64,000 nucleotides of DNA from Bacteroidales bacterium (lineage in GTDB: Bacteria > Bacteroidota > Bacteroidia > Bacteroidales > 4484-276): positions 3,135 through 67,134 of the forward strand of contig DASRND010000003.1 of NCBI GenBank assembly GCA_035647615.1, read 5' to 3'. The translations under genes and the position numbers were made by a program. This document shows, piece by piece, positions 1 to 64,000 of the stretch. How positions within the stretch are numbered: position 1 is the stretch's first letter; the number at the start of each line of letters is the position of its first letter. The notes below the pieces were generated by a model. It was not told where the DNA came from. It did not search any database and worked only from the letters and a program-made list of their open reading frames with translations.

Positions 1-644
1 ATCAACATGCGATAAGCGTTAGTGTTGAGCGGTGTAAACTGGTCGGACCACGGCGGGATATGCGCAATCACAAACACATGATCGTATTGAACGTTGCTAA
101 ACAGCTCCTCTTTAAGCCAAAAATAATCAGGTTCGGCATTGTTGAGCTCCCAAATAATATTGTTGAAAAAGATGAATTTGCAATTTTTAAAAACAAAACT
201 GTAGTTCTCCGGCCCGAACATATCGTTATAGATAAGCCTTCCATTGGCCAGACAGTCGTGATTGCCAATAACGGTAAAGTAAGGCATCTTCAGGTCGTGC
301 ATTAGCTTGTGAAAAATGTTGTACTCGGCTATCATGCCGCCATCTGTCAAATCGCCGCCATGAAGCACCAGGTCGATATCCTGGTCACTTTCTATTTGTT
401 CTACAACCTCCGCGAGGCCGTTGTAATAAGTATGGCTATCGGCAATCAGTCCTATTTTAAAAGTGTCTTCAGCCGCTATCTGTTGCTCAATCAGGCGCAG
501 CTTCTCAAGGTTTTTGCTGTGGGTATTGAGCCGTTCGTGGCGCACGTTCGACGAATAGGGCGTGTATTCAAACAGCCGCTCGCAGGCTGTCGTTGCCAGC
601 AGAAGCGTAAGAGCGGTTATCAACAGTATCATGATTTTTTTCAT
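1..644 (-). CDS. calcineurin-like metallophosphoesterase (3' end runs off the window start)
   Basis: My own translation of the minus strand from ATG 644-642 gives MKKIMILLITALTLLLATTACERLFEY...IGLIADSHTYY...DLVLHGGDLTDGG...FTVIGNHDCLANG. It has a signal-peptide-like N-terminus plus D-x-H, GD-x-x-D and GNHD phosphoesterase motifs. It is absent from the ORF track because there is no stop inside the window. Confidence 0.8.
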   Translation of the reverse strand, partial: MKKIMILLITALTLLLATTACERLFEYTPYSSNVRHERLNTHSKNLEKLRLIEQQIAAEDTFKIGLIADSHTYYNGLAEVVEQIESDQDIDLVLHGGDLTDGGMIAEYNIFHKLMHDLKMPYFTVIGNHDCLANGRLIYNDMFGPENYSFVFKNCKFIFFNNIIWELNNAEPDYFWLKEELFSNVQYDHVFVIAHIPPWSDQFTPLNTNAYRML

Positions 645-751
645 CTTAAAAAACTTAGATTTGTAAAAATTATTCAATGGAATTTGCCGCGGGGATCGAT
701 CGCTTGTCACGGCTAATTTCATGGTGTCAAAAATAGAAATGTCTAAAGTTT

Positions 752-1273
752 TTACAAATATACCACCATCTCCGAAAAGTCATTTCTGATTTTTTGTTTC
801 CCCAGTCCCACTTCTTTTGCAGGATAGCCCAATGGCGTAAAAGCAAAAATGATCTCTTCAGATTTGAACAAGCCTGATTGTTTGAGCTTTTCAGGGTCGA
901 AATTAGAAATCCAGCAGGTGCCGATACCTTCTGCTGTGGCAGCCAGAATCATGTGATCCATGGCGATGGTAAGATCAGTCTCGAGCGAGTTGTAGCCGTC
1001 GGCTTTGCGCGTCCAGGCTGCGGTGCGCTGCCCTGCCGCCAGCAGTATGTGTGGCGCATCGTACAACCACACGCCGCTGTAACATTGGTGCATCAGCTTT
1101 AGGTTTTCGGGCTCGGAAATCAGGTAAAATTTCCACGGTTGCCGGTTGCATGCCGAAGGAGCCAGATGACCCGCTTCGAGAATGCGGTACAGCTTTTCAG
1201 TTTCTACCGGACGCGTATCATAGCTGCGGATGCTTTCGCGCTGCCGGATGAGTTGTTGGAAGTTCATATTCAT
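752..1273 (-). CDS. nitroreductase family protein
   Basis: 173-aa ORF. N-terminal R-x-S-x-R-x-Y (RQRESIRSYD) and PSACNRQPW motifs are typical of FMN nitroreductases. Confidence 0.8.
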   Translation of the reverse strand: MNMNFQQLIRQRESIRSYDTRPVETEKLYRILEAGHLAPSACNRQPWKFYLISEPENLKLMHQCYSGVWLYDAPHILLAAGQRTAAWTRKADGYNSLETDLTIAMDHMILAATAEGIGTCWISNFDPEKLKQSGLFKSEEIIFAFTPLGYPAKEVGLGKQKIRNDFSEMVVYL

Positions 1274-1338
1274 AATCGTTATTTTCGGTAAAAATAATAA
1301 AAGCCTACTTTTGCGCTGAATATAAAAAAATTGAAACT

Positions 1339-2364
1339 ATGAAAATTGATTTGCGCAGCGATACCGTAACACGCCCCTCCGAATCCATGCGTGAGGCCAT
1401 GTTTGCCGCACCGGTTGGCGACGATGTTTTTGGGGAAGACCCCTCGGTGAAAGAACTCGAAGAATATGCATCTCAACTTTTTGAAATGGAAGCGGCTCTA
1501 TTTTGTCCGTCGGGCACCATGACCAATCAGCTTGCAATAAAAGTACATACGCAGCCCGGCGACGAGGTGATCTGTGATCATACTGCGCATATCTACATCC
1601 ACGAAGGCGGCGGCATTGCTTTCCATTCGGGCTGCTCAGTGCGCCTGTTGCCCGGCAATCGCGGTCAATTTACAGCGCAGGATGTTATCGATAACATCAA
1701 TAGCATCGACGTACATCATCCTGTAACGAGACTCGTTTCGATCGAAAACACCTGCAACAAAGGGGGAGGAAGTATCTGGGATTTTGATGAGATCATCCGC
1801 ATCCGCCGGGTATGTACCGAAAATGATTTGAAAATGCACCTCGACGGCGCACGAATTTTCAACGCCTTGGCAGCCACCGGCGACGATCCCGCTCAATTTG
1901 GCCGGGCATTCGATTCCATCTCGGTTTGTCTGTCGAAAGGGCTGGGCGCTCCCGTTGGCTCCTTGCTAATGGGCGACAGCGATTTCATCCGGCAGGCACG
2001 TCGCTTCCGGCGTATGATGGGTGGCGGAATGCGCCAGGCCGGCTATCTTGCCGCAGCTGGCAGTTATGCCCTGAAAAATAACATCAACCGCCTCAAGGAC
2101 GACCATAACAGAGCGACGACTTTGGGCGCAGTTGTGCAAGAACTTCCATTCATTGAGGAGGTACTGCCGGTAGAAACCAACATTGTGCTTTTCCGTCTTA
2201 ACGAAGCTATGCCGGCAGAAATGTTTATCAAAATGCTGGCAGAAAAAGAGCTGCTGGTAGTACCTTTCGGCAAACAGTACATCCGCATGGTCACTCATCT
2301 CGACTTCAACGACGACCATCTGGAGGAAGCTTGCTCGCTGCTGCGAAAAACAAAAGGTAGATAG
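1339..2364 (+). CDS. ltaE: low-specificity L-threonine aldolase
   Basis: 341 aa. The opening [21 protein letters not shown]...[11 protein letters not shown]...[11 protein letters not shown] is the characteristic threonine aldolase / beta-eliminating lyase N-terminus. Confidence 0.85.
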
Positions 2365-2653
2365 TAGAAAGTATCTTTTTGAATATTGAAAACTGCGGAA
2401 CCGCATCCTTTATGCCATAGGCTTTACAGCAACTGTTTCCTACCATAAATCTATGTCTATAAATCTGAGGTACAACAAATAGAAGCTTATCTTGCGATTC
2501 TCCATCTCAAATTTAATTTTATTGTTCCTACTACGAATCTAAAAACCAGTAAAAGAAGTTATTACGCACTATTCTATTCATTAAGATAGGGTTATAAAAG
2601 CACTCATATCATGTTAAAAACCTTTAAGATGATTCAGGTTATAAAAATGATAA

Positions 2654-2661
2654 TATCTTTG
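2654..2661 (+). promoter_or_regulatory. candidate Bacteroidota -7 promoter box (TATCTTTG = TAnnTTTG) upstream of the mltF-like gene
   Basis: Exact match to the TAnnTTTG consensus 27 nt upstream of ATG 2688. No clear -33 TTTG. Confidence 0.3.
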
Positions 2662-2687
2662 CCGCCCAATTTTAAAAGCAACACTAG

Positions 2688-4118
2688 ATGAAACAATGGA
2701 TCATTTTATTGATTGCCTTGACAACCATACTGATACCTCACTCGTGTGACATTGACTCAACTTCTTCTGACACTGACGCCCTTGCTGCTATACAGGATAA
2801 GTCGCTGAGCGACATACTGCAAAGAGGCAAACTCATAGCCACCACCAATTATAATTCGTCCAATTATTTTATCTACCGTGGCGAACCGGCGGGCTATGAA
2901 TACGAGATGCTCGAGGCTTACGCCCAACATCTTGGCGTGGATCTGGAGCTGATTGTTAATGATAGCTACGAAGAAGCACTTGCCGACCTTGAGCGTGGCA
3001 AGGTAGATTTGATTGCCATGGGAATAAAAGTTATTGGTGAACGCACTCGGCAGGTCGACTTCAGCAAACCTTTGCTGCAAACCCGCCAGGTTCTGGTGCA
3101 ACGACTGCCCGCCAACTGGCGGCAGATGCGCACCACTGCCGAAGTGCAGCAGCATCTTATCCGCAACCCGCTCGATCTGGCCGGCAAAATGGTGTACGTA
3201 CCACGCCATTCGGCTTACAGCCTGCGTCTGCACAACCTGCAGGAAGAAATGGGCGACAGTATTATGATCGTGGAGTTTCCGCAGTCGGATGAAAAACTAA
3301 TAGAGATGGTAGCCCGCGGTGAGATAGATTACACCGTGTGCGATGAACATGTGGCCATCGTAAACAAGAAATATTTCCCCGATATCGACGTGGAAACAGC
3401 ACTTAGCTTTCCACAAAATGTGGCCTGGGCAATGAAAAAGCAAGACAATGCCCTACAGCAAAATCTCAACGAATGGCTCGGGACTTTCACCGACAGCCGC
3501 ATAGCACAGCATATTTATAACAAATATTTTGTTAATCCCCGCTCAATGCAATTCGCACACAAATATCACTCGGTGCGCAGCGGACGTATCTCCAAATGGG
3601 ACGACATCCTCAGGCAGAAAAGCAACGAGCTGGGATGGGACTGGCGATTGGTAGCTTCGCTGGTGTTTCAGGAATCGCGGTTTCAGACAGATGCCACTTC
3701 ATGGATGGGCGCGCAGGGACTGATGCAGCTCATGCCCGGCACCGCCCAAATTTATGGCGTCGACAGCCTCTCGTCACCTGTCGAAAATATTATCGCCGGC
3801 ATAAAGTATCTGAAAATGCTCGATAATAGGTTTAAAGATATTGTGCAAGACCCCGACGAGCGTATCAAATTTGTACTCGCCGCATACAATGCCGGTATTG
3901 CCCACGTCTTCGACGCCCGTCGCCTGGCCGAAAAGTATGGCCGCGACCCAAACGTGTGGGCCAACAATGTGGACTATTTTCTGCTCAACAAATCCAACCC
4001 TAAATATTACAACGATGACGTTGTCTTTTACGGCTATTGCCGTGGCGAAGAATCCTTCAATTATGTCAACGACATCCTGCAGCGATTCGAGCATTATCGC
4101 AATGTTATTCCGGGGTAG
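2688..4118 (+). CDS. mltF: membrane-bound lytic murein transglycosylase F-like (SBP family 3 domain + SLT domain)
   Basis: 476 aa. Signal peptide, an N-terminal solute-binding-protein-like half, and a C-terminal SLT catalytic motif (FQESRFQ...GAQGLMQLMPGTA...AYNAG). Confidence 0.8.
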   Translation: MKQWIILLIALTTILIPHSCDIDSTSSDTDALAAIQDKSLSDILQRGKLIATTNYNSSNYFIYRGEPAGYEYEMLEAYAQHLGVDLELIVNDSYEEALADLERGKVDLIAMGIKVIGERTRQVDFSKPLLQTRQVLVQRLPANWRQMRTTAEVQQHLIRNPLDLAGKMVYVPRHSAYSLRLHNLQEEMGDSIMIVEFPQSDEKLIEMVARGEIDYTVCDEHVAIVNKKYFPDIDVETALSFPQNVAWAMKKQDNALQQNLNEWLGTFTDSRIAQHIYNKYFVNPRSMQFAHKYHSVRSGRISKWDDILRQKSNELGWDWRLVASLVFQESRFQTDATSWMGAQGLMQLMPGTAQIYGVDSLSSPVENIIAGIKYLKMLDNRFKDIVQDPDERIKFVLAAYNAGIAHVFDARRLAEKYGRDPNVWANNVDYFLLNKSNPKYYNDDVVFYGYCRGEESFNYVNDILQRFEHYRNVIPG

Positions 4119-4145
4119 TCAGAAAGCAGTCGGCAATCATCACAC

Positions 4146-5540
4146 TTACTTGTGACCAAGCATCTTGCGCGGATCCACCCATTCATCAAATTCCTTGTCC
4201 GTTACCAATCCTGATTCGAGGGCTGCTTCGCGCAAAGTTTTGTTTTCGTTGTGGGCTATCTTGGCAATCTTAGCGGCATTTTCATAGCCAATGTGCGTAT
4301 TGAGCGCCGTGACGAGCATGAGCGAATTTTCCAAATTTTTATTGATGTCAACAAGATTGGGCTCTATGCCCACGGCACAGTTGTCGGTGAACGACACACA
4401 GGCGTCACCCAGCAATCGCGCCGACTGCAGCAGATTGGCTACCATCACGGGTTTAAACACATTGAGTTGAAACTGTCCGTGGGTGCCGGCCACAGCAATG
4501 GTCATGTCGTTGCCAATTACCTGTGCGCACACCATAGTGAGCGCTTCGCTTTGGGTGGGATTGACTTTTCCGGGCATGATGGATGATCCGGGTTCGTTGG
4601 CCGGAAGGATAAGCTCACTGATCCCGCAGCGCGGACCCGAAGCCAACAACCGGATGTTGTTGCCGATGTGCATCAGGCTCACCGAAAGGGTTTTTAAGGC
4701 GCCGGAGGTTTCTACCATTGCATCGTGAGCCGAAAGCGCTTCAAATTTGTTGGGCGCGGTCACAAAAGGGAATCCGCTGATTTCAACAATTTTCTTTGCA
4801 ACCAGCTCAGCATAACCTTTGGGCGTATTCAGTCCGGTGCCTACGGCAGTGCCACCCAGCGCCAATTCGGCAAGATGCGGCAATGTAGCTTCAAGTGAGC
4901 GAATGCCATGATTGAGTTGTGAAACATATCCCGAAAACTCGTTGCCCAGCGTCAGCGGCGTAGCATCCATCAGGTGGGTGCGGCCGGTTTTTACAACATC
5001 TTCAAAATCCTTTGCTTTGGCGGCAAGTGTATCACGCAATTTTTTTATCCCCGGAAGGGTAACGGTGACGATGGCAGTGTAGGCCGCAATGCTCATGGCC
5101 GTGGGGAAAGTATCGTTTGACGACTGCGATTTGTTGACGTCGTCGTTTGGATGGATAAACTTTTGTTTGTCGTCGAGGGTGCCGCCATGCATCACGTGTG
5201 CGCGGTTGGCCACCACTTCGTTTACGTTCATATTGGATTGGGTGCCGGAGCCGGTTTGCCATATCACCAGCGGGAAATTGTCGTCGAGTTGGCCATTGAT
5301 GATTTCGTCGCAGGCGCGGCCGATGAGCTTTTGTTTTTCTTCAGGCAAAACGCCCAGCTCATAGTTGGCCATAGCGGCGGCCTTTTTCAGGATGCCAAAG
5401 GCTGTGATGATTTCTTTGGGCATAGAGCCGGGCTGCCCGATTTTAAAGTTTTCTTTAGATCGCTGTGTCTGCGCGCCCCAGTATTTGTCGGCAGGAACTT
5501 CTACCGTTCCCATAGTGTCGTGTTCGGTTCTTGTTTTCAT
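4146..5540 (-). CDS. fumC: class II fumarate hydratase
   Basis: 464 aa. Fumarate lyase signature [16 protein letters not shown]. Full-length match to the FumC pattern ([11 protein letters not shown]...). Confidence 0.95.
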
Positions 5541-5551
5541 CTGAACTATTT

Positions 5552-7057
5552 TTATTTGTCTAAAATAATCAATTTCTGGTCTTCTCTAATTTTTCTGTCT
5601 TCCATTTTTATACCCATAGCCTGCGCTATTTTTTTGGGCACATCTGTATTGTCGTAAACCCCGCTAAAAGATTCCGCGCCAGCGCCAATAGCATACACCG
5701 GTACCGGCAATCCTGTATGCGACCACGTGGTCCATCCCAGACCGGCTTTGTTGTTGAGGATACGCGTGGCGGTAGCTGCCAAGGCATTCTCATAGCTATA
5801 GCGTAACCGCATCTCATCTTCGTCTTCAAATTTCAACTGTTTGGTGGTTACCAGATAGGCATCCTGCAAAAGTTTGTTTTCACGATCTGTCAACAGAATA
5901 CCATCCACAGTTCCAAGTTTATAATATTTGTACACCAGCGCCATAGCGGTATCGGGGTGGTTGTGTCCTTCGATGGCAAATGTGGAATCTGCTATTTTGG
6001 CAAAACGATCCATAGATACTTTTTGTGCTGTGAGCATCTGCAGATAGCTTTCGTAATGTGTGAGGGCGTACCCGAGGGCGAGACCACCAGTTTCGTGGTC
6101 GGCGGTTACGATGATGAGTGTTTCGTCAGGATGCTTCTGATAAAATTTCAATGCCGGTTCGATGGCATGTGCCAGCGCCTCTATATTGTAGGCCATAGCC
6201 ACGGCGTCGTTGGAATGGCAAGCCCAGTCGATCTTGCCTTCTTCGCACATGATAAAAAAGCCTCTTTCGTTGTCGAGCATCTGAATAGCTTTTTCGACAT
6301 ATGCTGACAACGGTATGTCGTCAGCAGTTTGATCCATAGCATAGGGCATGGCTCCCGAAGATTCGAGACGCGGCGCTACTGCCAGCGCTTTGCCTACGGC
6401 CGGTGATAATGTGTCGAATTGTTCGCGGGTACGGGTGATGGTGTAGCCGGCTTTTTGCGCAAGCTCCCAGGAGCTAGGACTTTTCTTACCGCCGCCATCG
6501 GGTTTGGCAAATCCGCCGCCGCCAAAGAAGTCGAAGTTGCTGGCGGCCAGGTCTTGTGATATTTCATAATAATCGTTGCGGTCGGGACGATGGGCATAAA
6601 ACACTGCCGGTGTGGCATGGTCGATGCTCACGCTGCTGATAATTCCCACCTTTTTGCCGCGCGCTTTTGCGTAATAGGCTATCGAGTTGAGCGGCTCAGT
6701 GTTGTCGCCATTCATGCCAATACGATTGATATTGGTTTTGTGTCCGGAAGCCAACGCTGTTCCTGCGGCAGCCGACCCGGTGACGAGGCGGTTGGCAGCG
6801 TGTGTGGTGATAAGCCCCGTTACAGGAAACTCGCTGAAGTTGAGATGTTCAAAGCCGTCCTTGTTGTGTCGGGCAGCCAGCATAGCTTCAGTTGCAGCTA
6901 CCTGCGCCAGACCCATGCCGTCGCCGATAAAATAAAAAACATACTTTGCCCGCTGTGCCTCCGCTTGATTTGTCCGCTGCGCCTCCGCCTGAAATGACAA
7001 CAGAAAAAGAAGGACAATCAGAAATAAATGCTTTTGAATGATACTGAAAAGTTTCAT
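5552..7057 (-). CDS. alkaline phosphatase family protein (secreted)
   Basis: 501 aa. Signal peptide, metal-ligand motif FIGDGMG, nucleophile region [13 protein letters not shown], and TADHETGG. Confidence 0.85.
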
Positions 7058-7210
7058 AGTCTAAATAGGATTTTACGTGAGTTGATGTTAATAGTAATTT
7101 GTAATGATCATACACATTATGGCAAAAATAGCCAGTTTTTGGATTCCTGCGTAAAATGGCTCTACTTTATCATTTTCAAAACAAGCTATTTTTGCTCATC
7201 GTTTGTTGTT

Positions 7211-7262
7211 CCCTTCGGCAAGCTGGCTTCGACAAGCTCAGCCACCGCAACCGACACAGGGC
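7211..7262. repeat. intergenic 14-nt tandem (CCCTTCGGCAAGCT / GGCTTCGACAAGCT) plus flanking heptamer-phased sequence
   Basis: Direct reading. The core CTTCGACAAGCTCAG (7227-7241) is the exact reverse complement of 14308-14322. Confidence 0.7.
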
Positions 7263-7418
7263 AGACTGTTGTTTTTTGTTGTTGAATAAAGGAATGTGAT
7301 AAATGAAGAATCCAGGTTTATTTTTAATCATCAAAAATGTGATCTTAAAAGGTAAATACAACGACATAAGTAACTGCTGAAACCAACGTTCATTACAATG
7401 AAACAAAGATTTTAAACT

Positions 7419-8684
7419 ATGACAACACCACACGATACAATAGAGATCATGGCGCCGGTAGGTTCGTACGAATCGCTGATGGCTGCCATTCAGGGAGGCG
7501 CTGACTCGGTCTATTTTGGCGTGGGCAAACTCAACATGCGCTCACGCTCTTCCAAAAACTTTACGCTCGACGACCTGGCCAGGATTTCCGAAATATGCCG
7601 CAAGCACGGCAAACGATCGTACATCACGCTTAACACCATTATTTACGACGACGAAATCGATGAAATGCAAACAATAGTGGATGCTGCCAAAGCAAACGGC
7701 ATCAGCGCCATCATTGCTTCTGATATGGCTGTGATCGACTATGCCCGCTCCCAGCAGGTGGAGGTACACATGTCAACCCAAACCAACATCACCAATTTGA
7801 GGGCAGTGCGCTTCTATGCGCAGTTTGCCGATGTAATGGTGACGGCGCGTGAGCTTTCGCTGGAGCAAGTCGGCGCCATCACCCGCGCCATCAAAGAACA
7901 AAACATCACCGGGCCATCCGGCAATTTGGTGCAGATTGAAGTATTTGCCCACGGCGCTTTGTGCATGGCCGTTTCGGGCAAATGCTACCTGAGCCTCGAC
8001 AATATGAATTCCTCGGCCAACCGGGGCGCCTGCCTGCAGGTGTGCCGCCGTGGCTACAAAGTTACTGACCTCGACAATGAAATAGAGCTGGCCATCGACA
8101 ACGAATATATCATGTCGCCCAAAGACCTGAAGACGGTGGATTTTCTGGATAAGATACTGGCCGCCGGCGTGCGGGTTCTCAAAATCGAAGGGCGTGGCCG
8201 CCAGGGCGATTACGTGAAAGTGGTGAGCCGTGTATATCGCGAAGCTGCCGATGCCGTGCTGCAAGGCCATTACACCGCCGAAAATATCGAACGCTGGAAC
8301 CGCGAGTTGGCCACGGTTTACAACCGCGGTTTCTGGGATGGCTATTATCTGGGACGCAAAACCGGCGAATGGACCGAGAGCTATGGCTCGATGGCCACAC
8401 GCCGCAAAGAATACGTGGGAAAAGTTACCAATTATTTTTCTAAAATCGGTGTGGCCGAAATAAAGATGGAGACGAAGCAGCTTGCCATGGGCGACGATAT
8501 TCAAATCACCGGACCTACCACCGGCGTTTACGAAGGCACCGTTGGCGAAATACGTGTGGACGAAAAGCCTGTGGAGATTACCGTGAAAGGCGACATGGCT
8601 TCGATCCCCGTAAAAGAAACTGTGCGACGCATGGACAAAGTTTTCAGGATGTTTGATGATAACCCCGAAAGTGCCGACCAATGA
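7419..8684 (+). CDS. peptidase U32 family protein
   Basis: 421 aa. The N-terminus IEIMAPVGSYESLMAAIQGGADSVYFG and the internal E-x-F-x-HGA-x-C pattern are typical of U32 (PrtC/YhbU-like) proteins. Confidence 0.85.
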   Translation: MTTPHDTIEIMAPVGSYESLMAAIQGGADSVYFGVGKLNMRSRSSKNFTLDDLARISEICRKHGKRSYITLNTIIYDDEIDEMQTIVDAAKANGISAIIASDMAVIDYARSQQVEVHMSTQTNITNLRAVRFYAQFADVMVTARELSLEQVGAITRAIKEQNITGPSGNLVQIEVFAHGALCMAVSGKCYLSLDNMNSSANRGACLQVCRRGYKVTDLDNEIELAIDNEYIMSPKDLKTVDFLDKILAAGVRVLKIEGRGRQGDYVKVVSRVYREAADAVLQGHYTAENIERWNRELATVYNRGFWDGYYLGRKTGEWTESYGSMATRRKEYVGKVTNYFSKIGVAEIKMETKQLAMGDDIQITGPTTGVYEGTVGEIRVDEKPVEITVKGDMASIPVKETVRRMDKVFRMFDDNPESADQ

Positions 8685-8929
8685 ACGCACACTATTCAGA
8701 CGGTTTAACTTCAAATCCTAAAACACAGAAAACAAGGTTTGATGTTTGCGTCCCCCCGCATCAAGAGGGCCACGATATCTATTTCACCCAGCTTACCTAC
8801 GACAGCATAGCCGGAGAGTACGACCCCTACCCCGATATTATGATAGGCCGCTGCAGCGTGGATGATACCGAGCAGGTGCAAAATGTGGTGCGTAAAATAT
8901 TGGATTCAATAATTTTAATCTTAACATAA
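8681..8929 (+). pseudogene. internal fragment of a peptidase C25 (gingipain-like) gene
   Basis: The frame is open only from 8663. HDIYFTQLTYDSIAGEYDPYPDIMIGRCSVDDTEQVQNVVRKILD matches the C25 pattern (DxYY..L.G...D..PD..vGR.sv.t..e...vv.Ki). No N-terminus or catalytic region is present. Similarity ends at ~8906, where base composition switches to AT-rich. Confidence 0.55.
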
Positions 8930-8942
8930 AAACTCAATTATT

Positions 8943-10349
8943 ATGAAAAAAACAATTTTATTAATCGTATTCTTTCACTTTACAATTGGTTCAATTGCGC
9001 AAACCATTACAAGAGGACCAGACATAGGTGAAATTTACTTTTTTGGTTTTACCGTAACACAAGGAGATGACGGAATCTATCATTCAACTGATTTTGGTAA
9101 TAGCGCATCTTGCATGGACAGTATTTCACAATTATCAAATAATATAGTGTCTATTACTGCTGACAAAGCTGTTGGTGGTCTATATTTTGTTACAATGGGT
9201 GAAGCATTGTACTACTCCGACAGTTATGGTCAATATGGGAGTTGGGAATTTAAACATTCAGGTATCAATAAATACATAAATGCTGGTCGCATTGTTGGGG
9301 AAGTATATAAATCTTTTATTTCTCATAGTGAAAATTATGGTTCAAATTTCACTTCACATACTTGCAATGGGTATTTTGGCACATTAAAAGATGTTGATAT
9401 TGACTTAAATAATGACATTGGGTATTGCATATCTAAAAAATATAATGTAAACGATACGTTATATTTTTTCAACTCATTTAACAATTTTGATGACATAGAA
9501 ATGATCAAAAAATTTGATTTTCATGGTTTAGATTTTATTGACATCACGAGGGAAAATAATGAAGGCAATATTTTTTTGTGTAACCAAAATTCTAAGAAAA
9601 TTCTATTTAGTTCAAATTACGGAGTTGATTGGAAATTAAAAAATCAGTTAACATGCCCTAATTTACCAATTATTGGAATAACAGGTGGACGCCAAAATGG
9701 TGAGCTTTATTTACACGTGGTTTATGCACAATTGATGGGGCAACGACGACATATCTACATTTATCACAGCTTAGATTATGGAGAAACATATACTGTTTAT
9801 CATCCTGTCTCTATTGGCCCTGATCCAATTTTTGCGGATTTTATTGCTGAAGACACCTTGGTAGAACCAGGTGATACATTACAGTTCACAGATTTATCCA
9901 ATGATGCTGAAACATGGGAATGGGATTTTGACAATGATGGCACAATTGATTCGTATGAGCAGAATCCTACACATATCTACCAGGATACAGGATATTATAC
10001 TGTTAAACTTTCAATCACAGGAGAAGCGATTCAGGATTATGGGATCAGGTATGATTATATACATGTTGATAATATCACCAGTATTGAAATATTTCATAAA
10101 CATGATACAGATTTTATAATCTTCCCGATTCCCGCAAAAGACGTGATAAATGTTAATTTATACTTTGAAGCAACCAAAATACAACTTCTCGATTTAACTG
10201 GAAGATTGGTAAAAAACTTTAACACAAATCCAATTATTAAAAATTCATTAATTGAGTTATCTGTTACTGACATTCCTTCAGGAGTTTATTTGCTGAAAGC
10301 TAAATCACCAGAAAATACGATTACAAAAAAGATATTGATAAACAAATAA
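8943..10349 (+). CDS. secreted BNR/Asp-box repeat + PKD domain protein with T9SS type-A C-terminal sorting domain
   Basis: 468 aa. Signal peptide. Degenerate Asp-boxes (HSTDFGNS, YSDSYGQYGSW, HSENYGSNF, SSNYGVDW, HSLDYGETY). PKD signature (FTDLSNDAETWEWDFDNDGTIDSYEQNPTHIYQDTGYYTVKLSI). CTD-like tail (IFPIPAKDVINVNL...GVYLLKAKS...KKILINK). The gene is visibly AT-rich relative to its flanks. Confidence 0.75.
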   Translation: MKKTILLIVFFHFTIGSIAQTITRGPDIGEIYFFGFTVTQGDDGIYHSTDFGNSASCMDSISQLSNNIVSITADKAVGGLYFVTMGEALYYSDSYGQYGSWEFKHSGINKYINAGRIVGEVYKSFISHSENYGSNFTSHTCNGYFGTLKDVDIDLNNDIGYCISKKYNVNDTLYFFNSFNNFDDIEMIKKFDFHGLDFIDITRENNEGNIFLCNQNSKKILFSSNYGVDWKLKNQLTCPNLPIIGITGGRQNGELYLHVVYAQLMGQRRHIYIYHSLDYGETYTVYHPVSIGPDPIFADFIAEDTLVEPGDTLQFTDLSNDAETWEWDFDNDGTIDSYEQNPTHIYQDTGYYTVKLSITGEAIQDYGIRYDYIHVDNITSIEIFHKHDTDFIIFPIPAKDVINVNLYFEATKIQLLDLTGRLVKNFNTNPIIKNSLIELSVTDIPSGVYLLKAKSPENTITKKILINK

Positions 10350-10361
10350 AATGAAAATACC

Positions 10362-10472
10362 ATGAAAACAATCGTAATTATCACAGCCTTAATGCTTGTA
10401 AGCATTTTCTCCTATTCACAAGAATGGGTTGAATTTTCTGCAAGCGAAAGCACCAGCCCACAACCCAACTAA
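10362..10472 (+). pseudogene. 36-codon remnant: signal peptide plus a few mature residues, then stop
   Basis: MKTIVIITALMLVSIFSYSQEWVEFSASESTSPQPN*. It looks like the N-terminus of a secreted protein (possibly C25-propeptide-like) that has been truncated. Confidence 0.3.
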
Positions 10473-10506
10473 TTCCAAACCATTATTTTTTTATTAAAAA
10501 CAGAAT

Positions 10507-11346
10507 ATGTTCAACCTCCACTGCCACTCCAACTATTGCGACGGAGCATCGCCATTGCGTGAATATACTGAGGCTGCCGTTTCCAAAGGATTTCATACGC
10601 TTGGATTCTCCAGCCATGCACCATTGTCTATCGAAAATAAATTTGCTTTGCGCGATGAGCAGGCATTGTTGCAATATGCCGCCGAGATAGCACAACTTCG
10701 CAAGGAATATCAGTCGCGGCTTAAAATTTACACAGCCCTCGAAATCGACTACATCCCGGGCATCAGCGATGATTTTGATCATTTGCGCAAGCTGGCCAAC
10801 CTCGATTATGTGATTGGCGGCGTGCATTTGGTCAGGAATGCTGACCAGGAGCAGCTTTGGTTTATCGATGGACCGAAGCAGGAAATTTATGTGGAGGGAT
10901 TTCAGCAGGTTTTTGGCGGCGACATCCAAAAAGCTGTCATAACGTATTGGCAGCAGATGCGCGATATGATTACCACCCAAAAGCCCGACATCGTGGCACA
11001 TCTCGACAAGATAAAAATGCACAACCAAAACCGGTTTTTCTCAACTACCGACAAATGGTATGTGGAACAGGTAGAACAAACGCTGGAAGTGATTGCCGCC
11101 GCCGGCACCATCGTTGAGGTGAATACGCGCGGGCTTTACAAAGGCCGCAGCGACGAGCTTTTCCCCGGCGACGCCATCCTTGCACGGATGCTTGAACTGA
11201 ATATCCCGGTCACCGTAAACTCCGACTCGCACCGCCCCGAAGAAATTGATGGGTTTTACCCAATGGCTTACGAAACGCTTAGGCGCATTAGCTTCCGGAA
11301 GGTGATGTGTTTTACAGATAAGGGATGGGAGGAAAGAGATTTCTGA
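10507..11346 (+). CDS. histidinol-phosphatase, PHP (HisJ) family
   Basis: 279 aa. MFNLHCHSNYCDGA...GFSSHAP...GGVH... PHP-domain metal-ligand pattern. Confidence 0.8.
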   Translation: MFNLHCHSNYCDGASPLREYTEAAVSKGFHTLGFSSHAPLSIENKFALRDEQALLQYAAEIAQLRKEYQSRLKIYTALEIDYIPGISDDFDHLRKLANLDYVIGGVHLVRNADQEQLWFIDGPKQEIYVEGFQQVFGGDIQKAVITYWQQMRDMITTQKPDIVAHLDKIKMHNQNRFFSTTDKWYVEQVEQTLEVIAAAGTIVEVNTRGLYKGRSDELFPGDAILARMLELNIPVTVNSDSHRPEEIDGFYPMAYETLRRISFRKVMCFTDKGWEERDF

Positions 11347-11512
11347 AAAAAGAAGTTATCAGGTTATCGTAGAAAAACCTCATAAGCTTTCTGTTTCTAT
11401 CAGGTTATAGAATTATTGGATGTTGTCTTATTGACATTTGGAATTTGCGAAAACCGCTCCGCTCTCCAGATCAAAAAAAACGCCTTTCAGATTTACTAAA
11501 ACTAACGAAAGC

Positions 11513-11986
11513 TTACGGTTTTATTGCGCTCAAGCGCACCCGATCTTTTATTACAAAGGCATTGGGATACACGCTGAGGATTTGCTGAAGAAAACCTTCA
11601 GCGGCCAGGCGTGTGCGAAAATCACCCACCCGTACCTTGTAATAAGGCTCGCTGTAGGAAACATAAGCGGTGTCGTCAGGGTAAAGCATCTGGTAGGTGC
11701 GCGCTTCGGTTCGTGCGCGTTCCAGCGAATTGGTGCCGGCATCGAAATAAATTTGCACGCGATAGCCCATAGCTACGTCCTGCCGGCGCTCGTTGTAAAC
11801 CTTGTGCATCTTTACGATCTCATCCACCCGCTGGTCGCGGATAACCTCAACGTTGCCTTGCGTTACAGGTGGCATCGGCAACACCCGATCGAGCGGCACT
11901 GCAGGTTCCGGAGCAATATTTTGTGCCGTTATGGCAACACTGGCTAAGATGGCCAGAGCAAGAAGAAAATATTTGGGTATTTGCAT
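11513..11986 (-). CDS. SPOR domain-containing protein
   Basis: 157 aa. Signal peptide and a C-terminal SPOR-like region (GYRVQIYF...YKVRVGDFRTRLAAEGFL...). Confidence 0.7.
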   Translation of the reverse strand: MQIPKYFLLALAILASVAITAQNIAPEPAVPLDRVLPMPPVTQGNVEVIRDQRVDEIVKMHKVYNERRQDVAMGYRVQIYFDAGTNSLERARTEARTYQMLYPDDTAYVSYSEPYYKVRVGDFRTRLAAEGFLQQILSVYPNAFVIKDRVRLSAIKP

Positions 11987-11998
11987 TATTTAAAAAAT

Positions 11999-12844
11999 CT
12001 ATTCAAACGAACTTTCGCTTTTTTTAGCATCATCCTCGTGCATGCTCAAAATAGGTATTGGCGAGTAGTTGACAATTTGCTGAGCACACGGACCCAAAAG
12101 CCCATTGTCGTCCTGCTCGGTCATAATCGAAATCAAATCAGCATTGATGCTTTGGGCATATTCGATGGTCGATTTGGTGACATCCGTCGAATGGATGTAT
12201 TCGATATGATATGGAACGTTGACTTTGTCGAGGTATTTTCGCGCCTTGTCAAGAAAGTTTTCTATGCGTTGGTTCATCGTCTTCATGGTGGTGGCATAGA
12301 TACCGACAAGATGTAGCTCCGACTGATAAAGCCGGGAGAAGTCTGCAGTAAAAGGAAGCTTTAGCAGGGTATTGTTGTAATGGTCGATCGGCGCGACGAT
12401 TTTTTTAATCTCTGGTTTTAGTTCAAATTTGCTGCTAACAGTGATGACCGGACAGCAGGCATTGGTGATCACCCGGTTAGCGTTGCTGCCAATCCAAAAC
12501 TGTTCGTAGCCCGACACGCCGTGCGAACCCATCACGATCAGGTCGGCGTGTTGTCGTTTTGCAATGGTTGCAATTTCCAGATAAATCTTGCCTTTGCGCA
12601 ATTTGTATTCGAGCTTTCCCCCCGTTAGCAAAGGCTGGTACTGATCTACCAGATCATTAAAACGCTTCACAGCTTCTGTTCGGTAATCTTCGACAGAGAT
12701 GGAATAAATGGATTCGGGAGAAGCTGTTTTGTCAACCCAAACCATCAGGATGTCGGATTGAGCTTTGTTGGCAATAGCAATCGCGTAGCGGAGCGCATGG
12801 ATAGAACCGGTAGAGAAATCGACGGCAACAATGATTTTTTTCAT
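11999..12844 (-). CDS. universal stress protein (tandem Usp domains)
   Basis: Two Usp-like halves (MKKIIVAVDFS...LIVMGSHG; KKIVAPIDH...). I moved the start to ATG 12844 (MKKIIVAVDFS) rather than the upstream track start at 12880. Confidence 0.8.
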   Translation of the reverse strand: MKKIIVAVDFSTGSIHALRYAIAIANKAQSDILMVWVDKTASPESIYSISVEDYRTEAVKRFNDLVDQYQPLLTGGKLEYKLRKGKIYLEIATIAKRQHADLIVMGSHGVSGYEQFWIGSNANRVITNACCPVITVSSKFELKPEIKKIVAPIDHYNNTLLKLPFTADFSRLYQSELHLVGIYATTMKTMNQRIENFLDKARKYLDKVNVPYHIEYIHSTDVTKSTIEYAQSINADLISIMTEQDDNGLLGPCAQQIVNYSPIPILSMHEDDAKKSESSFE

Positions 12845-13086
12845 GGCAATAGTTTTAAAAATGCCCGAAGGCAACAACATCAGAACTTTTAAATCGGGGC
12901 TAAATTAGATATTTTTTGGATGACCGATAGAAAGACAGAGAAGGCTGCAATGACTTCCCGCCACAACGTGAATTTCGCTTAATCCGTCAACAGCAATTCG
13001 ACCATTCTTCTTTGAAGCCCAAGTTATTCAAGGTATGAGTTGTCATCTTACCACAATTTTCATCCCTTTGCTTGCCGCGATTTTGC

Positions 13087-13094
13087 TACTTTTG
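13087..13094 (+). promoter_or_regulatory. candidate -7 box TACTTTTG (TAnnTTTG) upstream of ruvB
   Basis: Exact consensus match 24 nt upstream of ATG 13118. A TTTG lies at 13067-13070, but the 16-nt spacing is shorter than canonical. Confidence 0.3.
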
Positions 13095-13117
13095 AAAAAT
13101 TAAAACAGAATAAAACA

Positions 13118-14146
13118 ATGGCGATAAATAAGAATCTGGATGCCGATACCGAACGTCTTTCCAACGGAGAAAAAGAGTTGGAAAGGGTGTTACGACCTTC
13201 TCACTTCGTAGGTTTTGCCGGACAGGGCCAGATAGTAGATAATCTCAAAATTTTTGTAGAGGCCGCCCGAAACCGAGGCGAGGCACTGGATCATACTCTG
13301 TTGCACGGCCCGCCGGGACTGGGCAAGACCACGCTCTCGCACATCATCGCCAACGAATTGGGTGTGGGTATAAAAATTACTTCCGGACCAGTAATAGACA
13401 AGCCCGGCGACCTGGCCGGCCTGCTTACCAACCTGGAGCCCAACGATGTGCTTTTCATCGACGAGATTCACCGCCTCAGCCCGGTGGTAGAGGAATATCT
13501 CTACTCGGCCATGGAAGATTACAGAATCGACATCATGATCGAAACCGGTCCCAACGCCCGCAGCGTGCAGATTACACTAAATCCTTTTACACTCATCGGT
13601 GCTACAACCCGCTCGGGATTGCTCACCGCTCCTTTGCGTTCGCGCTTTGGCATCAATTTACGCCTGGCTTATTACGATGCCGGAACGTTGTGTAAGATTA
13701 TACTCCGGTCAGCCGGTATTTTGCATCTTGAGATCTCCGACGAAGCTGCCATGGAAATAGCCCGCCGCAGCCGCGGAACGCCACGTATCGCCAACCTGTT
13801 GCTCCGCCGCGTGCGCGACTTTGCCGAAATAAAAGGCGACGGAACCATCAACATCGATATTTCACAATATGCTCTTGCAGCACTAAATGTGGACAAACAT
13901 GGTCTGGACGAAATGGACAACAAGATACTGCTGGCCATCATCGATAAGTTTGGTGGCGGACCCGTGGGCCTCACCACCATAGCCACGGCCGTGGGCGAAG
14001 ACGCCGGCACCATCGAAGAAGTTTATGAGCCTTTTCTCATCATGGAGGGCTTCCTGATGCGCACCCCACGCGGCCGCGAAGCCACAGGCTTTGCCTACAA
14101 GCACCTGGGCAAAATCAAAAATCCGGATCAGGGAAAACTGTTTTAA
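13118..14146 (+). CDS. ruvB: Holliday junction branch migration DNA helicase RuvB
   Basis: Walker [10 protein letters not shown], Walker [10 protein letters not shown], sensor region [16 protein letters not shown]-like ([17 protein letters not shown]). I chose ATG 13118 (MAINKN...) over the track's upstream TTG at 13040. Confidence 0.95.
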
Positions 14147-14149
14147 AAA

Positions 14150-14351
14150 ACAGGGCGCAAAGAGCGTGGCGTTAAACCTATTTTTGAATATCGAACCGTA
14201 GAATATCGAATTTTGAAGTAAAGAAGGCAGGGCGCAGGGCGCAGGGCGCAAAGAGCAGGGCGCAGGGTTTCTATTTTTGAATATCGAACCGCAGAATAAA
14301 GCCTGCCCTGAGCTTGTCGAAGGGAATATCGAATTTTGAAGTAAAGAAAGG
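14150..14351. repeat. composite intergenic repeat between convergent ruvB and trxB: heptamer arrays (GCAGGGC)n plus a duplicated ~49-nt unit
   Basis: Heptamers ACAGGGC GCAAAGA GCGTGGC at 14150-14170. Heptamers GCAGGGC x3, GCAAAGA, GCAGGGC, GCAGGGT at 14227-14268. The unit CTATTTTTGAATATCGAACCG(T/C)AGAATA..TCGAATTTTGAAGTAAAGAA(A)GG occurs at 14179-14228 and 14271-14351; the second copy is interrupted at 14299-14323. Confidence 0.85.
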
Positions 14352-14371
14352 AACAAGATCAAAAGAAGCTT

Positions 14372-15325
14372 TTAATCCTGCGCCGCCAAAAACCGCTCTG
14401 CTTCCAGTGCCGCCATGCATCCTGTTCCGGCAGCCGTAACAGCCTGCCGATAAACTTTGTCCTGCACGTCGCCGGCGGCAAAGATTCCCGGCACCCGTGT
14501 GGCGGTGCTGTCGGGCTTGGTGATGAGGTAGCCGGTTTCATCCATGTCGAGTTTGCCTTTAAACATGTCGCTGTTGGGCTTGTGGCCAATGGCAACAAAG
14601 AAACCGTCGATGTCGATGGTCTTTTGTGCGCCGGTTTTTACGTTTTCCACAATCACACCGGTAACGGATTTGGCAAAACCATCCTGTTTGCCGGTGATCT
14701 CTTTGGGTATGCTGTCCCACACCATCTCGACGTTTTCGGTTTTGAAAAGCCGGTTTTGCATAGCCTTGGAGGCGCGCAACTCATCGCGGCGGTGTATCAG
14801 GTACACTTTCTTGACGAGCTTGGCCAAATAGGTAGCTTCTTCCACAGCGGTATCGCCGCCGCCAACTACTGCCACCATTTTGCCGCGATAAAAATATCCG
14901 TCGCAGGTAGCGCAGGCCGAAACGCCATAGCCATTGTATTCTTTTTCGCTCGGCAGTCCTGTCCATTTAGCGGAAGCGCCCGTAGAAATAATTACGGTTT
15001 CGGCCAGCAGTTGCTTGCCTTCGTCGGTGGTTACTCTGAAAGGCCGCGCACTGGTGTCGATATCGGTGATCTCGCCCCAGCGCACTTCGGCACCGAAGCG
15101 CTCGGCTTGTTTTTTCATGTCTTCCATCATGGCCGGCCCCGTCACACCATTGGGAAAGCCAGGATAGTTTTCTACCTCGGTAGTGATGGTGAGCTGGCCG
15201 CCCGGCTGCATGCCCTGGTAAATGACAGGTTTAAGTTCGGCGCGGGCTGCATAAATGGCTGCTGTGTATCCGGCGGGGCCCGATCCTATGATCAGACATT
15301 GTACTTTTTCGATGTTTTCGCTCAT
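14372..15325 (-). CDS. trxB: thioredoxin-disulfide reductase
   Basis: 317 aa. FAD motif GSGPAGYTAA, redox-active CATCDG, NADPH motif VVGGGDTA. Confidence 0.95.
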   Translation of the reverse strand: MSENIEKVQCLIIGSGPAGYTAAIYAARAELKPVIYQGMQPGGQLTITTEVENYPGFPNGVTGPAMMEDMKKQAERFGAEVRWGEITDIDTSARPFRVTTDEGKQLLAETVIISTGASAKWTGLPSEKEYNGYGVSACATCDGYFYRGKMVAVVGGGDTAVEEATYLAKLVKKVYLIHRRDELRASKAMQNRLFKTENVEMVWDSIPKEITGKQDGFAKSVTGVIVENVKTGAQKTIDIDGFFVAIGHKPNSDMFKGKLDMDETGYLITKPDSTATRVPGIFAAGDVQDKVYRQAVTAAGTGCMAALEAERFLAAQD

Positions 15326-15524
15326 TGCTTTTGTATTTCAGTTTTTTTGTTTTCCTTTTCAGAAAAAATTATTGAATGTTTTAATCACTTTTGTGAAAAC
15401 TGCCTGCTGTGAAAATCATGCCATTATTAAATCGCATGAATATCACCATCGATTTCTGACAAGATTTCGTTTTCACAAAATTTATTGTCAGAAATGAGGT
15501 GTCAATGCGGCAGCAGGATAGTGA

Positions 15525-16520
15525 TTATTCAAAAATAAAATGGCGGAAACTTTTCATAAACTGCACCCTCTCATAAGAAGCGGGATTGTTGCTTTTTGCC
15601 TGGCTGAGCTTGCCGCGGAAATCCTTGAGACTGCCGTAGCCTTCGTGATCCATCCAGCGCTTCAAGTCATCGAGCATCACGCCGATGTGATCGAGACCAT
15701 GTTTGTAAAGTGTCGATACCGTTTGCACAGCATTGGCGCCGGCAAGTATTTGTTTTATCAGAGCTTCGCCGTCGTGGACGCCTGTGGAAGCAGCCAGGTC
15801 GCACTCCACGCGATTGGCCATCACAGCAATCCAGCGCAATGATATGGAAAGATCGGAAGGCTGGCTCAACACATTGGTAGAAACCACCTGATAGGTTTCG
15901 AGGTTGAAATCGGGACTATAAAAACGGTTGAACAACGTCAAACCACTGATGCCGGTTTTTGACAATTTCTGCAGAAGTTGCCCCAGGTTTGAAGCGTAAT
16001 AACTCACTTTGAGCAGCAGGGGCATCTTTACCTCTTTTTTTACAGCTTCGATGATCTCGAAATAAAGCTTTTCGTTGTCAGCTGAGCTTCTGTTGAAGTC
16101 GGTGGGAAGGATGAAAAGGTTAAGCTCCAGAGCATCGGCGCCGGCAGCTTCAATTTCGCGGGCAAAGTATGTCCATTTTTGGGCACTCACACAGTTGATG
16201 CTTGCTATAACCGGGATGTCCACGGCAGCTTTGGCTTCTTTTATCAGCCGCAGGTATTTGCGCACGCTGTCTTCATCTTCGTCGTGATCCATGTAGTCCA
16301 TCGTTTCGGGATAGATGAACTCGCGCGACGTCATCCGATGCATCGACTCCTCCATTTCGGCAATGATCTCTTCCTCGAACAACGATTTGAGAACTACCGC
16401 GCCGGCGCCGGCTTTTGCGATGTTTTTGATTTTATCGACACTGTCTGTCAATCCTGAACTACCTACTATTAATGGATTGCGTAGGGTTAAGCCTAAAAAT
16501 TTTGTGGTTAAATCTGCCAT
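15525..16520 (-). CDS. dihydroorotate dehydrogenase-like protein
   Basis: 331 aa. The N-terminus FLGLTLRNPLIVGSSGLT and a TIM-barrel pattern are typical of the class-1 DHOD-like family. The specific substrate cannot be determined from sequence. Confidence 0.7.
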   Translation of the reverse strand: MADLTTKFLGLTLRNPLIVGSSGLTDSVDKIKNIAKAGAGAVVLKSLFEEEIIAEMEESMHRMTSREFIYPETMDYMDHDEDEDSVRKYLRLIKEAKAAVDIPVIASINCVSAQKWTYFAREIEAAGADALELNLFILPTDFNRSSADNEKLYFEIIEAVKKEVKMPLLLKVSYYASNLGQLLQKLSKTGISGLTLFNRFYSPDFNLETYQVVSTNVLSQPSDLSISLRWIAVMANRVECDLAASTGVHDGEALIKQILAGANAVQTVSTLYKHGLDHIGVMLDDLKRWMDHEGYGSLKDFRGKLSQAKSNNPASYERVQFMKSFRHFIFE

Positions 16521-16603
16521 AGTAATATTGTTTTAAATTCTTTTGTATTGATGTCGGAATGACTGATGTTTTGTGGCATTCCGGAAAAATGTGTTCAAAA
16601 ATA

Positions 16604-17269
16604 CTACTTTAATTCGAATTTCAGGTATTTGATGGTGGCGCCTCTGGCTCTGAACATCTCTTCGTAATAGGTACGGATGGCGGAAACTTCTTTGAGGCCG
16701 GCCTCTTTGTCAAGATCAAAAGTACAGGTAATCAATGGCAATTGCTGTTCGTGGATCACCTCCAGAGAATACTCAAAAAAAAAGTCGTTATCTGTTTTAA
16801 GATGAACGATAGCGCTGGGTTTGGCAATTTGGCGGTAGCGTTCCAAAAACTGTGGCGAGGTAAGACGCTTTTTTGTTTTGGGTTTGTTGGGCAACGGGTC
16901 AGGAAAAGTGATCCATAGCTCGTCAACTTCCCGTTCGCCGAAAATAAAGCTCAGATGCTCGGCGCTGCTCCGTACAAAAGCCACATTTTGCATCCCGGCT
17001 TCCAGCGAAGTTTTGGCGCCACGCCACAACCGGGCACCTTTTATATCGATACCAATAAAATTTCTTTCGGGATAACGTGCTGCCAGTCCGGTGGTAAATT
17101 CGCCTTTGCCGCAGCCCAACTCAAGCGTAATGGGGTTTTGGTTTTTAAAAAAAACTTCTGCCCAACGGCCTTTCATTTCATAACCATCGAAAAGCTGTTT
17201 GTAATTAGGCTGGAAAAAATGAGGGAAGGTGTCGTTCTCGGCGAAGCGCTGTAGTTTTCTCTTGGCCAC
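16604..17269 (-). CDS. trmB: tRNA (guanine46-N7)-methyltransferase
   Basis: 221 aa. LELGCGKGEFT SAM motif and the FPDPWPK-like FPDPLPNKP motif. Confidence 0.9.
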   Translation of the reverse strand: MAKRKLQRFAENDTFPHFFQPNYKQLFDGYEMKGRWAEVFFKNQNPITLELGCGKGEFTTGLAARYPERNFIGIDIKGARLWRGAKTSLEAGMQNVAFVRSSAEHLSFIFGEREVDELWITFPDPLPNKPKTKKRLTSPQFLERYRQIAKPSAIVHLKTDNDFFFEYSLEVIHEQQLPLITCTFDLDKEAGLKEVSAIRTYYEEMFRARGATIKYLKFELK

Positions 17270-17307
17270 AATAAAAATAAATCAGTTGGACAAAAATTTT
17301 AAAGCTA

Positions 17308-18387
17308 CTACTGCCGCAGCAACCAGATGTTGGGATTGTACTTTTCGCGAACCTCCGCCAGCACTATCAACGCATCTTCTTTGCGCAGATAGGCAGCAAT
17401 GCTCACACGATAACGTCCGTTTTCGCCCGGGGCAATCACCTCAGGCGAAAATCCCTTTTGGGTATAGCTGTCGATAAGTTCTGTGGCATTTACACTGCGT
17501 TCGTAACTTCCGGCTATCAGGTGGTACATGCGTTGGTAAGCTGCGTTTGTATTTTCTGGGGCTTTTTCAGCAGGTGCTGATTCCCAAATATTTTCTTCCA
17601 CAACTATTGCAGAATTGTCAATGGTGGGCAAATCTTCGAGCAAACGCGTAACGATTTCGGCTACTTCAGGATCGGGACGTTCTGATGAAGCAAATGAAAC
17701 TCCAAAAGCGGCATTGGAAACAGGCTCCACCATCGTGGCTGGTTCCTTAGTTATTTGTGGAACAACATTTTTAGTGTTGTAAATCATCGCCAACTGCGAC
17801 CATTGATTTGAAACAAATTGCCGTGATTCCGAAAAATTTAATCCTACCATCCCAATTAAAACGACAATTACCGCAGCTACTGCCACACGACGAACAGAAA
17901 TGCTTCGTTGCGGAGCGCCCACGGCTGTTTTGCGATCTTTGAACACAGGCTTGTTGCTACGGCCATCGCGGCGCACTGCCGGCGAAACCACTGCTGTCAT
18001 TCCATAAACATCTTTAAGATAATTGATGGTATGATCCTGTGTAAACTGGATGGTTCCCTCACCGTCGAGAGCAAAGGTTCCGATATTATTAAAAATAACA
18101 GGCTTGGATTGCTCGAGTGCACGCAGCGTGTCGCGCGAAATAGCAGCAAGCTCCCGCAAAGATTCTTCATAACTAATTGCTTCACCGGCAGCTATTTCGT
18201 TGGCCAGCAAACCATCGTTGATGGTCAGTGCCGGGTTGAACAAAATATGTTTGCAGGGCGGATGAAACTGGTGCTGTAATTTGTTGACGCGCGTTGATTG
18301 GTAATTGCTGACAAATCCGCCAAAGCCCGGCACGATAACGCAGTCGTGACTAAAAAGCAGCTTGCTGATATGTCGTGAAATATCCAT
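17308..18387 (-). CDS. HU-CCDC81-like N-terminal domain + C-terminal SPOR domain protein
   Basis: 359 aa. N-terminal L..HDCVIVPGFGGF motif, a central TM segment, and a C-terminal SPOR-like region (YHLIAGSYERSVNA...RYRVSIAAY). Confidence 0.65.
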   Translation of the reverse strand: MDISRHISKLLFSHDCVIVPGFGGFVSNYQSTRVNKLQHQFHPPCKHILFNPALTINDGLLANEIAAGEAISYEESLRELAAISRDTLRALEQSKPVIFNNIGTFALDGEGTIQFTQDHTINYLKDVYGMTAVVSPAVRRDGRSNKPVFKDRKTAVGAPQRSISVRRVAVAAVIVVLIGMVGLNFSESRQFVSNQWSQLAMIYNTKNVVPQITKEPATMVEPVSNAAFGVSFASSERPDPEVAEIVTRLLEDLPTIDNSAIVVEENIWESAPAEKAPENTNAAYQRMYHLIAGSYERSVNATELIDSYTQKGFSPEVIAPGENGRYRVSIAAYLRKEDALIVLAEVREKYNPNIWLLRQ

Positions 18388-18446
18388 GTGTGGTAATATT
18401 TTTATTGAATAAAACAGCTAAGATAATGAATCTGCAAAAGTAGGAC

Positions 18447-19172
18447 TTATCTGTTGATAATTTTTGATAAATCTTCGGGTGTGTCCACAGAAATACTTTC
18501 GACGAAAGTCTCACTTACGTAGATAGCAAAACCATTTTCGAGCCAGCGCAACTGCTCGAGTTTTTCGGTTTCTTCCAGAGTTCCGGGAGGCAATTTTACA
18601 ATTTGTTTCAAGATGCAGCTACGGTAGGCATAGATGCCGATGTGTTTCATAAAAAAGGAATCTGCTTCATCAGCAGCATCGCGTGGAAAAGGAATGGGTG
18701 CCCGGCTAAAGTAGAGCGCTTTTCCTTCCGTACCCGTCACCACTTTTACAACGTTGGGATTGTGAAGTCCTTTTTCTGCCGGCGTTTTTAGCATCAGCGT
18801 GGCAATTTCCACTTTGTCATTATCAAAAAGACGGGCAAGGTCGTCGATCTGTTGTGGATCGATAAAAGGTTCGTCGCCCTGAATATTAATAACCAGATCG
18901 AAATCTTCATCCAGCATATCGAGCGCCTGGGCACAGCGTTCGGTGCCACTTCGGTGGTATGCATCCGTTATCACAGCTTCAAAACCACAATTTTTTACTA
19001 CCTGGCTGATGCGTTCGTCATCGGTAGCTACCACCACTTTGGCCGGGCTAACAGCTTTATGCGCTTGCTCTGCCACATGCTGAATCATGGGTTTTCCATC
19101 GATCAATGCAAGCGGTTTGCCTGGAAATCGTGTAGAACCATAGCGGGCGGGGATGAGGCAGACGATTTTCAT
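18447..19172 (-). CDS. kdsB: 3-deoxy-manno-octulosonate cytidylyltransferase
   Basis: 241 aa. [21 protein letters not shown]...NIQGDEP motifs. 4-nt overlap with the prfB stop. Confidence 0.9.
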
Positions 19173-20270
19173 TTCTTGTTATTTTTCTGTCCTGACTCCA
19201 TCAGGAAGGCTTTGATAAATTCGTTGATGTCGCCATCGAGCACGGCCTGGGTGTTGCCGGTTTCGTAACCTGTGCGTACGTCTTTGACCATTCGGTAGGG
19301 ATGCAGCACGTACGAGCGTATCTGCGAGCCCCATTCGATGCGGCGTTTGCTGCCTTCTATTTCGGTGATTGTTTCCTGTTTTTTACTCAATTCGATGTCG
19401 TAGAGTTGTGATTTGAGCATGCGCATGGCTTTCTCGCGGTTTTGCTGTTGTGAGCGGGTTTCCTGACATTCGACAATGATGCCGCTGGGTTCGTGATGCA
19501 GCCTCACCGCCGTTTCCACCTTATTCACATTTTGGCCACCGGGACCGCTCGATCTAAAAGTGTCCCAGGAAATATCAGCCGGATTGATAATGATTTCGAT
19601 GGAGTCGTCGATCATCGGATAAGCGTACACCGAGGCAAAAGAAGTGTGACGCTTGTTTGCGGAATCGAACGGCGAAAGACGCACCAGACGGTGAACACCA
19701 TTCTCACTTTTGAGATATCCATACGCAAAATCGCCTACAAATTCCAATGTTACGTTTTTGATTCCAGCCACCTCACCTTCCTGAAAGTTGACTTCTTTAA
19801 CGCTGTAGTCGTTTCGTTCGCCCCAACGGATGTACATACGCATGAGCATCCCGGCCCAATCCTGACCTTCGGTACCACCGGCGCCTGGATTTATGTGCAG
19901 GATGGCCCCCAGCCTATCCTCCTCGGTGCTAAGCATGTTTTTGAATTCCAGATCTTCGACCATCTGAAGGGTTTTGCTGTATTGCTTTCCGAGGTCTTCT
20001 TCGGTGGCCTCATCTTCTTCGTAGAAATCGTGCATTACACGCAAATCGTCGAGCGACGTCTGTACTTTGGCGAAAGCCTGCGTCCAGATTTTTATTCCTT
20101 GTATATCCCTCATCACCAGCTCAGCTTTTTTCACATCATTCCAAAAGGTGGGCTGCCGGGTGATTTCTTCGAGTTCTTTTATCTGTTGTTCTTTTCCGGA
20201 GATGTCAAAGGTACCTCCTCAGAGCATCCGTTCGGTGGCTGATCTCCTTGATGTTTTCTGTTGATGTCAT
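19169..20270 (-). CDS. prfB: peptide chain release factor 2, requires programmed +1 frameshift
   Basis: The 0-frame [21 protein letters not shown] stops at TGA (20207-20205). The +1 frame continues [14 protein letters not shown]... into the 321-aa track ORF, which contains SPF-equivalent and GGQ (GPGGQNVN) motifs. Confidence 0.9.
20199..20220 (-). other. RF2 programmed +1 frameshift site (AGGAGG-TAC-CTT-TGA-C)
   Basis: The minus strand reads GAGGAGGTACCTTTGACATCTC, i.e. an SD-like AGGAGG 3 nt before the slippery CTT followed by in-frame TGA C. Confidence 0.85.
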
Positions 20271-20343
20271 AAATGTTTTTTGAAATTTGATCAGTTGGTT
20301 TTTGAAACTTATTTGGAATTTGTTTCTGTGATTTACAATTTGC

Positions 20344-20802
20344 TTAAGCGTGCTCGTATTGTTCGATCACCTCCTCGATAAGCGGCATTTCATAACCCAG
20401 CGAGTAGAGGTAACTTTTTAACCGAAAAAACCTTTTGTCGGCTGGCAGCTCTTCCATCAGGCGATATTTTTTTTCGGCGATATGCTCCAGATTGTCGCGG
20501 TACTGACCAGCGTCAATTTTAAGAATCTCAAGGGTTATTGCTGATGATTTTATCTGATGGTGCGCCAATGCGAACCTGATCTTCTTTTCGCCCCAGCGCT
20601 TTTGGTTTACTTTGCTTCTTACGAAAAGTTCGACGAAGCGTTGTTCGTCGAGATAATCTTCTTTTTTGAGGGTCTCAATTATCTCTGTTATTTGATCAGG
20701 CTCCACCCACAAAGCTTTCAGTTTACGCTCTACTTCATGCTCGGAACGCTCCTGATAGGCACAGAAGTTTTTCATTTTTGCAAGCAGATCCTGAGTTTTC
20801 AT
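20344..20802 (-). CDS. recX: regulatory protein RecX
   Basis: MKTQDLLAKMKNFCAYQERSEHEVERKL... is a typical RecX opening with three-helix repeats. I prefer the start at ATG 20802 (no overlap with the upstream gene); the track start is 20835. Confidence 0.75.
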   Translation of the reverse strand: MKTQDLLAKMKNFCAYQERSEHEVERKLKALWVEPDQITEIIETLKKEDYLDEQRFVELFVRSKVNQKRWGEKKIRFALAHHQIKSSAITLEILKIDAGQYRDNLEHIAEKKYRLMEELPADKRFFRLKSYLYSLGYEMPLIEEVIEQYEHA

Positions 20803-20803
20803 T

Positions 20804-21511
20804 TTATTGTTTTTGTCGGGTACCATATTCTTCAATCAAATGGTCGACCAGCATCGGAACTCCCATGCCGGCGGTTTGTTTGATTATTTGCAATTCAGCA
20901 AAACCAGGAGAGGCCTGCGCTTGTGGATCGACGAAAAACAGGGGTATGCCTCTGGGGGTGTAGCTTATCAGATTGGCAGCCGGATAAACGCGCAGGGAAG
21001 TTCCGATGATGATAAATACCTCCGCGCTTTCTGTCAGCGCAATAGCCGGAACAATGTTTTCGGTGATCTCACCAAACCAAACAATATGCGGCCGTAGCTG
21101 GCTTCCCATGCTACACGTGTCGCCAAGCTTCAACTCCCATCCATCGATGTCGGTAACCAGCGAATCATCGGCAGTGCTCCTTGCTTTGCGCAATTCACCG
21201 TGCAGATGCAGGACATTTTTCGAACCGGCGCGTTCGTGTAAATCATCTACGTTTTGGGTCACAATCCTTACGTCAAAAAACTCCTGCAACTTTGCCAGAG
21301 CATAATGTGCCGGATTGGGCTTCACCTCGAGCAACTGCCTGCGACGAATGTTATAAAATTCAAGCACCAATCCCGGGTCGGCAGCCCAGGCCTGTGGACT
21401 GGCAACTTCCTCAAAACGATAGTTGCGCCAAAGCCCATTATCATCTCTGAAAGTTTTTATTCCGCTTTCTGCACTGATTCCCGCACCGGTAAGGACAATA
21501 ATTTTTTTCAT
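20804..21511 (-). CDS. cobB: NAD-dependent protein deacylase (Sir2/CobB family)
   Basis: 235 aa. GAGISAESGIKTFRD, TQNVDDLHERAG and catalytic HG motifs. Confidence 0.85.
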   Translation of the reverse strand: MKKIIVLTGAGISAESGIKTFRDDNGLWRNYRFEEVASPQAWAADPGLVLEFYNIRRRQLLEVKPNPAHYALAKLQEFFDVRIVTQNVDDLHERAGSKNVLHLHGELRKARSTADDSLVTDIDGWELKLGDTCSMGSQLRPHIVWFGEITENIVPAIALTESAEVFIIIGTSLRVYPAANLISYTPRGIPLFFVDPQAQASPGFAELQIIKQTAGMGVPMLVDHLIEEYGTRQKQ

Positions 21512-21582
21512 TTGCTTATGAAAGATTCTCTTATTTCCCGAAATTCAAATAATCTAACAACCCAACAATTGGTTTTCTGTGA

Positions 21583-22527
21583 TTATTCTCCCGCAACGTT
21601 CATATTTTCGAACACTTTTACCAGCGCACGCACCTGATTGGCCGATTCGTGCAACAGGTTGTATTCTTTCTGGTTCAGGTTGAGTTCGATCACTTCTTCG
21701 ATTCCGTTTTTGCCAAGCTTCACGGGCACGCCAATGTAAAGATCGTTGATGCCATATTCGCCATTGAGGCGAGCGCACACCGGAAATATCCGTTTTTGGT
21801 CGTCAACAATGCTTTCCACCATTTGGGCTGCTGCAGCTCCCGGGGCGTACCATGCCGAAGTTCCCATCAGATTCACCAGCTCGCCGCCGCCTTTGCGCGT
21901 GCGTTCCACAATTTTATCAATCTCATCTTTGCCGAGCAGCTCGGTAATGGGGATTCCTTTTACGGAAGTATAACGACGCAGCGGAACCATGGAATCGCCG
22001 TGGCCGCCAAGCAGCAATGCATGAATATCTTTGGGAGAAACGTCAAGGGCCGTTGCCAGAAATGCGGTGTAGCGTCCTGTGTCGAGAATGCCGGCCATAC
22101 CAAAAACTTTGTGCGCCGGTTTGTTGGCTGCTTTCCAGGCTGCGTAAGTCATTACGTCGAGCGGATTACTCACCACCACGATGATTGCTTCAGGCGAATA
22201 TTTTACTACCTTTTCGGTGACATCGTAGATGATGCGTGCATTGGTTTTTATCAGATCATCGCGGCTCATGCCGGGTTTGCGCGGCACACCGGAGGTAATT
22301 ACCACCACACCCGAGCCTTTGGTACGCAAATAATCGTTGGTGCATCCTACCACGCGTGTGTCGAAATTATTGATGGAGGATGTTTGCCAGATGTCGAGTG
22401 CTTTCCCTTCAGCAACACCTTCTTTGATGTCCACCAGCACTACTTCATTAGCAAGATTTTTATGAGCTATCACATTTGCACAGGTTGCGCCCACGTTACC
22501 GGCACCTATTACTGTTATTCTTTCCAT
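21583..22527 (-). CDS. mdh: malate dehydrogenase (LDH-like)
   Basis: 314 aa. MERITVIGAGNVGAT Rossmann motif, the ITSGVPRKPGMSRDDL substrate loop with Arg, and GGHGD. Confidence 0.9.
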   Translation of the reverse strand: MERITVIGAGNVGATCANVIAHKNLANEVVLVDIKEGVAEGKALDIWQTSSINNFDTRVVGCTNDYLRTKGSGVVVITSGVPRKPGMSRDDLIKTNARIIYDVTEKVVKYSPEAIIVVVSNPLDVMTYAAWKAANKPAHKVFGMAGILDTGRYTAFLATALDVSPKDIHALLLGGHGDSMVPLRRYTSVKGIPITELLGKDEIDKIVERTRKGGGELVNLMGTSAWYAPGAAAAQMVESIVDDQKRIFPVCARLNGEYGINDLYIGVPVKLGKNGIEEVIELNLNQKEYNLLHESANQVRALVKVFENMNVAGE

Positions 22528-22688
22528 ATCTTTATAGTTTTTATAAAATTATAAATGATTGCATTACAAACATAGTTTGCAAAATTAGGAAAACCCATCA
22601 GTTTAATTTTTCAGGAAAAGCAGGGTTGCCCTTATTTATGAAACATTAACAAGTAAAAGAAAGGCAAAGGATACTGTTAGGTTCTGCT

Positions 22689-23357
22689 TTACATCATCGA
22701 TTTCACATCGGTATTGATGGAGCGCACACTGAGCATGATGCAGATGATGAGCGTGCCGGCGGCCACCAATGCCAGCAGTAGGTAGTCCTGCGAGAAGAGA
22801 CAGAAGCTGAAGAAGCCATTAAAAAAAACGGCTGCCAGCAAGCCGGTGAGCGAATCGAAAGAACCGCCGGTTCTGAATTTTCCCATCCCTACAAAAAACC
22901 CGAGGATAATACCTGTGAGCAGGTTGGCAAAAGGCACAGCGTAAAGCACTGTGAGCAGGTTGTCGGTATAATCCCATTGATAATAAAAATAAATGTTGGC
23001 CACGGTAGCAAAACCCATCGACACCAATACCGAAAATAAAATACCGTCGAAGGGCTTGGTAATCCTTTCGTTAGGCATGTATTTGTAGCGCACAATCAGA
23101 AACTTGGTAAGCTCACTCAGAAGCCCAATTAGGATGAAGCCATAAAACAAAATGCGCCGAAGGCTTTGCACATGAACCAGCCAGTAGGTGTTTACCAAAT
23201 AAATAGCAATGATCATGGGCAGTGCTGCCACAAACCCGAAAAAATAGGAACCGGCAAAGAGTCCCAGAGTTTTTTTCTCCATTCCGGCTTGTGCTATCAG
23301 CAATAGCAAAAGGAAGAGGGCGGGTGCGATAAATAAAGGAATAAGATAGGTCGCCAT
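22689..23357 (-). CDS. polytopic membrane protein, PrsW-like (weak)
   Basis: 222 aa with about 7 predicted TM segments. SELTKF and FDG...GFATVAN loosely resemble PrsW protease motifs, but the conserved EE and EN residues are not both present. Confidence 0.4.
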   Translation of the reverse strand: MATYLIPLFIAPALFLLLLLIAQAGMEKKTLGLFAGSYFFGFVAALPMIIAIYLVNTYWLVHVQSLRRILFYGFILIGLLSELTKFLIVRYKYMPNERITKPFDGILFSVLVSMGFATVANIYFYYQWDYTDNLLTVLYAVPFANLLTGIILGFFVGMGKFRTGGSFDSLTGLLAAVFFNGFFSFCLFSQDYLLLALVAAGTLIICIMLSVRSINTDVKSMM

Positions 23358-23438
23358 GATGATTGTTAGGTTGAGTGAATCTTAAAAAAATTAATTTTGA
23401 GCAAAATTATAAAATTACAAAAGCGAAAGTAATAAATT

Positions 23439-24377
23439 TTGGAAGGATTAGTAATAAAATCAACCGGAAACTGGTACCAGGTAAAACTGGCAGATGGCGA
23501 AAATCTTAATTGCACCATCAAGGGACGGTTGCGGCTGCGTGGTATCAAGACCACCAACCCGGTGGCTGTGGGCGATCGGGTAAAACTGGAGCGCGTGCCC
23601 GGCCAGCCTGAGGGAATTATCAACGACATCATGCCGCGCAACAACCACATCATACGCAAATCGACCAAGCTCTCGAAACTCTCGCACATCATTGCTGCCA
23701 ACATCGACCTGGCCATACTGGTGGTCACCATACGAGAGCCACGCATCACCGCAGGATTCATCGACCGTTTTCTGGTAACTGCCGAAGCCTATCACATCGA
23801 CGCTGCATTGGTTTTTAATAAAATAGATATTTATCAACCTCCAGATTTGAAAAAGCTGGAGCAATGGTCGGCTATTTATGAGGATGCCGGCTATCCCACT
23901 TTTGGCGTGTCTGCGCTCACAGGCGAAAACGTTGAAGAATTAAAGGCGGCTGTTGCCGGAAAGATAAATCTATTCTCTGGCGTTTCGGGAGTGGGCAAGT
24001 CGGCGCTGATCAACCAAATAGAGCCGGGGCTGAAACTGGCCACCGGACGTATCTCAAGCTACAACGAAAAAGGCCGGCACACCACCACCTACACCGAGAT
24101 GCATCCTTTGACCATCGGCGGCTACATCATCGACACGCCTGGCATACGCGAGTTTGGGCTGGTGGAGTTTCAAAAACACGAGATTGCTGAACGTTTTCCT
24201 GAGATGCGACGTTATATGCATGGTTGCCGGTTTAACAACTGCACCCATATCCACGAGCCTGAGTGTGCTGTAAAGAAAGCTGTGGAAGAAGGGAAAATCC
24301 CCGCATCACGCTATGATAGCTACCTGCGCATTTATAACGACGATTATCTGGACAAGGAACTGTGGGAGTGGGAGTAG
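23439..24377 (+). CDS. rsgA: ribosome small subunit-dependent GTPase A
   Basis: 312 aa. Circularly permuted GTPase motifs (FNKIDI, GVSGVGKSALIN, DTPG) and a C-terminal zinc-finger CRFNNCTHIHEPEC. TTG start. Confidence 0.9.
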   Translation: MEGLVIKSTGNWYQVKLADGENLNCTIKGRLRLRGIKTTNPVAVGDRVKLERVPGQPEGIINDIMPRNNHIIRKSTKLSKLSHIIAANIDLAILVVTIREPRITAGFIDRFLVTAEAYHIDAALVFNKIDIYQPPDLKKLEQWSAIYEDAGYPTFGVSALTGENVEELKAAVAGKINLFSGVSGVGKSALINQIEPGLKLATGRISSYNEKGRHTTTYTEMHPLTIGGYIIDTPGIREFGLVEFQKHEIAERFPEMRRYMHGCRFNNCTHIHEPECAVKKAVEEGKIPASRYDSYLRIYNDDYLDKELWEWE

Positions 24378-24449
24378 CAGCGGCACAATAATTACTTTTA
24401 GCGAAAGCGAAACGTTTTTAAAAATACCTTTACAGAAAAAAATTAAAAA

Positions 24450-25115
24450 ATGACCACCATCGAACTGATCGACGATCTGATAAGCCCTCTTTCGCCCACC
24501 GACACAGTGCAGCATGCGCTGGCGCTGATGCTCGATTGCAAAGTAAGCCACCTGCCCCTGGTAAACCAATCAACGTTTGAAGGCATAATTTCCGAAGAAA
24601 GTCTGCTGGATAAAGATGATGAAAACCTGACACTGGGTGAAATAAATCTGACCACAGTGCCAGTATCCATTTCGCAAAGCGATCATTTTTACAATGCACT
24701 CCGACTTATGGCGCAAAACCGTCTCAGCCTCATTGCTGTCACCAGCCAGGACAACACCTATCTGGGCGCGCTCACTGCCGAAACCGCCATGCGCGAAATA
24801 ACCGAAACCATGTCGCTGGGAAATCCGGGCGGCATCATCGTGCTGCAGGTGAACGAAACGGATTTTTCGCTTAGCGAAATAGCGCGCATTGTCGAGTCAA
24901 ACGACGCCAAAATATTAAGCATGGGAGTGAGCAACCTGCCCAACAACGGCTCATTACAAATTACCCTTAAGCTCAACCGCATTAACATTGAGTCTGTGTT
25001 GCAGACTTTCACCCGATTTGAATATAATATCCCAGCCTATTTCGGGATGAATGAAAAAGACGAAGATTTACTTCGCGACCGTTACGACTCGCTGATGATG
25101 TATCTTAAATTATAG
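24450..25115 (+). CDS. CBS domain-containing protein
   Basis: 221 aa. Two CBS-like modules in the N-terminal 130 aa, followed by an ACT-like tail. Confidence 0.65.
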   Translation: MTTIELIDDLISPLSPTDTVQHALALMLDCKVSHLPLVNQSTFEGIISEESLLDKDDENLTLGEINLTTVPVSISQSDHFYNALRLMAQNRLSLIAVTSQDNTYLGALTAETAMREITETMSLGNPGGIIVLQVNETDFSLSEIARIVESNDAKILSMGVSNLPNNGSLQITLKLNRINIESVLQTFTRFEYNIPAYFGMNEKDEDLLRDRYDSLMMYLKL

Positions 25116-25218
25116 ACCTGTGTTGCGGTGCTTTTCGTTTATTAAAAAATATGCTTTTGAGTTTTATTCCGGATCATCATCTTTATGAACAGATAATAGC
25201 CGTTACTACTAAATTCCA

Positions 25219-26685
25219 ATGAGGCTTGTTTTTCTAATTTTGTTTCTTTTCGCAACAGCCCATCTGGTGCAGGGTCAACGCGCGACTATGGTGACAGATC
25301 GTACCGTCGGCGACAGCGTGTTTGTGGTCAGCAACACCATCGATCCGGAACTACGCATCATCATTGACACCGTCGAAATCAGTGGCAACAAAGTTACCAA
25401 GTCCAAAATTATTTTGCGGGAGCTTACTTTCGATCTCCACGACACCATTGCAGTGCATAACCTGGTAAATCATTTGGAGCGCACACGCGAAAACCTTTTG
25501 AATACCTCTTTATTCAATTTCGTCACCATCCACGACAGCATCCTCACTTATGGGCAGTATTCGCAAGTGATAATTCGCATCGACGTGATAGAACGCTGGT
25601 ACCTGTGGCCATTTCCAATCATTGAATTATCCGATCGCAACTTTAACACCTGGTGGCAAACCAAAGACTTCGACCGTATTTCTTATGGTCTTTTATTAAT
25701 AGAAGAAAATATGCGTGGGCGCAAAGAAAGGCTCAATTTGCTGCTGCGCTTTGGCTACGATGAGAAATATGAATTGAGTTACGATGTGCCCTTTATCAAC
25801 CAAAAACAAACTTTTGGCGCTACGGCAGGCATAGGCTTCAGCCGCAACCACGCGGTTTCGTACCAAACCCGTAACAACAAACTCGACAATGTGAAAGACC
25901 CGAAGAAATATCTCTACACAAGGTTTTATTCTTTTTTGGGCATCACCCACCGGCCATCGCTTTACCAGCATCATTTGCTGCAGCTCGGCTACAGCTCTTA
26001 CAACTTTGCCGACACCGTGCTGCAGCTCAATCCTGAATATTCGTTCAACGGAAAAACACAAAACGAATACCTGACGCTGGTCTACCGCTATACCATCGAC
26101 CACCGCGACTCGAAGAACTATCCGCTTCAGGGCAACTTTCTGCAAGCGAACATAAGTAAAAGTGGCTTTAATGTGTTTCGCGAAGGCGACATATCCATGA
26201 TGGATGTTTGGGGATCCTACCGACACTATTGGAAGCTTTCGAAGCTGTTTTATTTGGGCACCGACTGGACGGGGAAGATTTCCACCTCGCGCGAGCAACC
26301 CTACTTTTATCAGCAGGGGTTGGGCTATGGACGCAATTTTGTGCGTGGATACGAACTTTATGTGGTGGACGGACAAAGCTTTGTGCTTTCCAAAAATACT
26401 TTAAAATTCAATCTTGTCCCCACCAGGGTGAAGAATATTGGTTTTTTGAAATCACAAAAATTCGGGCTTATCCATTACGCTCTTTATTTGAATTGGTACA
26501 TCGATGCCGGCTATGTGGACGATTACCGAAAACTAGATTACAACGAACTGTCGAACAATCTGCTTTTGGGAACAGGAGTGGGGCTCGATTTGGTGACCTA
26601 TTACGATATGGTTTTTCGCTTCGAGTTTTCGGTAAATCGCATGGGTGAACCGGGATTCTTTTTTCATGTAGCCAATACATTATAA
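25219..26685 (+). CDS. POTRA domain-containing Omp85-family outer membrane protein
   Basis: 488 aa. Signal peptide, one POTRA-like module (IIDTVEISGNKVTKSKIILRELTF), then an aromatic-rich beta-barrel region ending in F-x-F-like strands. Confidence 0.65.
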   Translation: MRLVFLILFLFATAHLVQGQRATMVTDRTVGDSVFVVSNTIDPELRIIIDTVEISGNKVTKSKIILRELTFDLHDTIAVHNLVNHLERTRENLLNTSLFNFVTIHDSILTYGQYSQVIIRIDVIERWYLWPFPIIELSDRNFNTWWQTKDFDRISYGLLLIEENMRGRKERLNLLLRFGYDEKYELSYDVPFINQKQTFGATAGIGFSRNHAVSYQTRNNKLDNVKDPKKYLYTRFYSFLGITHRPSLYQHHLLQLGYSSYNFADTVLQLNPEYSFNGKTQNEYLTLVYRYTIDHRDSKNYPLQGNFLQANISKSGFNVFREGDISMMDVWGSYRHYWKLSKLFYLGTDWTGKISTSREQPYFYQQGLGYGRNFVRGYELYVVDGQSFVLSKNTLKFNLVPTRVKNIGFLKSQKFGLIHYALYLNWYIDAGYVDDYRKLDYNELSNNLLLGTGVGLDLVTYYDMVFRFEFSVNRMGEPGFFFHVANTL

Positions 26686-26689
26686 TGAT

Positions 26690-26747
26690 GGGTTGCGGGT
26701 TGCGGGTTTTGAGTTACCATTAACGATGAACGATTAACGATTAACGA
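26690..26747. repeat. two adjacent heptanucleotide tandem arrays: (GGGTTGC)2-3 and (TTAACGA)4
   Basis: GGGTTGC GGGTTGC GGGTTTT at 26690-26710. TTAACGA TGAACGA TTAACGA TTAACGA at 26720-26747. The arrays start 5 nt after the stop of the upstream gene. Confidence 0.85.
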
Positions 26748-26882
26748 ACCAAATCCAGCCTCTCCGCATCAAAAACAGTCGGATAGAAAACCACCACCCA
26801 AAATAATACGATGTTTGTATGAATGTTTTAAAAAGGCTATTCGGCGGAGGTTGATCAGCTATCGCTTTTAAATTCTCAAAAT

Positions 26883-27761
26883 ATGAAAATAGGATTGTTT
26901 GGTAAAAACGTTGCAGACGAAGGGATTCAATACCTGCAGCAGCTCATCGATAAACTGAAACGAGCGCAATGCACCCTGCTGGTGTTCGAGCCTTTTCTTA
27001 ATCAGATTCGCAACAATGTAACACTGGCCTGCGAGGTGCAGCCTTTTAATACACATAGCGAGCTTCGCAACAAGTGCGACCTGTTGTTTTCGATTGGCGG
27101 CGACGGCACCATGCTCGATATTATTTCGCTGGTGCGCGATTCAGGCATACCCGTGCTGGGAATTAACCTGGGCCGGCTCGGATTTTTGTCGAGCATTTCG
27201 CGCGACGAAATCCTACCCGCCATCGACGAGGTGATCGCTGGCAATTACCAACTAGAGCAACGAACGCTCATCACCCTTGAACGCCCCGAAGGTTTGTTTG
27301 GTGAGATGAATTATGCCCTCAACGAGCTTTCGCTTACCAAAACCGACAACACTTCGCTGGCAGTGATTGAGGTTTTTGTTGATAATAAATTTCTAAACAC
27401 CTACTGGGCCGACGGATTGCTGGTAGCAACACCCACCGGCAGCACGGCCTATTCGCTAAGCTGCTATGGCCCTATTATTTCTCCCGATTCCGAAAACTTT
27501 GTAATTACACCCATCGCCAGCCACAACCTTACGGTACGCCCTATTGTGGTGCCCGACAGCAGCGTCATCACGCTGAAGGTGAGCGGACGCAACAAACAAT
27601 ATCTTGCCGGCCTCGACTCGCGCTACAAAACCATCAGCAATACCGAGGAGCTGGTAGTGAAACGTGCCGGTTTCAGACTAAACCTGATACAACTGCCGAA
27701 CAAAGATTTTTTTACCACACTGCGCGAAAAACTCCTTTGGGGCAAAGATCAGCGGAATTAA
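26883..27761 (+). CDS. nadK: NAD kinase
   Basis: 292 aa. GGDGT motif (SIGGDGTMLD) and the conserved NE/TPTGSTAYSLS region. Confidence 0.9.
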   Translation: MKIGLFGKNVADEGIQYLQQLIDKLKRAQCTLLVFEPFLNQIRNNVTLACEVQPFNTHSELRNKCDLLFSIGGDGTMLDIISLVRDSGIPVLGINLGRLGFLSSISRDEILPAIDEVIAGNYQLEQRTLITLERPEGLFGEMNYALNELSLTKTDNTSLAVIEVFVDNKFLNTYWADGLLVATPTGSTAYSLSCYGPIISPDSENFVITPIASHNLTVRPIVVPDSSVITLKVSGRNKQYLAGLDSRYKTISNTEELVVKRAGFRLNLIQLPNKDFFTTLREKLLWGKDQRN

Positions 27762-28003
27762 TAAAATTAATAAGGTTGGATTTAATGAGGTGTTGTTTTC
27801 AACTGAGGTTAAAAAATAGAATAAGGTTTTTTGTTTTTAATCAAAAAAATAGCGCAGTGCGCTGCATGCCAGAACCAATATGGTCATAAAGCAATTTATG
27901 GGCTGCCGACTGAAGACTCCCCCCCCTGTCCCTTCATTGCTGCTGTGATTTATAATAAAAATCCTCATCATGAGTTTATCAATGAAATTCGGATATTTAG
28001 AAA

Positions 28004-28657
28004 ATGTTGAACATCAATAAGCTTTTTTTTACTGTTTTAGGCGGCTTGCTGCTCTTGGCCGGATGCCAAAAAATAGCAGAGGATAAAATCCCGCCGGTCA
28101 TCCTGCTCAATGGTCATAATCCCGCAACGTTGCTGCTGGACATGGGCTGCAGTTACAGTGACCCCGGCGCTGTGGTTATTGACGACCAAACCTCTGGCTT
28201 GAAAGCTACCGTGACGGGAAGCGTGAATTCTGACAGCGCCGGCGTTTATTACCTCGACTACACCGCCGTGGATGCCGACAGCAATGTGGCCACCATTCGC
28301 CGCAAAGTAACCGTACAGCACATTGACTTCAACCACTATGCCGGAACTTTTACTGTCGTCGACACGCTCATCAGAATTCCTCACGTTGATACCAGCTACA
28401 CTTCCAATATCTCCCTCTTTATGTCGAATCCCCGCACATACAGCATTGCCAACTTCAATAATTTTGGCAGCCATTTTAAAGTGCTATTTGCACCCGACTC
28501 CTCAGGCAATTTTCTGGTGAACTACTCTAAAGCTGATACGGTGGTCACAGGTTCCGGCTATACATTCTGCGACGACACCGGTTTTAATATCAGTTACAAT
28601 GTGTATGTTCCGGACTCTATAGAACGACGTAAAACAAGCTACATAAGACCCCGATAA
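28004..28657 (+). CDS. lipoprotein with Ig-like (DUF5011-type) domain
   Basis: 217 aa. Lipobox LLLAGC. PPVILLNG...DPGAVVID...YYLDYTAVDADSN resembles the DUF5011/HYR-like fold signature. Confidence 0.55.
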   Translation: MLNINKLFFTVLGGLLLLAGCQKIAEDKIPPVILLNGHNPATLLLDMGCSYSDPGAVVIDDQTSGLKATVTGSVNSDSAGVYYLDYTAVDADSNVATIRRKVTVQHIDFNHYAGTFTVVDTLIRIPHVDTSYTSNISLFMSNPRTYSIANFNNFGSHFKVLFAPDSSGNFLVNYSKADTVVTGSGYTFCDDTGFNISYNVYVPDSIERRKTSYIRPR

Positions 28658-28663
28658 AAACCT

Positions 28664-29500
28664 ATGCGGAACAGCATCATAAAAATCTTTTTCCTATTTG
28701 CATCAGCGTTTATCATTTCTGCCTCGCAGGCACAGGTTGTGGATATCGGCCTGTTGGGTGGCGGCACTTATTATTTGGGCGACCTTAATCCACACCAACA
28801 ATTTTTGCTTACCAAGCCGGCGTATGGCGGGTTGATACGCTTTGTGTTTGACGACCGCTGGTCAGCCCGGTTCAATTTGATGCGTGGCGAAATTGCGGGC
28901 GACGATGCCATTAGCGGCACCAACGAGCTGCGCAATCTGCGCTTCAAATCCTCAATTACAGAGCTTTCGCTCACGGCAGAGCTTAACTTTCTGGAATACT
29001 TTACCGGCAGCCAGTTTTATTATTTCTCACCCTACCTTTTTGCAGGGCCGGCATTTTTTATCTTCAATCCCAAGGCCCCCTATCAGGGCGAAATGCTTGC
29101 TTTGCGCGATCTGGGTACCGAAGGACAAATAGCAGATAGCACCAAGAACAAATACAGCCTGTATGGCGGCGCACTGGTTTTTGGTTTTGGTATTAAATAC
29201 AGCATTAATAAACGCCTCGGCCTTGGATTAGAATGGGGCATGCGCAAAACCTTTACCGATTATCTGGATGATGTGAGTACTAATTATTACATAGATTTTA
29301 CCAGCCTGGACCCTAATAATATCTCAGACTGGGATCGGGTGATCCTTTCCGATCCATCGGCAATAAAGCATACGCCGGGCATGCAGCGGGGCAACTCTGG
29401 AACCAACGACTGGTACTCTTTTGCAGGCATTACGCTCACCTATCGTTTCAGACTGGGTGAGAAAACTACCTGCGTCGACTTTGACTACATCAATAAATAA
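28664..29500 (+). CDS. outer membrane beta-barrel protein (DUF6089-like)
   Basis: 278 aa. Signal peptide, alternating amphipathic strands, C-terminal aromatic residues. Confidence 0.55.
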   Translation: MRNSIIKIFFLFASAFIISASQAQVVDIGLLGGGTYYLGDLNPHQQFLLTKPAYGGLIRFVFDDRWSARFNLMRGEIAGDDAISGTNELRNLRFKSSITELSLTAELNFLEYFTGSQFYYFSPYLFAGPAFFIFNPKAPYQGEMLALRDLGTEGQIADSTKNKYSLYGGALVFGFGIKYSINKRLGLGLEWGMRKTFTDYLDDVSTNYYIDFTSLDPNNISDWDRVILSDPSAIKHTPGMQRGNSGTNDWYSFAGITLTYRFRLGEKTTCVDFDYINK

Positions 29501-29582
29501 TAATACTTTTGCAACCCAAAAAAAGGCTGAAATGGGGGGCTAACAAATTGTTGCACTGAATATTCAGAACTGATAACAGCGG

Positions 29583-30341
29583 ATGAGTTTTAAAGAACAA
29601 ATAGACCAGACGAAACTGCCTCGTCACATTGCCGTCATTATGGATGGCAACGGACGATGGGCGAAGCGCAGAGGCAAACTGCGGATTTTTGGTCATGAGA
29701 ACGGGGTGATTTCCGTGCGAGAAACTGCTGAAGCTGCCGCTGAGCTGGGAGTAGAGTATCTGACGTTGTATGCTTTTTCGACAGAAAACTGGAAGCGTCC
29801 CCGCCGTGAGGTGGAAGCGCTGATGGGACTGCTGTTCAGAACTATCAACATCGAGATAAAAACCCTGAACGACAACAACATTCGCCTACAGGCTATCGGT
29901 GATCTTGATTCATTGAATGAAAGCATCAGAAAGCGTCTGCAGCAAGCTATCGAAGAAACGCGCAACAATACCCGCATGACGCTGATCCTGGCACTGAGTT
30001 ACAGCTCACATTCCGAAATTACCGAGGCCATAAAAGCCATTGCCACCAAATACAAAAACGATCAGATCCAACTGAGCGACATCAACGAGGCCTTGATTTC
30101 CGATCATTTGTTTACCAAAGGTGTTCCCGATCCTGAGCTACTCATCCGTACCAGCGGCGAGTATCGCATCAGCAATTTCCTGCTCTGGCAGCTTGCCTAT
30201 TCCGAATTATACATCACACCTAAGCTCTGGCCCGATTTCCGAAAAGAAGATTTCTACGAAGCTATTGTTAACTATCAATGCCGTGAAAGAAGGTTTGGAT
30301 GCACCAGCGAACAAATTAATGAGCAGGCCAAAGTACAATAA
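29583..30341 (+). CDS. uppS: isoprenyl transferase (undecaprenyl-diphosphate synthase)
   Basis: 252 aa. HIAVIMDGNGRWA, YAFSTENWKRP and RTSGEYRISNFLLWQ motifs. Confidence 0.95.
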   Translation: MSFKEQIDQTKLPRHIAVIMDGNGRWAKRRGKLRIFGHENGVISVRETAEAAAELGVEYLTLYAFSTENWKRPRREVEALMGLLFRTINIEIKTLNDNNIRLQAIGDLDSLNESIRKRLQQAIEETRNNTRMTLILALSYSSHSEITEAIKAIATKYKNDQIQLSDINEALISDHLFTKGVPDPELLIRTSGEYRISNFLLWQLAYSELYITPKLWPDFRKEDFYEAIVNYQCRERRFGCTSEQINEQAKVQ

Positions 30342-30345
30342 GAAG

Positions 30346-33015
30346 ATGACAGAAAAGGCAAACCTGACAATCAGCATCCGGAGCATATTATTACCAATCA
30401 CCATTATCGCCATGTTGTGGCTGCTCAGTGGCAATTGTTTGATGGCGCAGGTGTCCATCGGTGGCGCCGACGATTTCAAGGTGGATTATACCCAACCCAA
30501 AGAATACGAAATTGGCGGCGTAACGGTGTCAGGCATCCAGTACCTCGACCAAAATGTGCTGGTGATGATTTCGGGATTGAAAGTAGGCGATAAAATAAAA
30601 ATCCCCAGCGACAAGTTTCGAAATGCCATCAAAAAACTCTGGGATCAAGGGCTTTTCGAGTACATCAATATTTCGGTGACAGGTGTAAATGATAATATTG
30701 TTTTTCTGAATATTGACCTTCGTGAACGCCCACGCCTTTCCAAGTTTTCGTTTGAGGGAATAAAGAAAGCCGAAGCCGACAACATACGCGACGAGATACA
30801 AATTGTGCGTGGCGACGTGGTTACCGACAACCTTATTAATACAGCCAAAAACCGCATCGTTAGTTATTATACTAAAAAAGGATTTCTGGATGCCGAGGTG
30901 AACATCATTCAAACCCCCGACACCACCAAGCCCAACAGCATGATCCTTACCTTCGACATTGATAAAAACGACCGCATCCGCATCTACGATATCAATTTCA
31001 TCGGCAACCATCATCTTACCACCCAACAGGCGCTGAAGACTTTTAAAAATACAAAAGAAAAAGGCGTGTTCCGTCCTTTCGACGACATCGAGCTGCTCAT
31101 TTGGAATGCGGCCAATGCTGCTTTGCATCTCAACTTCGACAGCATTCCTACTATTGCTCAAAATTATGTGAACGACAATATCAAGATCAGGATTTTTAAA
31201 CCGTCCAAATACATCGAAAGTAATTTTGAAGAAGACAAGCAGGCGCTCATCGACCGGTACAATGCCTTAGGCTTTCGCGATGCCAAAATCATCAGCGACT
31301 CGGTGTATCGCCACGACGAAAAAAGTATCAACATCGACATTAAAGTTTCGGAAGGTGAACGCTACTACTTTGGCAATATCACCTGGATAGGCAACACCAA
31401 ATACACCGACGAATTTTTGAACACCGTGCTGCGCATCAAAAAAGGTGACGTTTACGACCAGGAGGCACTCAATACCAACTTGTCGTTCAACCCCGGCGGC
31501 ATCGACGTGAGTTCACTTTATCTCGACGACGGCTATCTATTTTTCCAGGCTATTCCGGTGGAGATGCATGTAGAAAACGACACCATCGATCTTGAGATTC
31601 GCGTACGTGAAGGCAAGCAGGCGCGTATTAAAAAAGTACTCGTACGTGGCAATACCAAAACTAACGACCGGGTGATCATCCGGGAGCTGCGCTCACGTCC
31701 CGGGCAGCTCTTCAGCCGTACCGACGTGATCCGTACCACACGTGAACTTGCGCAGTTGCGTTATTTCAATGCCGAAACCATCCAGCCCGACATCCAGCCC
31801 AATCCTACCGACGGCACCGTCGACATCATCTACCAGGTAGAGGAAACTTCTGCCGACCAGATAGAACTTTCGGGCGGCTGGGGCTATGGCCGTGTGATTG
31901 GAACCTTGGGATTGAGTTTCAACAACTTCTCCCTGCGCAACATGTTTAATAAAGATGCCTGGCGCCCGATTCCAAGTGGCGACGGCCAAAAACTCAGCCT
32001 GCGTCTGCAATCTTATGGCAGAGGATACATCAGCTACAACCTTTCGTTTACGGAACCGTGGCTGGGTGGGAAGAAACCCAATTCCTTCAGCGTTTCCTAT
32101 TATCACTCGCTCTATTCCAACGGACGAAGCAAAAACGACCCGTTGCGCTCATCTTTTACCATCGACGGGGTTTCGTTCGGTTTGGGAAAACGCCTTCAAT
32201 GGCCCGATGACTATTTCAGCCTTTTTCAATCCATCAACTTACAGGTGTATAATCTGCGCAATTACACCACTATTTTTCCGGTGGGCGATGGCAATGGAAA
32301 ATACAACAACGTCAACTACAGCATTGGCTTTGCGCGAAATTCGATAGATGCACCCATTTTCCCACGCAGCGGATCAGAAGTGTCGTTGACTCTGGAGGTT
32401 ACTCCGCCTTACTCGGCCTTCAGCAATAAAGATTACAGTACCCTTTCGGAAAATGAAAAGTACAAGTGGATCGAGTACCACAAGTGGAAGATCAAAGCCA
32501 ATTTCTATTCAAAACTCATTGGCAACCTGGTACTGAGCACACGTACGCAATTTGGCTTTTTGGGAACTTATAACCATGACCTTGGCGTTACACCTTTCCA
32601 GCGCTTTTATCTGGGTGGCGACGGATTGTCGGGCTACAACAACCTGGACGGACGCGAGCTGATAGGCATGCGCGGCTACGGCAACGAAACCATCACACCC
32701 AATTATTATCTCAACTCGAACCTGGGCGGAAGCATCTACACCAAATACACTTTTGAGCTGCGTTATCCGCTGTCGCTCAATCCAAACGCAACCATTTATG
32801 CATTGGGATTTTTGGAGGCTGGTAACTCCTGGGCCAATTTCGCCAACTTCAACCCGTTTAAAGTTTATCGTTCGGCTGGATTTGGCATGCGCGTGTTTCT
32901 GCCCATGTTTGGCGTGTTAGGTCTCGACTGGGGCTATGGCTTCGACAAAGTACCCGGCATACCCGGAGCCAACAAAGGCCAGTTCCACTTCTCTATTAAC
33001 CAGTCGATAGATTAA
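30346..33015 (+). CDS. bamA: outer membrane protein assembly factor BamA
   Basis: The start is taken at ATG 30346 (MTEKANLTISIRSILLPITIIAMLWLL...), 4 nt after the uppS stop. The track ORF start at 30121 lies inside uppS. Five POTRA-like modules precede an Omp85 barrel ending ...GQFHFSINQSID. Confidence 0.9.
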   Translation: MTEKANLTISIRSILLPITIIAMLWLLSGNCLMAQVSIGGADDFKVDYTQPKEYEIGGVTVSGIQYLDQNVLVMISGLKVGDKIKIPSDKFRNAIKKLWDQGLFEYINISVTGVNDNIVFLNIDLRERPRLSKFSFEGIKKAEADNIRDEIQIVRGDVVTDNLINTAKNRIVSYYTKKGFLDAEVNIIQTPDTTKPNSMILTFDIDKNDRIRIYDINFIGNHHLTTQQALKTFKNTKEKGVFRPFDDIELLIWNAANAALHLNFDSIPTIAQNYVNDNIKIRIFKPSKYIESNFEEDKQALIDRYNALGFRDAKIISDSVYRHDEKSINIDIKVSEGERYYFGNITWIGNTKYTDEFLNTVLRIKKGDVYDQEALNTNLSFNPGGIDVSSLYLDDGYLFFQAIPVEMHVENDTIDLEIRVREGKQARIKKVLVRGNTKTNDRVIIRELRSRPGQLFSRTDVIRTTRELAQLRYFNAETIQPDIQPNPTDGTVDIIYQVEETSADQIELSGGWGYGRVIGTLGLSFNNFSLRNMFNKDAWRPIPSGDGQKLSLRLQSYGRGYISYNLSFTEPWLGGKKPNSFSVSYYHSLYSNGRSKNDPLRSSFTIDGVSFGLGKRLQWPDDYFSLFQSINLQVYNLRNYTTIFPVGDGNGKYNNVNYSIGFARNSIDAPIFPRSGSEVSLTLEVTPPYSAFSNKDYSTLSENEKYKWIEYHKWKIKANFYSKLIGNLVLSTRTQFGFLGTYNHDLGVTPFQRFYLGGDGLSGYNNLDGRELIGMRGYGNETITPNYYLNSNLGGSIYTKYTFELRYPLSLNPNATIYALGFLEAGNSWANFANFNPFKVYRSAGFGMRVFLPMFGVLGLDWGYGFDKVPGIPGANKGQFHFSINQSID

Positions 33016-33099
33016 TAAAGTGAAATAAAAATAATTTGGAATACAATTTGTAAATGTTCGCCGTAAATTCTAAAAATAAAACTACGGAGGTTTAAAATC

Positions 33100-33654
33100 A
33101 TGAAAAATAAATTAAGTGTAGCTACCAAAACCCTGATGCTGACAGGAGTGCTTTTTGCGTTGATGTCGATCACAGCAACTGCTCAAAAGATAGGATATGT
33201 TGATACGGAATACATCCTGCAAAACATCCCTGAATACCAGGATGCCCAAAATGAGATTGAAGAATTGTCGAAGCAATGGCAGGAAGATATTGAGAAACAA
33301 TACGCTGATGTAGACAAAATGTACAAAGCCTACCAGGCCGATGCCGTGCTACTACCCGAGGACTTGAAGCGCAAGCGTGAAGAAGAAATAGTAGCTGCCG
33401 AGCGTGAAGTAAAAGAACTGCAGCGCAAACGCTTTGGCGCCGAAGGAGACTTATTCAAAAAACGCGAAGAACTCATCAAGCCTATCCAGGAAAAAATCTT
33501 CAACGCCATTGAGGCAATTGCCACCAAGAAAAACTACGCTTTTGTTTTCGACAAATCAGGCGGCCCGGTGCTTATGTTTGTGGATAGCAAATACGACATC
33601 TCCGACGAGGTACTCGACCAGATTGGAAGTATTATGGGAGTAAGAGGAAGGTAA
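33100..33654 (+). CDS. OmpH/Skp family periplasmic chaperone
   Basis: 184 aa. Signal peptide, coiled-coil-rich sequence, KIGYVD opening typical of OmpH. Confidence 0.8.
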   Translation: MKNKLSVATKTLMLTGVLFALMSITATAQKIGYVDTEYILQNIPEYQDAQNEIEELSKQWQEDIEKQYADVDKMYKAYQADAVLLPEDLKRKREEEIVAAEREVKELQRKRFGAEGDLFKKREELIKPIQEKIFNAIEAIATKKNYAFVFDKSGGPVLMFVDSKYDISDEVLDQIGSIMGVRGR

Positions 33655-33790
33655 TGCCAGGCTTTGATTCCAGGTTCTTTTTAAACAAGTTTTAAATAGC
33701 CATCTGTTACAATTTATTTGTTTAAGTAATGTTAATTAATATAATTTTGCCCACTTAGTAATTGAATAGAAATCATTTAATAAATTGAGA

Positions 33791-34306
33791 ATGAAAAAAA
33801 TAGCAAAAGTATTCTTCGTTTTGGTGTTCATGACCACTGCCATCGCCGCCAATGCACAAAAAGCACAAAAATTCGGTCATATCGACTTTTCATCACTGAT
33901 ACAGATGATGCCCGGGCAGGACTCCATCAATACCGCTTATGAGACCTACGCCAAAGGTCTCTCCAACCAGCTCACTACCATGCAGGCCGAGCTTGAAAAC
34001 AAACAAATGGATTTTCAGGCCAAAGAACCAACCATGTCGAACATTATCAAGCAAACCAAAGAAAAGGAATTGCAGGATCTTTATAACCGACTGGTAGATT
34101 TTCAGCAACAGGCACAGCAAGACCTTCAGAATTACGAAAACGAACTTCTCAAGCCGCTGATTGATAAAGCCCGCAAAGCAATCGAGAAAGTTGCCGAAGA
34201 AAACGGTTTCACCTATATCCTGAATTCTACCCAGGGAATGGTGCTTTACTCACAACCCTCCAGCGATGTGATGTCGATGGTAAAAACCAAACTTGGAATC
34301 AACTAA
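33791..34306 (+). CDS. OmpH/Skp family periplasmic chaperone (second paralog)
   Basis: MKKIAKVFFVLVF... signal peptide, KFGHIDF opening, coiled-coil body. I prefer ATG 33791 over the TTG at 33785. Confidence 0.8.
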   Translation: MKKIAKVFFVLVFMTTAIAANAQKAQKFGHIDFSSLIQMMPGQDSINTAYETYAKGLSNQLTTMQAELENKQMDFQAKEPTMSNIIKQTKEKELQDLYNRLVDFQQQAQQDLQNYENELLKPLIDKARKAIEKVAEENGFTYILNSTQGMVLYSQPSSDVMSMVKTKLGIN

Positions 34307-34338
34307 TCGAAAGATTCTTCAGAATAAAAAAATAAAAG

Positions 34339-34364
34339 CCCTCTGCGACCCAGAGGGTTTTTTT
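34339..34364. terminator. bidirectional rho-independent terminator between ompH and the hydrolase gene
   Basis: Stem CCCTCTG (34339-34345) / CAGAGGG (34351-34357), 5-nt loop. T-run on the plus strand and A-run upstream (T-run on the minus strand). Confidence 0.7.
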
Positions 34365-35178
34365 ATTTCTGCTCCGTAACTTCAACAGCAAAAGTGCGGG
34401 CAGCAAAGTCACGCAGCACAGGTAACGTTTTTTCAGGTGCTTCCACAAAACCCATGTGCCCCACATCAGCAAGCATCAGCATTTCAGCGTGACGGGGAAG
34501 TAGTGCCTGCGACATAATTTTTTGCACAGGGATGCGCGGATCCTCTTTGCCGGAGATAAAAAGTACCGGCACTTCTATATTTTGCAACAGCTCGATACCC
34601 CCGGAGCGTCCACGCATAGCTTCGAGCGAAGCAACAATGCCCTCTACCGAAACCCCGGCAGCGATTTCCTGCAGCCGGTTTATTGTAGCCGTCAGGCGCA
34701 TGAGATTAGTTTCTGCAAATAATTCGGGAATAAACTGCCGGACAAAACCATCATGGTTGAGCCGAACAATATTAATAGTTCGTCGCCGGTTTTCTTTGGC
34801 TTCCTCAGTATCAGCCGAGGCATGCGAATGAAAAAGACATAGCCCTCGGAGCATTTCCGGATTTTGTCGGGCAAATTCCAGTGATACATACCCACCCATC
34901 GAATGTCCTGCCATCAGGCAAGTCTTTATTTGCAGAGAATCCAAAACAGCTTTTACAGTTGCAGCAAAGGCTTCCATACTCGCATCTTCAATGACATCGG
35001 AACTTCCGTACCCCGGCAGGTCGATGGCAATTACTCTGAAATGAGTTGAGAGTTCGCGTGAAAAATCATTCCAGATTTGTAGCGAGCCCAAAAAACCATG
35101 CAGCAAAACGATTGCGTCGCCTTGCCCCTGATCAGTAAAATGAATCTTTTTGTTGTTATGAATAATGGTTTGATTCAT
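34363..35178 (-). CDS. alpha/beta hydrolase
   Basis: 271 aa. HGFLGS oxyanion region, GHSMGG nucleophile elbow, C-terminal His (GHMGF). Confidence 0.8.
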   Translation of the reverse strand: MNQTIIHNNKKIHFTDQGQGDAIVLLHGFLGSLQIWNDFSRELSTHFRVIAIDLPGYGSSDVIEDASMEAFAATVKAVLDSLQIKTCLMAGHSMGGYVSLEFARQNPEMLRGLCLFHSHASADTEEAKENRRRTINIVRLNHDGFVRQFIPELFAETNLMRLTATINRLQEIAAGVSVEGIVASLEAMRGRSGGIELLQNIEVPVLFISGKEDPRIPVQKIMSQALLPRHAEMLMLADVGHMGFVEAPEKTLPVLRDFAARTFAVEVTEQK

Positions 35179-35184
35179 GTCATT

Positions 35185-36480
35185 TTATATTTCAATGTTT
35201 TTCATCAATTTTTCGATGTCGTCAGGGTTTACGGGAATATCAGATGAAAGAATCACCGGCCCATCGTTGGTAATAAGTATGTCATCTTCGATGCGAATGC
35301 CAGTGGATTCCTCAGGAATATAAATTCCCGGTTCGCATGTTAAAACCATGCCTTCGGCCAAAGGTTCATATTTATGAGCAGCGTCGTGCACTTCAATCCC
35401 CAGGTGATGCGCCACGCTGTGCATGTAATATTTTTTGTAAAGCGGCTTTTTATCGTCTTGCTTTTCTACCTCAGCAGCATCAAGCAAACCGGCTTTTATC
35501 AATGCTTTTTCCATCAGCTTTCCGGTAAATTTATTGAGTTCCTGCAGGGTCGTTCCCACCGTCATGCGGCTGATGGTTTCTCTTTGTACATTTAGCACCA
35601 GCTCATAAAGCTGCCGCTGGCGGGCGGTAAATTTTCCGTTTATCGGAATAGTTCGAGAAATATCGGCGGCATAGCCATTTATCTGCGCACCAAAATCGAG
35701 CAGCAGCAGACTGCCATCATCGCATTTTGCGCTGTTGCGCGAATAGTGAAGCGTACAGGCATTTTTTCCGGCAGCTGCAATGGGAGCAAAAGCATTACCG
35801 GTGGCACCGCTGTAGCGAAATTGATGTTCAATTTCGGCCTGTACCTGGTTTTCTGTTACGCCTGGCCGAACAAAACGCAGCACTCTTTCGAAAGCCGATG
35901 CTGTAAGCGATATAGCTTGCGCAATGAAATTTTGTTCGGCAGAATCTTTAACCATTCGCAGCTTAGTGATCAGTGGCGCTGCACGCAGATAGTGATGCAC
36001 GGGATAACGTTGCATCAGCAGCAGCTCGGTGGTGCGCTGAAGCGCTCCTTCAAAAATTGCTGCAGGCTGATGCTCCGGAACGTTCAGATACACCTGCCGG
36101 CACCAGGCAAAATATTCGGCAAGCATTCCTTCTGCTTCATTTAATGAATGTATTTCCTCGATTCCTGAAATGGTAGCAGCGTCTGAAAGAGAGATTTTAT
36201 CGCTGCCCCACACGATCTCCTTTTGCGTAGGCTCCGAAACAAAAAGCACTTCCCGCCGCCGGGGTTCAGGATGATCGGGTGCCAACACTAGCAAACATTG
36301 TGGCGCGCGTATTCCGGTGAGATAATAAAAATCGGCAGCAGCGATCATCGGATGGCACTCTTCCCCAACAGATGCTGCGGGTGCCGACGAGCTAAAAACC
36401 GCAATGCTGAGCGGTTCGGTCAGTTTTACAAAATGCTCACGATGATTCTTGAAAATTTTGGATGCAGCAACAGAAATCAT
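35185..36480 (-). CDS. Xaa-Pro aminopeptidase (M24 family)
   Basis: 431 aa. DFGA...YAADISRT, HHLGIEVHD, EPGIY and IRIEDD metal-ligand motifs. Confidence 0.85.
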   Translation of the reverse strand: MISVAASKIFKNHREHFVKLTEPLSIAVFSSSAPAASVGEECHPMIAAADFYYLTGIRAPQCLLVLAPDHPEPRRREVLFVSEPTQKEIVWGSDKISLSDAATISGIEEIHSLNEAEGMLAEYFAWCRQVYLNVPEHQPAAIFEGALQRTTELLLMQRYPVHHYLRAAPLITKLRMVKDSAEQNFIAQAISLTASAFERVLRFVRPGVTENQVQAEIEHQFRYSGATGNAFAPIAAAGKNACTLHYSRNSAKCDDGSLLLLDFGAQINGYAADISRTIPINGKFTARQRQLYELVLNVQRETISRMTVGTTLQELNKFTGKLMEKALIKAGLLDAAEVEKQDDKKPLYKKYYMHSVAHHLGIEVHDAAHKYEPLAEGMVLTCEPGIYIPEESTGIRIEDDILITNDGPVILSSDIPVNPDDIEKLMKNIEI

Positions 36481-36561
36481 TTTATTGGGTGATAGTTATT
36501 TAAAAACGTTACAAATTATGTCGGATTAGATATTTAGATTGAATACGAATGATATTAAAAC

Positions 36562-36569
36562 TAAATTTG
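36562..36569 (+). promoter_or_regulatory. candidate -7 box TAAATTTG (TAnnTTTG) upstream of sdhC
   Basis: Exact consensus match 76 nt upstream of ATG 36645. Confidence 0.3.
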
Positions 36570-36644
36570 TCGTGACTTGCAAAAGAAGGTTTTTTTAGTC
36601 AATTTTGAAAAATCAGAACTTTAATATTCGAAAAACATAATCCT

Positions 36645-37349
36645 ATGAGCAGTTATTCATTACAGTACTCCTCCATCACAAAAAAGGCCATCATGGCATT
36701 GGTGGGACTGTTTCTTATCACGTTTCTGTTCGTGCACCTGGGAATCAATCTCACGTTGCTGATTCCCGGCACCGACACCACCGCCGACAGAGAAATCTTT
36801 AACTTAGCAGCTCATTTTATGGGCACCTTTTTCCTGATAAAGGCATTCGAAGTGGTTCTCTTTGGCGGCTTTATCATCCATATTATCCTTGGATTGATAA
36901 TACAAATTCAAAACTGGATGGCACGTCCCAAACGTTACAAAGTTGAGGGCTGGTCGCACACCTCGCCATTCTCCAAGTTTATGATTCATACAGGAATCAT
37001 CATCCTCATCTTTCTGGTGATACACCTGATGGATTTTTATGTAAAAGTCAAAATTCTTCATGATGTTCCCAATGTGACCTATAATGGCAAAATCTACCAC
37101 GACCTGGGAGCACTTGTGATTATGAAGTTTACAAACGGTTGGTTTGTAATAGGCTACATTGTCGCTTTTGTACTGCTGGCTTTCCACCTCGACCATGCTT
37201 TCCAATCGGCGTTTCAATCGCTTGGCCTCAATCACAGCAAGTACATGCCATTTCTCAAAGGGTTGAGCCGTGTTATTGCCATCGTCTTAGGCATCGGCTT
37301 TACGGTGATCCCCTTGGTTATTTATTTTAGTAACAGTATTCAAGTATAA
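36645..37349 (+). CDS. sdhC: succinate dehydrogenase/fumarate reductase cytochrome b subunit (b558 family)
   Basis: 234 aa, five TM segments with conserved His residues. First gene of the CAB operon. Confidence 0.85.
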
Positions 37350-37362
37350 TTATCAGATAGCT

Positions 37363-39306
37363 ATGGTAAAATTAGAATCGAAATCCCCCGAAGGTCCTTT
37401 AACACAGAAGTGGACGAGCTACAAAGATTCGCAAAAGCTGGTAAATCCGGCCAACAAGCGCAAGCTCGAAATCATAGTGGTGGGTACCGGCCTGGCAGGA
37501 GCAGCAGCAGCAGCAAGTTTTGGTGAGCTGGGGTTCAAAGTCAAGATTTTCACCCTCCTCGACAGCCCTCGCCGGGCACATAGCATCGCAGCTCAGGGCG
37601 GTATCAATGCTGCCAAAAACTATCCCAACGACGGCGACAGTGTTTACCGTCTGTTTTACGATACCATCAAAGGCGGCGACTACCGCGCACGTGAGTCCAA
37701 CGTTTACCGCCTGGCCGAAGTGAGCAACGCTATCATCGATCAATGCGTGGCACAGGGCGTTCCTTTTGCCCGCGAATACAGTGGCTTACTCGACAATCGC
37801 TCGTTTGGCGGCGCGCTGGTGTCGCGTACTTTTTATGCCCGCGGACAAACCGGACAACAACTGCTTTTGGGCGCCTATGGTGCGCTTAGCAAAGAGATTC
37901 ATAATGGTTCTGTGAAGATGTACACCCGGCAGGAAATGCTCGACCTGGTAATCGTCGACGGACGCGCCCGCGGCATCATCACCCGCAACCTTGTAACCGG
38001 AGAGCTCGAGCGCCACGCAGCTCATGCAGTGGTGCTGGCAACGGGCGGCTATGGCAATGTTTTTTTCCTTTCAACCAACGCCATGAACTCAAATGGCAGT
38101 GCTGCCTGGCGTTCTTACAAACGCGGCGCTGTGTTTGCCAATCCTTCGTTTACACAAATTCATCCTACCTGCATCCCAGTGCATGGCGAATACCAAAGCA
38201 AGCTTACGTTGATGAGCGAAAGCCTCCGCAACGACGGGCGTATCTGGGTTCCTAAGAAAAAGGAAGACGCTCAAAAGATTCAACAGGGCACACTAAAGCC
38301 CACCGAAATAAAGGAAGAAGACCGTGATTATTACCTCGAGCGTCGCTATCCGGCTTTTGGCAACCTGGTGCCGCGTGATGTGGCTTCGCGTGCTGCCAAA
38401 GAGCGCTGCGATGCTGGCTATGGCGTTGGTAACACTGGCCTGGCTGTTTATCTCGATTTTGAAGATGCCATACAACGCCTGGGCATCGACAAGATAAAAG
38501 CACGTTACGGCAACCTTTTCCAGATGTATGAAAAAATTGTAGACGAAAATCCCTACGAAACTCCCATGATGATTTTTCCCGCGGTACACTATACCATGGG
38601 CGGCCTATGGGTGGATTACGAACTACAAACCACTATCCCGGGACTTTTTGCTGCCGGCGAAGCCAACTTCTCCGATCATGGCGCTAACAGACTGGGCGCG
38701 TCGGCATTGATGCAGGGTTTATCGGATGGATATTTCGTGCTTCCCTTCACCATCCAAAATTATCTGGCTGATCAGATCAACGTTCCGTTTATCAGTACTG
38801 ACCAGCCTGCTTTCGCTGCTGCTGAAAAAGATGTAAAAGAGCAGTTGCAGAAACTCCTTGCTATCAAGGGTAACCAAACCGTCGACACGTTCCACCGCAA
38901 GCTGGGTCGCATCATGTGGGAGAAGGTAGGGATGAGTCGCAACAAAGAGGGGCTGCAAAAAGCTATCGAATTGATACGCAAATTGCGCGACGAATTTTGG
39001 AAAGATGTAAAGGTTCCAGGCGAACTCAGCGGCAAAAATGCCGAGCTTGAAAAAGCATGGCGCCTTGTAGATTACCTGGAAATGGGCGAACTGATGGCGC
39101 GCGACGCCCTGGAACGCAACGAGTCGTGCGGCGGACATTTCCGCGAAGATTATCAAACACCCGAAGGTGAAGCTCTGCGCGACGATGATAACTTTACCAA
39201 CGTGTTTGCCTGGGAATGGAAAGGTGCCGACACCATTCCCGAAAAGAACATCGAACCGCTCAACTATGAGTTTATTGAAGTAAAAACAAGAAATTATAAA
39301 GAATAA
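37363..39306 (+). CDS. sdhA: succinate dehydrogenase/fumarate reductase flavoprotein subunit
   Basis: 647 aa. [13 protein letters not shown] motif, covalent-FAD His region ([11 protein letters not shown]), HYTMGG. Confidence 0.95.
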
Positions 39307-39317
39307 AACGCACAGCT

Positions 39318-40085
39318 ATGGATCTTACTTTGAAAATCTGGCGACAGAAAGATTCGAAATCCAAAGGGGCTTTTAAGACCTACGAAGTAAAAGATGTTTC
39401 ACCCGACGCTTCCTTCCTCGAGATGCTCGACGTACTCAACGAGGATCTAGTGATGAAGGGTGAGATGCCCGTGAATTTCGACAGCGATTGCCGCGAAGGC
39501 ATTTGCGGTGCGTGCAGTTTGTACGTCAACGGCAGGCCTCATGGCCCGGATTCAGCTATCACCATTTGCCAGGTGCACATGCGCAAGTTTAAAGATGGAC
39601 AAACGGTGATCATTGAGCCATGGCGCTCCAAGGCATTTCCCGTAATCAGCGATTTGATTGTCGATCGTTCGGCTTTCGACCGGGTGATACAGGCCGGCGG
39701 ATACGTGTCGGTGAGTACCGGCGGTATTCCTGATGCCAACGATATTCCGGTGAATCAGCCCAAAGCTGAGGCGTCCATGGATGCTGCTGCCTGCATAGGC
39801 TGTGGTGCCTGTGTGGCGGCTTGCAAAAATGCTTCAGCCGTACTTTTTGTCTCCGCAAAAATTTCACAACTGGCGCTGCTGCCACAAGGACAAATTGAAG
39901 CCAAACGTCGCGTGCAGAAAATGGTGAAACAAATGGACTACGAAGGTTTTGGCAATTGCACCAACACAGGTGCCTGTGAAGCCGAATGTCCTAAAGAAAT
40001 CACTCTGGCGAATATTGCCCGCATGAACCGCGAATTTATCGGCTCCAAGCTCGGCGCACAAAAGATGAATCTGGAGAATTATTAA
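39318..40085 (+). CDS. sdhB: succinate dehydrogenase/fumarate reductase iron-sulfur subunit
   Basis: 255 aa. Cys clusters [20 protein letters not shown] and [12 protein letters not shown]. Confidence 0.95.
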
Positions 40086-40135
40086 CTAGCTTTACATCAG
40101 CATCTTCAATAATCGTCGATGCTTTTATAAATTTA

Positions 40136-40181
40136 TTATAGCTATGATAAAGAACATCTTTTTCATAGCTATAATTTTTTT
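40136..40181 (+). terminator. rho-independent terminator after sdhB
   Basis: Perfect 12-bp arms TTATAGCTATGA (40136-40147) / TCATAGCTATAA (40163-40174), followed by T7 (40175-40181). Confidence 0.6.
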
Positions 40182-40218
40182 AGCCATAGCTAACATGAAA
40201 TCGGATTACATGAAAATT

Positions 40219-40245
40219 CAGTTGTAAAGAATTACTTTACAACTG
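40219..40245 (-). terminator. hairpin downstream of the minus-strand membrane protein gene
   Basis: Perfect 11-bp arms CAGTTGTAAAG / CTTTACAACTG with a 5-nt loop. The T-tail on the minus strand is weak (AATTTTC). Confidence 0.45.
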
Positions 40246-40276
40246 CCTCTGACGGCAAAAATTACGAGTTCATTGA

Positions 40277-41071
40277 TTACACCACCAGCTTGCGGTTGAA
40301 CTTCTTCACCGCTTGAAAAATAGCTACTACCAAAATTATGAGCATTCCAATGCCTGCCATCCAGGCGATGGAACCGTAATATACTTCGGCCAGTTCGGTG
40401 CGCTTGTAGATGATTCCGGCGAAAGCCCAGATGATGACAAGACTGAAGAAAATATCTTTGCGCGCAAACAAAACTATCAGCGTAAGCAATATAACAATGG
40501 CTATCATTACCACAGTCCATGTTTCGGGTGCCAGCCCCCAGCCATTCCATTTGTAGCGCAGTAGCAGGGTGGAAGCATTGGCGATGGTGGCCACGCTGAT
40601 CCATCCAAGATAAACACTAAAAGGCATGTGTACCAAATACATTTCGCTGCGACTTACCACGCGATTTCCAATGCCCAGACGGGTGTAGATAAGAATGAGC
40701 GAAAACAAAAACAGCAGCATCAGCACCATCGAAAGCCAAACCACCTGATGGTGCCAGGCAAAAATCCAGGATACGTTGAGCACCGAAGTAACGAAAAACC
40801 AAATGTCGATGCGGTAGAGATAACGGTTTTGCGGGATGTTGCTCTCTTTAAATAGTCCTTTGGCCTGGTAGATGACAAAAATGATCAGCAACAGATAAAT
40901 GACGCCCCAGATAGAAAAAGTGATGCCTGCAGGGGTGAAAAGACTGGGGAAACTGTCGGAGAGTGCGCCGGTGGTGCGGCCTGCAATTGGAAGTGCGTTG
41001 GCCAGATAATTTACCACGATTACTGCAATCAGGCCGACGATGTTCAGGATTTGGTAGGTTTTAATGCGCAT
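40277..41071 (-). CDS. TspO/MBR-related tryptophan-rich membrane protein
   Basis: 264 aa, about 7 TM segments, Trp-rich (FSIWGVIYLL, WIFAWH). The family call is from pattern memory only. Confidence 0.45.
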   Translation of the reverse strand: MRIKTYQILNIVGLIAVIVVNYLANALPIAGRTTGALSDSFPSLFTPAGITFSIWGVIYLLLIIFVIYQAKGLFKESNIPQNRYLYRIDIWFFVTSVLNVSWIFAWHHQVVWLSMVLMLLFLFSLILIYTRLGIGNRVVSRSEMYLVHMPFSVYLGWISVATIANASTLLLRYKWNGWGLAPETWTVVMIAIVILLTLIVLFARKDIFFSLVIIWAFAGIIYKRTELAEVYYGSIAWMAGIGMLIILVVAIFQAVKKFNRKLVV

Positions 41072-41206
41072 GTTGCTTGTTTTTATTTTTGTTTTTTAGT
41101 GAACGTACAGAAGCAGTCTTGGATGTCCGGTGTCAACGGTTTTTTTGTAAAAAAATGTTTTTGAACAAACGCCGGCGTGCCCGGTTTCTTGCAAAATTAT
41201 GAAAAA

Positions 41207-41659
41207 ATGCAGCTATTAATTAAGTCGAAGGTAGCCGCGCCTTTTGAGCTGGTGCGTGAAAATTTCGACAGGGAATTATTTGAAGCGCTTTTGCCGCCGT
41301 CATTTGTAGCTTCACTTGCACGTTACGATGGCTCTGCGCCCGGCGATGAAGTGCATATTCAATTTCATCTGCCGTGGCGGTCTCTTTGGATTAGCCAAAT
41401 CACCGAATCAGAGCAAACTCCCACAGCGCAACATTTTATCGATGAAGGAATCCGGCTGCCTTTTGGCCTGCGCACATGGAGGCATCAGCATGGCGTTATA
41501 AAAATTGACAACAATAAAACGGCTATCATTGATGACATAAGCTTTAGCACCCGAAACAAGCTGATGGATCTGTTGGCCTGGCCGATGCTATTTCTGGCTT
41601 TTTATCCACGAAAGTGGCAGTATAAATCTTTCTTTAAAAAACTAAAAGGGAAACGATAA
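41207..41659 (+). CDS. SRPBCC (START/Bet v1-like) superfamily protein, putative
   Basis: 150 aa from ATG 41207 (MQLLIKSKVAAPFELV...). The length and beta-alpha-beta pattern suggest SRPBCC; there are no catalytic motifs. Confidence 0.4.
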   Translation: MQLLIKSKVAAPFELVRENFDRELFEALLPPSFVASLARYDGSAPGDEVHIQFHLPWRSLWISQITESEQTPTAQHFIDEGIRLPFGLRTWRHQHGVIKIDNNKTAIIDDISFSTRNKLMDLLAWPMLFLAFYPRKWQYKSFFKKLKGKR

Positions 41660-41724
41660 ATCAAAACCATAAAACTTTCGTTGATTTCTTTTTTAAAGAA
41701 CCAACATCATTAATAAAAATACAA

Positions 41725-41970
41725 ATGGAAATTGCCGAATGGAGAGAAATAGCTTACCGAAAAGCATTTGAAACCACGTTGAAATACATTCAGAATCTGC
41801 GCCACAGAGATAAGAAGTTCACCATCGACAGTCTGGAGGCGATGCTGCAAACCGAATACGACCGGCAGGGACTGGCCTGGGATGGCCGGGGCGAAGTGGT
41901 CGAGATTTCTATCGAAGCCAACATAGCAGCCATGCAGCAGGAACTTTACAGCTGGCGCAAAGAGATATAG
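41725..41970 (+). CDS. hypothetical protein (81 aa)
   Basis: The ORF has genome-typical composition. I recognise no family. Confidence 0.4.
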   Translation: MEIAEWREIAYRKAFETTLKYIQNLRHRDKKFTIDSLEAMLQTEYDRQGLAWDGRGEVVEISIEANIAAMQQELYSWRKEI

Positions 41971-42048
41971 CATCGGGTAATACTGTTTCGTGATTGCAAC
42001 AGGAAAATTTTTACCAACCGACCAGATGGTTATTGTCCCGCTGTCATT

Positions 42049-42104
42049 TTCTAACTTCTGAGTTCCAACTTTTGGCCTCCACCTTCCAACTTCTGATTTT
42101 TACT
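42049..42104. repeat. degenerate heptanucleotide array (TTCYRAC-like x8)
   Basis: TTCTAAC TTCTGAG TTCCAAC TTTTGGC CTCCACC TTCCAAC TTCTGAT TTTTACT, read directly from the sequence. Confidence 0.7.
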
Positions 42105-42188
42105 ACTTTTAGCCTCACTTTTTTAAAAATACTATCGCAATGCGCCCGGCGTTAAAATGTTGTTTTACAAAGGGCTTTTATTCAGATC

Positions 42189-43748
42189 ATGGCTAAGCAA
42201 ATTATACCATTCTTTTTATTTTTCTTCATTTCGTTCTCTCCGATGCTCATGGCGCAGGACACGATCAAGCCGGAGAATTATCAGATTTTTTATTATGAAA
42301 ATGAAAACATCGCCAGCGAAGGCCTGATGGTAGATGGAAAGCCCGATGGCTATTGGAAGACTTACCACGAAAACAGAACGCTGAAATCGGAAGGCAACCG
42401 CACAAATTTTGATTTGGAAGGGTCATGGAAATTTTATGATGAAACCGGAAAGATCTTGTTGCTGGTGAATTATAGCCAAGGCATTAAAAACGGGCTGCGT
42501 ATCACCTGGCACGACCAGGAAATAGTTGCAGAGAATTTTGAAAACGACATCCGGCAAGGTCTCACCACCTATTATTATGCCGACAGCACCATCGCCAAAA
42601 CCATTCCTTTTGTGAATGGCCGTGAAGAGGGACTGGCCAAAGAGTTCGCCGACGACGGGAGAGTAATCACTCTCACCACCTACAAAAAAGGTTACATCGT
42701 GGCCCGCGAACGCATCAACCGAACCGACTCGGAAGGACGCAAGCAGGGAGCCTGGAAGTTTTTTCACAACAATGGTCTGGTAAGTCTCGAAGGCCGCTAT
42801 ACCAGCGATGAGAAAGATGGGTATTTTAAAAGTTATGATAAAAATGGCAAGCTGCTCGAAACCAGCAAATGGGTAAATGGCGTGCAGCAGGAAGATGTGG
42901 CTGAGCTGGCGCGGCTCGAAGTGGTGAAAGATTATCACAACAACGGACAGGTGGCCATTGTGCAAACCTACAAAAATGGATTGCCGCAAGGCGTAAGGCG
43001 CGAATACGACGAGGAGGGAAATCTGGTGTCAGGCGCCTATTACGAAAATGGCGTGCTGACCGCCAGCGGCATCACACTTACCAATGGCGTGCGCAATGGC
43101 AAATGGGAAGAGTTTTATCCCGACGGCTCCATGCGTGCCGAGGGTAGCTATGCCGATGGACTAAAAACCGGACGCTGGAATTATTACCACCCCAACGGGA
43201 AATTAGAACAAACCGGCACTTACAACAATAAGGGAACGCCGGAAGGTCTCTGGACGTGGTATTATCCTTCGGGTTCGCTGCTGCGTGAAGAGAATTTTCT
43301 GCATGGCCTGCCTGACGGCATGCTGACCGAATATTACGAAGATGGCAACATCGTTACCGAGGGCGAATACATCGAAGGATTGCAGGAAGGCCCCTGGACA
43401 TACACCTACGGCGACAGCCGCGAAGAAGGCAGCTATAGCTATGGCCGAAGAAACGGTGTTTGGAAGTATTTCGACACGGATGGCAACTTGCTTTTCGAGG
43501 GCGAGTTTATCGATGATAATCCCCACGGCAAGCATGTTTTTTATTGGAACAACGGCCAGGTAAAAGATGAGATAAACTACGTGGCCGGCATGAAACAGGG
43601 TGATTGGAAAAAATACAATTCCGATGGCACGCTCCTGCTGGTAATCACCTTCGAAAACGGAATCGAACGCAAGTACGATGGCGTTACCATCAAGCCGGCT
43701 TTTTCCGAATCGTTCGACGATGATGGCGATGATGAGGATTGGGATTAG
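42189..43748 (+). CDS. MORN-variant (YwqK-type) repeat protein, secreted
   Basis: 519 aa. Signal peptide, more than 15 copies of G-x-W-x-x-[YF]-[YH]-x-N-G repeats, acidic tail DDDGDDEDWD. Confidence 0.75.
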   Translation: MAKQIIPFFLFFFISFSPMLMAQDTIKPENYQIFYYENENIASEGLMVDGKPDGYWKTYHENRTLKSEGNRTNFDLEGSWKFYDETGKILLLVNYSQGIKNGLRITWHDQEIVAENFENDIRQGLTTYYYADSTIAKTIPFVNGREEGLAKEFADDGRVITLTTYKKGYIVARERINRTDSEGRKQGAWKFFHNNGLVSLEGRYTSDEKDGYFKSYDKNGKLLETSKWVNGVQQEDVAELARLEVVKDYHNNGQVAIVQTYKNGLPQGVRREYDEEGNLVSGAYYENGVLTASGITLTNGVRNGKWEEFYPDGSMRAEGSYADGLKTGRWNYYHPNGKLEQTGTYNNKGTPEGLWTWYYPSGSLLREENFLHGLPDGMLTEYYEDGNIVTEGEYIEGLQEGPWTYTYGDSREEGSYSYGRRNGVWKYFDTDGNLLFEGEFIDDNPHGKHVFYWNNGQVKDEINYVAGMKQGDWKKYNSDGTLLLVITFENGIERKYDGVTIKPAFSESFDDDGDDEDWD

Positions 43749-43758
43749 GATTTTTTAT

Positions 43759-43789
43759 ACCTTCTCACCACGGAGACGCGAAGGTTTTT
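43759..43789 (+). terminator. possible terminator after the MORN-repeat gene
   Basis: 6-bp stem ACCTTC / GAAGGT with a 15-nt loop, followed by TTTTTATT. The large loop makes it weak. Confidence 0.35.
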
Positions 43790-43817
43790 ATTAAAACCTA
43801 TCAGACCAGATTACTTG

Positions 43818-43866
43818 TTCAATTTGGCTTAATCTCACTTTTTTTGCCACTTTAAGCCAAATTGAA
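43818..43866. promoter_or_regulatory. perfect 15-bp inverted repeat (TTCAATTTGGCTTAA N19 TTAAGCCAAATTGAA)
   Basis: Arms at 43818-43832 and 43852-43866. Located 126 nt upstream of the GNAT gene start. Confidence 0.4.
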
Positions 43867-43991
43867 TTTTTAGTATGCACCATTTTATTATTTCAACACC
43901 ATCTTGTTGTAATTGTGCGTTTCAACCATTGTCAGCTTATACTTTCATTTGTATGAATAATCTTTTAAATTAGAAAATCGAAGACAACAAG

Positions 43992-44555
43992 ATGATCATC
44001 AGAAAAGCAATACCATCAGATGCAGAGCGCATCGTCGCCTTTTTGCTTTTGGCAACGGAGGAAATTGTATACAAATTTATCGGCGAAAAGGATCATGAAA
44101 AAGCGAAGGCGTTTTTACTTTACTTTATTAAAAAAGAAAACAACCAATATTCGTATCAAAACTGCCTGGTGGCCGAAATTGATAACGAAATGGTGGCAGC
44201 GGTTGCTTTTTATGACGGCGCCAGGTTGGCGGCATTGCGACAGCCAATAATAGATTACATTCGGGACAATTTTAATAAAACCTTTGAACCTGAAGATGAA
44301 ACCAGCAATGGTGAATTTTACATCGATTCGATAGGCGTTAGCCTTAGCCATCGGGGAAAAGGCATCGGTGCAAATCTGCTGCAGTTTCTGATTGATGAAT
44401 ACGTGAGCAAGAAACGGAAAAACCTGGGTTTGCTTGTTGATGAAGAAAACCCCAAGGCAAAGAAGCTGTATTTGAAACTGGGTTTTAAAAGTGTAGGGAA
44501 AATTGTTTTAGTGGGCAAGCAGATGGAACATCTTCAAATCAAAGGGGGAGAATAA
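43992..44555 (+). CDS. GNAT family N-acetyltransferase
   Basis: 187 aa. Acetyl-CoA motif IGVSLSHRGKGIGANLL. Confidence 0.8.
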   Translation: MIIRKAIPSDAERIVAFLLLATEEIVYKFIGEKDHEKAKAFLLYFIKKENNQYSYQNCLVAEIDNEMVAAVAFYDGARLAALRQPIIDYIRDNFNKTFEPEDETSNGEFYIDSIGVSLSHRGKGIGANLLQFLIDEYVSKKRKNLGLLVDEENPKAKKLYLKLGFKSVGKIVLVGKQMEHLQIKGGE

Positions 44556-44724
44556 TCGCGAGCGGTACATTAACGAGCATCCTTTCAGTAGCGCGCGTTC
44601 AGGTTTCTTTATTAAAAATAGATTTTGGTGGTTTATAATAAGTATAAAAAAATTAATGGATCCTCAACTATCGAAGAGATTCTGCGGGAAACCGGATTGG
44701 ATCAAACCACAATCGAAGAGCTTT

Positions 44725-44753
44725 AAAACTAAAAAGGCGCACGATTGTGCGTC
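44725..44753 (-). terminator. rho-independent terminator for the HK-RR operon
   Basis: Minus strand: GACGCAC AATC GTGCGCC (5 perfect GC-rich pairs plus 1) followed by TTTTTAGTTTT. Confidence 0.5.
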
Positions 44754-44827
44754 TTCAAAATAAAAGCTGTAACCGGCATTGTCAAATCGTTTGTCTTCGC
44801 AGTCCTGCCAGAAAAGTCAACAATATT

Positions 44828-45562
44828 CTAATCCGTTGGCTCCTGCTCCAGCTCCTGGTTTACCTGCAGCCTGAAACCGGTGCCATGCACATTTACGATG
44901 CTTATGTTGGGATCAGCTTTGAGGTAGCTGCGCAGCTTGGCAATAAAAACATCCATGCTGCGACCGATAAAATAATCGTTGCCACCCCAAATTTTTTTCA
45001 GCGCCTTTTCGCGTGGGAGCAGTTGGTTGCGATGTTCGATGAGTAACTTAAGAAGAGCGGACTCCTTGCGGGTAAGTTTTTGCTCGAAGTCGTCGCAGCG
45101 CAGGATCATGTTAATAGTATCAAATTCAATGTTGCCAAGTTTATAAATATTCCCTGCGATGCTTTCACCACTGTGGCTCTTTACCAGGCAGCGTTTAAGT
45201 ACGGCACTGATGCGTAGACTAAACTCTTCGGTGCTGAAAGGCTTGGTGATGTAATCGTCGCAGCCTGCCTTGAAACCTTTGATACGATCTTCTTTGAGCG
45301 ATTTGGCGGTGAGAAAAATAATCGGGATCGTATCGTTCATGTCGCGGATTTCCTGAGCAAGAGCAAAGCCATCCTTGCGTGGCATCATCACATCAAAAAT
45401 ACAAAGATCGAAGTGTGTGGTTTTAAATACAGTAAGCGCCTCATAGCCATCCCTACAGAGCGAAACGTTATATCCCAACATCTCGAGATAGTCTTTTAAA
45501 ACCACACTTAAATTAGGATCGTCCTCGGCAAGAAGGATGGCTATGTCTTTGTTTTCTATCAT
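44828..45562 (-). CDS. OmpR/PhoB-type response regulator
   Basis: 244 aa. Receiver domain (DLCIFDVMMPRKDG, TAKS) plus a winged-helix trans_reg_C tail (VHGTGFRL). Confidence 0.9.
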   Translation of the reverse strand: MIENKDIAILLAEDDPNLSVVLKDYLEMLGYNVSLCRDGYEALTVFKTTHFDLCIFDVMMPRKDGFALAQEIRDMNDTIPIIFLTAKSLKEDRIKGFKAGCDDYITKPFSTEEFSLRISAVLKRCLVKSHSGESIAGNIYKLGNIEFDTINMILRCDDFEQKLTRKESALLKLLIEHRNQLLPREKALKKIWGGNDYFIGRSMDVFIAKLRSYLKADPNISIVNVHGTGFRLQVNQELEQEPTD

Positions 45563-45637
45563 GTAAATGATTTAGCAGTTTGGTAAAGCAAATATAACAT
45601 AGTTTTTAGTTTGATCAGAATCTCTGGTTATCAGTCA

Positions 45638-46936
45638 CTATTCGAGCGCATTTTGAGTGGGTGCATGAAAAGGCCAGAACAAAATAAAATTGCTCCCCTC
45701 ACCCTGTTTGCTTCTTACCTGGATATTTCCGGCATGAGCCTCTACGATTGTTTTTACGTAAAACAGGCCAATCCCAAAGCCTTTCACATCGTGTACGTTA
45801 CCGGTGGAGATGCGATGGAATTTTTTAAAAATGTGACGAAAATGTTCTTCGGCGATGCCAATACCTTTGTCCTGAAATGATATGAAAATACCCTTGCGGT
45901 TGCTGTGTGTCGAAATGATGATGTGTGGAGCCTCAGGTGAATATTTATTGGCGTTTTCCATCAGATTGCTAAGCACATTGGTGAAATGGTTTTTGTCGGC
46001 CTGTACGATGTAACCGGAAGCATTGAGTCGGTTTTGGATCACACCGTTACGGCTCGTAACTGTCACACGCAAGCTATCGGTGAGTTGCTCTATTAATTGA
46101 TGAACATCCACAGCTTCGGGATTAATTTTGTACTCGCCGCGCTCGAGCAAGGCCACCTGGAGCACCTGATCGGCCTGATTCCTCAGCCGCTGGTTTTCGT
46201 TGTAAATGATTTTAGCATAGTGATCTACTTTTTCGCTTCTGCTTTGAATCCCTGGCTTGAGCAGCATTTCGCTGGCCACCGAAATAGTAGCAATGGGCGT
46301 TTTAAGTTCGTGCGTCATATTATTAACATAGTCGGCTCTGAGCTGAGCGAGTTTTTTTTGCTGCAGCAACGATCGCGTCACATACCAGAAACCGCTGATG
46401 GCGATGAGCATAAAAAGTGCCGACAGCAAGATGTACAACAACATCTCGTTGAACAGATAGCGCTCTTCGTGAGGAAAATATACCGTGAGATAAAACTGTT
46501 CGATTTGGAAGATACAGGAGATAGGTTTCTGGTGACGCGAATTGATAAGTTGTTCTTTTATTGCTTCATCGCTGATTAAGATAAATTGGTGATTTTCACC
46601 ATCATAAATTCCATAATCATAGGAACGGAGTATCTCCAGATTTTGGAATTCAGTGGTAATAAGCTGAGTGATGAGTTCAGGATTGAGTGAGCGAATAAAT
46701 TGTGAGTGGAGGCTGTTTTTGTTTGGAGAGCTAAGATAGCGCGAAGCCAGAGCCGTATCGTTTTGCAGCGACATGAGCTGGTTTATTACGCGTTTCATGC
46801 CCAACCCAACATTCTCCCGCAACTGATCGTCTTTGGTTTCTAATGCGCTGGCAACCCAAAAGGTCTGCGTGAGAATTATCCCCGTAAGGGCAACCGCAGT
46901 TATGATGATTATGATAAAATAAAGTCGTTTTTGCAT
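45638..46936 (-). CDS. sensor histidine kinase
   Basis: 432 aa. Two TM segments flank a ~150-aa extracytoplasmic region. H-box MTHELKTPI, N-box LMENANKY, G-boxes DKGIGI and GFGIGL. Confidence 0.9.
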   Translation of the reverse strand: MQKRLYFIIIIITAVALTGIILTQTFWVASALETKDDQLRENVGLGMKRVINQLMSLQNDTALASRYLSSPNKNSLHSQFIRSLNPELITQLITTEFQNLEILRSYDYGIYDGENHQFILISDEAIKEQLINSRHQKPISCIFQIEQFYLTVYFPHEERYLFNEMLLYILLSALFMLIAISGFWYVTRSLLQQKKLAQLRADYVNNMTHELKTPIATISVASEMLLKPGIQSRSEKVDHYAKIIYNENQRLRNQADQVLQVALLERGEYKINPEAVDVHQLIEQLTDSLRVTVTSRNGVIQNRLNASGYIVQADKNHFTNVLSNLMENANKYSPEAPHIIISTHSNRKGIFISFQDKGIGIAEEHFRHIFKKFHRISTGNVHDVKGFGIGLFYVKTIVEAHAGNIQVRSKQGEGSNFILFWPFHAPTQNALE

Positions 46937-46974
46937 GCCTCAAAGTTACTGCTCTTCGGGTCTTTTTCCGGACA

Positions 46975-47013
46975 TTAACAAAACCTTAACAGCTTTTAAC
47001 AGCCTCTTAACAG
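46975..47013. promoter_or_regulatory. four phased direct repeats TTAACA(G/A), candidate response-regulator binding sites
   Basis: TTAACAA at 46975, TTAACAG at 46986, 46996 and 47007. Spacings are 11, 10 and 11 nt. They lie in the 154-nt divergent spacer between the HK start and the small Cys-rich ORF. Confidence 0.5.
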
Positions 47014-47032
47014 CTACCGTCTGACGCAGGTG

Positions 47033-47040
47033 TATGTTTG
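47033..47040 (+). promoter_or_regulatory. -7 promoter box TATGTTTG (TAnnTTTG) for the small Cys/Lys-rich ORF
   Basis: Exact consensus match 51 nt upstream of ATG 47091. There is no -33 TTTG; the fourth TTAACAG box occupies the -33 position. Confidence 0.45.
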
Positions 47041-47090
47041 CAGCATAATTATTCAGTCAAAAACATTTAAAAATTAAAAACTAAAACCTC

Positions 47091-47417
47091 ATGAAGAAAG
47101 TATTACTGATAATCGCCCTTGCCTTGTTCATCACCACTGGTGTTGTTACAGCAACCGAAGTACAGCAAGCTACAGCCAATGATTCTGAATTAATTGTTCA
47201 GGCTGACAACAATAATGATTTTGCATCACCGTTTATGGATAACGACAAAACTAAAAAGGACGCCAAGAAAAAGGACAAGAATGCAAAGAGCGCCACTAAT
47301 TGTGTAAAAGAAAATTGTAAAGAAACCAGTTGCAAGGAAGTATGCCCCGACAAAAGTGCTACCAAGTGCTGTGACGAAAGCAAAACAGCCTGCAATAAAG
47401 ATAAAGGTGAAAAGTAA
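47091..47417 (+). CDS. small secreted Lys- and Cys-rich protein (108 aa)
   Basis: Signal peptide MKKVLLIIALALFITTGVVTA, an acidic segment, a Lys-rich segment (TKKDAKKKDKNAK), then CVKENCKETSCKEVCPDKSATKCCDESKTAC (7 Cys in 31 aa). A strong terminator follows immediately. Confidence 0.65.
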   Translation: MKKVLLIIALALFITTGVVTATEVQQATANDSELIVQADNNNDFASPFMDNDKTKKDAKKKDKNAKSATNCVKENCKETSCKEVCPDKSATKCCDESKTACNKDKGEK

Positions 47418-47463
47418 TTTGTTAGAGAAAGAGAGAGATAATTTTTTCATTTCATTTTTTTGT

Positions 47464-47491
47464 CCCCGCCTCCCCGGCGGGGTTTTTTTTT
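47464..47491 (+). terminator. strong rho-independent terminator
   Basis: CCCCGCC (47464-47470) / GGCGGGG (47476-47482), 5-nt loop, then T9. Confidence 0.85.
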
Positions 47492-47613
47492 GTTAATCCC
47501 ACCACAATCTCCAAAAGGAAAAGAAGATTATCAGGCTGATTGCCAATAGCTGAAAGGTTTCTCAGGATCTGCTCCCAAAGGTTGGTAAAAGAGTACGCTT
47601 TTAATTTTCAGGA

Positions 47614-48066
47614 TTAATCCCGATTTTTGGTATCGATGATGAGCGTTACCGGACCGTCATTCAACAGTTCTATCTGCATGTTAGCGCCAAACTCACCCGT
47701 AGCGGAAGCCTTTCCGGTATCGTAGCTAATTTGGTTTACAAATTTTTCGTAAAGAGGAATAGCTGTTTCTGGTTTGGCCGCCTTGATATAGCTGGGGCGA
47801 TTACCTTTTTTGGTGGAAGCGTGCAACGTAAACTGGCTCACCACCAACACTTCTCCGTCTGTTTCGATAACGGATTTATTCATCACTCCTTCGGCGTCAT
47901 CAAAAATACGCAGCCGCGAAATTTTACCACTTAGCCATTCGATATCGGCATCAGTATCGGCCTCTTCGATACCCAGCAAAATGAGCAGCCCCGCGCCAAT
48001 GCAAGAATAGACGCTCCCACCGATGGTTACGCTGGCTCTTTGAACTCGTTGGATTACCGCACGCAT
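47614..48066 (-). CDS. dtd: D-aminoacyl-tRNA deacylase
   Basis: 150 aa. MRAVIQRV opening, SQFTL and GNRPS motifs. Confidence 0.9.
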   Translation of the reverse strand: MRAVIQRVQRASVTIGGSVYSCIGAGLLILLGIEEADTDADIEWLSGKISRLRIFDDAEGVMNKSVIETDGEVLVVSQFTLHASTKKGNRPSYIKAAKPETAIPLYEKFVNQISYDTGKASATGEFGANMQIELLNDGPVTLIIDTKNRD

Positions 48067-48080
48067 AGTTTTGCTTTCTA

Positions 48081-48803
48081 TTAATAAATTTCGATAAGCT
48101 CGATGTTGTAGATGGTGGTGGTGCCTCCGGGGATCAAATCGATATAGTTTTGATCGCCATAGCCCAGTTGTGGCGGAATGTAAAACTCGAAGATCGCTCC
48201 CCGATGCATCAGTTGAATTCCTTCCTGCAAGCCTTTCACCAGATGATGTACACGAATATTTATAGGCCCGGTTTCGTAAGACATATCAAAGGTAGTGCGG
48301 TCGGTGTACATGGCGCGGTAATGAATGGTGACGCTGTCAGTGACGGCCGGATATCGTTTGCCGGTGCCTGTCTTCAGTATTTTGTATTGAAGTCCGTCGG
48401 GCAAAGTATTAACCCCCTCCGCCGATTTATTCTTTTCCATAAAGATTTTGCCGGCTGCTTTGTTTTGGGCCACCATTTTGAGAAAGCGCATTTGCTCCAT
48501 CGAGTCAACTTCATGCTGAAAGATTCGGATAAGACGCACTTTGGTGCTGTCGCTAAAATAATTGTCGCGGTGATTTAGAGCATCGTACAACCCTTTGTAA
48601 ATCATAGCTGCATCAGCATTTATTTGCTGGTCGCGAATTCCTTTGCCATAGTCGTAGCCAATAATGTAGCTCACCGAGTCGAGATGTGTGGTGGGCGTTA
48701 GATCATCGGGCGTTGCCATCCGATTGTTGCACCCCTGGCCAAACAAGAGCAGCAGCATAATGGCAGCTAATGTTTTTGTTGTTTTTATTAAAAATGACAT
48801 CAT
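48081..48803 (-). CDS. FKBP-type peptidyl-prolyl cis-trans isomerase (FkpA-like lipoprotein)
   Basis: 240 aa. Lipobox-like FGQGC, an N-terminal dimerisation-type helix region, and a C-terminal FKBP domain (VTIHYRAM...FD.S...GLQEG...IPPQLGYG). Confidence 0.85.
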   Translation of the reverse strand: MMSFLIKTTKTLAAIMLLLLFGQGCNNRMATPDDLTPTTHLDSVSYIIGYDYGKGIRDQQINADAAMIYKGLYDALNHRDNYFSDSTKVRLIRIFQHEVDSMEQMRFLKMVAQNKAAGKIFMEKNKSAEGVNTLPDGLQYKILKTGTGKRYPAVTDSVTIHYRAMYTDRTTFDMSYETGPINIRVHHLVKGLQEGIQLMHRGAIFEFYIPPQLGYGDQNYIDLIPGGTTTIYNIELIEIY

Positions 48804-48916
48804 TTTCGTTTTTGCATGAGCTGCAAATATAATGGACTGTCGTAATATTGAAATGGAGGGGAGATAATTTTAAACTCATTTTCCCCCGGATTAAAACCCG
48901 GGGCTATTGAAAAGCT

Positions 48917-49564
48917 CTATTTGTTGGCTTTAGACTTTTTGTTTCGTTTCAGTTCAAAATACTTTAAACCTTCGGGGGTAGCGATGCCACGAACAAAATT
49001 TTCGATCATGACTTCGTAAATGGTTTCAAAAGAAAATTGGTCGGAGGGGAAAATCTCTTCGTTGTGGATGTCGATAAGACGGCTCATGTAGAGGCGCGAA
49101 ACCAGCTCAATGCTCAGATCGTCGCGATACATTTCCTGACTGATGCCTTTTTGCAGGTTGATTTGGATTTTTGTAAAAATAAAATCGCTGCGATTTTGAA
49201 AGTGGGCCTGATAAATTTTTGGATAACGTTCTTTGAGCATCACGCTAATGGTGGGCGTTACGTCGTAATATCGGCTTGCTATCTCACGGCTCACGATCAT
49301 CAAGATGTCGATAGCATTCATCCCTTCAAAATCGAATTCGTCAAAGATTTCCATGAAGCTGCTTCGCTCAAAAGTAAGAATCTTAGTTACCAGGTCGCGC
49401 TCGTTCTTTACGTATTTACCAAGCAGTTCAGGCGTAATATTAAGCCGTTTGCAAATGCTCTCGATGTTGAGATTTGCAATCCCTTCCTGCATAGCCAATA
49501 CACGTAAATTGGAAAGAATACTCTTGAATTGTGAATCCATCAACTTTTGGTTTGTTTGAATCAT
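48917..49564 (-). CDS. TetR/AcrR family transcriptional regulator
   Basis: 215 aa. N-terminal HTH region (ILSNLRVLAMQEGIANLNIESICKRLNITPELLGKYV) and an all-helical C-terminal domain. Confidence 0.65.
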   Translation of the reverse strand: MIQTNQKLMDSQFKSILSNLRVLAMQEGIANLNIESICKRLNITPELLGKYVKNERDLVTKILTFERSSFMEIFDEFDFEGMNAIDILMIVSREIASRYYDVTPTISVMLKERYPKIYQAHFQNRSDFIFTKIQINLQKGISQEMYRDDLSIELVSRLYMSRLIDIHNEEIFPSDQFSFETIYEVMIENFVRGIATPEGLKYFELKRNKKSKANK

Positions 49565-49739
49565 TACTTCAATAGAACGACAAAATTAGTATAATTATCA
49601 AAATGACAATCTGTTATAAAACAAAGCTTTAGAGCAATTTAGGGATATGATTTACAGGTAGTTTGTTCATCACCACAAAATTGATTGAAATCTAAAATAA
49701 GTACAAAACACAAAATTTAAATCGAAAAACCGATCCTTA

Positions 49740-51302
49740 TTATTCCACCACCATTTTGCGCACCCTGTTGATGTTGTCGCCGGTAAGCGAGAAATAATAA
49801 ACGCCGGGCGCCAGGTTGTATTTGCGAGCGTCAAAATGTTCGAGATACATACCGCTGCTGAGCTTTTCATGATCGATCAGACAAGCAATCTGTCGGCCGA
49901 AAATGTCGATAACTTTAAGCGTAACCGTTGCCGGACTTCGGAGTTTAAACGAAAAATGTGTGGTGGCGCTGAACGGGTTGGGATAATTCTGGTTGAGTGC
50001 AAAGGGAATTGCGGATTCGATGTGATTACTGATGCCTGTTGAGATGGTGTCGATGATGGCCGTCCACACACTTAGCTGGCCATTGTGCAGGCGCGTCCAG
50101 ATGGGTCGAATCACATTGTTGACAGCTGAGATATTGTTGTAATCGCCAAAGAAAATACTCGACACGGGAACAAAAGGCTCCTCGCTGATTTTGTAATTAC
50201 TGATGGTTTCGCCGCCATCGGTGGAAGTGGCCATGTAAACGTCAGTATTGCTGTCGGTATAGTTGCGGCGATCGTAAAACACAAAATGCAGATGGCCGGT
50301 AAACTGATCCAAAGTCATCCAGGTAAAAAATTGATGCCTCCCGGGCGGGTCATCGTTTACACGGATGCGTTCCGTCCAGGTGTCACCGCCGTCGGTTGAT
50401 TTAACGAGCCAAACATCGGTGTCGTCAGTGCCGTTGCGTTGATCGGACCAGTTGATGTAAATAGTTCCATGATTTGGGCCGCCACTTCTGTCGCACACTG
50501 TTATTGGGAAACCGTTGCACCGGGAAATACCGGGGATTTCAAAATCCCATCCACCGGGAAGATCGCTCACAAATATGTCGTTTTCGAGCCAGGTTTCTCC
50601 CTGGTCAAGCGACCGGTCAAAAACCAACCCCAGCGGCCCTGCCCAACAAACGTAGATTTCGCCATTAGGACCTACCGAGGGCACAGCGCCTTCTACGGTT
50701 TCGTCGCTATCGATACAGTTGCCATCGACTTCGTTTATCCGCAAAGCCTCCGACCAGCTTTCGCCGCTGTCGGTAGATTTCGAAAACATAATATTGCTTC
50801 GGTGCTGTAAATTGCTGTCGCCATAAACATCAAACTGCGTCCAGGTTGCGTAAAGATTGCCATTGTTTCTATCCACGTCTACCCATGGCTTATCCTGATC
50901 TTTCCCATTCAATCCCATATAAGAACCCTGGCTCCAGGTGACCCCGCCATCCGTCGATTTCTGACATACGATACGGTCGAGCCAATTCCCATTAGATGGG
51001 TTGGAAAGATGAAAATAATAATAATGCCCATGCTCATCTACAATTACCATCGGGTCACCGGCCACGCCATACGCTGACGAATATAGTTTCTTCACGTTCC
51101 AACTGTAGCCACCATCATTTGAGTAAAACAAGTTGTTAATATTAGAACCGGCAATAATGCGATTGGTATTGTTGGGATCGATGTAAATAGTTGGCTCCTC
51201 CGGATAGCTCGAATTGCTAATCATCACGTTGGTGTGCTGTGCGGCGAGCTGCTGCAAACCAAACATGGCAAAGAAAAGAATCGCCATTTTCAGTGTCTTC
51301 AT
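49740..51302 (-). CDS. BNR/Asp-box beta-propeller (sialidase-superfamily-like) protein with T9SS type-A CTD
   Basis: 520 aa. Signal peptide. Six canonical S-x-D-x-G-x-[TS]-W boxes (YSNDGGYSW, KSTDGGVTW, KSTDSGESW, RSLDQGETW, KSTDGGDTW, TSTDGGETI). CTD: LNQNYPNPFS...VIDIFGRQI...GVYYFSL. Confidence 0.8.
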   Translation of the reverse strand: MKTLKMAILFFAMFGLQQLAAQHTNVMISNSSYPEEPTIYIDPNNTNRIIAGSNINNLFYSNDGGYSWNVKKLYSSAYGVAGDPMVIVDEHGHYYYFHLSNPSNGNWLDRIVCQKSTDGGVTWSQGSYMGLNGKDQDKPWVDVDRNNGNLYATWTQFDVYGDSNLQHRSNIMFSKSTDSGESWSEALRINEVDGNCIDSDETVEGAVPSVGPNGEIYVCWAGPLGLVFDRSLDQGETWLENDIFVSDLPGGWDFEIPGISRCNGFPITVCDRSGGPNHGTIYINWSDQRNGTDDTDVWLVKSTDGGDTWTERIRVNDDPPGRHQFFTWMTLDQFTGHLHFVFYDRRNYTDSNTDVYMATSTDGGETISNYKISEEPFVPVSSIFFGDYNNISAVNNVIRPIWTRLHNGQLSVWTAIIDTISTGISNHIESAIPFALNQNYPNPFSATTHFSFKLRSPATVTLKVIDIFGRQIACLIDHEKLSSGMYLEHFDARKYNLAPGVYYFSLTGDNINRVRKMVVE

Positions 51303-51444
51303 TTCCTGTCATTTTATAAATTATAAAAACAAAAATAGGCATTTTTCGGCGAGGAATGTCTGCTGTAGCCTATGCAGTAAATGAATTTGTGTAGTTTAGC
51401 CACCAAAATTTATTACAAAAAAATAAATGTGTAAAATATAGCAG

Positions 51445-52863
51445 ATGAAAAAAGTTGCCCTTCACTGGCAGATTCTCATTGCACTGATACTTGCTGTTAT
51501 TTATGGTTTATTGTTCCCGACGCACTATGTGTTGGATGAACAGGTGGTAGATAAACTTGAAAAAAAGATGGCGCCTTCCGAGGTGGTTGCTACCTTGCGG
51601 GAAGCACAAAGCGACAGTAGTTACACGTATGGCGAATTAGTTGAGGTTGCCCGGGAGCAGCTCACCCCGGCAGCTTACGAAAAGTATTATCCGTTGCTGG
51701 TTCGTTTTTCATATACCAATCCGGCCATCAAAGCTGTGAGCTGGATGGGCGATCTCTTTCTGCGCGCATTGCGCATGATCATCATTCCGCTTATTCTCAG
51801 TTCGCTTATCTCGGGCGTAACAAACATCGGCAGTGGCAGCAATCTGGGCAGGCTTAGCCTGAAGACGATGGGATATTATGTAATCACAAGCCTGCTGGCA
51901 ATCCTTACCGGATTACTTCTTGTAAATCTTATTCAGCCTGGCGTAGGAACTGAAATCACATTGACACAGGAAGTTGGAGACCTTGTAGGGAAACAAAAGA
52001 GCTTCCTCGATATTATCATCGAAATTGTCCCCGACAACATTTTCAGAGCTTTGGCTGATGCTGATATGCTGGCCATCATCTTTTTTGCCATCCTTTTTGG
52101 CTTCTTCGTCATGAAAGTAGACGAAAAGCCCCGCCAGATGCTGATTGGTTTTTTCAATGCCATCTTTGAAGTAATGATGAAAATTGTAATGTTTGTCATT
52201 CTTTTTACCCCGCTGGGTATTTTCGGAATCGTGGCCAAAGTGGTCGCTGACCAAAACGATCTTTTAGGCCTTATCTCAAGCATGAGCCTTTACATGGTAA
52301 CGGTAGTGGCAGGATTGCTTATTCATGCTTTGATTACCCTGCCGCTCCTGCTGCGTTTTGTCGGGCGGGTGCGACCATTTGCACATTTGCGCAACATGAC
52401 CACACCACTTCTCACCGCTTTTTCTACCTCTTCGTCGGGAGCAACCCTTCCGCTCACCATGTCGGCTGTAGAAAAAAAATCGGGCGTCTCCAACAAGATC
52501 AGCAGTTTCACTTTACCGCTTGGAGCTACCATCAACATGGATGGAACCGCACTTTACGAATGCGTTGCAGCCATGTTTATCGCCCAGGCTTACGGCATTG
52601 AATTATCTCTGTTCAACCAACTTATTATTGTGGCCACAGCGCTGCTTGCGTCCATTGGCGCTGCCGCTATCCCAATGGCGGGTCTTGTAATGATTACAGT
52701 GATACTTACCGCGGTGCAGTTGCCGCTCGAAGGCGTTGGCCTTATTCTGGCTGTCGATCGGATTCTGGATATGTTCAGAACAACTGTAAATGTGTGGAGC
52801 GACAGCTGTGGCGCTGTCATCATTGCACGCTCGGAGCAAGAGCAGTTGGCGGTGGATTTGTAA
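51445..52863 (+). CDS. dicarboxylate/amino acid:cation symporter (DAACS family)
   Basis: 472 aa. Polytopic, with conserved SSSGATLP and NMDGTALYE motifs. Confidence 0.85.
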   Translation: MKKVALHWQILIALILAVIYGLLFPTHYVLDEQVVDKLEKKMAPSEVVATLREAQSDSSYTYGELVEVAREQLTPAAYEKYYPLLVRFSYTNPAIKAVSWMGDLFLRALRMIIIPLILSSLISGVTNIGSGSNLGRLSLKTMGYYVITSLLAILTGLLLVNLIQPGVGTEITLTQEVGDLVGKQKSFLDIIIEIVPDNIFRALADADMLAIIFFAILFGFFVMKVDEKPRQMLIGFFNAIFEVMMKIVMFVILFTPLGIFGIVAKVVADQNDLLGLISSMSLYMVTVVAGLLIHALITLPLLLRFVGRVRPFAHLRNMTTPLLTAFSTSSSGATLPLTMSAVEKKSGVSNKISSFTLPLGATINMDGTALYECVAAMFIAQAYGIELSLFNQLIIVATALLASIGAAAIPMAGLVMITVILTAVQLPLEGVGLILAVDRILDMFRTTVNVWSDSCGAVIIARSEQEQLAVDL

Positions 52864-53322
52864 AAATTTCGATCTTACATAAATCAATTATACTATCACG
52901 AGCCAAGCAATTATGAATTTGGGTTTCGTGCATTCCTTTGTTTCTAATTTATTTTAATTATAAAATACAACAAGAAAAAGAAAACGTCGACTGATGGCAC
53001 ATTAATTGACACGCCCAAAGAACTAATTTAAAACCGTTTTTTAACAGCTTTCTCTATTTGTAAGTGTTTTAAATAATAATTTTATATTATTGAATATCAA
53101 AGATATAAATTTATCTTTTCAATAGTATCCATATAAACTGCGCCTCTCCTTTTGGATGATGTTAATATTCCATTAATTTAGCTGCCCAAAATATTTTAAC
53201 TAAGTTACCACTTTTTATTAACACTTGCTTAACCTCTAAAACCAAATTTATTTTTTAACATTCAGGATTTGTCAAAATTAACCCGGCAGTAATGGGGATT
53301 CTGTCGTTTGCAGAGTTTGACA

Positions 53323-56300
53323 ATGACTAAAAAAGGGGAAATCATGAATTTATTTTACAACTGGATTACCAGGGGGGTGATTTATGCCTTGGCGCTAGTA
53401 ATATGCACTTCAACCACACTCAACGCACAAAATTATTCTCAGCCATCTGGTGAACTAACTCAAGAAGAGCCTGGGGTTACTATTAACAGAATCAGAATTC
53501 TTGATTCTTTACTGCAAAATTACAATACCAAAGCCCCGTTTGTTTATCCTCCGGGATGGGACGTGCCGGTAAACACCGGAAATATTACCGGTGTGTACGT
53601 GGCACGTGAGGCCAAACCCAGCATCAACGGGATTCCGCTGAAGCAAAACGATGCTATAGGCGGCTTTTTCATCAATGACCAGGGCGAGTACCAGTGTGCC
53701 GGAGCCATTTATTGGCCTGACACTTCCGGGATAGTTTTTTCAATATTTGGCGACGATCCGCAAACACCTGTCAAAGAAGGTTTCGCATGGGGTGAAACCA
53801 TTCACTACAAGTTGTTTTCCTATGATCTTATGGCTGAATTCGATGTGGACGAAATTCAACTTAGTCCCGATTATTTGATGATTAATAAATGGTATCCACT
53901 TAGCCTGATCGGAATCGTAAAGATGAATTGTTATGAGGACATAATCGTTCGCGCCACAGCTGACAAGGAGTTTTTTTGCAATCAGGGTACAGCATTGCTG
54001 GATGCTGAAATCATCACCGGATTCGGGAACATCACTTATAGCTGGACCTCTGACCCTCCCGGTTTTTCCTCCTCACTAAAGAGTCCATCAGCAAACGTTA
54101 CCGAAAATACTGTTTTTAAGGTTCGGGCTTCTATGGGCAATGCTACCGCAAGCAGTATTATCCCCATCTGCATAAACCATTCATCCATGGTAGATGCCGG
54201 GATGGATATAGAGGTATGCGGTATCGATAGAATTTTGCTCGCACCATTAGCTCAGAATGTTTCCGAAGTTCAATGGGCAACATCCGGTGATGGCACTTTT
54301 GAAAATAGTAACGCAGCCAATACTTTTTATTTTTTTGGTGGAGGTGATCTGAATAATAGTGGAGTAACTCTCAATATCTCCGGCCTGCCATTGGCGCCTT
54401 GCACTGCTGTTGCTACAGATCAGATGGAGATAACACTTTTCCCGTCTCCTCAGGTTACAATCCCTCAAGGACTTTTCACCTGCCAGGAAATCCCTGTTGA
54501 TATTGAAGCAACAGCGACTAATGTTTCGGGACTTTTGTGGCAAACGGATGGTAACGGAACTTTTAGCAATCCTACCTCACTTGTTACAACCTACACTAAT
54601 GGCACATACGGAAATATGCATTCCTCTGTCCGGCTTACGCTTACCGGTTACGGACAGTCGCCTTGTGATGCTACTTTTGTTGACGAAACTTACCTCCAGA
54701 TTAATAAACCTGCAGTATGCTTTGCTGGAGTCGGTGCAACCATTTGTGCCAACGAAACCTACACCACCTGTGCTACCGCTTCTTATCAAAATACCGTAAA
54801 GTGGTCTACCAGCGGTGACGGCACCTTTTCTGACGACACCCAATTAATTACCACCTATACCCCCGGACCTAATGACAAAATCACAGGCAAACCACGTCTA
54901 ACCTTGTGCGTTACCTCTATTGCTCCGTGCACAGGATCCAAATACTCGAGGATGGATCTTTGGATTAAACCCGAACCGACAGTAAATGCTATCGATGATT
55001 TTGCCATCATCAACACTGATATAATTCCGCTTAATGCCACTGCTTCTTCCTATTCATCTTTACAATGGTCAACTTCAGGCGATGGAACTTTTGCCGAGGC
55101 TCAGCAAGCTGCTACAAATTATTATCCGGGACCGGATGATATCGAGATTGGTACCGTCATTCTCGGTTTACAGGCCAACCCGCTGGCACCCTGCGCCACA
55201 CCAGCACAAGATGAACTAATGGTTAGTCTTGTAGAAGGTGCTAAAGCCAATGCAGGCCCGGATTTAACGATCTGTGGTGCCACCACGGTAACTTTACAAG
55301 GCAGTGCCTCCAATTACGTTTCAGTGCTTTGGTCTACCTCGGGCGATGGCACCTTTTCCAACGCCAATCAACTGACAACGCAATACACCCCCGGAACTGA
55401 CGACGAAGCGTCCGGTGAGGTAGTACTAACACTCACACCCTTTGGTGAGCCACCTTTTGTAAACGGAAATCCTGATCACAAGACCGTGACTATCCTCCAA
55501 CCTGCAGTTGTGAATAAGATTATTGCGCTGACGGCAGTTTGTCAAACACAAGCAATAAATCTCTCGGCTACAGCCTCACATTATGCTTCTCTGATGTGGA
55601 CATCCTCCGGCAACGGGGCCTTTAACAACACTTCAATAATAAACCCGCAATATACTCCAGGAACGGTGGACATAGCCAATGGCAGCGTGGTGATTACCGT
55701 TACGGCAGCTTCGGTTGCGCCTTGTTCGGGCAATGCCACGAAGAGTAAAACGATACAGATAAAACATGCGCCTGTGGCAAATGCAGGAAACGACGTCACC
55801 GTTTGCCAGGGAACGCAAGTTCCGGTTAACGGAACTGCCCAGCACAATGGTAGTATCCTTTGGACGACAACAGGAGACGGCGTTTTTGCAAACCCGCAAC
55901 AATTAGCAACCAGCTATATTCCCGGAAACGGCGATGTGCAGTCAGGAACCGTAACGTTTACACTAACAGCAGCAGCCATACAACCATGTACAGTTTCTGC
56001 AGCAGATCAGCTTGTGGCTAAAATATTCAAAAATCCGGTTTGCAATGCAGGTATCGATATTGTTTCCTGCGAAAGAGAGCCCATTGCGATAAGCGGCACC
56101 GCAACCAACTATAATTCTTTGGTTTGGGAAACCACCGGTAGCGGCACTTTTGCAAACAAATATGCAAAGAACACAACTTATCATCCCTCCGATCAAGATG
56201 TAACAAATGGCGGCGTCACACTTACACTAAAAGCGCTGCCCATGACGCCTTGCCAGATAACCGCTGAGGATAGCAAGCTGATCACTTTATCGGTTTCGCC

Positions 56301-59300
56301 AATCGTTGTTGCTGGCAACAATATCATCGTTTGCGAACAACAAAGTGTGCAGCTTAACGGAACAGCTACCAACGCCCAATCCGTTATTTGGAGTTCGGAT
56401 GGAAATGGCGTTTTCGCTAATGCATCATCCTTATCAACCACCTATACACCCGGTAACCTTGACATTACGAATGGCAAGGCGGTGCTTCACTTAACTGCAA
56501 TTTCCGGAAATGCTTGCAACAATGTAACCGGTTCCCTCACTGTTTCCATTATTAAAAATCCTGTGGTGAATGCCGGCAACGACGGACAAGTGGCTCTCGG
56601 CAGCAGCTTTAAAACCAATGAAGCATCAGCAATACATACCAACAGCACGCTGTGGACAACACCTAATGGCGATGGTATCATTCAAAATGCAAATGCTATT
56701 AAGGCAACATACGTTCCGGTGGAAGCTGACTATTATGCCGGTGTTGTTACCCTTATTCTTACAGCAGCACCTATCAATCCCTGTATTACATCTGTTTCTG
56801 ATGAAATAAATCTCATCGTTACTTCCGGATGTGAAGACGCCACAGCTGTTGCCGGAGCAGATATGGAAATCTGCTACTATCCAAATACACCCATAACTCT
56901 GGCGGCAGCGACAGCACAAAATCACGCATCGCTGCTTTGGACTACGCAAGGTGACGGCACTTTTAGCAATGCCACTCAGCTGCATCCAAACTATACACCC
57001 GGAAATGGAGATGCCCAAAATGGCTTTGTAATTTTAAATCTTTTGGCCAGGGGCACAGGCGTTTGCAATGATGCCACAGATCAAATAAAAATCGTCCTTA
57101 TCCAACCTGCTACGGTGGATGCAGGAATTGACGCTACAATTTGTGTCAATCAATCATTTAATACAAACGGAGCGGCCTCCAATACCGAAGCCCTTCAATG
57201 GACAACCTCCGGAGATGGCAGCTTTGCCATTCCCAATCAATTAAAAACAACATATTTACCGGGCACAGCCGATAGAGTTGCCGGTCAGGTTCAATTATGC
57301 CTCAGTGCCGAAGGCCTTCAGAGCTGCCCCGCCGTTTCTGATTGCATGACCCTACACTTTCAACCATTGCCAACGATTTTTGCGGGATCGGATTTAACAC
57401 TCATCGTCGGTGATCTTTATAATACAAATGTGGCTCAGGCCTATAATTTTTCATCATTATTATGGAGTACTTCCGGCGACGGCACCTTTACGAATCCTTT
57501 GAAATTGTCGACCATCTACACGCCCGGACAAATGGATTGTCAAAACATGGTTGTAACGCTTACGCTGACGGCCTACTCAAAAAGCCCTTGCATGGGTAGT
57601 ATTCAGGATGATTTGGTGATCACTTTCGTGAATGGATGCGAAGACGCCACGGTTGATGTTGGTCCCGACAGAACAGTATGCGAATCGGCCAATGTTGACT
57701 TGGGAGGAGTTGTGCAAAACCAGACTTCAGTGCTCTGGAATACCAATGGCGATGGAACCTTCGATGCTTCCGCAAATATTGATGCTACTTATTTCCCCGG
57801 CACAGCCGACCTCGCTAATGGCAATGTTCAGCTTTGTCTTACAGCTTTTGCTAATGGCGAATGCAACGACGCCACCGACTACTTAAACATCACCTTTGGG
57901 AAGGCTCCGATTGCAAATGCCGGTCCTGATATTTCGACATGTAAAACCAATGCTTTCGTAAAGCTAAATGGTCAGGCACAAAACAACGAGTCGTTTCAGT
58001 GGATAACGCTGGGAACGGGCTATTTTGTTCCGCCGACAAGTAGCACCCCCAAATACTTCTTTAGTGGCCTGGACAAAGAAGTGGGCGAAGTACAGTTGAT
58101 CTTTGCAGTCACTAATGCTGCATGCGGTACCGCCGCTGACACAATGACCATAACCCTCCTCAACCCACCGCTCGTTTCCGCCGGCGCCGATGCTACCATT
58201 TGCGCAAGCCAGCCCTTTACAAATAATGATGCTACCGCAACGGATTTTTCGGCACTGCTCTGGAGTACCAATGGCGATGGTACTTTTGATGATGCCTCGA
58301 TGCTTCATGCTACCTACACTGCAGGTACTATCGACGCGGCTGCCGGCACAGTAACACTAACGCTGGCGGCTGACGGCCAGTCAGATTGCCAGCAGGCACA
58401 AAGCAGCCACACGCTTACGCTGATTCCTTCGGCTTACGCCAATGCAGGCGAAGATCGCACCATCTGCGAAACGGGAACTGTGAGCCTTACAGGCCAGGCT
58501 GCCAATTATGAAAGCTTATTGTGGGAAACCACCGGCGACGGCACCTTTGCTAACGCTGCTGCTTTGAACACTATCTATTTCCCGGGAGCCGGTGATCTTA
58601 CTCTCAGGTACTTGGAAATTAGCCTCACGGCTTACGCTGCAGGCAATTGCGGAGACGATTTCAGCGAATTACAAATTAACATCTTACCTGCGCCCTTCAC
58701 CAATGCCGGCAACAACCAGCAAATTTGTGCAGGTGAGCAGGTGCAATTATCGGCCACAGCCGCCAATTACGACGGTTTGTTATGGAGCACCAATGGCGAC
58801 GGGATTTTCAGCAATCCGTCGGCGCTTAGCGCAATGTACACACCCGGCGCTACCGACTTATCCTCCGGAGGCGTCACTTTGTGCCTCACTGCTGTGGGTA
58901 CCGAACCCTGCGGCGAAGTGATGGATTGTTTAGAAATCGACATCATAGCGCTCCCCACAGTAAATGCCGGAGCCGATGCCACGCTTTGCCAAAACAAAAC
59001 ATTGCTGCTCACGGGCAACGCTGCAAATTATAGCTCACTACAGTGGACAACAGCAGGCGATGGTACATTTACCAATACATCCGGAGCCAACGCTCAATAT
59101 TATCCGGGAAATGGGGATATTTCAGCCGGAAATGTGGTGATATGCCTGAATGCTCAGGGACTGTCAGGGTGTGGAATTGCTAACGATTGTATGGTGCTCA
59201 CCCTGCAAAAGAACCCGGTGGTTTTTGCCGGCAACGATGCCACCATCGATCAGGGCAGCAGCTTTCAAACCCTTCAGGCTAATGCCCAGAACTACTCCTG

Positions 59301-62300
59301 GTTAGAATGGAGCACTTCGGGAAGCGGAACTTTTGCTAACCCGCTGCAGGCAGTCACTACCTACACTCCGTCGCAGGCCGATTGCCAAAACCAGCCGGTG
59401 ACACTTACCCTTACTGCATTACCCAAAAACCCATGTACCGCGTCTGTAAGCGATGCGCTTTTGTTAACCATCAACATCCTGGATCTTATGGCAGATGCGG
59501 GGGATGATGCTGTGATTTGTTCAGGCCAGAATTTGCAACTTGCAGCTCAGGCCATCAACTACAGCACACTGCAATGGAGCACCAGCGGCAACGGAACTTT
59601 TGACGATGCTACAGCTCTGAATCCTATTTATATCCCATGTTCATCTGATGCTTTCAACGGACCGATAACACTGTGCCTGAAAGCTTTTGGCAACGATGCC
59701 GGTCAAAGCATCACCGATTGCCTTACGCTTACCTTTCAGCACCTGCCCATAGCGTTTGCCGGATCGGATAACACGGTTCCCATCGACGAAGGCTGCCCCC
59801 TTCATGAGTCTTTTGCTGAAAATTATGAAACCATTCAATGGTACACTTCCAACGGAATGGGAATGTTCGACAAAGAAAATATTTTGCATCCTACCTACTA
59901 TGCCTCACCCATGGACATTACGCAAAGCGAAATATTCCTATACATGGCTGTTTCGCCAATGAGCCCATGTGAGATTGGTGACGAAGACATGGTAGCTGTG
60001 AAATTTGTAAACGGTTATGCCAACGCAACGGCCTATGCCGGAGCCGACATGCACCTCTGCAAGGGCCTCGAAACTGAGGAGGTTTCCCTTACAGAAGCGG
60101 TAGCTGAAAACTTTAGCAGCATCCTGTGGAGTACCGGCGGCACTGGAACTTTCAATTATGATCACATCAGCCGCCCCCAATATTATCCTTCAGAACAGGA
60201 TCTCGCCAATGGATCGGTAACCCTAACCATGTCGGTAGCAGCTTTCGGTACCTATGCCCCTGCCACCGATCAGATTGTACTTTATTTTGATGAAATGCCT
60301 CAAGTTTGGGCAGGAAACGACATGACGGTGTGCAGCACGGATAATCTGCAGCTTTATGGCACAGCAAGTAATTACGCATCACTTACCTGGACCACCACAG
60401 GCGATGGCGTATTTGTAAATGGCAATACACCGCAGGCCACTTATTATCCGGGACCCGGAGATGTAATAGTTCCCAGCGTTACGCTATGTCTGGAAGCCGA
60501 AGGCTATGGCGAATGTTTTTCGGCCAGCGACTGCATGACGGTAACCTTTGTGCCAGTTCCGGGAGTTAGTGCCGGGATTGATGCAGCAGTATGTGCCGGC
60601 AGTTCACATTTGCTCCAGGGTACAGCATCAAACTTTGCAAGTGTACTATGGACCACTGCAGGCGACGGCAACTTTGATAATGCCACGCTGTTGCAGGCGA
60701 AATACACTCCCGGAGCAGCCGATATACTTTCCGGCAGCGTTAAGCTGTGCCTTACTGCACAAGGATTGATGGGATGCCCCGAAAACACAAGTTGCATGAC
60801 TATCACAATACAACGAAACCCGATAGCTAATGCCGGTCAGGATGCAGTAGCTATTACCGGCCAGCAATATCTCATCAACGACGCCACCGCACAATTTCAT
60901 TCAGCAGTACAGTGGATCACAAGCGGGGATGGTATCTTTGGGAATGCCGGTGAGCTAAACACCACCTACACGCCGTCAGCATTTGACGAGCAGCAACAGC
61001 AAGTAACGCTCACGCTCCAGGCAGCTCCGATAAATCCTTGCACCGTTGCAGCGAGCGACGAGAAGCAGCTTACCATTACACCCGATTGCCAGGATGCTAT
61101 TGCTGATGCCGGCACTGATCTCACCGTTTGTTATGGCGGCGCCATAGCGCTTAGCGCAACAGCTCAAAACCATACCGGAGTAGAGTGGAATACCAATGGC
61201 GATGGAACCTTCGATGCTTCCGCAAATATTGATGCTACTTATTTCCCCGGCACCGCCGACCTCGTTAATGGAAATGTTCAGCTTTGCCTCACCGCTTTCG
61301 CTAATGGCGAATGCAACGACGCCACTGATTGCATAGAAATTACCTTTGGCACCGTTCCCATTGTAAATGCCGGTGAGGATGTCACCATTTGTACTACAGA
61401 AGATTTTATTCAACTGGAGGGTATTGTTATTAACGGTGATAATTATCAATGGATTTCCACCGGACAGGGATATTTCGATCCGACCAATCAACTTGTGACG
61501 AAATATATCTTCAGCAGGTACGATAAAATTGATGGGTATGTAGATTTGATTCTGGCGGCCACTAAAAGCCCTTGCCCAACGGTGTATGATACCTTACACG
61601 TTACTTTCAATCCCGATCCTATTGTTTATGCCGGGGAAGATGCTACCATTTGTGGCAACGATGAATACCTAATTTTTGAAGCTTTTGCTGCCGAATACCA
61701 AAGCCTGGAATGGACGACTTCGGGTGATGGCACTTTTGAAGATGCAACCGCACTCAATACAATTTATTATCCAGGGTCGGGTGATATTGACGCCGAAACC
61801 ATTGAGCTGCAACTGATCGCATATCCTCTGGAGGGATGCGCTCCAGATGCAAGTTCGTTTATGCTTACGCTAATTCCGTCGGCTTACGCCAATGCTGGAA
61901 GCGATCTTACCATTTGTGAAACGGAAATTGCCAGTCTTTTTGGTCAGGCTTCCGGATATGAAAGCCTGCTGTGGGAAACCAGCGGCGACGGAATCTTTGG
62001 CAATGCTGCTGCACTCAACACCACTTATTTGCCGGGAGCCGGAGATCTTACGCTCGGTCAGGTAGAAATCAGCCTCACCGCATTCTCATCAGGGAATTGC
62101 GGCGACGCTGTCAGCGATATGCTGATTACAATCTTACCTGTACCCACCGCCAATGCAGGCAATAGCCAGCATATTTGTGCGGGCGACCAGGTGCAGTTGT
62201 CGGCCACTGCTGCCAATTATGCCAGCCTGTCGTGGAGTACCAGCGGCGACGGCGTATTCAGTAATCCTTCGGCGCTTAGCGCAATGTACACACCCGGTGA

Positions 62301-64000
62301 AACTGATCTGCAGAATGGATTTGCAGAGTTGTGTCTGACCGCGGTTTCAGCTGCTGCCTGTGTTGATGCTTATTCCTGTATCGAAATTGTTATCGAAAGC
62401 AGCCCGGTTGCTAACGCAGGTGCTAATGCTGTGATTTGTCAAAACCAAAATTATCAGCTATCAGCTAATGCAGAAAACCACAGCAGCATCGCATGGAGCA
62501 CCCTGGGCGACGGGTCGTTTGATAATGCAGCTTCACCCGCTGCCATTTACACGCCGGGAGCTGCAGACATCAGCCAAGGAAGCGCAGTGCTGATACTTAC
62601 AGCTTTCGCTGATGGCGTATGTGCCGATGCAACAGATGAAATGTTGCTTACCATTCAACTCTTGCCTGTGATTAATGCCGGAACGGATTTCACCATCTGC
62701 GAAAGCAACTTTGCGCAATTGAATGCCACGGGAACAAATTACAGCAGCATATTGTGGATAACCATAGGCGATGGAACTTTTGATGATGCCGCACTGCCAC
62801 AAGCTATTTATTTTCCGGGTGTAAATGATGTTTCAAATGGCTTTGCCAATCTCACCATCACCGCGCAGGGAATTTTACCTTGTACACAAAGCACCGACGA
62901 TTTGCACATTACACTGCAACCTGTTCCGGAAGTAGCTGCAATGGAAAATGCTTCCATCTGTCCGGATCAAAGCATAACTGTTGAAGGTTTTGTTACTCAT
63001 TATCAATCGGTATTTTGGAGCACTACAGGCGATGGAACTTTTGCAACGCCACAGACGCTCACTTCGGTATATTTTCCGGGTACCAACGACATAGAAACAG
63101 GAGGCGCTCAATTATGCCTTACCGCCATAGGACTTTATGATTGCGGTAACGCACAAGCCTGCATGCAGCTAACCATTATCAGCCTGCCGGAAGTAACAGC
63201 CGGCAACGATGTTACGATTTGCAACACCGGTATCGTGGAGCTTTCGGCACAAGCCAATAACTATGAAACGCTGCAATGGATGTCGGATGGCGACGGAACC
63301 TTCAGTGCCAGCACGGCACTCCTCGGCACCTATGCTCCCAGCGCTAATGATATTGCTGTCGGAAGTGTAAAACTCTGCCTCAATGCTTTTGCAGCAAATG
63401 GTTGTGGTCAATCGCAGGATTGCCTGATCGTTACTCTGGAAGCTCCGCCGACGGCTGATGCGGGAATTGATCAGACACTTTGCGTGAATCAAAATGCAAC
63501 TGTTTCGGGCGTAGTCACAAACGTAACGTCAGTGCTTTGGTCGACCAGCGGAGACGGTACTTTTGGAAATTCATCTGCTCTTACCACAATCTATTATCCG
63601 GGTGCAGCAGATTATGTAAATTTAAGTGTGGAACTGTGCCTTACAGCAAATGGTAATGGCATTTGCGATCCGGTGAGTGATTGTGTTGAAATGACTTTCC
63701 AGCCCGGCCCAACAGCTTTTGCCGGAAATGATGTAACGTTGTGTGCCAATCAAAATGTACCACTACAGGCAGCTGCCACCGAATACTCATCCGTATTTTG
63801 GAGTACCAGTGGGACGGGTAGTTTTAGTAATCCACAGATATTGAACCCCACTTATTTCCCAAGCCAGGCTGATAAAAATAATGGTTTCGTTCAGCTAACT
63901 ATCAGAGCAAATGGAGCCAACGGATGCGGCTACGTCACGGATGCCGTCGCAGTTACGTTTGTTCCGGTACCTGTAGCCAATGCCGGTGCTGATGCAACTA
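53323..64000 (+). CDS. giant secreted tandem-repeat protein, 5' part only (about 3,555 codons or more; 3' end beyond window)
   Basis: Frame 1 is open from the stop at 53290-53292 to base 64000. The track does not list it because it has no stop in the window. Candidate starts are ATG 53323 and ATG 53344 (MTKKGEIMNLFYNWITRGVIYALALVICTSTTLNAQ). A ~285-aa unique region is followed by 37 tandem 87-96-aa units. Confidence 0.85.
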   Translation, partial: MTKKGEIMNLFYNWITRGVIYALALVICTSTTLNAQNYSQPSGELTQEEPGVTINRIRILDSLLQNYNTKAPFVYPPGWDVPVNTGNITGVYVAREAKPSINGIPLKQNDAIGGFFINDQGEYQCAGAIYWPDTSGIVFSIFGDDPQTPVKEGFAWGETIHYKLFSYDLMAEFDVDEIQLSPDYLMINKWYPLSLIGIVKMNCYEDIIVRATADKEFFCNQGTALLDAEIITGFGNITYSWTSDPPGFSSSLKSPSANVTENTVFKVRASMGNATASSIIPICINHSSMVDAGMDIEVCGIDRILLAPLAQNVSEVQWATSGDGTFENSNAANTFYFFGGGDLNNSGVTLNISGLPLAPCTAVATDQMEITLFPSPQVTIPQGLFTCQEIPVDIEATATNVSGLLWQTDGNGTFSNPTSLVTTYTNGTYGNMHSSVRLTLTGYGQSPCDATFVDETYLQINKPAVCFAGVGATICANETYTTCATASYQNTVKWSTSGDGTFSDDTQLITTYTPGPNDKITGKPRLTLCVTSIAPCTGSKYSRMDLWIKPEPTVNAIDDFAIINTDIIPLNATASSYSSLQWSTSGDGTFAEAQQAATNYYPGPDDIEIGTVILGLQANPLAPCATPAQDELMVSLVEGAKANAGPDLTICGATTVTLQGSASNYVSVLWSTSGDGTFSNANQLTTQYTPGTDDEASGEVVLTLTPFGEPPFVNGNPDHKTVTILQPAVVNKIIALTAVCQTQAINLSATASHYASLMWTSSGNGAFNNTSIINPQYTPGTVDIANGSVVITVTAASVAPCSGNATKSKTIQIKHAPVANAGNDVTVCQGTQVPVNGTAQHNGSILWTTTGDGVFANPQQLATSYIPGNGDVQSGTVTFTLTAAAIQPCTVSAADQLVAKIFKNPVCNAGIDIVSCEREPIAISGTATNYNSLVWETTGSGTFANKYAKNTTYHPSDQDVTNGGVTLTLKALPMTPCQITAEDSKLITLSVSPIVVAGNNIIVCEQQSVQLNGTATNAQSVIWSSDGNGVFANASSLSTTYTPGNLDITNGKAVLHLTAISGNACNNVTGSLTVSIIKNPVVNAGNDGQVALGSSFKTNEASAIHTNSTLWTTPNGDGIIQNANAIKATYVPVEADYYAGVVTLILTAAPINPCITSVSDEINLIVTSGCEDATAVAGADMEICYYPNTPITLAAATAQNHASLLWTTQGDGTFSNATQLHPNYTPGNGDAQNGFVILNLLARGTGVCNDATDQIKIVLIQPATVDAGIDATICVNQSFNTNGAASNTEALQWTTSGDGSFAIPNQLKTTYLPGTADRVAGQVQLCLSAEGLQSCPAVSDCMTLHFQPLPTIFAGSDLTLIVGDLYNTNVAQAYNFSSLLWSTSGDGTFTNPLKLSTIYTPGQMDCQNMVVTLTLTAYSKSPCMGSIQDDLVITFVNGCEDATVDVGPDRTVCESANVDLGGVVQNQTSVLWNTNGDGTFDASANIDATYFPGTADLANGNVQLCLTAFANGECNDATDYLNITFGKAPIANAGPDISTCKTNAFVKLNGQAQNNESFQWITLGTGYFVPPTSSTPKYFFSGLDKEVGEVQLIFAVTNAACGTAADTMTITLLNPPLVSAGADATICASQPFTNNDATATDFSALLWSTNGDGTFDDASMLHATYTAGTIDAAAGTVTLTLAADGQSDCQQAQSSHTLTLIPSAYANAGEDRTICETGTVSLTGQAANYESLLWETTGDGTFANAAALNTIYFPGAGDLTLRYLEISLTAYAAGNCGDDFSELQINILPAPFTNAGNNQQICAGEQVQLSATAANYDGLLWSTNGDGIFSNPSALSAMYTPGATDLSSGGVTLCLTAVGTEPCGEVMDCLEIDIIALPTVNAGADATLCQNKTLLLTGNAANYSSLQWTTAGDGTFTNTSGANAQYYPGNGDISAGNVVICLNAQGLSGCGIANDCMVLTLQKNPVVFAGNDATIDQGSSFQTLQANAQNYSWLEWSTSGSGTFANPLQAVTTYTPSQADCQNQPVTLTLTALPKNPCTASVSDALLLTINILDLMADAGDDAVICSGQNLQLAAQAINYSTLQWSTSGNGTFDDATALNPIYIPCSSDAFNGPITLCLKAFGNDAGQSITDCLTLTFQHLPIAFAGSDNTVPIDEGCPLHESFAENYETIQWYTSNGMGMFDKENILHPTYYASPMDITQSEIFLYMAVSPMSPCEIGDEDMVAVKFVNGYANATAYAGADMHLCKGLETEEVSLTEAVAENFSSILWSTGGTGTFNYDHISRPQYYPSEQDLANGSVTLTMSVAAFGTYAPATDQIVLYFDEMPQVWAGNDMTVCSTDNLQLYGTASNYASLTWTTTGDGVFVNGNTPQATYYPGPGDVIVPSVTLCLEAEGYGECFSASDCMTVTFVPVPGVSAGIDAAVCAGSSHLLQGTASNFASVLWTTAGDGNFDNATLLQAKYTPGAADILSGSVKLCLTAQGLMGCPENTSCMTITIQRNPIANAGQDAVAITGQQYLINDATAQFHSAVQWITSGDGIFGNAGELNTTYTPSAFDEQQQQVTLTLQAAPINPCTVAASDEKQLTITPDCQDAIADAGTDLTVCYGGAIALSATAQNHTGVEWNTNGDGTFDASANIDATYFPGTADLVNGNVQLCLTAFANGECNDATDCIEITFGTVPIVNAGEDVTICTTEDFIQLEGIVINGDNYQWISTGQGYFDPTNQLVTKYIFSRYDKIDGYVDLILAATKSPCPTVYDTLHVTFNPDPIVYAGEDATICGNDEYLIFEAFAAEYQSLEWTTSGDGTFEDATALNTIYYPGSGDIDAETIELQLIAYPLEGCAPDASSFMLTLIPSAYANAGSDLTICETEIASLFGQASGYESLLWETSGDGIFGNAAALNTTYLPGAGDLTLGQVEISLTAFSSGNCGDAVSDMLITILPVPTANAGNSQHICAGDQVQLSATAANYASLSWSTSGDGVFSNPSALSAMYTPGETDLQNGFAELCLTAVSAAACVDAYSCIEIVIESSPVANAGANAVICQNQNYQLSANAENHSSIAWSTLGDGSFDNAASPAAIYTPGAADISQGSAVLILTAFADGVCADATDEMLLTIQLLPVINAGTDFTICESNFAQLNATGTNYSSILWITIGDGTFDDAALPQAIYFPGVNDVSNGFANLTITAQGILPCTQSTDDLHITLQPVPEVAAMENASICPDQSITVEGFVTHYQSVFWSTTGDGTFATPQTLTSVYFPGTNDIETGGAQLCLTAIGLYDCGNAQACMQLTIISLPEVTAGNDVTICNTGIVELSAQANNYETLQWMSDGDGTFSASTALLGTYAPSANDIAVGSVKLCLNAFAANGCGQSQDCLIVTLEAPPTADAGIDQTLCVNQNATVSGVVTNVTSVLWSTSGDGTFGNSSALTTIYYPGAADYVNLSVELCLTANGNGICDPVSDCVEMTFQPGPTAFAGNDVTLCANQNVPLQAAATEYSSVFWSTSGTGSFSNPQILNPTYFPSQADKNNGFVQLTIRANGANGCGYVTDAVAVTFVPVPVANAGADAT
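57655..59226 (+). repeat. higher-order block copy 1 (units 14-19)
   Basis: Collinear with 61105-62673 at a constant 3,450-nt offset. Includes a 68-nt perfect match (57736-57803 = 61186-61253) and a 29-nt perfect match (58819-58847 = 62269-62297). Confidence 0.8.
61105..62673 (+). repeat. higher-order block copy 2 (units 27-32)
   Basis: See copy 1. Unit-by-unit correspondence: 14/27 (WNTNGDGTFDA in both), 15/28 (atypical G-x-G-Y-F core in both), 17/30 and 18/31. Confidence 0.8.

Follow-up and report, generated by a model that had tools for sequence, protein, structure and literature searches.

A 154-nt spacer (46937–47090) separates two divergent transcription units in the window, by which we mean the whole 64-kb stretch of DNA that was analysed (Table 1). 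To one side of the spacer lie a sensor histidine kinase gene and a response regulator gene on the same strand, the cognate kinase gene being 75 nt upstream of the regulator gene. The kinase has HisKA and HATPase_c domains (Pfam), and its alignment with homologues outlines two membrane segments and a periplasmic domain of approximately 140 amino acids that contains a nearly invariant cysteine, Cys140. The regulator combines a receiver domain (Response_reg, PF00072) with a winged-helix domain (Trans_reg_C, PF00486) and is encoded in cis to the repeat array described below. The first-pass annotation of this DNA had taken it for an OmpR-type regulator; Pfam does place it in the OmpR/PhoB type, but it is neither OmpR nor PhoB itself: its Bacteroidota family is RprY-like. 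A terminator-like hairpin that follows the regulator gene is the probable end of the kinase–regulator operon. To the other side of the spacer, a small gene encodes a secreted protein that begins with a signal peptide, continues with an acidic linker rich in Lys and finishes in a tail rich in Cys and Lys, whose last residues are KDKGEK. Because an intrinsic terminator follows this gene, it should be monocistronic here.

Table 1 Positions of genes and control elements around the divergent spacer, in window coordinates.
Feature	Position	Strand	Basis
Response regulator, 244 aa, OmpR/PhoB-type, RprY-like family	44828–45562	−	Pfam, NCBIfam
Sensor histidine kinase, 432 aa	45638–46936	−	ORF, Pfam, homologues, alignment
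Small secreted protein, 108 aa	47091–47417	+	ORF; family alignment
Candidate four-box operator, TGTTAA-N5-TGTTAA-N4-TGTTAA-N5-TGTTAA on the kinase strand	46975–47012	−	Sequence, conservation
Individual TGTTAA boxes	47012–47007, 47001–46996, 46991–46986, 46980–46975	−	
−7 box of the kinase–regulator operon promoter, TAACTTTG	46941–46948	−	Sequence; conserved distance to array
−7 box of the small-gene promoter, TATGTTTG	47033–47040	+	Sequence; conserved distance to array
Terminator-like hairpin after the regulator gene	44738–44751	−	Consensus scan only
Intrinsic terminator 3′ of the small gene, GC-rich hairpin then T run	47464–47491	+	

The spacer contains an array of four short repeats. At first pass these had been read on the plus strand as TTAACAA at 46975–46981 followed by TTAACAG at 46986–46992, 46996–47002 and 47007–47013, with spacings of 11, 10 and 11 nt from start to start, and both the coordinates and the spacings are exactly those of the sequence. 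The repeat unit itself had to be narrowed: the repeats are real, but the conserved core is the hexamer TTAACA (TGTTAA on the kinase strand), and the seventh base varies. All of the boxes have the same orientation and are thus direct repeats; a repeat search detected no matching inverted repeat, and it detected a 21-nt super-repeat (46975–46994 and 46996–47015, 80% identity). With a mean period of 10.7 bp, the four boxes face the same side of the helix and group into two 21-bp units. Chance would not be expected to produce such an array. Allowing up to three mismatches, the full four-box pattern matched once in the window and never in 100 shuffles, and the pair TGTTAA-N5-TGTTAA, with at most one mismatch, was found four times against 0.46 expected. 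The heptamer TTAACAG occurs six times in the window against 8.2 expected, and three of the six, those of the array, fall within 28 bp. An Rfam search of positions 46700–47700 returned no family above noise.

Conservation of the array was followed in two kinds of sample. In the protein-side sample, loci were fetched by exact look-up of kinase homologues, and the motif was not used for selection. Six loci with kinases 79–86% identical to that of the window (L081 and L083–L087) keep its gene order, and in four others (L088–L091, kinase 53–57% identical) the small gene is still divergent from the kinase–regulator pair. All 11 close loci (L081–L091, kinase 53–86% identical) contain four exact TGTTAA boxes at 11/10/11, with differing bases in between. 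A kinase alignment, run against one genome per species, extended the comparison to distant relatives, the matches listed all having kinases no more than 46% identical. Ten such loci (L001–L009 and L011), with kinases 37–44% and regulators 56–66% identical to those of the window, carry the array upstream of the kinase gene on its strand with 0–2 mismatches; the 11/10/11 spacing is kept in seven of them (L001, L003–L005, L007, L009 and L011), and one box spacing is shifted by 1 nt in L006 and in L008. L005 is a Draconibacterium-type locus. Every kinase-fetched orthologous locus, over a range of 40–86% kinase identity, has the array, with the exception of L013. The first-pass reading was to fail if the boxes were not conserved in related genomes, and it withstood this check: boxes, 11/10/11 spacing, both −7 boxes and the divergent small gene beside them recur at orthologous kinase–regulator pairs from 86% down to approximately 35–40% kinase identity.

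The motif-side sample consisted of loci with the exact four-box pattern in a metagenome collection, retrieved with no protein information. Among the first 80 listed, a kinase homologue starts approximately 75–150 nt downstream on the same strand in 52, usually with the regulator gene next; the other 28 are satellite repeats, phage-like regions or contigs whose sequence stops just past the array. Exact-pattern loci lacking a kinase gene were inspected as potential regulon members and proved to be satellites or phage-like regions. The four-box DNA pattern alone is therefore not specific, and its main home is this two-component system. As the motif scan required 11/10/11 spacing, its loci provide no test of the spacing. 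Pooling all sources yielded 92 non-redundant loci, from diverse Bacteroidota, in which the array is followed by the kinase gene; these loci share ancestry, and counts made on them are not counts of independent events. The divergent partner in 88 of the 92 is a gene for a small protein that is rich in Lys and Cys and carries a signal peptide. Across the phylum, the array is conserved at fixed spacing and is inherited along with the small gene and the family of the regulator. The operator model is consistent with two deletions that have arisen naturally. In L013 both the small gene and the array have been lost. In L002 the small gene has been lost and decay has turned the two distal boxes into CGTTAA and AGTTAA; the two kinase-proximal boxes are kept together with the kinase −7 box.

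The array lies between two −7 boxes of the TAnnTTTG type. The exact box that the first-pass annotation had placed in front of the small ORF (ATG at 47091) is present as TATGTTTG, and the second, described as ending 5 nt before the kinase ATG, reads TAACTTTG at 46948–46941, followed by AGGC and then by the ATG (A at 46936). TAnnTTTG as such is enriched across the window (80 matches against 52 ± 7.5 expected), as fits a Bacteroidota genome. Matches from a sigma-70 promoter scan were disregarded, because the sigma-70 model is unsuited to Bacteroidota. The layout in the 92 loci is CAAAnnTA, 20–21 nt, four boxes, 26–28 nt, TAnnTTTG. On the small-gene side, CAAAnnTA, which is TAnnTTTG in reverse complement, stands 21 nt from the array in 77 of the 92 loci and 20 nt from it in seven, including the window; on the kinase side, the gap from the array to the downstream TAnnTTTG is 26 nt in 36 of the 92 loci, 27 nt in 23 and 28 nt in 10 (69 in total). 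The sequence between the boxes, and that between the array and the −7 boxes, is nearly devoid of information. A −33 TTTG would be expected about 19–21 nt upstream of a −7 box. In the window neither promoter has one, and no TTTG lies between the array and either −7 box; as observed at first pass, the last box occupies the −33 position of the small-gene promoter, where TTTG is also absent from 85 of 86 loci. On the kinase side a −33 TTTG is absent from 57 of 70 loci and present in 12.

Transcription starts were predicted by analogy with Flavobacterium psychrophilum, in which the sigma-A −7 box spans −12 to −5 (PMC9723704). On this numbering the small-gene transcript would start at approximately 47045, with an A-rich 5′ untranslated region of about 46 nt, and the box nearest the small gene would lie at about −38 to −33, the site of the usual −33 element. 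The kinase transcript is predicted to start at the A of its ATG (46936) and would thus be leaderless, with the nearest box at about −44 to −39. The earlier proposal that the kinase mRNA is leaderless, or nearly so, holds under the same numbering. The geometry recurs: the first in-frame kinase ATG is 4–5 nt from the −7 box in 33 of 70 loci, and most of the others have leaders of 16–22 nt. A kinase start codon further downstream is unlikely, because the alignment shows the kinase N terminus to be conserved from its first residues. Leaderless or near-leaderless mRNAs make up approximately 4–5% of transcripts in two Bacteroidota species with mapped starts (PMC7366714, PMC9723704), and those of Bacteroides thetaiotaomicron include sensor-kinase mRNAs with 5′ untranslated regions shorter than 10 nt (PMC7366714).

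We propose, and consider it likely, that the array is a shared operator, bound by the adjacent regulator, which activates the small gene and autoregulates its own operon. The 38-bp array would then serve both promoters of a compact control region that works in two directions. The phosphorylated regulator would occupy the four boxes as two head-to-tail dimers, as their grouping into two 21-bp units suggests. At the small-gene promoter, the nearest box would stand in for the missing −33 element, and a regulator bound at this −38 to −33 box would bring in RNA polymerase and turn on expression of the small Lys/Cys-rich secreted protein. At its other end the array abuts the operon promoter, which may provide for autoregulation of the predicted leaderless kinase–regulator mRNA. 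As a mechanism, a regulator that acts on tandem repeats beside its own operon is textbook; the two-component system itself is uncharacterised.

The case for activation of the small gene, which we favour, is argued from promoter anatomy only. It follows from two properties of the small-gene promoter, namely the lack of a −33 element across the family and a box-to-−7 distance that is frozen at 21 nt, or at 20 nt in the seven loci mentioned above. Such strict spacing suggests a protein–protein contact between the regulator and RNA polymerase, of which simple occlusion has no need. Autoregulation of the kinase operon is likely, and we leave its sign open; regulation of this promoter is less certain because its distance from the array varies between 26 and 28 nt and because some of the loci have a −33 TTTG.

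We regard it as unlikely, though by no means negligible, that the same regulator, bound to the same boxes, instead represses one or both promoters by occluding the −33 region. Precedents for repression come from two regulators. ArcA direct-repeat arrays, which share the TGTTA core and the 11-bp spacing, overlap core promoter elements and repress at most targets (PMC4173790), and RprY of Porphyromonas gingivalis, which binds its own promoter in gel shifts, has been described as a probable repressor (PMC3646045); nqrA, chaperone genes and rprY itself are its proposed targets. The box nearest the small gene overlaps the −33 position. However, a promoter that lacks the −33 element in almost every locus should be weak unaided, its distance from the nearest box is held far more strictly than simple occlusion needs, and both the −7 box and the predicted start are downstream of the boxes and not covered by them. 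These properties argue for activation of the small gene.

The neighbouring regulator is most likely the protein that binds the boxes. OmpR/PhoB regulators bind as head-to-tail dimers to tandem direct repeats approximately 10–11 bp apart (PMC4173790). The regulators of array-bearing loci are 56–100% identical to that of the window, even where the kinases are only 35–40% identical, and they share the recognition-helix start YFIGRSMDVFI. The density of TGTTAA pairs in the 300 nt that precede the kinase gene, on its strand, is approximately 124 times that in the remainder of the same loci. We also compared half-sites with regulator subtypes, counting distant loci with well-placed kinase starts only; many kinases of ‘A-type’ loci have longer N termini, so that ‘upstream’ windows would fall in coding sequence, hence this filter. 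TGTTAA pairs were found in 20 of 28 loci with ‘YFxGRS’ regulators, the other eight being without a clear pair, and in none of 11 loci with ‘YFxARS’ regulators, six of which instead show equally spaced [G/A/C]GTTAA(A) pairs; this comparison is small and not phylogenetically independent. The half-site thus appears to track the regulator subtype, its first base changing with the recognition helix.

Another factor, either a different OmpR-family regulator or an unrelated protein, might bind boxes that merely lie beside this system. The case that links this regulator to the DNA is indirect, and several OmpR/PhoB regulators, for example ArcA, use TGTTA-type half-sites. We nevertheless hold such a binder to be very improbable, since the array is directly upstream of the kinase–regulator pair, on its strand, in 92 non-redundant loci, and the half-site begins with a different base when the cis-encoded regulator is of a different recognition-helix subtype. 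Repeats with no protein-specific role (chance, DNA-bending phased A/T tracts, or a mobile or satellite repeat) deserve hardly any weight: helically phased TTAA repeats could curve DNA, and satellites and phage-like DNA do contain exact copies of the four-box pattern, but all six positions of each box are kept in protein-found loci while the spacers vary freely, the shuffles gave no chance match, and the site has neither an Rfam match nor flanking mobile-element genes.

The closest described DNA element is the ArcA box, ATGTTAAAAA. Phosphorylated ArcA of Escherichia coli binds 2–5 direct repeats with the core TGTTA, 11 bp apart from centre to centre (PMC4173790), and the array in the window agrees with this in core, spacing and copy number. 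As in ArcA operators, direct repeats on one helix face are paired with a regulator of the OmpR/PhoB family. The regulator is not an ArcA orthologue, however (117.9 bits on the ArcA model against a cut-off of 334), and the phylum and the type of sigma-factor promoter differ. Whereas ArcA sites mostly overlap the core promoter and repress, the array lies between two promoters that mostly lack a −33 element.

Among curated protein models, RprY (NF051850) is the best match for the regulator, at 283.1 bits and thus below the equivalog cut-off of 370. The array-family regulators that we scored reach 262–288 bits on this model, and a sister subfamily with a different recognition-helix start reaches 325–340 bits, also below 370. 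When the most RprY-like regulator served as the seed of a protein search, no regulator named RprY came back, and none of the ten checked reached the cut-off. As in RprX/RprY of Bacteroides fragilis and P. gingivalis, the proteins form a Bacteroidota kinase–regulator pair with an adjacent cognate kinase gene, and, as for RprY, a GNAT acetyltransferase gene adjoins the regulator gene (PMC6032018). Transcription from the rprY–pat promoter of P. gingivalis has been mapped to a start 103 bp upstream of rprY (PMC6032018). By these scores the system appears to be RprY-like and not RprXY. The RprY literature that we searched contained no RprY binding motif or footprint.

A resemblance to the Pho system had also to be considered. 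In Pho boxes, 7-bp units recur in direct orientation every 11 bp, and at promoters activated by PhoB they take the place of the upstream promoter element; CTGTTAA resembles the Pho-box unit CTGTCAT. Several public annotations and pipelines label the kinase ‘PhoR’. The PhoBR/Pho box reading was rejected on model scores, the regulator scoring 178 against a cut-off of 270 (Bacteroidetes PhoB) and 147 against 296 on PhoB models, and the kinase 110 against 500 (Bacteroidetes PhoR) and 166 against 334 on PhoR models. No phosphate-uptake gene was among the genes called next to the module in the window and the fetched loci, and the target here, unlike those of a PhoB regulon, would be a small Cys-rich protein.

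To our knowledge, very few binding motifs of classical two-component regulators in Bacteroidota have been described; in the literature searched we found no published motif for the RprY-like family and no TGTTAA repeats assigned to a Bacteroidota regulator. The array provides a sharply defined candidate operator, TGTTAA four times at 11/10/11, and with it a putative promoter layout, in which a box would replace the −33 element, for transcription that the unusual sigma factor of Bacteroidota carries out with the help of an activator. It also offers a recurrent example of a predicted leaderless sensor-kinase mRNA and a motif that could be used for regulon prediction in any complete genome with the module, and it points to small secreted proteins rich in Lys and Cys, a widespread family, as the candidate principal target. 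A candidate site was also seen at an OmpH/Skp promoter in the window (33719–33735). The interest of the locus rests on the depth and precision of the conservation, in a phylum in which such motifs are scarce, and on the thiol-rich partner protein.

The arrangement of the locus recalls that of cpxP–cpxRA in E. coli, in which the gene for a small exported protein is divergent from an OmpR-family operon, tandem boxes lie in the shared spacer, and induction of the small protein is combined with autoregulation. Both loci, and more loosely PhoQ/PhoP–MgrB, combine a divergent gene for a small exported protein with boxes in the shared spacer. The small protein presumed to be the main target gene product here has no sequence relation to CpxP/Spy or MgrB and, unlike them, is Lys/Cys-rich; searches against Pfam and NCBIfam matched it to no family. 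The corresponding proteins of the 88 loci are 45–124 amino acids long (median 98), with a median of five cysteines and approximately 21% lysine, and their alignment includes invariant cysteines. The protein is of low complexity and probably unstructured.

In most relatives the gene after the small gene is of the OsmC peroxiredoxin type. In Cytophagales-type loci the divergent partner is a Cys-Gly-Cys DUF1573 protein.

Rather unlikely, though worth stating, is the idea that the small protein, the kinase and the regulator form an undescribed envelope stress circuit, widespread in Bacteroidota, with a thiol-rich main output that is also a feedback ligand of the kinase and an RprY-like regulator acting on an ArcA-like operator. 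The hints in this direction are the cysteines of the small protein, the periplasmic cysteine of the kinase, the OsmC gene, the DUF1573 partner and a link between P. gingivalis RprY and oxidative stress (PMC3646045). If the idea is right, the circuit would report periplasmic redox, electrophile or metal stress, with feedback like that of CpxP or MgrB; feedback of the small protein on the kinase is wholly conjectural. Wherever public sources name the small protein, they label it ‘hypothetical protein’, and an identical copy is annotated in a Bacteroidales metagenome-assembled genome.

Across most relatives, the small gene encoding the secreted Lys/Cys-rich protein is followed on the same strand by an OsmC-family (peroxiredoxin-like) gene, which is missing in the window and in its closest relative, L086. 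The related loci L002 and L013 lack the small gene, and OsmC there directly adjoins the kinase gene. At five loci of Cytophagales/Microscillaceae type (L021, L028, L038, L041 and L064), the second box upstream of the kinase gene is degenerate (for example, TTTCTAA), and the place of the Lys/Cys-rich protein as divergent partner is taken by a DUF1573 protein, about 135 aa long and bearing a Cys-Gly-Cys motif; Pfam confirmed this assignment for L038. In the kinase itself, encoded at 45638-46936 on the minus strand, a Ser-Cys pair (S139, C140) of the predicted periplasmic domain is nearly invariant among 20 homologues of 41-83% identity; this conservation is noteworthy in view of the Cys-rich partner protein.

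Both the window and close relatives have a GNAT acetyltransferase gene directly past the regulator gene and convergent with it. In Porphyromonas gingivalis, rprY shares a transcript with the GNAT gene pat, whose product acetylates RprY (PMC6032018); the adjacency seen here may be more than coincidence. The regulator could also be transcribed alone, from a candidate internal promoter marked by a -7 box in the kinase-regulator gap.

The -7 motif TAnnTTTG occurs 80 times in the whole window, against 52 ± 7.5 expected from shuffles, an excess that fits general use of the Bacteroidota sigma-A promoter type in this genome. A pair of boxes resembling the two-box site TGTTAA-N5-TGTTAA overlaps the core promoter of a gene (ATG at about 33792) that encodes an OmpH/Skp-like periplasmic chaperone. 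This gene is possibly a second target that the same regulator represses; about 0.5 such one-mismatch sites per window are expected by chance. A further one-mismatch two-box site and a single TTAACAG lie in an AT-rich non-coding stretch, and a second TTAACAG lies just past it.

Exact four-box TGTTAA arrays are also carried by phage-like contigs without a nearby kinase gene. The contexts of these arrays are conserved and common to several contigs, and the arrays may represent iterons or operators of unrelated elements.

Coordinates of features in the window and in related or motif-matched loci (L handles)
Feature	Locus	Position	Strand	Remark
TGTTTA + TGTTAA, 11 bp apart	window	33719-33735		one mismatch to two-box site
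TAATTTTG -7 box	window	33742-33749		6 nt downstream of box pair; region 33705-33749
GNAT acetyltransferase gene	window	43992-44555	+	directly past regulator gene
GNAT acetyltransferase gene	L081	6610-7215		same convergent placement
GNAT acetyltransferase gene	L083	6113-6724		same
GNAT acetyltransferase gene	L085	6558-7121		same
TATATTTG -7 box	window	45589-45596	-	75-nt gap; 27 nt upstream of regulator ATG
AT-rich non-coding stretch, ~480 nt	window	52864-53345		3' of transporter gene
TTAACAG	window	53041		within AT-rich stretch
One-mismatch two-box site	window	53218-53234	-	within AT-rich stretch
TTAACAG, second copy	window	53483		just past stretch, within following ORF
OsmC-family gene	L081	2955-3365		
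OsmC-family gene	L083	2957-3367		
OsmC-family gene	L085	2256-2666		
OsmC-family gene	L087	1856-2266		
OsmC-family gene	L089	2963-3370		
OsmC-family gene	L090	2987-3397		
Four-box array	L112	1462-1499		no nearby kinase
Four-box array	L140	393-430		no nearby kinase
Four-box array	L128	535-572		no nearby kinase
Four-box array	L116	1153-1190		no nearby kinase
Four-box array	L158, L159			no nearby kinase

Follow-up and report, generated by a model that had tools for sequence, protein, structure and literature searches.

A giant Ig-like repeat protein, likely a T9SS-secreted surface fibril, of a Lentimicrobiaceae-like Bacteroidales bacterium

What protein is made from an open reading frame that meets no stop codon and is still running where the sequence ends? 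Such a frame occupies the end of the window, by which we mean the whole 64,000-nt stretch of DNA analyzed here. A first-pass annotation, made from the sequence of the window, had read it as a secreted protein of tandem repeats that resembles giant surface filaments of the SprB type and is possibly built from an undescribed repeat family. From the fold of the repeat, the pattern of its cysteines, and the modules at both ends of the protein, we consider it likely that the frame encodes most of a giant fibril, probably adhesive, on the surface of a Lentimicrobiaceae-like Bacteroidales bacterium.

Open reading frame, translation start, and repeat array

The frame from 53293 to 64000 (+ strand) contains 0 stops in 3,569 codons, compared to 101–241 stops in the other five frames of the matching DNA, which bears out the single open frame, from 53293 to the end of the window, of the first-pass annotation. 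The window corresponds with 0 mismatches to NODE_3 of ENA ERZ12298774, a public 360-kb contig, and we traced this overlap from the upstream symporter to window position 62863. A public gene call puts the full gene at 4,632 aa, and the window contains the first 3,552 residues of this giant protein. The last bases of the window had no exact match in genome or metagenome contig collections, the 50%-cluster protein library listed no 4,632-aa entry, and a search for homologous proteins returned neither the window protein itself nor any match longer than 1,864 aa.

The first-pass annotation had also proposed an N-terminal signal peptide on a protein starting at 53323. The signal peptide is supported, while the start moves: ATG 53344 (MNLFYNW...) is more likely to be the start codon because the public gene call begins there and the homolog P0121 starts with MNVFYHW. 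The ATG at 53323 is in frame with that at 53344, and the product counted from it has 3,559 aa. Read directly from the sequence, the predicted Sec signal peptide (MNLFYNWITRGVIYALALVICTSTTLNA, followed by Q; 53344..53430, + strand, including the probable start codon) has a charged n-region, a hydrophobic core, and a cleavage-like small-x-small site (xNA before Q), and the same pattern is conserved at the N terminus of P0121 (MNVFYHWLSRAIHVVLVSLLLYAFPVNA, followed by Q).

Most of the in-window protein is an array of 37 tandem ~88-aa Ig-like units (54166..63951, + strand), each recognized by a W-x-T-S-G-D-G-T-F ... Y-x-P-G signature. The conserved Trp recurs 37 times, always in one frame and at spacings of 87–96 aa, and a unit HMM found 37 domains on the ORF (3,339.8 bits) and nothing outside this ORF in a six-frame translation of the window. 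Within the unit, columns W37, G41, G43, and Y55 never vary, and conservation reaches 90% or more at A11, F45, D61, and C79. Trp spacing, HMM, and conserved columns thus bear out the 37 in-frame units and the consensus that the first-pass annotation had reported, with one amendment to the extent of the array: the last 13 residues of the window (VPVPVANAGADAT; 63952..64000, + strand) already open unit 38, within which the ORF runs off the window.

Pairwise identity between units averages 34% (range 19–72%), and Tandem Repeats Finder detected nothing in 53000–64000 because the units are too diverged in DNA. One part of the array is a more recent duplication, in which units 27–31 (61078..62385, + strand) are the second copy of a block whose older copy is units 14–18 (57628..58935, + strand), at an offset of 13 units (3,450 nt) and a DNA identity of 76–82% (DNA repeats D3 and D4). 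The five unit pairs at this offset have identities of 0.70, 0.45, 0.39, 0.72, and 0.68, where 0.34 is the background level, and the second copy contains a 68-nt exact repeat (61186–61253, identical to 57736–57803). An independent Logan assembly (L002, from another run, k=31) is identical to the window up to 57765, which covers the initial 4.4 kb of the gene, and stops within the first copy of this 68-nt repeat.

Fold of the unit and coupling of its cysteines

AF2 modeled a single unit as an Ig-like sandwich (pLDDT 95.7), and the best fold match of this model in the PDB is the base of GhpA (9fly_A; TM 0.76, rmsd 2.2 Å, all 88 columns). GhpA is grappling hook protein A of Aureispira sp. CCB-QB1 (PDB 9flp and 9fly), and its layout is a signal peptide, an N-terminal head, tens of ~88-aa Ig repeats, and a T9SS CTD (bioRxiv 10.1101/2024.01.29.577165). 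It was also the best sequence-profile match of a broad unit profile, at a borderline E=0.0044 and in ~88-aa periodic stretches. We conclude that the unit is an Ig-like sandwich whose relationship to the Ig repeats of GhpA is remote but consistent.

Among the curated models of Pfam and NCBIfam (SprB repeat, PKD, cadherin, HYR, Big), none reached threshold on the unit, in agreement with the first-pass annotation, which had judged that its signature fits none of these families. The SprB repeat model, PF13573, gave no match on the 3,559-aa product at E<=1 or on single units at E<=10. PKD_4 (PF18911) scored 22.6 bits on the whole product against a cut-off of 27 and matched six of the 37 single units (best E=0.0034), PF00801 (PKD) matched one of the 37 (E=0.15), and the K319L-like PKD domain PF22352 gave a weak, sub-threshold match to the unit. 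Membership in the PKD families was rejected, with PF18911 and PF00801 below the Pfam gathering thresholds, as was membership in Ig_7 (PF19081, "CHU_C associated"), which matched two of the 37 units (best E=0.091) and missed its gathering threshold. PKD-type and Ig_7 repeats are alike to the unit in size and in their all-beta sandwich, and they have in common with it a core pattern of an early Cys, then L-x-A, then W ~20 residues on; the W-x-T-S-G-D-G-T-F and Y-x-P-G signature, in contrast, is specific to the window unit.

The suggestion of an undescribed repeat family therefore holds in part. The first-pass annotation had proposed HMM and structure searches with the unit; Pfam stayed below threshold, leaving the repeat without a curated model, while the fold search with a single unit led to the GhpA base and thus to a fold that has been seen before. 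The unit is moreover widespread, being present in 12,083 protein clusters that include giants of up to 7,183 aa, and some homologs of the unit family carry matches to the SprB repeat (PF13573) and to a type B CTD (PF13585). Our literature search turned up no account of this repeat, nor any of T9SS giants in Lentimicrobiaceae.

C18 and C79 form the conserved Cys pair of the unit, for which the first-pass annotation had considered an intradomain disulfide. Covariation points instead to a connection between neighboring units. Across 4,423 consecutive unit pairs, whose sequences are related (a dependence for which within-protein permutation controls partly), C18 of unit i was coupled to C79 of unit i+1 (odds ratio 42.8, p=4.5e-29), while no coupling was observed between C18 and C79 within one unit (odds ratio 1.5, p=0.40), in the reverse direction (p=0.26), or at i+2 (p=0.65). 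Permutation within proteins gave 6.0 ± 2.2 expected double-absent pairs, with a maximum of 14 in 2,000 shuffles, compared to the 28 observed. Of 121 cases in which Cys18 is lost, 61 have a compensating linker Cys; the background frequency is 385 of 4,251. The same-unit null together with the i/i+1 coupling led us to reject an intradomain C18–C79 disulfide, and the covariation indicates a bond between Cys18 of each unit and Cys79 of the one that follows. In 13 of the 37 units there is an additional intra-unit pair, C70–C85. The inferred inter-unit bond has, on the basis of covariation, a sequence separation of ~149 aa, close to the 152 aa spanned by the inter-domain disulfide Cys2988–Cys3140 of GhpA (bioRxiv 10.1101/2024.01.29.577165).

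Head, stem-type module, and C-terminal region

Ahead of the array we delimited a head domain, a ~130-aa beta-sandwich (53545..53937, + strand), from homolog conservation, alignment A2, and an all-beta AF2 model (pLDDT 90.5). The head was found in at least 65 of 120 homologs and conserves the motifs PPGW, GD[YF]IGxF[YF], C[GA]G, and K[DE]GFxxxE; invariant positions in A2 are P16, W19, D50, G53, F55, C65, G67, K91, G93, F94, and E98. It had no Pfam match even at E<=10 and no specific relative in the PDB by sequence, and a PDB fold search with the two-domain head model returned only generic two-Ig-domain matches (TM <0.3). This head, perhaps together with a second head-like copy near the base of the protein, is the likely ligand-binding part.

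A single Ig-like module of a different type (module 2; 53938..54165, + strand), with the signature "Y-x-W-T-S-D-P-P-G-F", separates the head from the array and was modeled as a second beta-sandwich. Positions 148–217 of profile A2 match GhpA (9flp_A) with E=3.5e-71 (242 bits), in repeated stretches across GhpA residues ~1146–4744, and by this profile match module 2 is unambiguously a repeat of the GhpA stem type. GhpA is therefore related to the window protein at two places, with stem repeats homologous to module 2 and a base that is the best solved fold match of the unit. An hhalign comparison of the unit (A1) with head plus module 2 (A2) gave a probability of 13.5%, too low to treat the unit and the stem-type module as homologous on this basis.

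For the region beyond the window we relied on the public gene call, which continues for ~1,080 residues to an end near window-equivalent position 67242, and on two orthologs, L011 and L012, that are collinear with the ORF as far as its final in-window residue (~75% DNA identity and 51–62% protein identity to the window gene). L012 continues for 1,079 residues past the window-end motif, where 1,080 were expected, and these comprise 7 units and a 471-aa tail; the collinear orthologs imply about 44 units for the whole protein. In both orthologs the array gives way to an Ig-like domain, then a "GWSGxSS" domain, a second domain resembling the head, and finally a CTD; the complete homologs P0121, P0126, P0011, P0020, and P0030 share this architecture. 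Significant matches to the second head-like copy were obtained in P0043 (4.7e-8), P0011, and P0038.

The tails of L012 and L011 scored 36.3 and 38.7 bits with PF18962 (cut-off 27) and 31.9 and 32.7 bits with TIGR04183 (cut-off 23), the CTD part of profile A3 matched solved T9SS CTDs with E=8e-11, and the public 4,632-aa product carries a match to Por_Secre_tail (PF18962) in its precomputed annotation. Precomputed annotation and collinear orthologs thus support the assignment of the window protein as a T9SS type A cargo. The first-pass annotation had suspected T9SS surface cargo and had proposed comparing the C terminus with CTD models; that comparison, run on the two orthologs, favors the suspicion and places the type A model (TIGR04183) above its cut-off. 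Type A cargo in general, such as the gingipains of P. gingivalis, likewise combines a signal peptide with a C-terminal type A sorting domain of ~75 aa, but gingipains are enzymes, whereas the passenger of the window protein would be a non-enzymatic repeat fibril of ~4,550 aa. Elsewhere in the window, a neighboring gene (49740–51302, - strand) scored 26.2 bits with Por_Secre_tail, near the threshold of 27, and its product is probably another type A cargo. No component of the T9SS machinery (PorV, PorU, SprA, and others) was found among the scanned window ORFs.

An anchored fibril and its alternatives

In type A cargo, the sortase PorU cleaves off the CTD and the protein becomes attached to anionic LPS (PMC9143113, PMC4804311), a covalent linkage by which these proteins are anchored (PMC9143113). 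Type A cargo may also be released instead of anchored. For the window protein, we propose that Sec would carry it over the inner membrane, that the units would fold and form their disulfides in the periplasm, and that the CTD would direct it to the T9SS translocon, where, by analogy with type A cargo, PorU would remove the CTD and the protein would be joined to anionic LPS. Such a linkage would leave the C terminus at the cell surface and the N-terminal head at the far end. Using roughly 4 nm per domain, a value scaled from the 240-nm hooks of GhpA (bioRxiv 10.1101/2024.01.29.577165), ~46 Ig-sized domains would give a stalk on the order of 180 nm. The Cys18(i)–Cys79(i+1) bonds would staple adjacent domains, as in the GhpA stem, and a stalk stapled between units should therefore be stiff and protease-resistant.

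The same secretion route could also end in release, with the protein shed to the medium or to a biofilm matrix, for example in anaerobic granules, as a matrix or scaffold protein. The domain architecture fits anchored and released type A cargo equally, the head-like domains at both ends could cross-link two partners, and the protein family is multi-copy in Lentimicrobiaceae MAGs. We nevertheless regard release as an improbable, though not negligible, alternative: type A CTD proteins are described as covalently anchored to anionic LPS (PMC9143113), and GhpA and SprB, the relatives known to have long Ig stalks, are both attached to the cell.

The relationship to GhpA raises a further alternative, a multimeric grappling hook in which parallel protomers form a rigid hollow rod that catches cells or flagella in a predatory or antagonistic lifestyle. 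GhpA itself assembles as a parallel heptamer into a hollow rod and carries an adhesin-like hook module of ~1,400 aa (bioRxiv 10.1101/2024.01.29.577165). Among solved structures it is the nearest relative of the unit as well as of module 2, and it shares with the window protein its overall layout and disulfide spacing. The ends of the two proteins differ, however: only ~250 residues precede the array in the window protein, its ~130-aa head has no detectable similarity to the GhpA hook, and its CTD is of type A, with the additional "GWSGxSS" and second-head modules ahead of it. The stalks differ as well, that of the window protein consisting, apart from one stem-type repeat, almost entirely of a repeat class that matches only the proximal region of GhpA (~4755–5680) and is the minority, base-type repeat of that protein. 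In addition, glycans are reported on all Ig-like domains of GhpA, whereas the O-glycosylation sequon is depleted in the window protein. The partners of GhpA, PorP-like ghpB and PorE-like ghpC, are encoded downstream of it (bioRxiv 10.1101/2024.01.29.577165), but neither PorP-/PorE-like (ghpB/ghpC) nor sprF-like genes lie downstream of L011 and L012, where we instead found convergent genes that encode a T9SS-CTD protein and a member of the Mur ligase family. We also saw no T6SS or predation context in the window, and we consider a hook of this kind decidedly unlikely.

SprB, the gliding adhesin of Flavobacterium johnsoniae, is a T9SS-secreted surface filament of more than 4,000 aa built from Ig-like repeats (bioRxiv 10.1101/2024.01.29.577165). 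The likeness to SprB-type giant surface filaments seen in the first-pass annotation is supported in kind, as both are giant (>4,000 aa) T9SS Ig-repeat proteins of Bacteroidota. The PF13573 and PF13585 matches on some unit-family homologs also speak for a SprB-like gliding adhesin. It is very improbable, however, that the window protein is a mobile adhesin propelled over the cell surface by gliding machinery. SprB has PF13573 repeats and a type B CTD, the type that associates with SprF/PorP-like partners (PMC9143113), whereas the window protein has no SprB-repeat match, its CTD is of type A, and its orthologs are followed by no such partner gene; membership in SprB was rejected on these grounds.

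Finally, although repeats get mis-joined in short-read assemblies, and the 68-nt exact repeat lies at a distance of 3,450 nt inside the array just where L002 breaks, we give almost no credence to a collapsed or chimeric array, or a pseudogene, that mimics one ORF, given the stop-free frame, the divergence of the units (with a single exact repeat >30 nt), the identity of the independent assembly, the collinearity of two orthologs across 3–6 kb including the window end, and the agreement within one residue between the called length and the ortholog tail; a mis-join at the 68-nt repeat would shift the unit count by 13 and keep the frame.

An anchored cell-surface fibril, probably adhesive, is thus the reading that we favor as likely. 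Its size, secretion route, and repeat fold are all precedented, and therefore the locus represents no new kind of system: the kind of fibril is already known, and what is new is an unannotated repeat subfamily together with unannotated head and tail modules. Beside SprB, which drives gliding, and GhpA, which catches prey, the locus stands as a third architecture among giant T9SS-secreted Ig-repeat fibrils. With the unit present in more than 12,000 clusters and absent from the Pfam and NCBIfam models, a great deal of Bacteroidota surface sequence is labeled no more than "hypothetical" or "T9SS sorting domain-containing". The Cys18(i)–Cys79(i+1) rule, with its compensating linker Cys, agrees with GhpA and would explain the rigidity of ~180-nm stalks, and the head and C-terminal modules, which are without known relatives, are candidate new binding domains from organisms predominant in anaerobic digesters and sediments.

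More tentatively, and as a possibility that we would not yet favor, the unit, the PPGW/GDYIGxFY head, and the "GWSGxSS" domain may together mark an uncharacterized class of long, disulfide-stapled appendages, possibly GhpA-like multimers, that are type A-anchored, multi-copy in anaerobic Lentimicrobiaceae, and equipped with a new ligand-binding head. If such a class exists, the grappling-hook principle would extend from aerobic predatory Saprospiria to non-gliding anaerobes, by another anchoring route.

The repeat array and the fold of its unit

The plus-strand frame from 53293 to 64000 translates as 3,569 codons with zero stops, against 101–241 stops in each of the remaining five frames of the same DNA, and its conserved tryptophan occurs 37 times, always in this frame and at spacings of 87–96 aa. 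Alignment of the 37 units (mean identity 34%, range 19–72%) bore out the consensus drawn up in the first-pass annotation: W37, G41, G43, and Y55 never vary, and conservation reaches at least 90% at A11, F45, D61, and C79. A unit HMM found 37 domains in the giant ORF (3,339.8 bits) and, across all six translated frames of the window, no match outside it. DNA-level tandem-repeat detection returned no repeats on the array, as expected because the units are so diverged. The window's final 13 residues (VPVPVANAGADAT) open a 38th unit, and the protein as far as the window end is acidic (pI 4.05, with Lys and Arg at just 2.2%). Two in-frame ATGs, at 53323 and 53344, are separated by 7 codons; 53344 (MNLFYNW...) is favored over the start originally chosen, 53323 (MTKKGEIM...), both by the public gene call and by the way the homolog P0121 begins.

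Searches of Pfam and NCBIfam with the whole product and with single units gave no model at threshold, and NCBIfam gave no match at all. PKD_4 reached 22.6 bits on the whole product (cut-off 27) and touched just six of 37 single units (E ≥ 0.0034), Ig_7 matched two of the 37, and the SprB-repeat, cadherin, HYR, and Big models had zero matches to product or units. The initial view that the unit fits no SprB, PKD, cadherin, HYR, or Big model thus holds at the thresholds of these databases. The accompanying suggestion of an undescribed repeat structure is not supported: an AlphaFold2 model built with the 37 units as alignment (pLDDT 95.7) is a seven-stranded β-sandwich with one short helix, and its best PDB match by a clear margin is 9fly_A, the base (residues 4151–5009) of GhpA, the Aureispira grappling-hook protein (TM 0.76, rmsd 2.2 Å over all 88 columns, 23% identity). 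Other PDB matches are generic Ig or FN3 domains (TM 0.40–0.64). The unit profile also aligns along GhpA in ∼41 weak stretches of ∼88-aa period (residues 4755–5638), and a wider profile built from 70 diverse units, searched against the PDB, placed GhpA at the top (E = 0.0044), with its best stretch pairing positions 8–82 with GhpA residues 4934–5002. Predicted fold and sequence therefore agree in suggesting that the unit is remotely related to the proximal GhpA repeats. The unit profile separately gave a weak match to a phage tail protein, 9c2d_S (E = 0.017).

Proposed disulfide pattern between neighboring units

The two conserved cysteines of each unit had been proposed to form an intradomain disulfide. 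Three window units lack C79 (u05, u21, and u23), and each comes straight after a unit lacking C18 (u04, u20, and u22); after the remaining C18-less units (u10, u13, and u26), the next unit opens with an extra cysteine, in the motif GC[EQ]DA. Across 4,922 units from 267 proteins, in which C18 is present in 94% and C79 in 96%, we found that C18 and C79 of one unit do not covary (odds ratio 1.5, p = 0.40), which argues against the intradomain pairing; coupling is instead between C18(i) and C79(i+1) (odds ratio 42.8, p = 4.5e-29). Neither C79(i) with C18(i+1) (p = 0.26) nor C18(i) with C79(i+2) (p = 0.65) gave a signal. Neighboring pairs in which C18(i) and C79(i+1) are both absent were observed 28 times, in 20 different proteins, against 6.0 ± 2.2 (maximum 14 in 2,000) when unit order was shuffled within proteins, and where C18(i) is lost and C79(i+1) kept, 61 of 121 pairs have a linker cysteine, versus 385 of 4,251 otherwise. 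A further pair, C70–C85, co-occurs nearly perfectly within units (p ∼ 1e-224); of the 37 window units, 13 carry it. We infer that neighboring units are covalently stapled through C18(i) and C79(i+1), a separation of ∼149 residues. For GhpA, a bond of this inter-domain type is illustrated joining Cys-2988 to Cys-3140, a span of 152 residues, and such disulfides are credited with part of the stem's straightness and stability (bioRxiv 10.1101/2024.01.29.577165).

Head, stem-type module, and C-terminal tail

The array is preceded by a conserved β-sandwich head (residues ∼76–205; motifs PPGW, GD[YF]IGxF[YF], C[GA]G, and K[DE]GFxxxE), shared by at least 65 of 120 listed homologs, for which a Pfam search gave no match and PDB fold and sequence searches no specific relative. 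A single module (residues ∼206–281; signature Y-x-W-T-S-D-P-P-G-F) follows. The module half of a joint head-and-module profile matched GhpA at E = 3.5e-71 (242 bits), in repeated stretches over the stem (residues ∼1146–4744). GhpA thus contains two repeat classes, with this stem-type module and the units matching different stretches of it; hhalign found no significant relationship between the two classes (13.5% probability). The window protein inverts the GhpA proportion, pairing a single stem-type repeat with 37 or more base-type repeats. The stem-type profile also matches the phage Ig-like decoration proteins 5lxk_A and 8zvi_a (E ∼ 1e-6); together with the weak phage tail protein match of the unit profile, this hints that Ig-like domains on phage surfaces share these Bacteroidota repeat classes.

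On the identical contig, the public annotation begins the gene at window position 53344 and gives it a product of 4,632 aa with a Por_Secre_tail (PF18962) match; the product therefore runs 1,080 residues past the window end. In the ortholog L012, 1,079 residues follow the window-end VANAGADAT motif and comprise seven further units and a 471-aa tail (L012:6360–7844) made up of an I-set-like Ig domain, a "GWSGxSS" domain of ∼150 aa, a further head-like copy, and a C-terminal sorting domain (CTD). By this count, ∼44 units are expected in the window protein. The first-pass annotation had called for comparing the C-terminus with the type A model TIGR04183, which the tails of L012 and a second ortholog, L011, exceed (31.9 and 32.7 bits, cut-off 23), as they do PF18962 (36.3 and 38.7 bits, cut-off 27); for the gene itself, the public record gives PF18962. 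The tail profile matched solved CTDs of type IX secretion (T9SS) cargo in the PDB (E = 8e-11). The "GWSGxSS" domain (GWSGxSS...YWP..INT...GW..(L/I)PV...C...K(E/D)I(A/G)G.G.YWP) and the second, diverged head copy, neither with a Pfam or PDB relative found, always lie N-terminal to the CTD, the head copy immediately before it, in complete family members (L012, P0121, P0126, P0011, and others). The head/tail layout is common to the complete homologs P0011 (1,654 aa), P0020, P0030, P0126 (4,255 aa), and P0121 (5,351 aa); the last has 52 units, is 38% identical to the window protein and collinear with it from residue 1, and window units have positional orthologs in its units 2–5, 10, and 11.

Proposed surface display and spread of the family

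By every criterion tested, the window protein is a predicted T9SS type A cargo: signal peptide, head, and Ig stalk are in place, and the type A CTD is indicated by the public record and the orthologs. Two genes upstream, a 520-aa BNR/sialidase-like β-propeller protein (49740–51302, minus strand) is probably a second such cargo, its C-terminal Por_Secre_tail score of 26.2 bits falling just under the cut-off of 27. A 519-aa MORN_2 repeat-variant protein (42189–43748, plus strand; 165 bits) is unrelated to the giant ORF. In T9SS generally, Sec exports type A cargo, whose CTD serves for its recognition and is cleaved off by PorU, and the cargo is joined to anionic LPS (PMC9143113, PMC4804311). We propose that the ∼4,550-aa acidic passenger would form a stalk with ∼46 domains of Ig size and a length in the region of 180 nm, which inter-unit disulfides would stiffen, with the C-terminus anchoring the protein and the head presented at the distal end.

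Release of this stalk as a matrix scaffold, rather than its anchoring, we consider unlikely. A multimeric hook like that of GhpA is less probable again: base-type units and a stem-type module are shared, but the ∼1,400-aa hook module is missing, and no ghpB/ghpC-like genes were found downstream in the orthologs L011 and L012. GhpA is reported to be heavily glycosylated, whereas the giant ORF is strongly depleted in D-[ST]-[AILVMT], the general O-glycosylation sequon of Bacteroidota, with 3 sites versus 17.5 ± 4.2 in shuffles (0.84 per 1,000 aa); 22 other window ORFs have 43 versus 26.5 expected (4.4 per 1,000 aa). Depletion extends to the closest homologs (P0121, 8 versus 32.8; P0004, 0 versus 20.3; P0020, 0 versus 7.7), not to the whole unit family (3,061 versus 2,956), and P0008 is enriched. 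A gliding adhesin like SprB is very improbable, given that SprB repeats are absent and the CTD is type A, not type B/PorP-linked. Of the SprB-type likeness first suggested, what stands is a giant T9SS Ig-repeat protein of the SprB/GhpA kind; the anchored stalk is proposed to work as those proteins do, yet has the defining features of neither.

An assembly artefact is scarcely credible. From the upstream symporter gene we reached ENA ERZ12298774 (contig NODE_3_length_360542), where the locus is identical to the window, and an independent Logan assembly of a different run is likewise identical up to its end at 57765. That k = 31 assembly breaks exactly inside the sole long exact repeat of the array, a 68-nt direct repeat (57736–57803 and 61186–61253, 3,450 nt apart). 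The repeat lies within a diverged duplication of units 14–18 as units 27–31 (76–82% DNA identity; ∼70% protein identity in three of the five), and it is the one spot where the unit count could err by 13, a mis-join there keeping the frame. L011 (a Lentimicrobiaceae MAG) and L012, both with ∼75% DNA and 51–62% protein identity to the window gene, are collinear with the giant ORF through its final residue in the window. The DNA identity to a Lentimicrobiaceae MAG makes that family the most likely source of the window. We regard the giant ORF as real.

We searched 1.84 billion cluster representatives exhaustively with the unit profile. At E ≤ 1e-3 the unit occurs in 12,083 clusters, at E ≤ 1e-10 in 6,122, and at E ≤ 1e-30 in 2,251, among them many giants that reach 7,183 aa and 67 units. 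Word-indexed matches bear the names "hypothetical", "PKD domain-containing", "T9SS type A sorting domain-containing", or "gliding motility-associated C-terminal domain-containing"; PF18962 is present in many and PF13585 (type B CTD) in some, so the unit pairs with both CTD types. Judged by this spread, the unit is a widespread, mobile module of T9SS cargo. MAGs of Lentimicrobiaceae and other Bacteroidales are where the head/tail architecture is concentrated, as a multigene family with at least six loci in Bacteroidales MAG CTOTU29519 and at least seven in Lentimicrobiaceae MAG SRP263991_co6_153 (among genome contigs L005–L083), and its stalks vary in length between a few units and over 50. P0122 (6,782 aa) continues after 57 such units with an extended series of PKD-like modules and has another kind of C-terminus. 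Some MAGs with the T9SS-CTD family bear non-Bacteroidota labels ("Clostridia bacterium" INTA.CYC.150, with L012, L016, L053, L057, and L075; "Desulfobacterales", with L063; "Spirochaetes", with P0005), probably through binning or naming errors.

The unit, the head, and the GWSGxSS domain are without curated models, and our literature search found no paper describing any of them. Giant Ig-repeat T9SS proteins are already familiar, and thousands of unnamed relatives stand in the databases; the finding is richer than "another adhesin".

Follow-up and report, generated by a model that had tools for sequence, protein, structure and literature searches.

The 64-kb window, the whole 64,000-nucleotide stretch of DNA analysed here, ends in the 5′ part of a giant gene in which a block of about ten Ig-like units recurs at an offset of 3,450 nt. 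With a probability of roughly three in four, we read this gene as encoding a T9SS-type fiber with a stalk of divergent domains, and the higher-order repeat as the product of block-wise growth and shrinkage of the stalk by unequal homologous recombination. What the data show directly are the repeats and how old they are relative to one another, as well as homogenization specific to single lineages and unequal unit numbers among species. The higher-order repeat is real, and block exchange with a changing domain count is ordinary for genes of this kind.

The giant gene and its Ig-like units

All features described below are on the forward strand. The open reading frame occupies positions 53344 to 64000 (the 5′ 10.66 kb of the gene; a second possible start is the ATG at 53323) and continues past the window end, with no stop codon from 53293 to 64000. 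The gene table of an ENA contig identical to the window (L001) gives, from its gene caller, a full product of 4,632 aa, of which 3,552 aa are encoded in the window and the C-terminal 1,080 aa lie past its end; given this length, the stop codon is expected ∼3.2 kb past the window end. A precomputed Pfam entry, PF18962 (Por_Secre_tail), is listed for the product in the same table, for a contig that is 100% identical to the window, and PF18962 is also listed in the gene table for the 5,159-aa orthologue on contig L014. On the basis of this precomputed match, the protein is probably a T9SS cargo with a type A sorting domain. The relatives of the host are Bacteroidales metagenome-assembled genomes (MAGs), and going by the names of related records the host itself would be an uncultured member of this order; tRNA and Rfam scans of the 64-kb window were both empty.

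A putative signal peptide and a nonrepeat N-terminal head of ∼280 aa are encoded at 53344 to 54198. The N terminus, MNLFYNWITRGVIYALALVICTSTTLNA/QN, has a hydrophobic core and an A-x-A-like site that are kept in orthologues and, judged by eye, looks like a Sec signal peptide. The head is conserved at 79% in the related contigs L006 and L007 and at 31 to 51% in P0121, P0136, P0196, P0187, and P0219. It matched no confident family in Pfam and NCBIfam, and a protein search with the head as the query returned no match. The AF2 model of the head (pLDDT, 69) predicts two beta-sandwich modules; because a fold search with this model yielded generic two-Ig-domain matches only (TM, ∼0.2) and no specific fold, no ligand can be proposed.

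The remainder of the in-window gene (54199 to 63999) is an array of 37 Ig-like units of 87 to 96 aa each, according to the unit table and alignment, with the consensus AG.D.T.C....L.A.A.N..S..W.T.GDGTF.N...L...Y.PG..D...G.V.L.LTA.....C....D. The AF2 model of the unit (pLDDT, 95.7) is all-beta, with eight strands and one short helix, a predicted beta-sandwich fold of ∼90 residues. Foldseek matched this model to the Ig-like domains of GhpA, the Ig domains of titin and palladin, and the PKD domain of KIAA0319; the top PDB match was the GhpA base (9fly_A; TMq, 0.75; root mean square deviation, 2.2 Å; 19% identity in the structural alignment). At the sequence level, no single unit reached the gathering score of a curated Pfam model. 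Matches to PKD_4 were weak, with 6 of the 37 units matching, single units at E values of at least 0.013, and 27.9 bits obtained only as a sum across 793 aa. The units had no match in NCBIfam or to the Pfam SprB repeat model, and a profile of all 37 units found no chain at an E value of ≤0.1 among the PDB sequences. Thousands of homologous repeat proteins of 3,000 to 7,000 aa exist; among the matches listed, which are proteins under ∼920 aa, the annotations are T9SS type A sorting-domain, CHU_C, or PKD.

Neighboring units are dissimilar. Their mean nucleotide identity in Trp-anchored comparisons is 0.42 (maximum, 0.52), or ∼30% at the amino acid level, and the mean over all in-register unit pairs is 0.41 ± 0.06 (Trp anchored, ungapped). 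The Trp-anchored ungapped comparison was used instead of global gapped alignment, in which a noisy 53% background masked the signal. Divergence among the units is too great for Tandem Repeats Finder, which called no array in the gene.

Judged from its architecture, the protein would be a secreted surface fiber of ∼48 divergent Ig-like domains. By analogy with other type A T9SS cargo, for which the anchoring mechanism has been described (PMC5445135), cleavage would remove the sorting domain and leave the protein tethered through the C terminus so created. The predicted length of the stalk is >150 nm, and the head, which would be carried at its outer end, is presumed to form the distal tip of the fiber.

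Two collinear blocks with mosaic identity

Identity matrices, diagonal statistics, and the order of cysteine-pattern types, which repeats between units 12 to 18 and units 25 to 31, define two blocks: block A, with units 10 to 19 (56578 to 59232), and block B, with units 22 and 24 to 32 (59764 to 62679). The constant offset of 3,450 nt between them, claimed in a preliminary description of this DNA, ranked first when ungapped self-identity along the open reading frame was computed for every offset between 30 and 8,000 nt (0.375; the 261-nt base period scored 0.354, and the background was 0.251 ± 0.014), and TGG was found at all six of the coordinate pairs at which that description had placed Trp codons 3,450 nt apart. 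The +13 diagonal of the unit identity matrix was likewise raised, with a nine-unit sum of 5.23 compared to a maximum of 4.21 for the 391 other diagonals (mean, 3.68; standard deviation, 0.17). Collinear best partners at a constant multi-unit offset mark the block repeat as a segmental intragenic duplication.

Identity along the +13 pairs is uneven: 0.77 for 14/27, 0.74 for 17/30, 0.65 for 18/31, 0.55 for 12/25, 0.54 for 16/29, 0.52 for 19/32, 0.50 for 13/26, and 0.47 for 11/24. Units 15 and 28, said to be only about half identical, had an identity of 0.51, and units 17 and 18 do resemble units 30 and 31 more closely than their neighbors (0.74 and 0.65 versus the neighbor mean of 0.42). In the pairs 14/27, 15/28, 16/29, 17/30, and 18/31, each unit is the best partner of the other at the nucleotide and the amino acid level alike, and in 12/25 this holds at the nucleotide level only. 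Upstream, the order of units recurs with one extra unit, as had been proposed: units 10 and 22 (+12) are each other's best partner, and the extra unit is unit 23 (60052 to 60312), which lies inside the span of block B and is unpaired with block A. Fisher's combined P value for 10/22, 11/24, 12/25, and 13/26 was ∼0.001, with 11/24 not significant alone.

The mosaic character of the similarity was also borne out. In the unit-14 and unit-27 cores, BLAST aligned 57715 to 57924 with 61165 to 61374 at 86.7% identity over 210 nt (87 to 89% along the tract), and this tract holds the 68-nt perfect repeat (57736 to 57803 and 61186 to 61253), which is exact and not extendable on either side. A second tract, probably an older homogenization, runs from the end of unit 16 through unit 17 to the middle of unit 18 (58413 to 58847 and 61863 to 62297; 77.7% over 435 nt) and holds the exact 29-nt run (58819 to 58847 and 62269 to 62297). 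The 68-nt run was longer than any in 5,000 codon-column shuffles (shuffle maximum, 36) and is the sole repeated 31-mer run in the whole 64-kb window. The 29-nt run was within the range of the same 5,000 shuffles and is not significant alone; as the orthologue is also identical at 25 of these 29 positions, this run was rejected as separate evidence of conversion.

Relative ages, related species, and a proposed history

Paralogous pairs were compared with orthologues in two other species, a sister species (contig L007) and a probable outgroup (L014). Pairs 11/24, 12/25, 13/26, 15/28, 16/29, and 19/32 had dS values from 1.6 to saturated and dN values of 0.5 to 0.8, and the orthologue dS was 0.4 to 0.9. 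Outside the unit-14/27 core, orthologues in both species are much closer than the paralogues within the genome, which indicates that the split of blocks A and B predates all three species; the block duplication is thus ancient. The segmental duplication of the preliminary description is supported, but not as a single simple duplication, because the history is more complex and includes a third block, A′, in the relatives.

The unit-14/27 core behaves differently. In a four-way sliding comparison, orthologues were closer than paralogues across units 15 to 17, whereas at 57751 to 57810 the paralogues were closer than the orthologues in both species. Units 14 and 27 of the window have an identity of 0.94 to 0.97 and a dS of 0.26 in this core, while every cross-species value is ≤0.85 (dS, 0.5 to 0.8). 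The pattern expected of concerted evolution, paralogues closer than orthologues at synonymous sites too, was found in the 14/27 core only and was absent for units 15, 16, and 17; exchange after speciation is seen in this core only. The patchy gene conversion previously suggested is supported for the 14/27 core but not, as recent events, for 17/30 or the 29-nt run. The identity of 17/30 is raised to a similar degree in the sister species, and the dS of 0.83 from the end of unit 16 through unit 17 is about equal to the orthologue dS, which suggests that this identity was inherited from around or before speciation rather than acquired recently. An independent recent conversion of 17/30 was rejected, as the sister species has equal paralogue identity there. 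A diversity-generating retroelement or other targeted mutagenesis also seems an unlikely source of the mosaic, because the differences are not limited to certain bases or positions and the orthologues track each copy.

Unit number varies between species. Both L007 and L014 contain the extra partial block A′ of six units (1,584 nt), through which L014 is collinear with L007. Relative to the window, the BLAST diagonal of L007 shifts by exactly +1,584 nt and −522 nt, with unit count changes of +6 and −2, and units 27 to 30 are orthologous to L007 units 33 to 36. The L014 product is 527 aa longer than the 4,632-aa product of the window gene. The segment from the middle of unit 25 to unit 27 (60641 to 61393), the probable site of unequal crossover, is present twice in L007 and L014, 1,584 nt apart, and the self-repeats at this offset are 84.5% identical in L007 and 77.7% identical in L014.

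A 1,112-nt repeat with 97.8% identity, of which 847 nt form an unbroken exact run, is found at the same 3,450-nt offset in L007, whose copy of the gene continues for up to another 3.9 kb on contig Ga0265295_1000454. The L007 contig is presumably from short reads; the existence of only one Eulerian path, together with the diverged counterpart in L014, speaks for the exact repeat being real. L006, an independent MAG contig, stops within the 847-nt repeat, 127 nt past the last position at which it differs from L007, which fits an assembly break at k = 127. The loop at this repeat in L007 could exist more than once. In the three-species matrices, L007 units 14, 27′, and 33 have mutual identities of 0.85 to 0.92, and L014 units 14 and 27′ have identities of 0.72 to 0.74. 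The unit-14-type core has been homogenized repeatedly, in separate lineages, and in each of the three species, whatever was gained or lost, 3,450 nt separate this core from the closest of its paralogous copies. Collinear best partners at a multi-unit offset are found in L007 and L014 as well, and a block repeat, in this case threefold, is also present in the distant homologue P0121. Logan contigs from four other runs or samples of the window species, which end before or at the repeat, match the window fully over the 5′ portion covered.

A sequence of five events best accounts for these observations, with recombination inferred as the mechanism, as is the direction of each event. An ancient duplication of a block of about ten domains would have produced blocks A and B. 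Before the three species split, A′, a partial copy of A (from the unit-14 core to the middle of unit 18), together with a copy of the segment from the C-terminal part of unit 25 to the N-terminal part of unit 27, would have been inserted before block B. The window lineage then most likely lost exactly 1,584 nt (six domains) in frame through a crossover joining the two copies of that segment, and it is this loss of A′ that would place block B at a 3,450-nt offset from block A. A recent exchange between the unit-14 and unit-27 cores in the same lineage would have generated the 68-nt perfect run. In the sister lineage, a 1.1-kb tract (847 nt exact) would have been homogenized and two domains lost. 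All junctions are in frame and at equivalent domain positions.

The loss of 1,584 nt in the window lineage is the most likely course given L014 as the outgroup, a rooting based on flank identities of 83.3, 78.5, and 79.5%, levels that are only 4 to 5 points apart and that have to be read under the assumption of clock-like rates. If the tree instead groups L007 with L014 and leaves the window outside, a gain of A′ in their common ancestor is equally parsimonious. The near identity of the unit-14 and unit-27 cores in the window could also be what the deletion crossover left of A′ instead of the result of a separate conversion; both are nonallelic recombination, as different events.

Unequal recombination has to be weighed against explanations that dispense with it. 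A single old duplication followed by uneven divergence, under purifying selection of differing strength and with no gene conversion, is quite improbable. It would suit 18/31, where a low dN of 0.09 with a high dS of 1.29 (in the N-terminal half of unit 18) is a pattern of constraint, as well as the equal identity profiles of 17/30 in two species and the chance-range 29-nt run. However, in the 14/27 core the synonymous sites are nearly identical too (dS of 0.26 versus 0.5 to 0.8 for orthologues), each paralogue is more similar to the other copy than it is to any orthologue, both in the window and, independently, in L007, and the 68-nt run beyond all 5,000 shuffles and the 847-nt exact tract of L007 also argue against it; for the 14/27 core it is already contradicted. 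Constraint on the nucleotides themselves, as from an embedded RNA or regulatory element, seems unlikely, since the orthologues differ by 15 to 20% in this core. An artefact of metagenome assembly (a mis-join, collapse, or strain chimera) is highly improbable, even though the metagenome contig that matches the window is SPAdes-style, from short reads at ∼22× coverage, repeat-rich genes are commonly misassembled, and related contigs break inside the giant gene. No exact repeat exceeds 68 nt, and the copies otherwise differ by 13 to 50%. Order and spacing agree with L007 in an ungapped, collinear 8-kb stretch that takes in the two flanks of either copy, and they agree with L014 save for a few short indels. 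Independent Logan contigs from four runs show 100% identity to the window. Logan contig L002 (SRR5678806) ends at 57765, 30 nt into the 68-nt repeat, as a k = 31 unitig must.

In two further readings, the blocks have a function. In one, block recombination is frequent within populations and switches stalk length or surface epitopes in a programmed manner, as in Periscope proteins or Helicobacter pylori cagY. Unit number does differ between species by whole in-frame blocks, junctions recur at one conserved motif (the tract begins at a Trp codon in the window and in L007), and the 847-nt exact repeat of L007 should recombine readily. In the window genome, however, adjacent units have ∼41% nucleotide identity, a single 68-nt run is the sole substrate exceeding 31 nt, the greater part of the duplication has diverged too far to recombine, and the contigs from the four other runs show no variation over the covered 5′ part, which ends before the repeat. 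Programmed variation is thus unlikely. In the other, which is doubtful as well, a super-repeat of ∼13 domains is itself functional, for example in lateral packing of a GhpA-like multimeric fiber or in the spacing of binding sites, and selection would keep unit-14-type domains matched between blocks. If true, this would explain why the core has been homogenized recurrently and why the 3,450-nt spacing recurs in three species. Relatedly, recombination of whole blocks may yield length variants within populations at a measurable rate.

Under block-wise growth and shrinkage by unequal recombination, the locus is a clean, datable example of length change in giant bacterial surface fibers. Because neighboring domains are dissimilar, recombination would take place between distant paralogous domains, so that whole in-frame blocks of 2, 6, or 13 domains are gained or lost, and three versions of one gene in three species allow the events to be ordered. 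The locus is also useful for the annotation and assembly of such genes in metagenomes, since contigs break exactly at the homogenized tracts. Deletion variants of 3,450 nt are predicted to occur, rarely in the window organism and more often in the L007 species. No new kind of system is revealed, the function of the protein being read from its architecture.

Comparison with known systems

The A-band region of titin contains super-repeats of 7 and 11 Ig and FN3 domains that arose by block duplication. Titin is eukaryotic and intracellular, and its super-repeats match the lattice of a structural partner; we know of no such lattice for the window protein. The two have in common a higher-order periodicity superimposed on a long, divergent Ig-like array, in which similar domains are kept apart. 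This arrangement in the window stalk fits the idea that low identity between neighboring domains may limit misfolding (PMC8201768). A literature search for bacterial "super-repeats" found no relevant match.

In Periscope proteins (SasG, Rib, Sgo_0707, and CdrA), a repeat stalk projects an N-terminal binding module, and its length shifts by intragenic recombination; neighboring repeats are nearly identical in DNA, and repeat number differs even between close strains (PMC8201768). The window stalk is similarly composed of tandem folded domains, and its length was probably altered by intragenic recombination as well. It differs in that neighbors have only ∼41% nucleotide identity, similar units are 6 or 13 apart, and change is seen between species only, in blocks of 2, 6, or 13 units. 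The cagY gene of H. pylori is described as carrying many direct DNA repeats within one surface-protein gene, with recombination yielding in-frame variants (PMC2194252). Repeats within one presumed surface-protein gene and in-frame length change are common to both genes, but cagY rearranges within strains during infection, via short and highly similar repeats.

Giant Ig- or PKD-like repeat proteins with a T9SS signal include SprB, the "CHU large protein," and proteins with gliding-motility-associated C-terminal domains, which the window protein resembles in these respects. SprB, however, has a type B sorting domain and moves on a helical track, whereas nothing observed here ties the window gene to gliding. 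The grappling hook protein GhpA of Aureispira is a T9SS substrate of 5,898 aa with 52 repeats (PDB 9fly) and with disulfides between nearby Ig-like domains; the GhpA-type hook has a heptameric stem, a distal hook module of ∼1,400 aa, and PorP/PorE-like ghpB and ghpC genes downstream (bioRxiv 10.1101/2024.01.29.577165). The head of the window protein (280 aa versus ∼1,400 aa) is unrelated to that module, and the match to GhpA is structural only, at 19% identity, with sequence homology undetected by the 37-unit profile. The window units nevertheless superpose on the GhpA base (9fly_A) and have conserved cysteines in the repeats; the predicted sorting domain is PF18962, type A, and the overall architecture of the window protein (signal peptide, head, Ig-like array, and sorting domain) is that of GhpA and SprB.

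The giant gene and its relatives

The gene caller's start for the giant gene is at 53344 (a second in-frame ATG lies at 53323), and from there a single open reading frame continues as far as the window end with no stop codon. An ENA metagenome contig (L001; ERZ12298774 NODE_3, 360 kb) matches the window at 100%, and in its gene table the giant product has 4,632 amino acids and a Por_Secre_tail (PF18962) match, so the gene extends ∼3.2 kb beyond the window. A signal-peptide-like N terminus is followed by a head of ∼280 amino acids and then by units of 87 to 96 amino acids, 37 of them in the window, each centered on an invariant Trp within W.T.GDGTF. The head, which is kept in orthologues and a few distant homologues, had no family match in Pfam or NCBIfam; it was modeled as two beta-sandwich modules (pLDDT 69), and a fold search with this model gave no informative match. 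An AlphaFold model of one unit, made from the 37-unit alignment, was an Ig-like beta-sandwich (pLDDT 95.7), and Pfam gave only weak PKD_4 matches to the units. Homologous repeat proteins comprised 4,258 cluster representatives (E ≤ 1e-3), many of 3,000 to 7,000 amino acids; shorter homologues, from Bacteroidales and Marinilabiliales, were labeled T9SS sorting-domain, CHU, or PKD proteins. The sorting domain of type-A T9SS cargo is cleaved, and the new C terminus is tethered to the surface (PMC5445135), which would make the head the distal end. A 171-amino-acid, TTG-start open reading frame at 60976-61491 (minus strand), wholly within the giant gene (units 26 to 28) on the opposite strand, is most likely spurious.

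The sister species is represented by a JGI contig (L007; Ga0265295_1000454) with 10.9 kb of the gene and 38 units and by the GTDB MAG "Bacteroidales bacterium AS10tlH2TH_145" (L006), whose head showed 79% amino acid identity and whose contig stops in unit 15; the two are one species (96.9% nucleotide identity). Another relative (L014; NCBI GCA_964612515.1), located via the neighboring transporter gene, has 9.5 kb of the gene covered and a product of 5,159 amino acids with PF18962. Identities for window-L007, window-L014, and L007-L014 were 83.3%, 78.5%, and 79.5% in the flanks and 81.7%, 74.1%, and 75.6% within the gene, which makes L014 the outgroup.

The second gene upstream from the giant gene, past the transporter gene, encodes a 520-amino-acid BNR-repeat protein (49740-51302, minus strand) with a weak Por_Secre_tail match, a second possible T9SS cargo; its position is kept in all relatives. 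Upstream of the locus, a TetR regulator and a three-gene RND efflux operon are inserted between an FKBP gene and a 207-amino-acid gene in the outgroup relatives L014 (658-7248) and L019 (309-7094); the window (∼48.8 to 49.0 kb) and L007 do not have the insertion. For the L014 species, Logan contigs from three different sequencing runs (L015, L017, and L018) end at one base, L014:14221, which is 772 codons into the giant gene. The 21 kb of L014 examined contained no repeated 31-mer, and a repeat matching this break may sit in the 3' part of the L014 giant gene. No tRNA genes or Rfam families at gathering score were found in the 64-kb window, and a tandem repeat scan of 45,000 to 64,000 detected just one, a two-copy 21-nucleotide unit at 46975-47015.

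The 3,450-nucleotide higher-order repeat

The preliminary description had proposed that part of the unit array recurs 3,450 nucleotides downstream, with perfect runs of 68 and 29 nucleotides, and self-comparison confirmed this. Among all offsets from 30 to 8,000 nucleotides, 3,450 gave the highest ungapped self-identity (0.375, versus 0.354 at the 261-nucleotide unit period and a background of 0.251 ± 0.014). TGG was found at all six pairs of Trp codons that had been aligned at this offset. The 68-nucleotide run (57736-57803 and 61186-61253) is perfect and not extendable, is the sole repeated 31-mer run within the whole window, and was longer than the runs in all 5,000 codon-column shuffles (maximum, 36). 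The 29-nucleotide run (58819-58847 and 62269-62297) is also perfect and on its own was not significant in codon-column shuffles.

In a Trp-anchored, ungapped matrix, the mean nucleotide identity of in-register unit pairs was 0.41 ± 0.06. Identities of pairs 13 units apart were 0.77 (14/27), 0.74 (17/30), 0.65 (18/31), 0.55 (12/25), 0.54 (16/29), 0.52 (19/32), 0.51 (15/28), 0.50 (13/26), and 0.47 (11/24), and these were reciprocal best partners in most cases. The raised similarity of units 17 and 18 to units 30 and 31, with only about half identity for 15/28, agrees with the preliminary description. The +13 diagonal was elevated, with a nine-unit sum of 5.23 versus a mean of 3.68 (standard deviation, 0.17; maximum, 4.21) for 391 other diagonals. 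The order of units 10 to 13 recurs, as proposed, in units 22 to 26 with one extra unit (combined P, ∼0.001). Units 10 and 22, which are atypical (95 to 96 amino acids), are reciprocal best partners at +12, and thus unit 23 is the extra one; units 10 to 19 are referred to here as block A, and units 22 and 24 to 32 are referred to as block B. Cys-pattern types (two-Cys, four-Cys, and linker-Cys "CEDA") have the same order in units 12 to 18 and 25 to 31.

Units 10, 13, 20, 22, and 26 (e.g., 56578-56862, 57388-57660, and 60838-61110) are of a minority type without the usual N-terminal Cys, and units 10, 13, and 26 end in a longer Cys-containing linker (G-C-E/Q-D-A). Minority-type units punctuate the array, and their places in the two blocks correspond; in P0121, a distant homologous giant repeat protein, units of comparable extra length (92 to 94 amino acids) are at block boundaries. 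At 57878-57883, codon 48 after the Trp of unit 14 is Tyr (DATDY). Unit 27 and the unit-14 orthologues of L007 and L014 have a fourth Cys at this site (DATDC), and thus the domain has an odd Cys number in the window species only.

As judged from assemblies rather than reads, it seems unlikely that the repeat is an assembly artefact. Four other sequencing runs yielded Logan assemblies that were 100% identical to the window, and none crosses the repeat. One of these contigs, L002 (SRR5678806), stops at 57765, exactly 30 nucleotides into the 68-nucleotide repeat, which is the branch point required at k = 31 if there is another copy whose left flank differs. Outside the 68-nucleotide run the copies are 13 to 50% different, so that there is nothing to collapse. 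The order of units 1 to 27 is collinear with both orthologues (L007 and L014), and the transition from unit 27 to unit 28 has its counterpart in L007 units 33 and 34.

Age, homogenization, and unit-number change

The segmental intragenic duplication that had been proposed was borne out, but it predates the three species. Orthologue identity for units 15, 16, and 17 was 0.7 to 0.9, whereas the within-genome paralogues 15/28 and 16/29 were 0.35 to 0.6 identical. Nei-Gojobori estimates for paralogue pairs 11/24, 12/25, 13/26, 15/28, 16/29, and 19/32 (dS, 1.6 to saturated; dN, 0.5 to 0.8) exceeded those for most orthologous unit pairs (dS, 0.4 to 0.9; dN, 0.07 to 0.2; two pairs were above this range). 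Thus, the A/B duplication is far older than the three species.

The further proposal of patchy gene conversion held in kind but not in extent, with one recent patch only, the unit-14/27 core (57736 to ∼57880). The window copies of this core were 0.94 to 0.97 identical (dS, 0.26; dN, 0.01), versus ≤0.85 (dS, 0.5 to 0.8) in every cross-species comparison; within species, the three copies of L007 were 0.85 to 0.92 identical and those of L014 were 0.72 to 0.74 identical. These sequence comparisons indicate that the core underwent concerted evolution independently in two lineages. In the 75 nucleotides directly upstream of the Trp codon, units 14 and 27 were 45% identical versus 83% between orthologues, indicating that the tract begins at the domain's most conserved motif, a start common to the window and L007. 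Paralogue identity for pair 17/30 was alike in L007 and the window (0.70 to 0.80), with a dS (0.83) about equal to that of orthologues (0.55 to 0.8); its similarity dates to about speciation or before. Pair 18/31 had a dN of 0.09 and a dS of 1.29, and the orthologue is identical at 25/29 positions inside the 29-nucleotide run, so that the run adds little.

BLAST diagonals of L007 versus the window shifted by +1,584 nucleotides (6 units) and then by −522 nucleotides (2 units), both exact and in frame. The extra units of L007, designated A', comprise a copy of the stretch from the unit-14 core through mid unit 18, 3,450 nucleotides downstream of the original (97.8% identity over 1,112 nucleotides, 847 of them exact), and an older copy of unit 25C-27N, 1,584 nucleotides from its source (84.5% identity), joined in a hybrid unit with a unit-18-type first half and a unit-25-type second half. 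In L007 unit 36, the counterparts of the window's units 30N and 32C are fused. The contig of L006, an independent MAG, ends 127 nucleotides past the final site at which it differs from L007, within the exact repeat, which fits an assembly break at k = 127. The extra block and the hybrid unit are also present in L014, an independent assembly, with diverged copies (75.6% and 77.7%), and the concern that the L007 block is an assembly loop is thereby removed. The difference between the 4,632- and 5,159-amino-acid products, 527 amino acids, is six units.

Junctions are in frame at equivalent positions of paralogous domains, gains and losses are in whole units, homogenized tracts are bounded by the most conserved motif, and homogenization is lineage specific. 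This four-feature sequence pattern points to unequal homologous recombination and gene conversion between dispersed paralogous repeats. Given L014 as the outgroup, the simplest history is loss of A' in the window lineage. The ancestor would have carried all three blocks (A, A', and B), and a single crossover between its two 25C-27N copies would have removed A' in the window lineage, putting B 3,450 nucleotides from A. In the L007 lineage, A and A' would later have been rehomogenized, with two units lost. Should this rooting be incorrect, the 1,584-nucleotide event would be a gain rather than the loss preferred here, with the mechanism unchanged.

RecA-dependent recombination requires a few tens of identical bases, and the 68-nucleotide run is the only substrate of >31 nucleotides in the window genome. 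On this basis, the window locus should be only weakly unstable, and a crossover within the run would change the gene by exactly 1,150 codons, lost or gained. Instability should be far greater in the L007 species, whose exact repeat spans 847 nucleotides.

Comparison with known systems

P0121 (5,351 amino acids) contains a threefold block repeat of its own (units 15 to 19, 30 to 34, and 47 to 50), which makes block-wise evolution a family property. Its C-terminal ∼500 amino acids contain, by eye, an apparent second copy of a head-like module (motif GDDP.T.E.DGF), located between the last Ig-like unit and the T9SS tail.

The top solved-structure match of the unit model was the base of the Aureispira grappling-hook protein, GhpA (TMq, 0.75; rmsd, 2.2 Å). 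A sequence-level search of solved structures found nothing similar to the units, and the likeness to the GhpA family is structural, at 19% identity, rather than at the sequence level. The giant protein resembles GhpA, SprB, and other fibrillar T9SS cargo in architecture, from which we infer that it functions as a fibrillar surface protein of this kind. The titin super-repeat is the nearest analogy for a higher-order period superimposed on an array of Ig domains. The stalks of Periscope proteins have near-identical neighboring repeats and vary between strains (PMC8201768), whereas neighboring units of the window protein are ∼41% identical and its similar units are 6 or 13 apart. Block duplication, concerted evolution, and repeat-number change are well known in surface-protein genes; the higher-order repeat is a real, well-supported, and readily datable finding of an ordinary kind.
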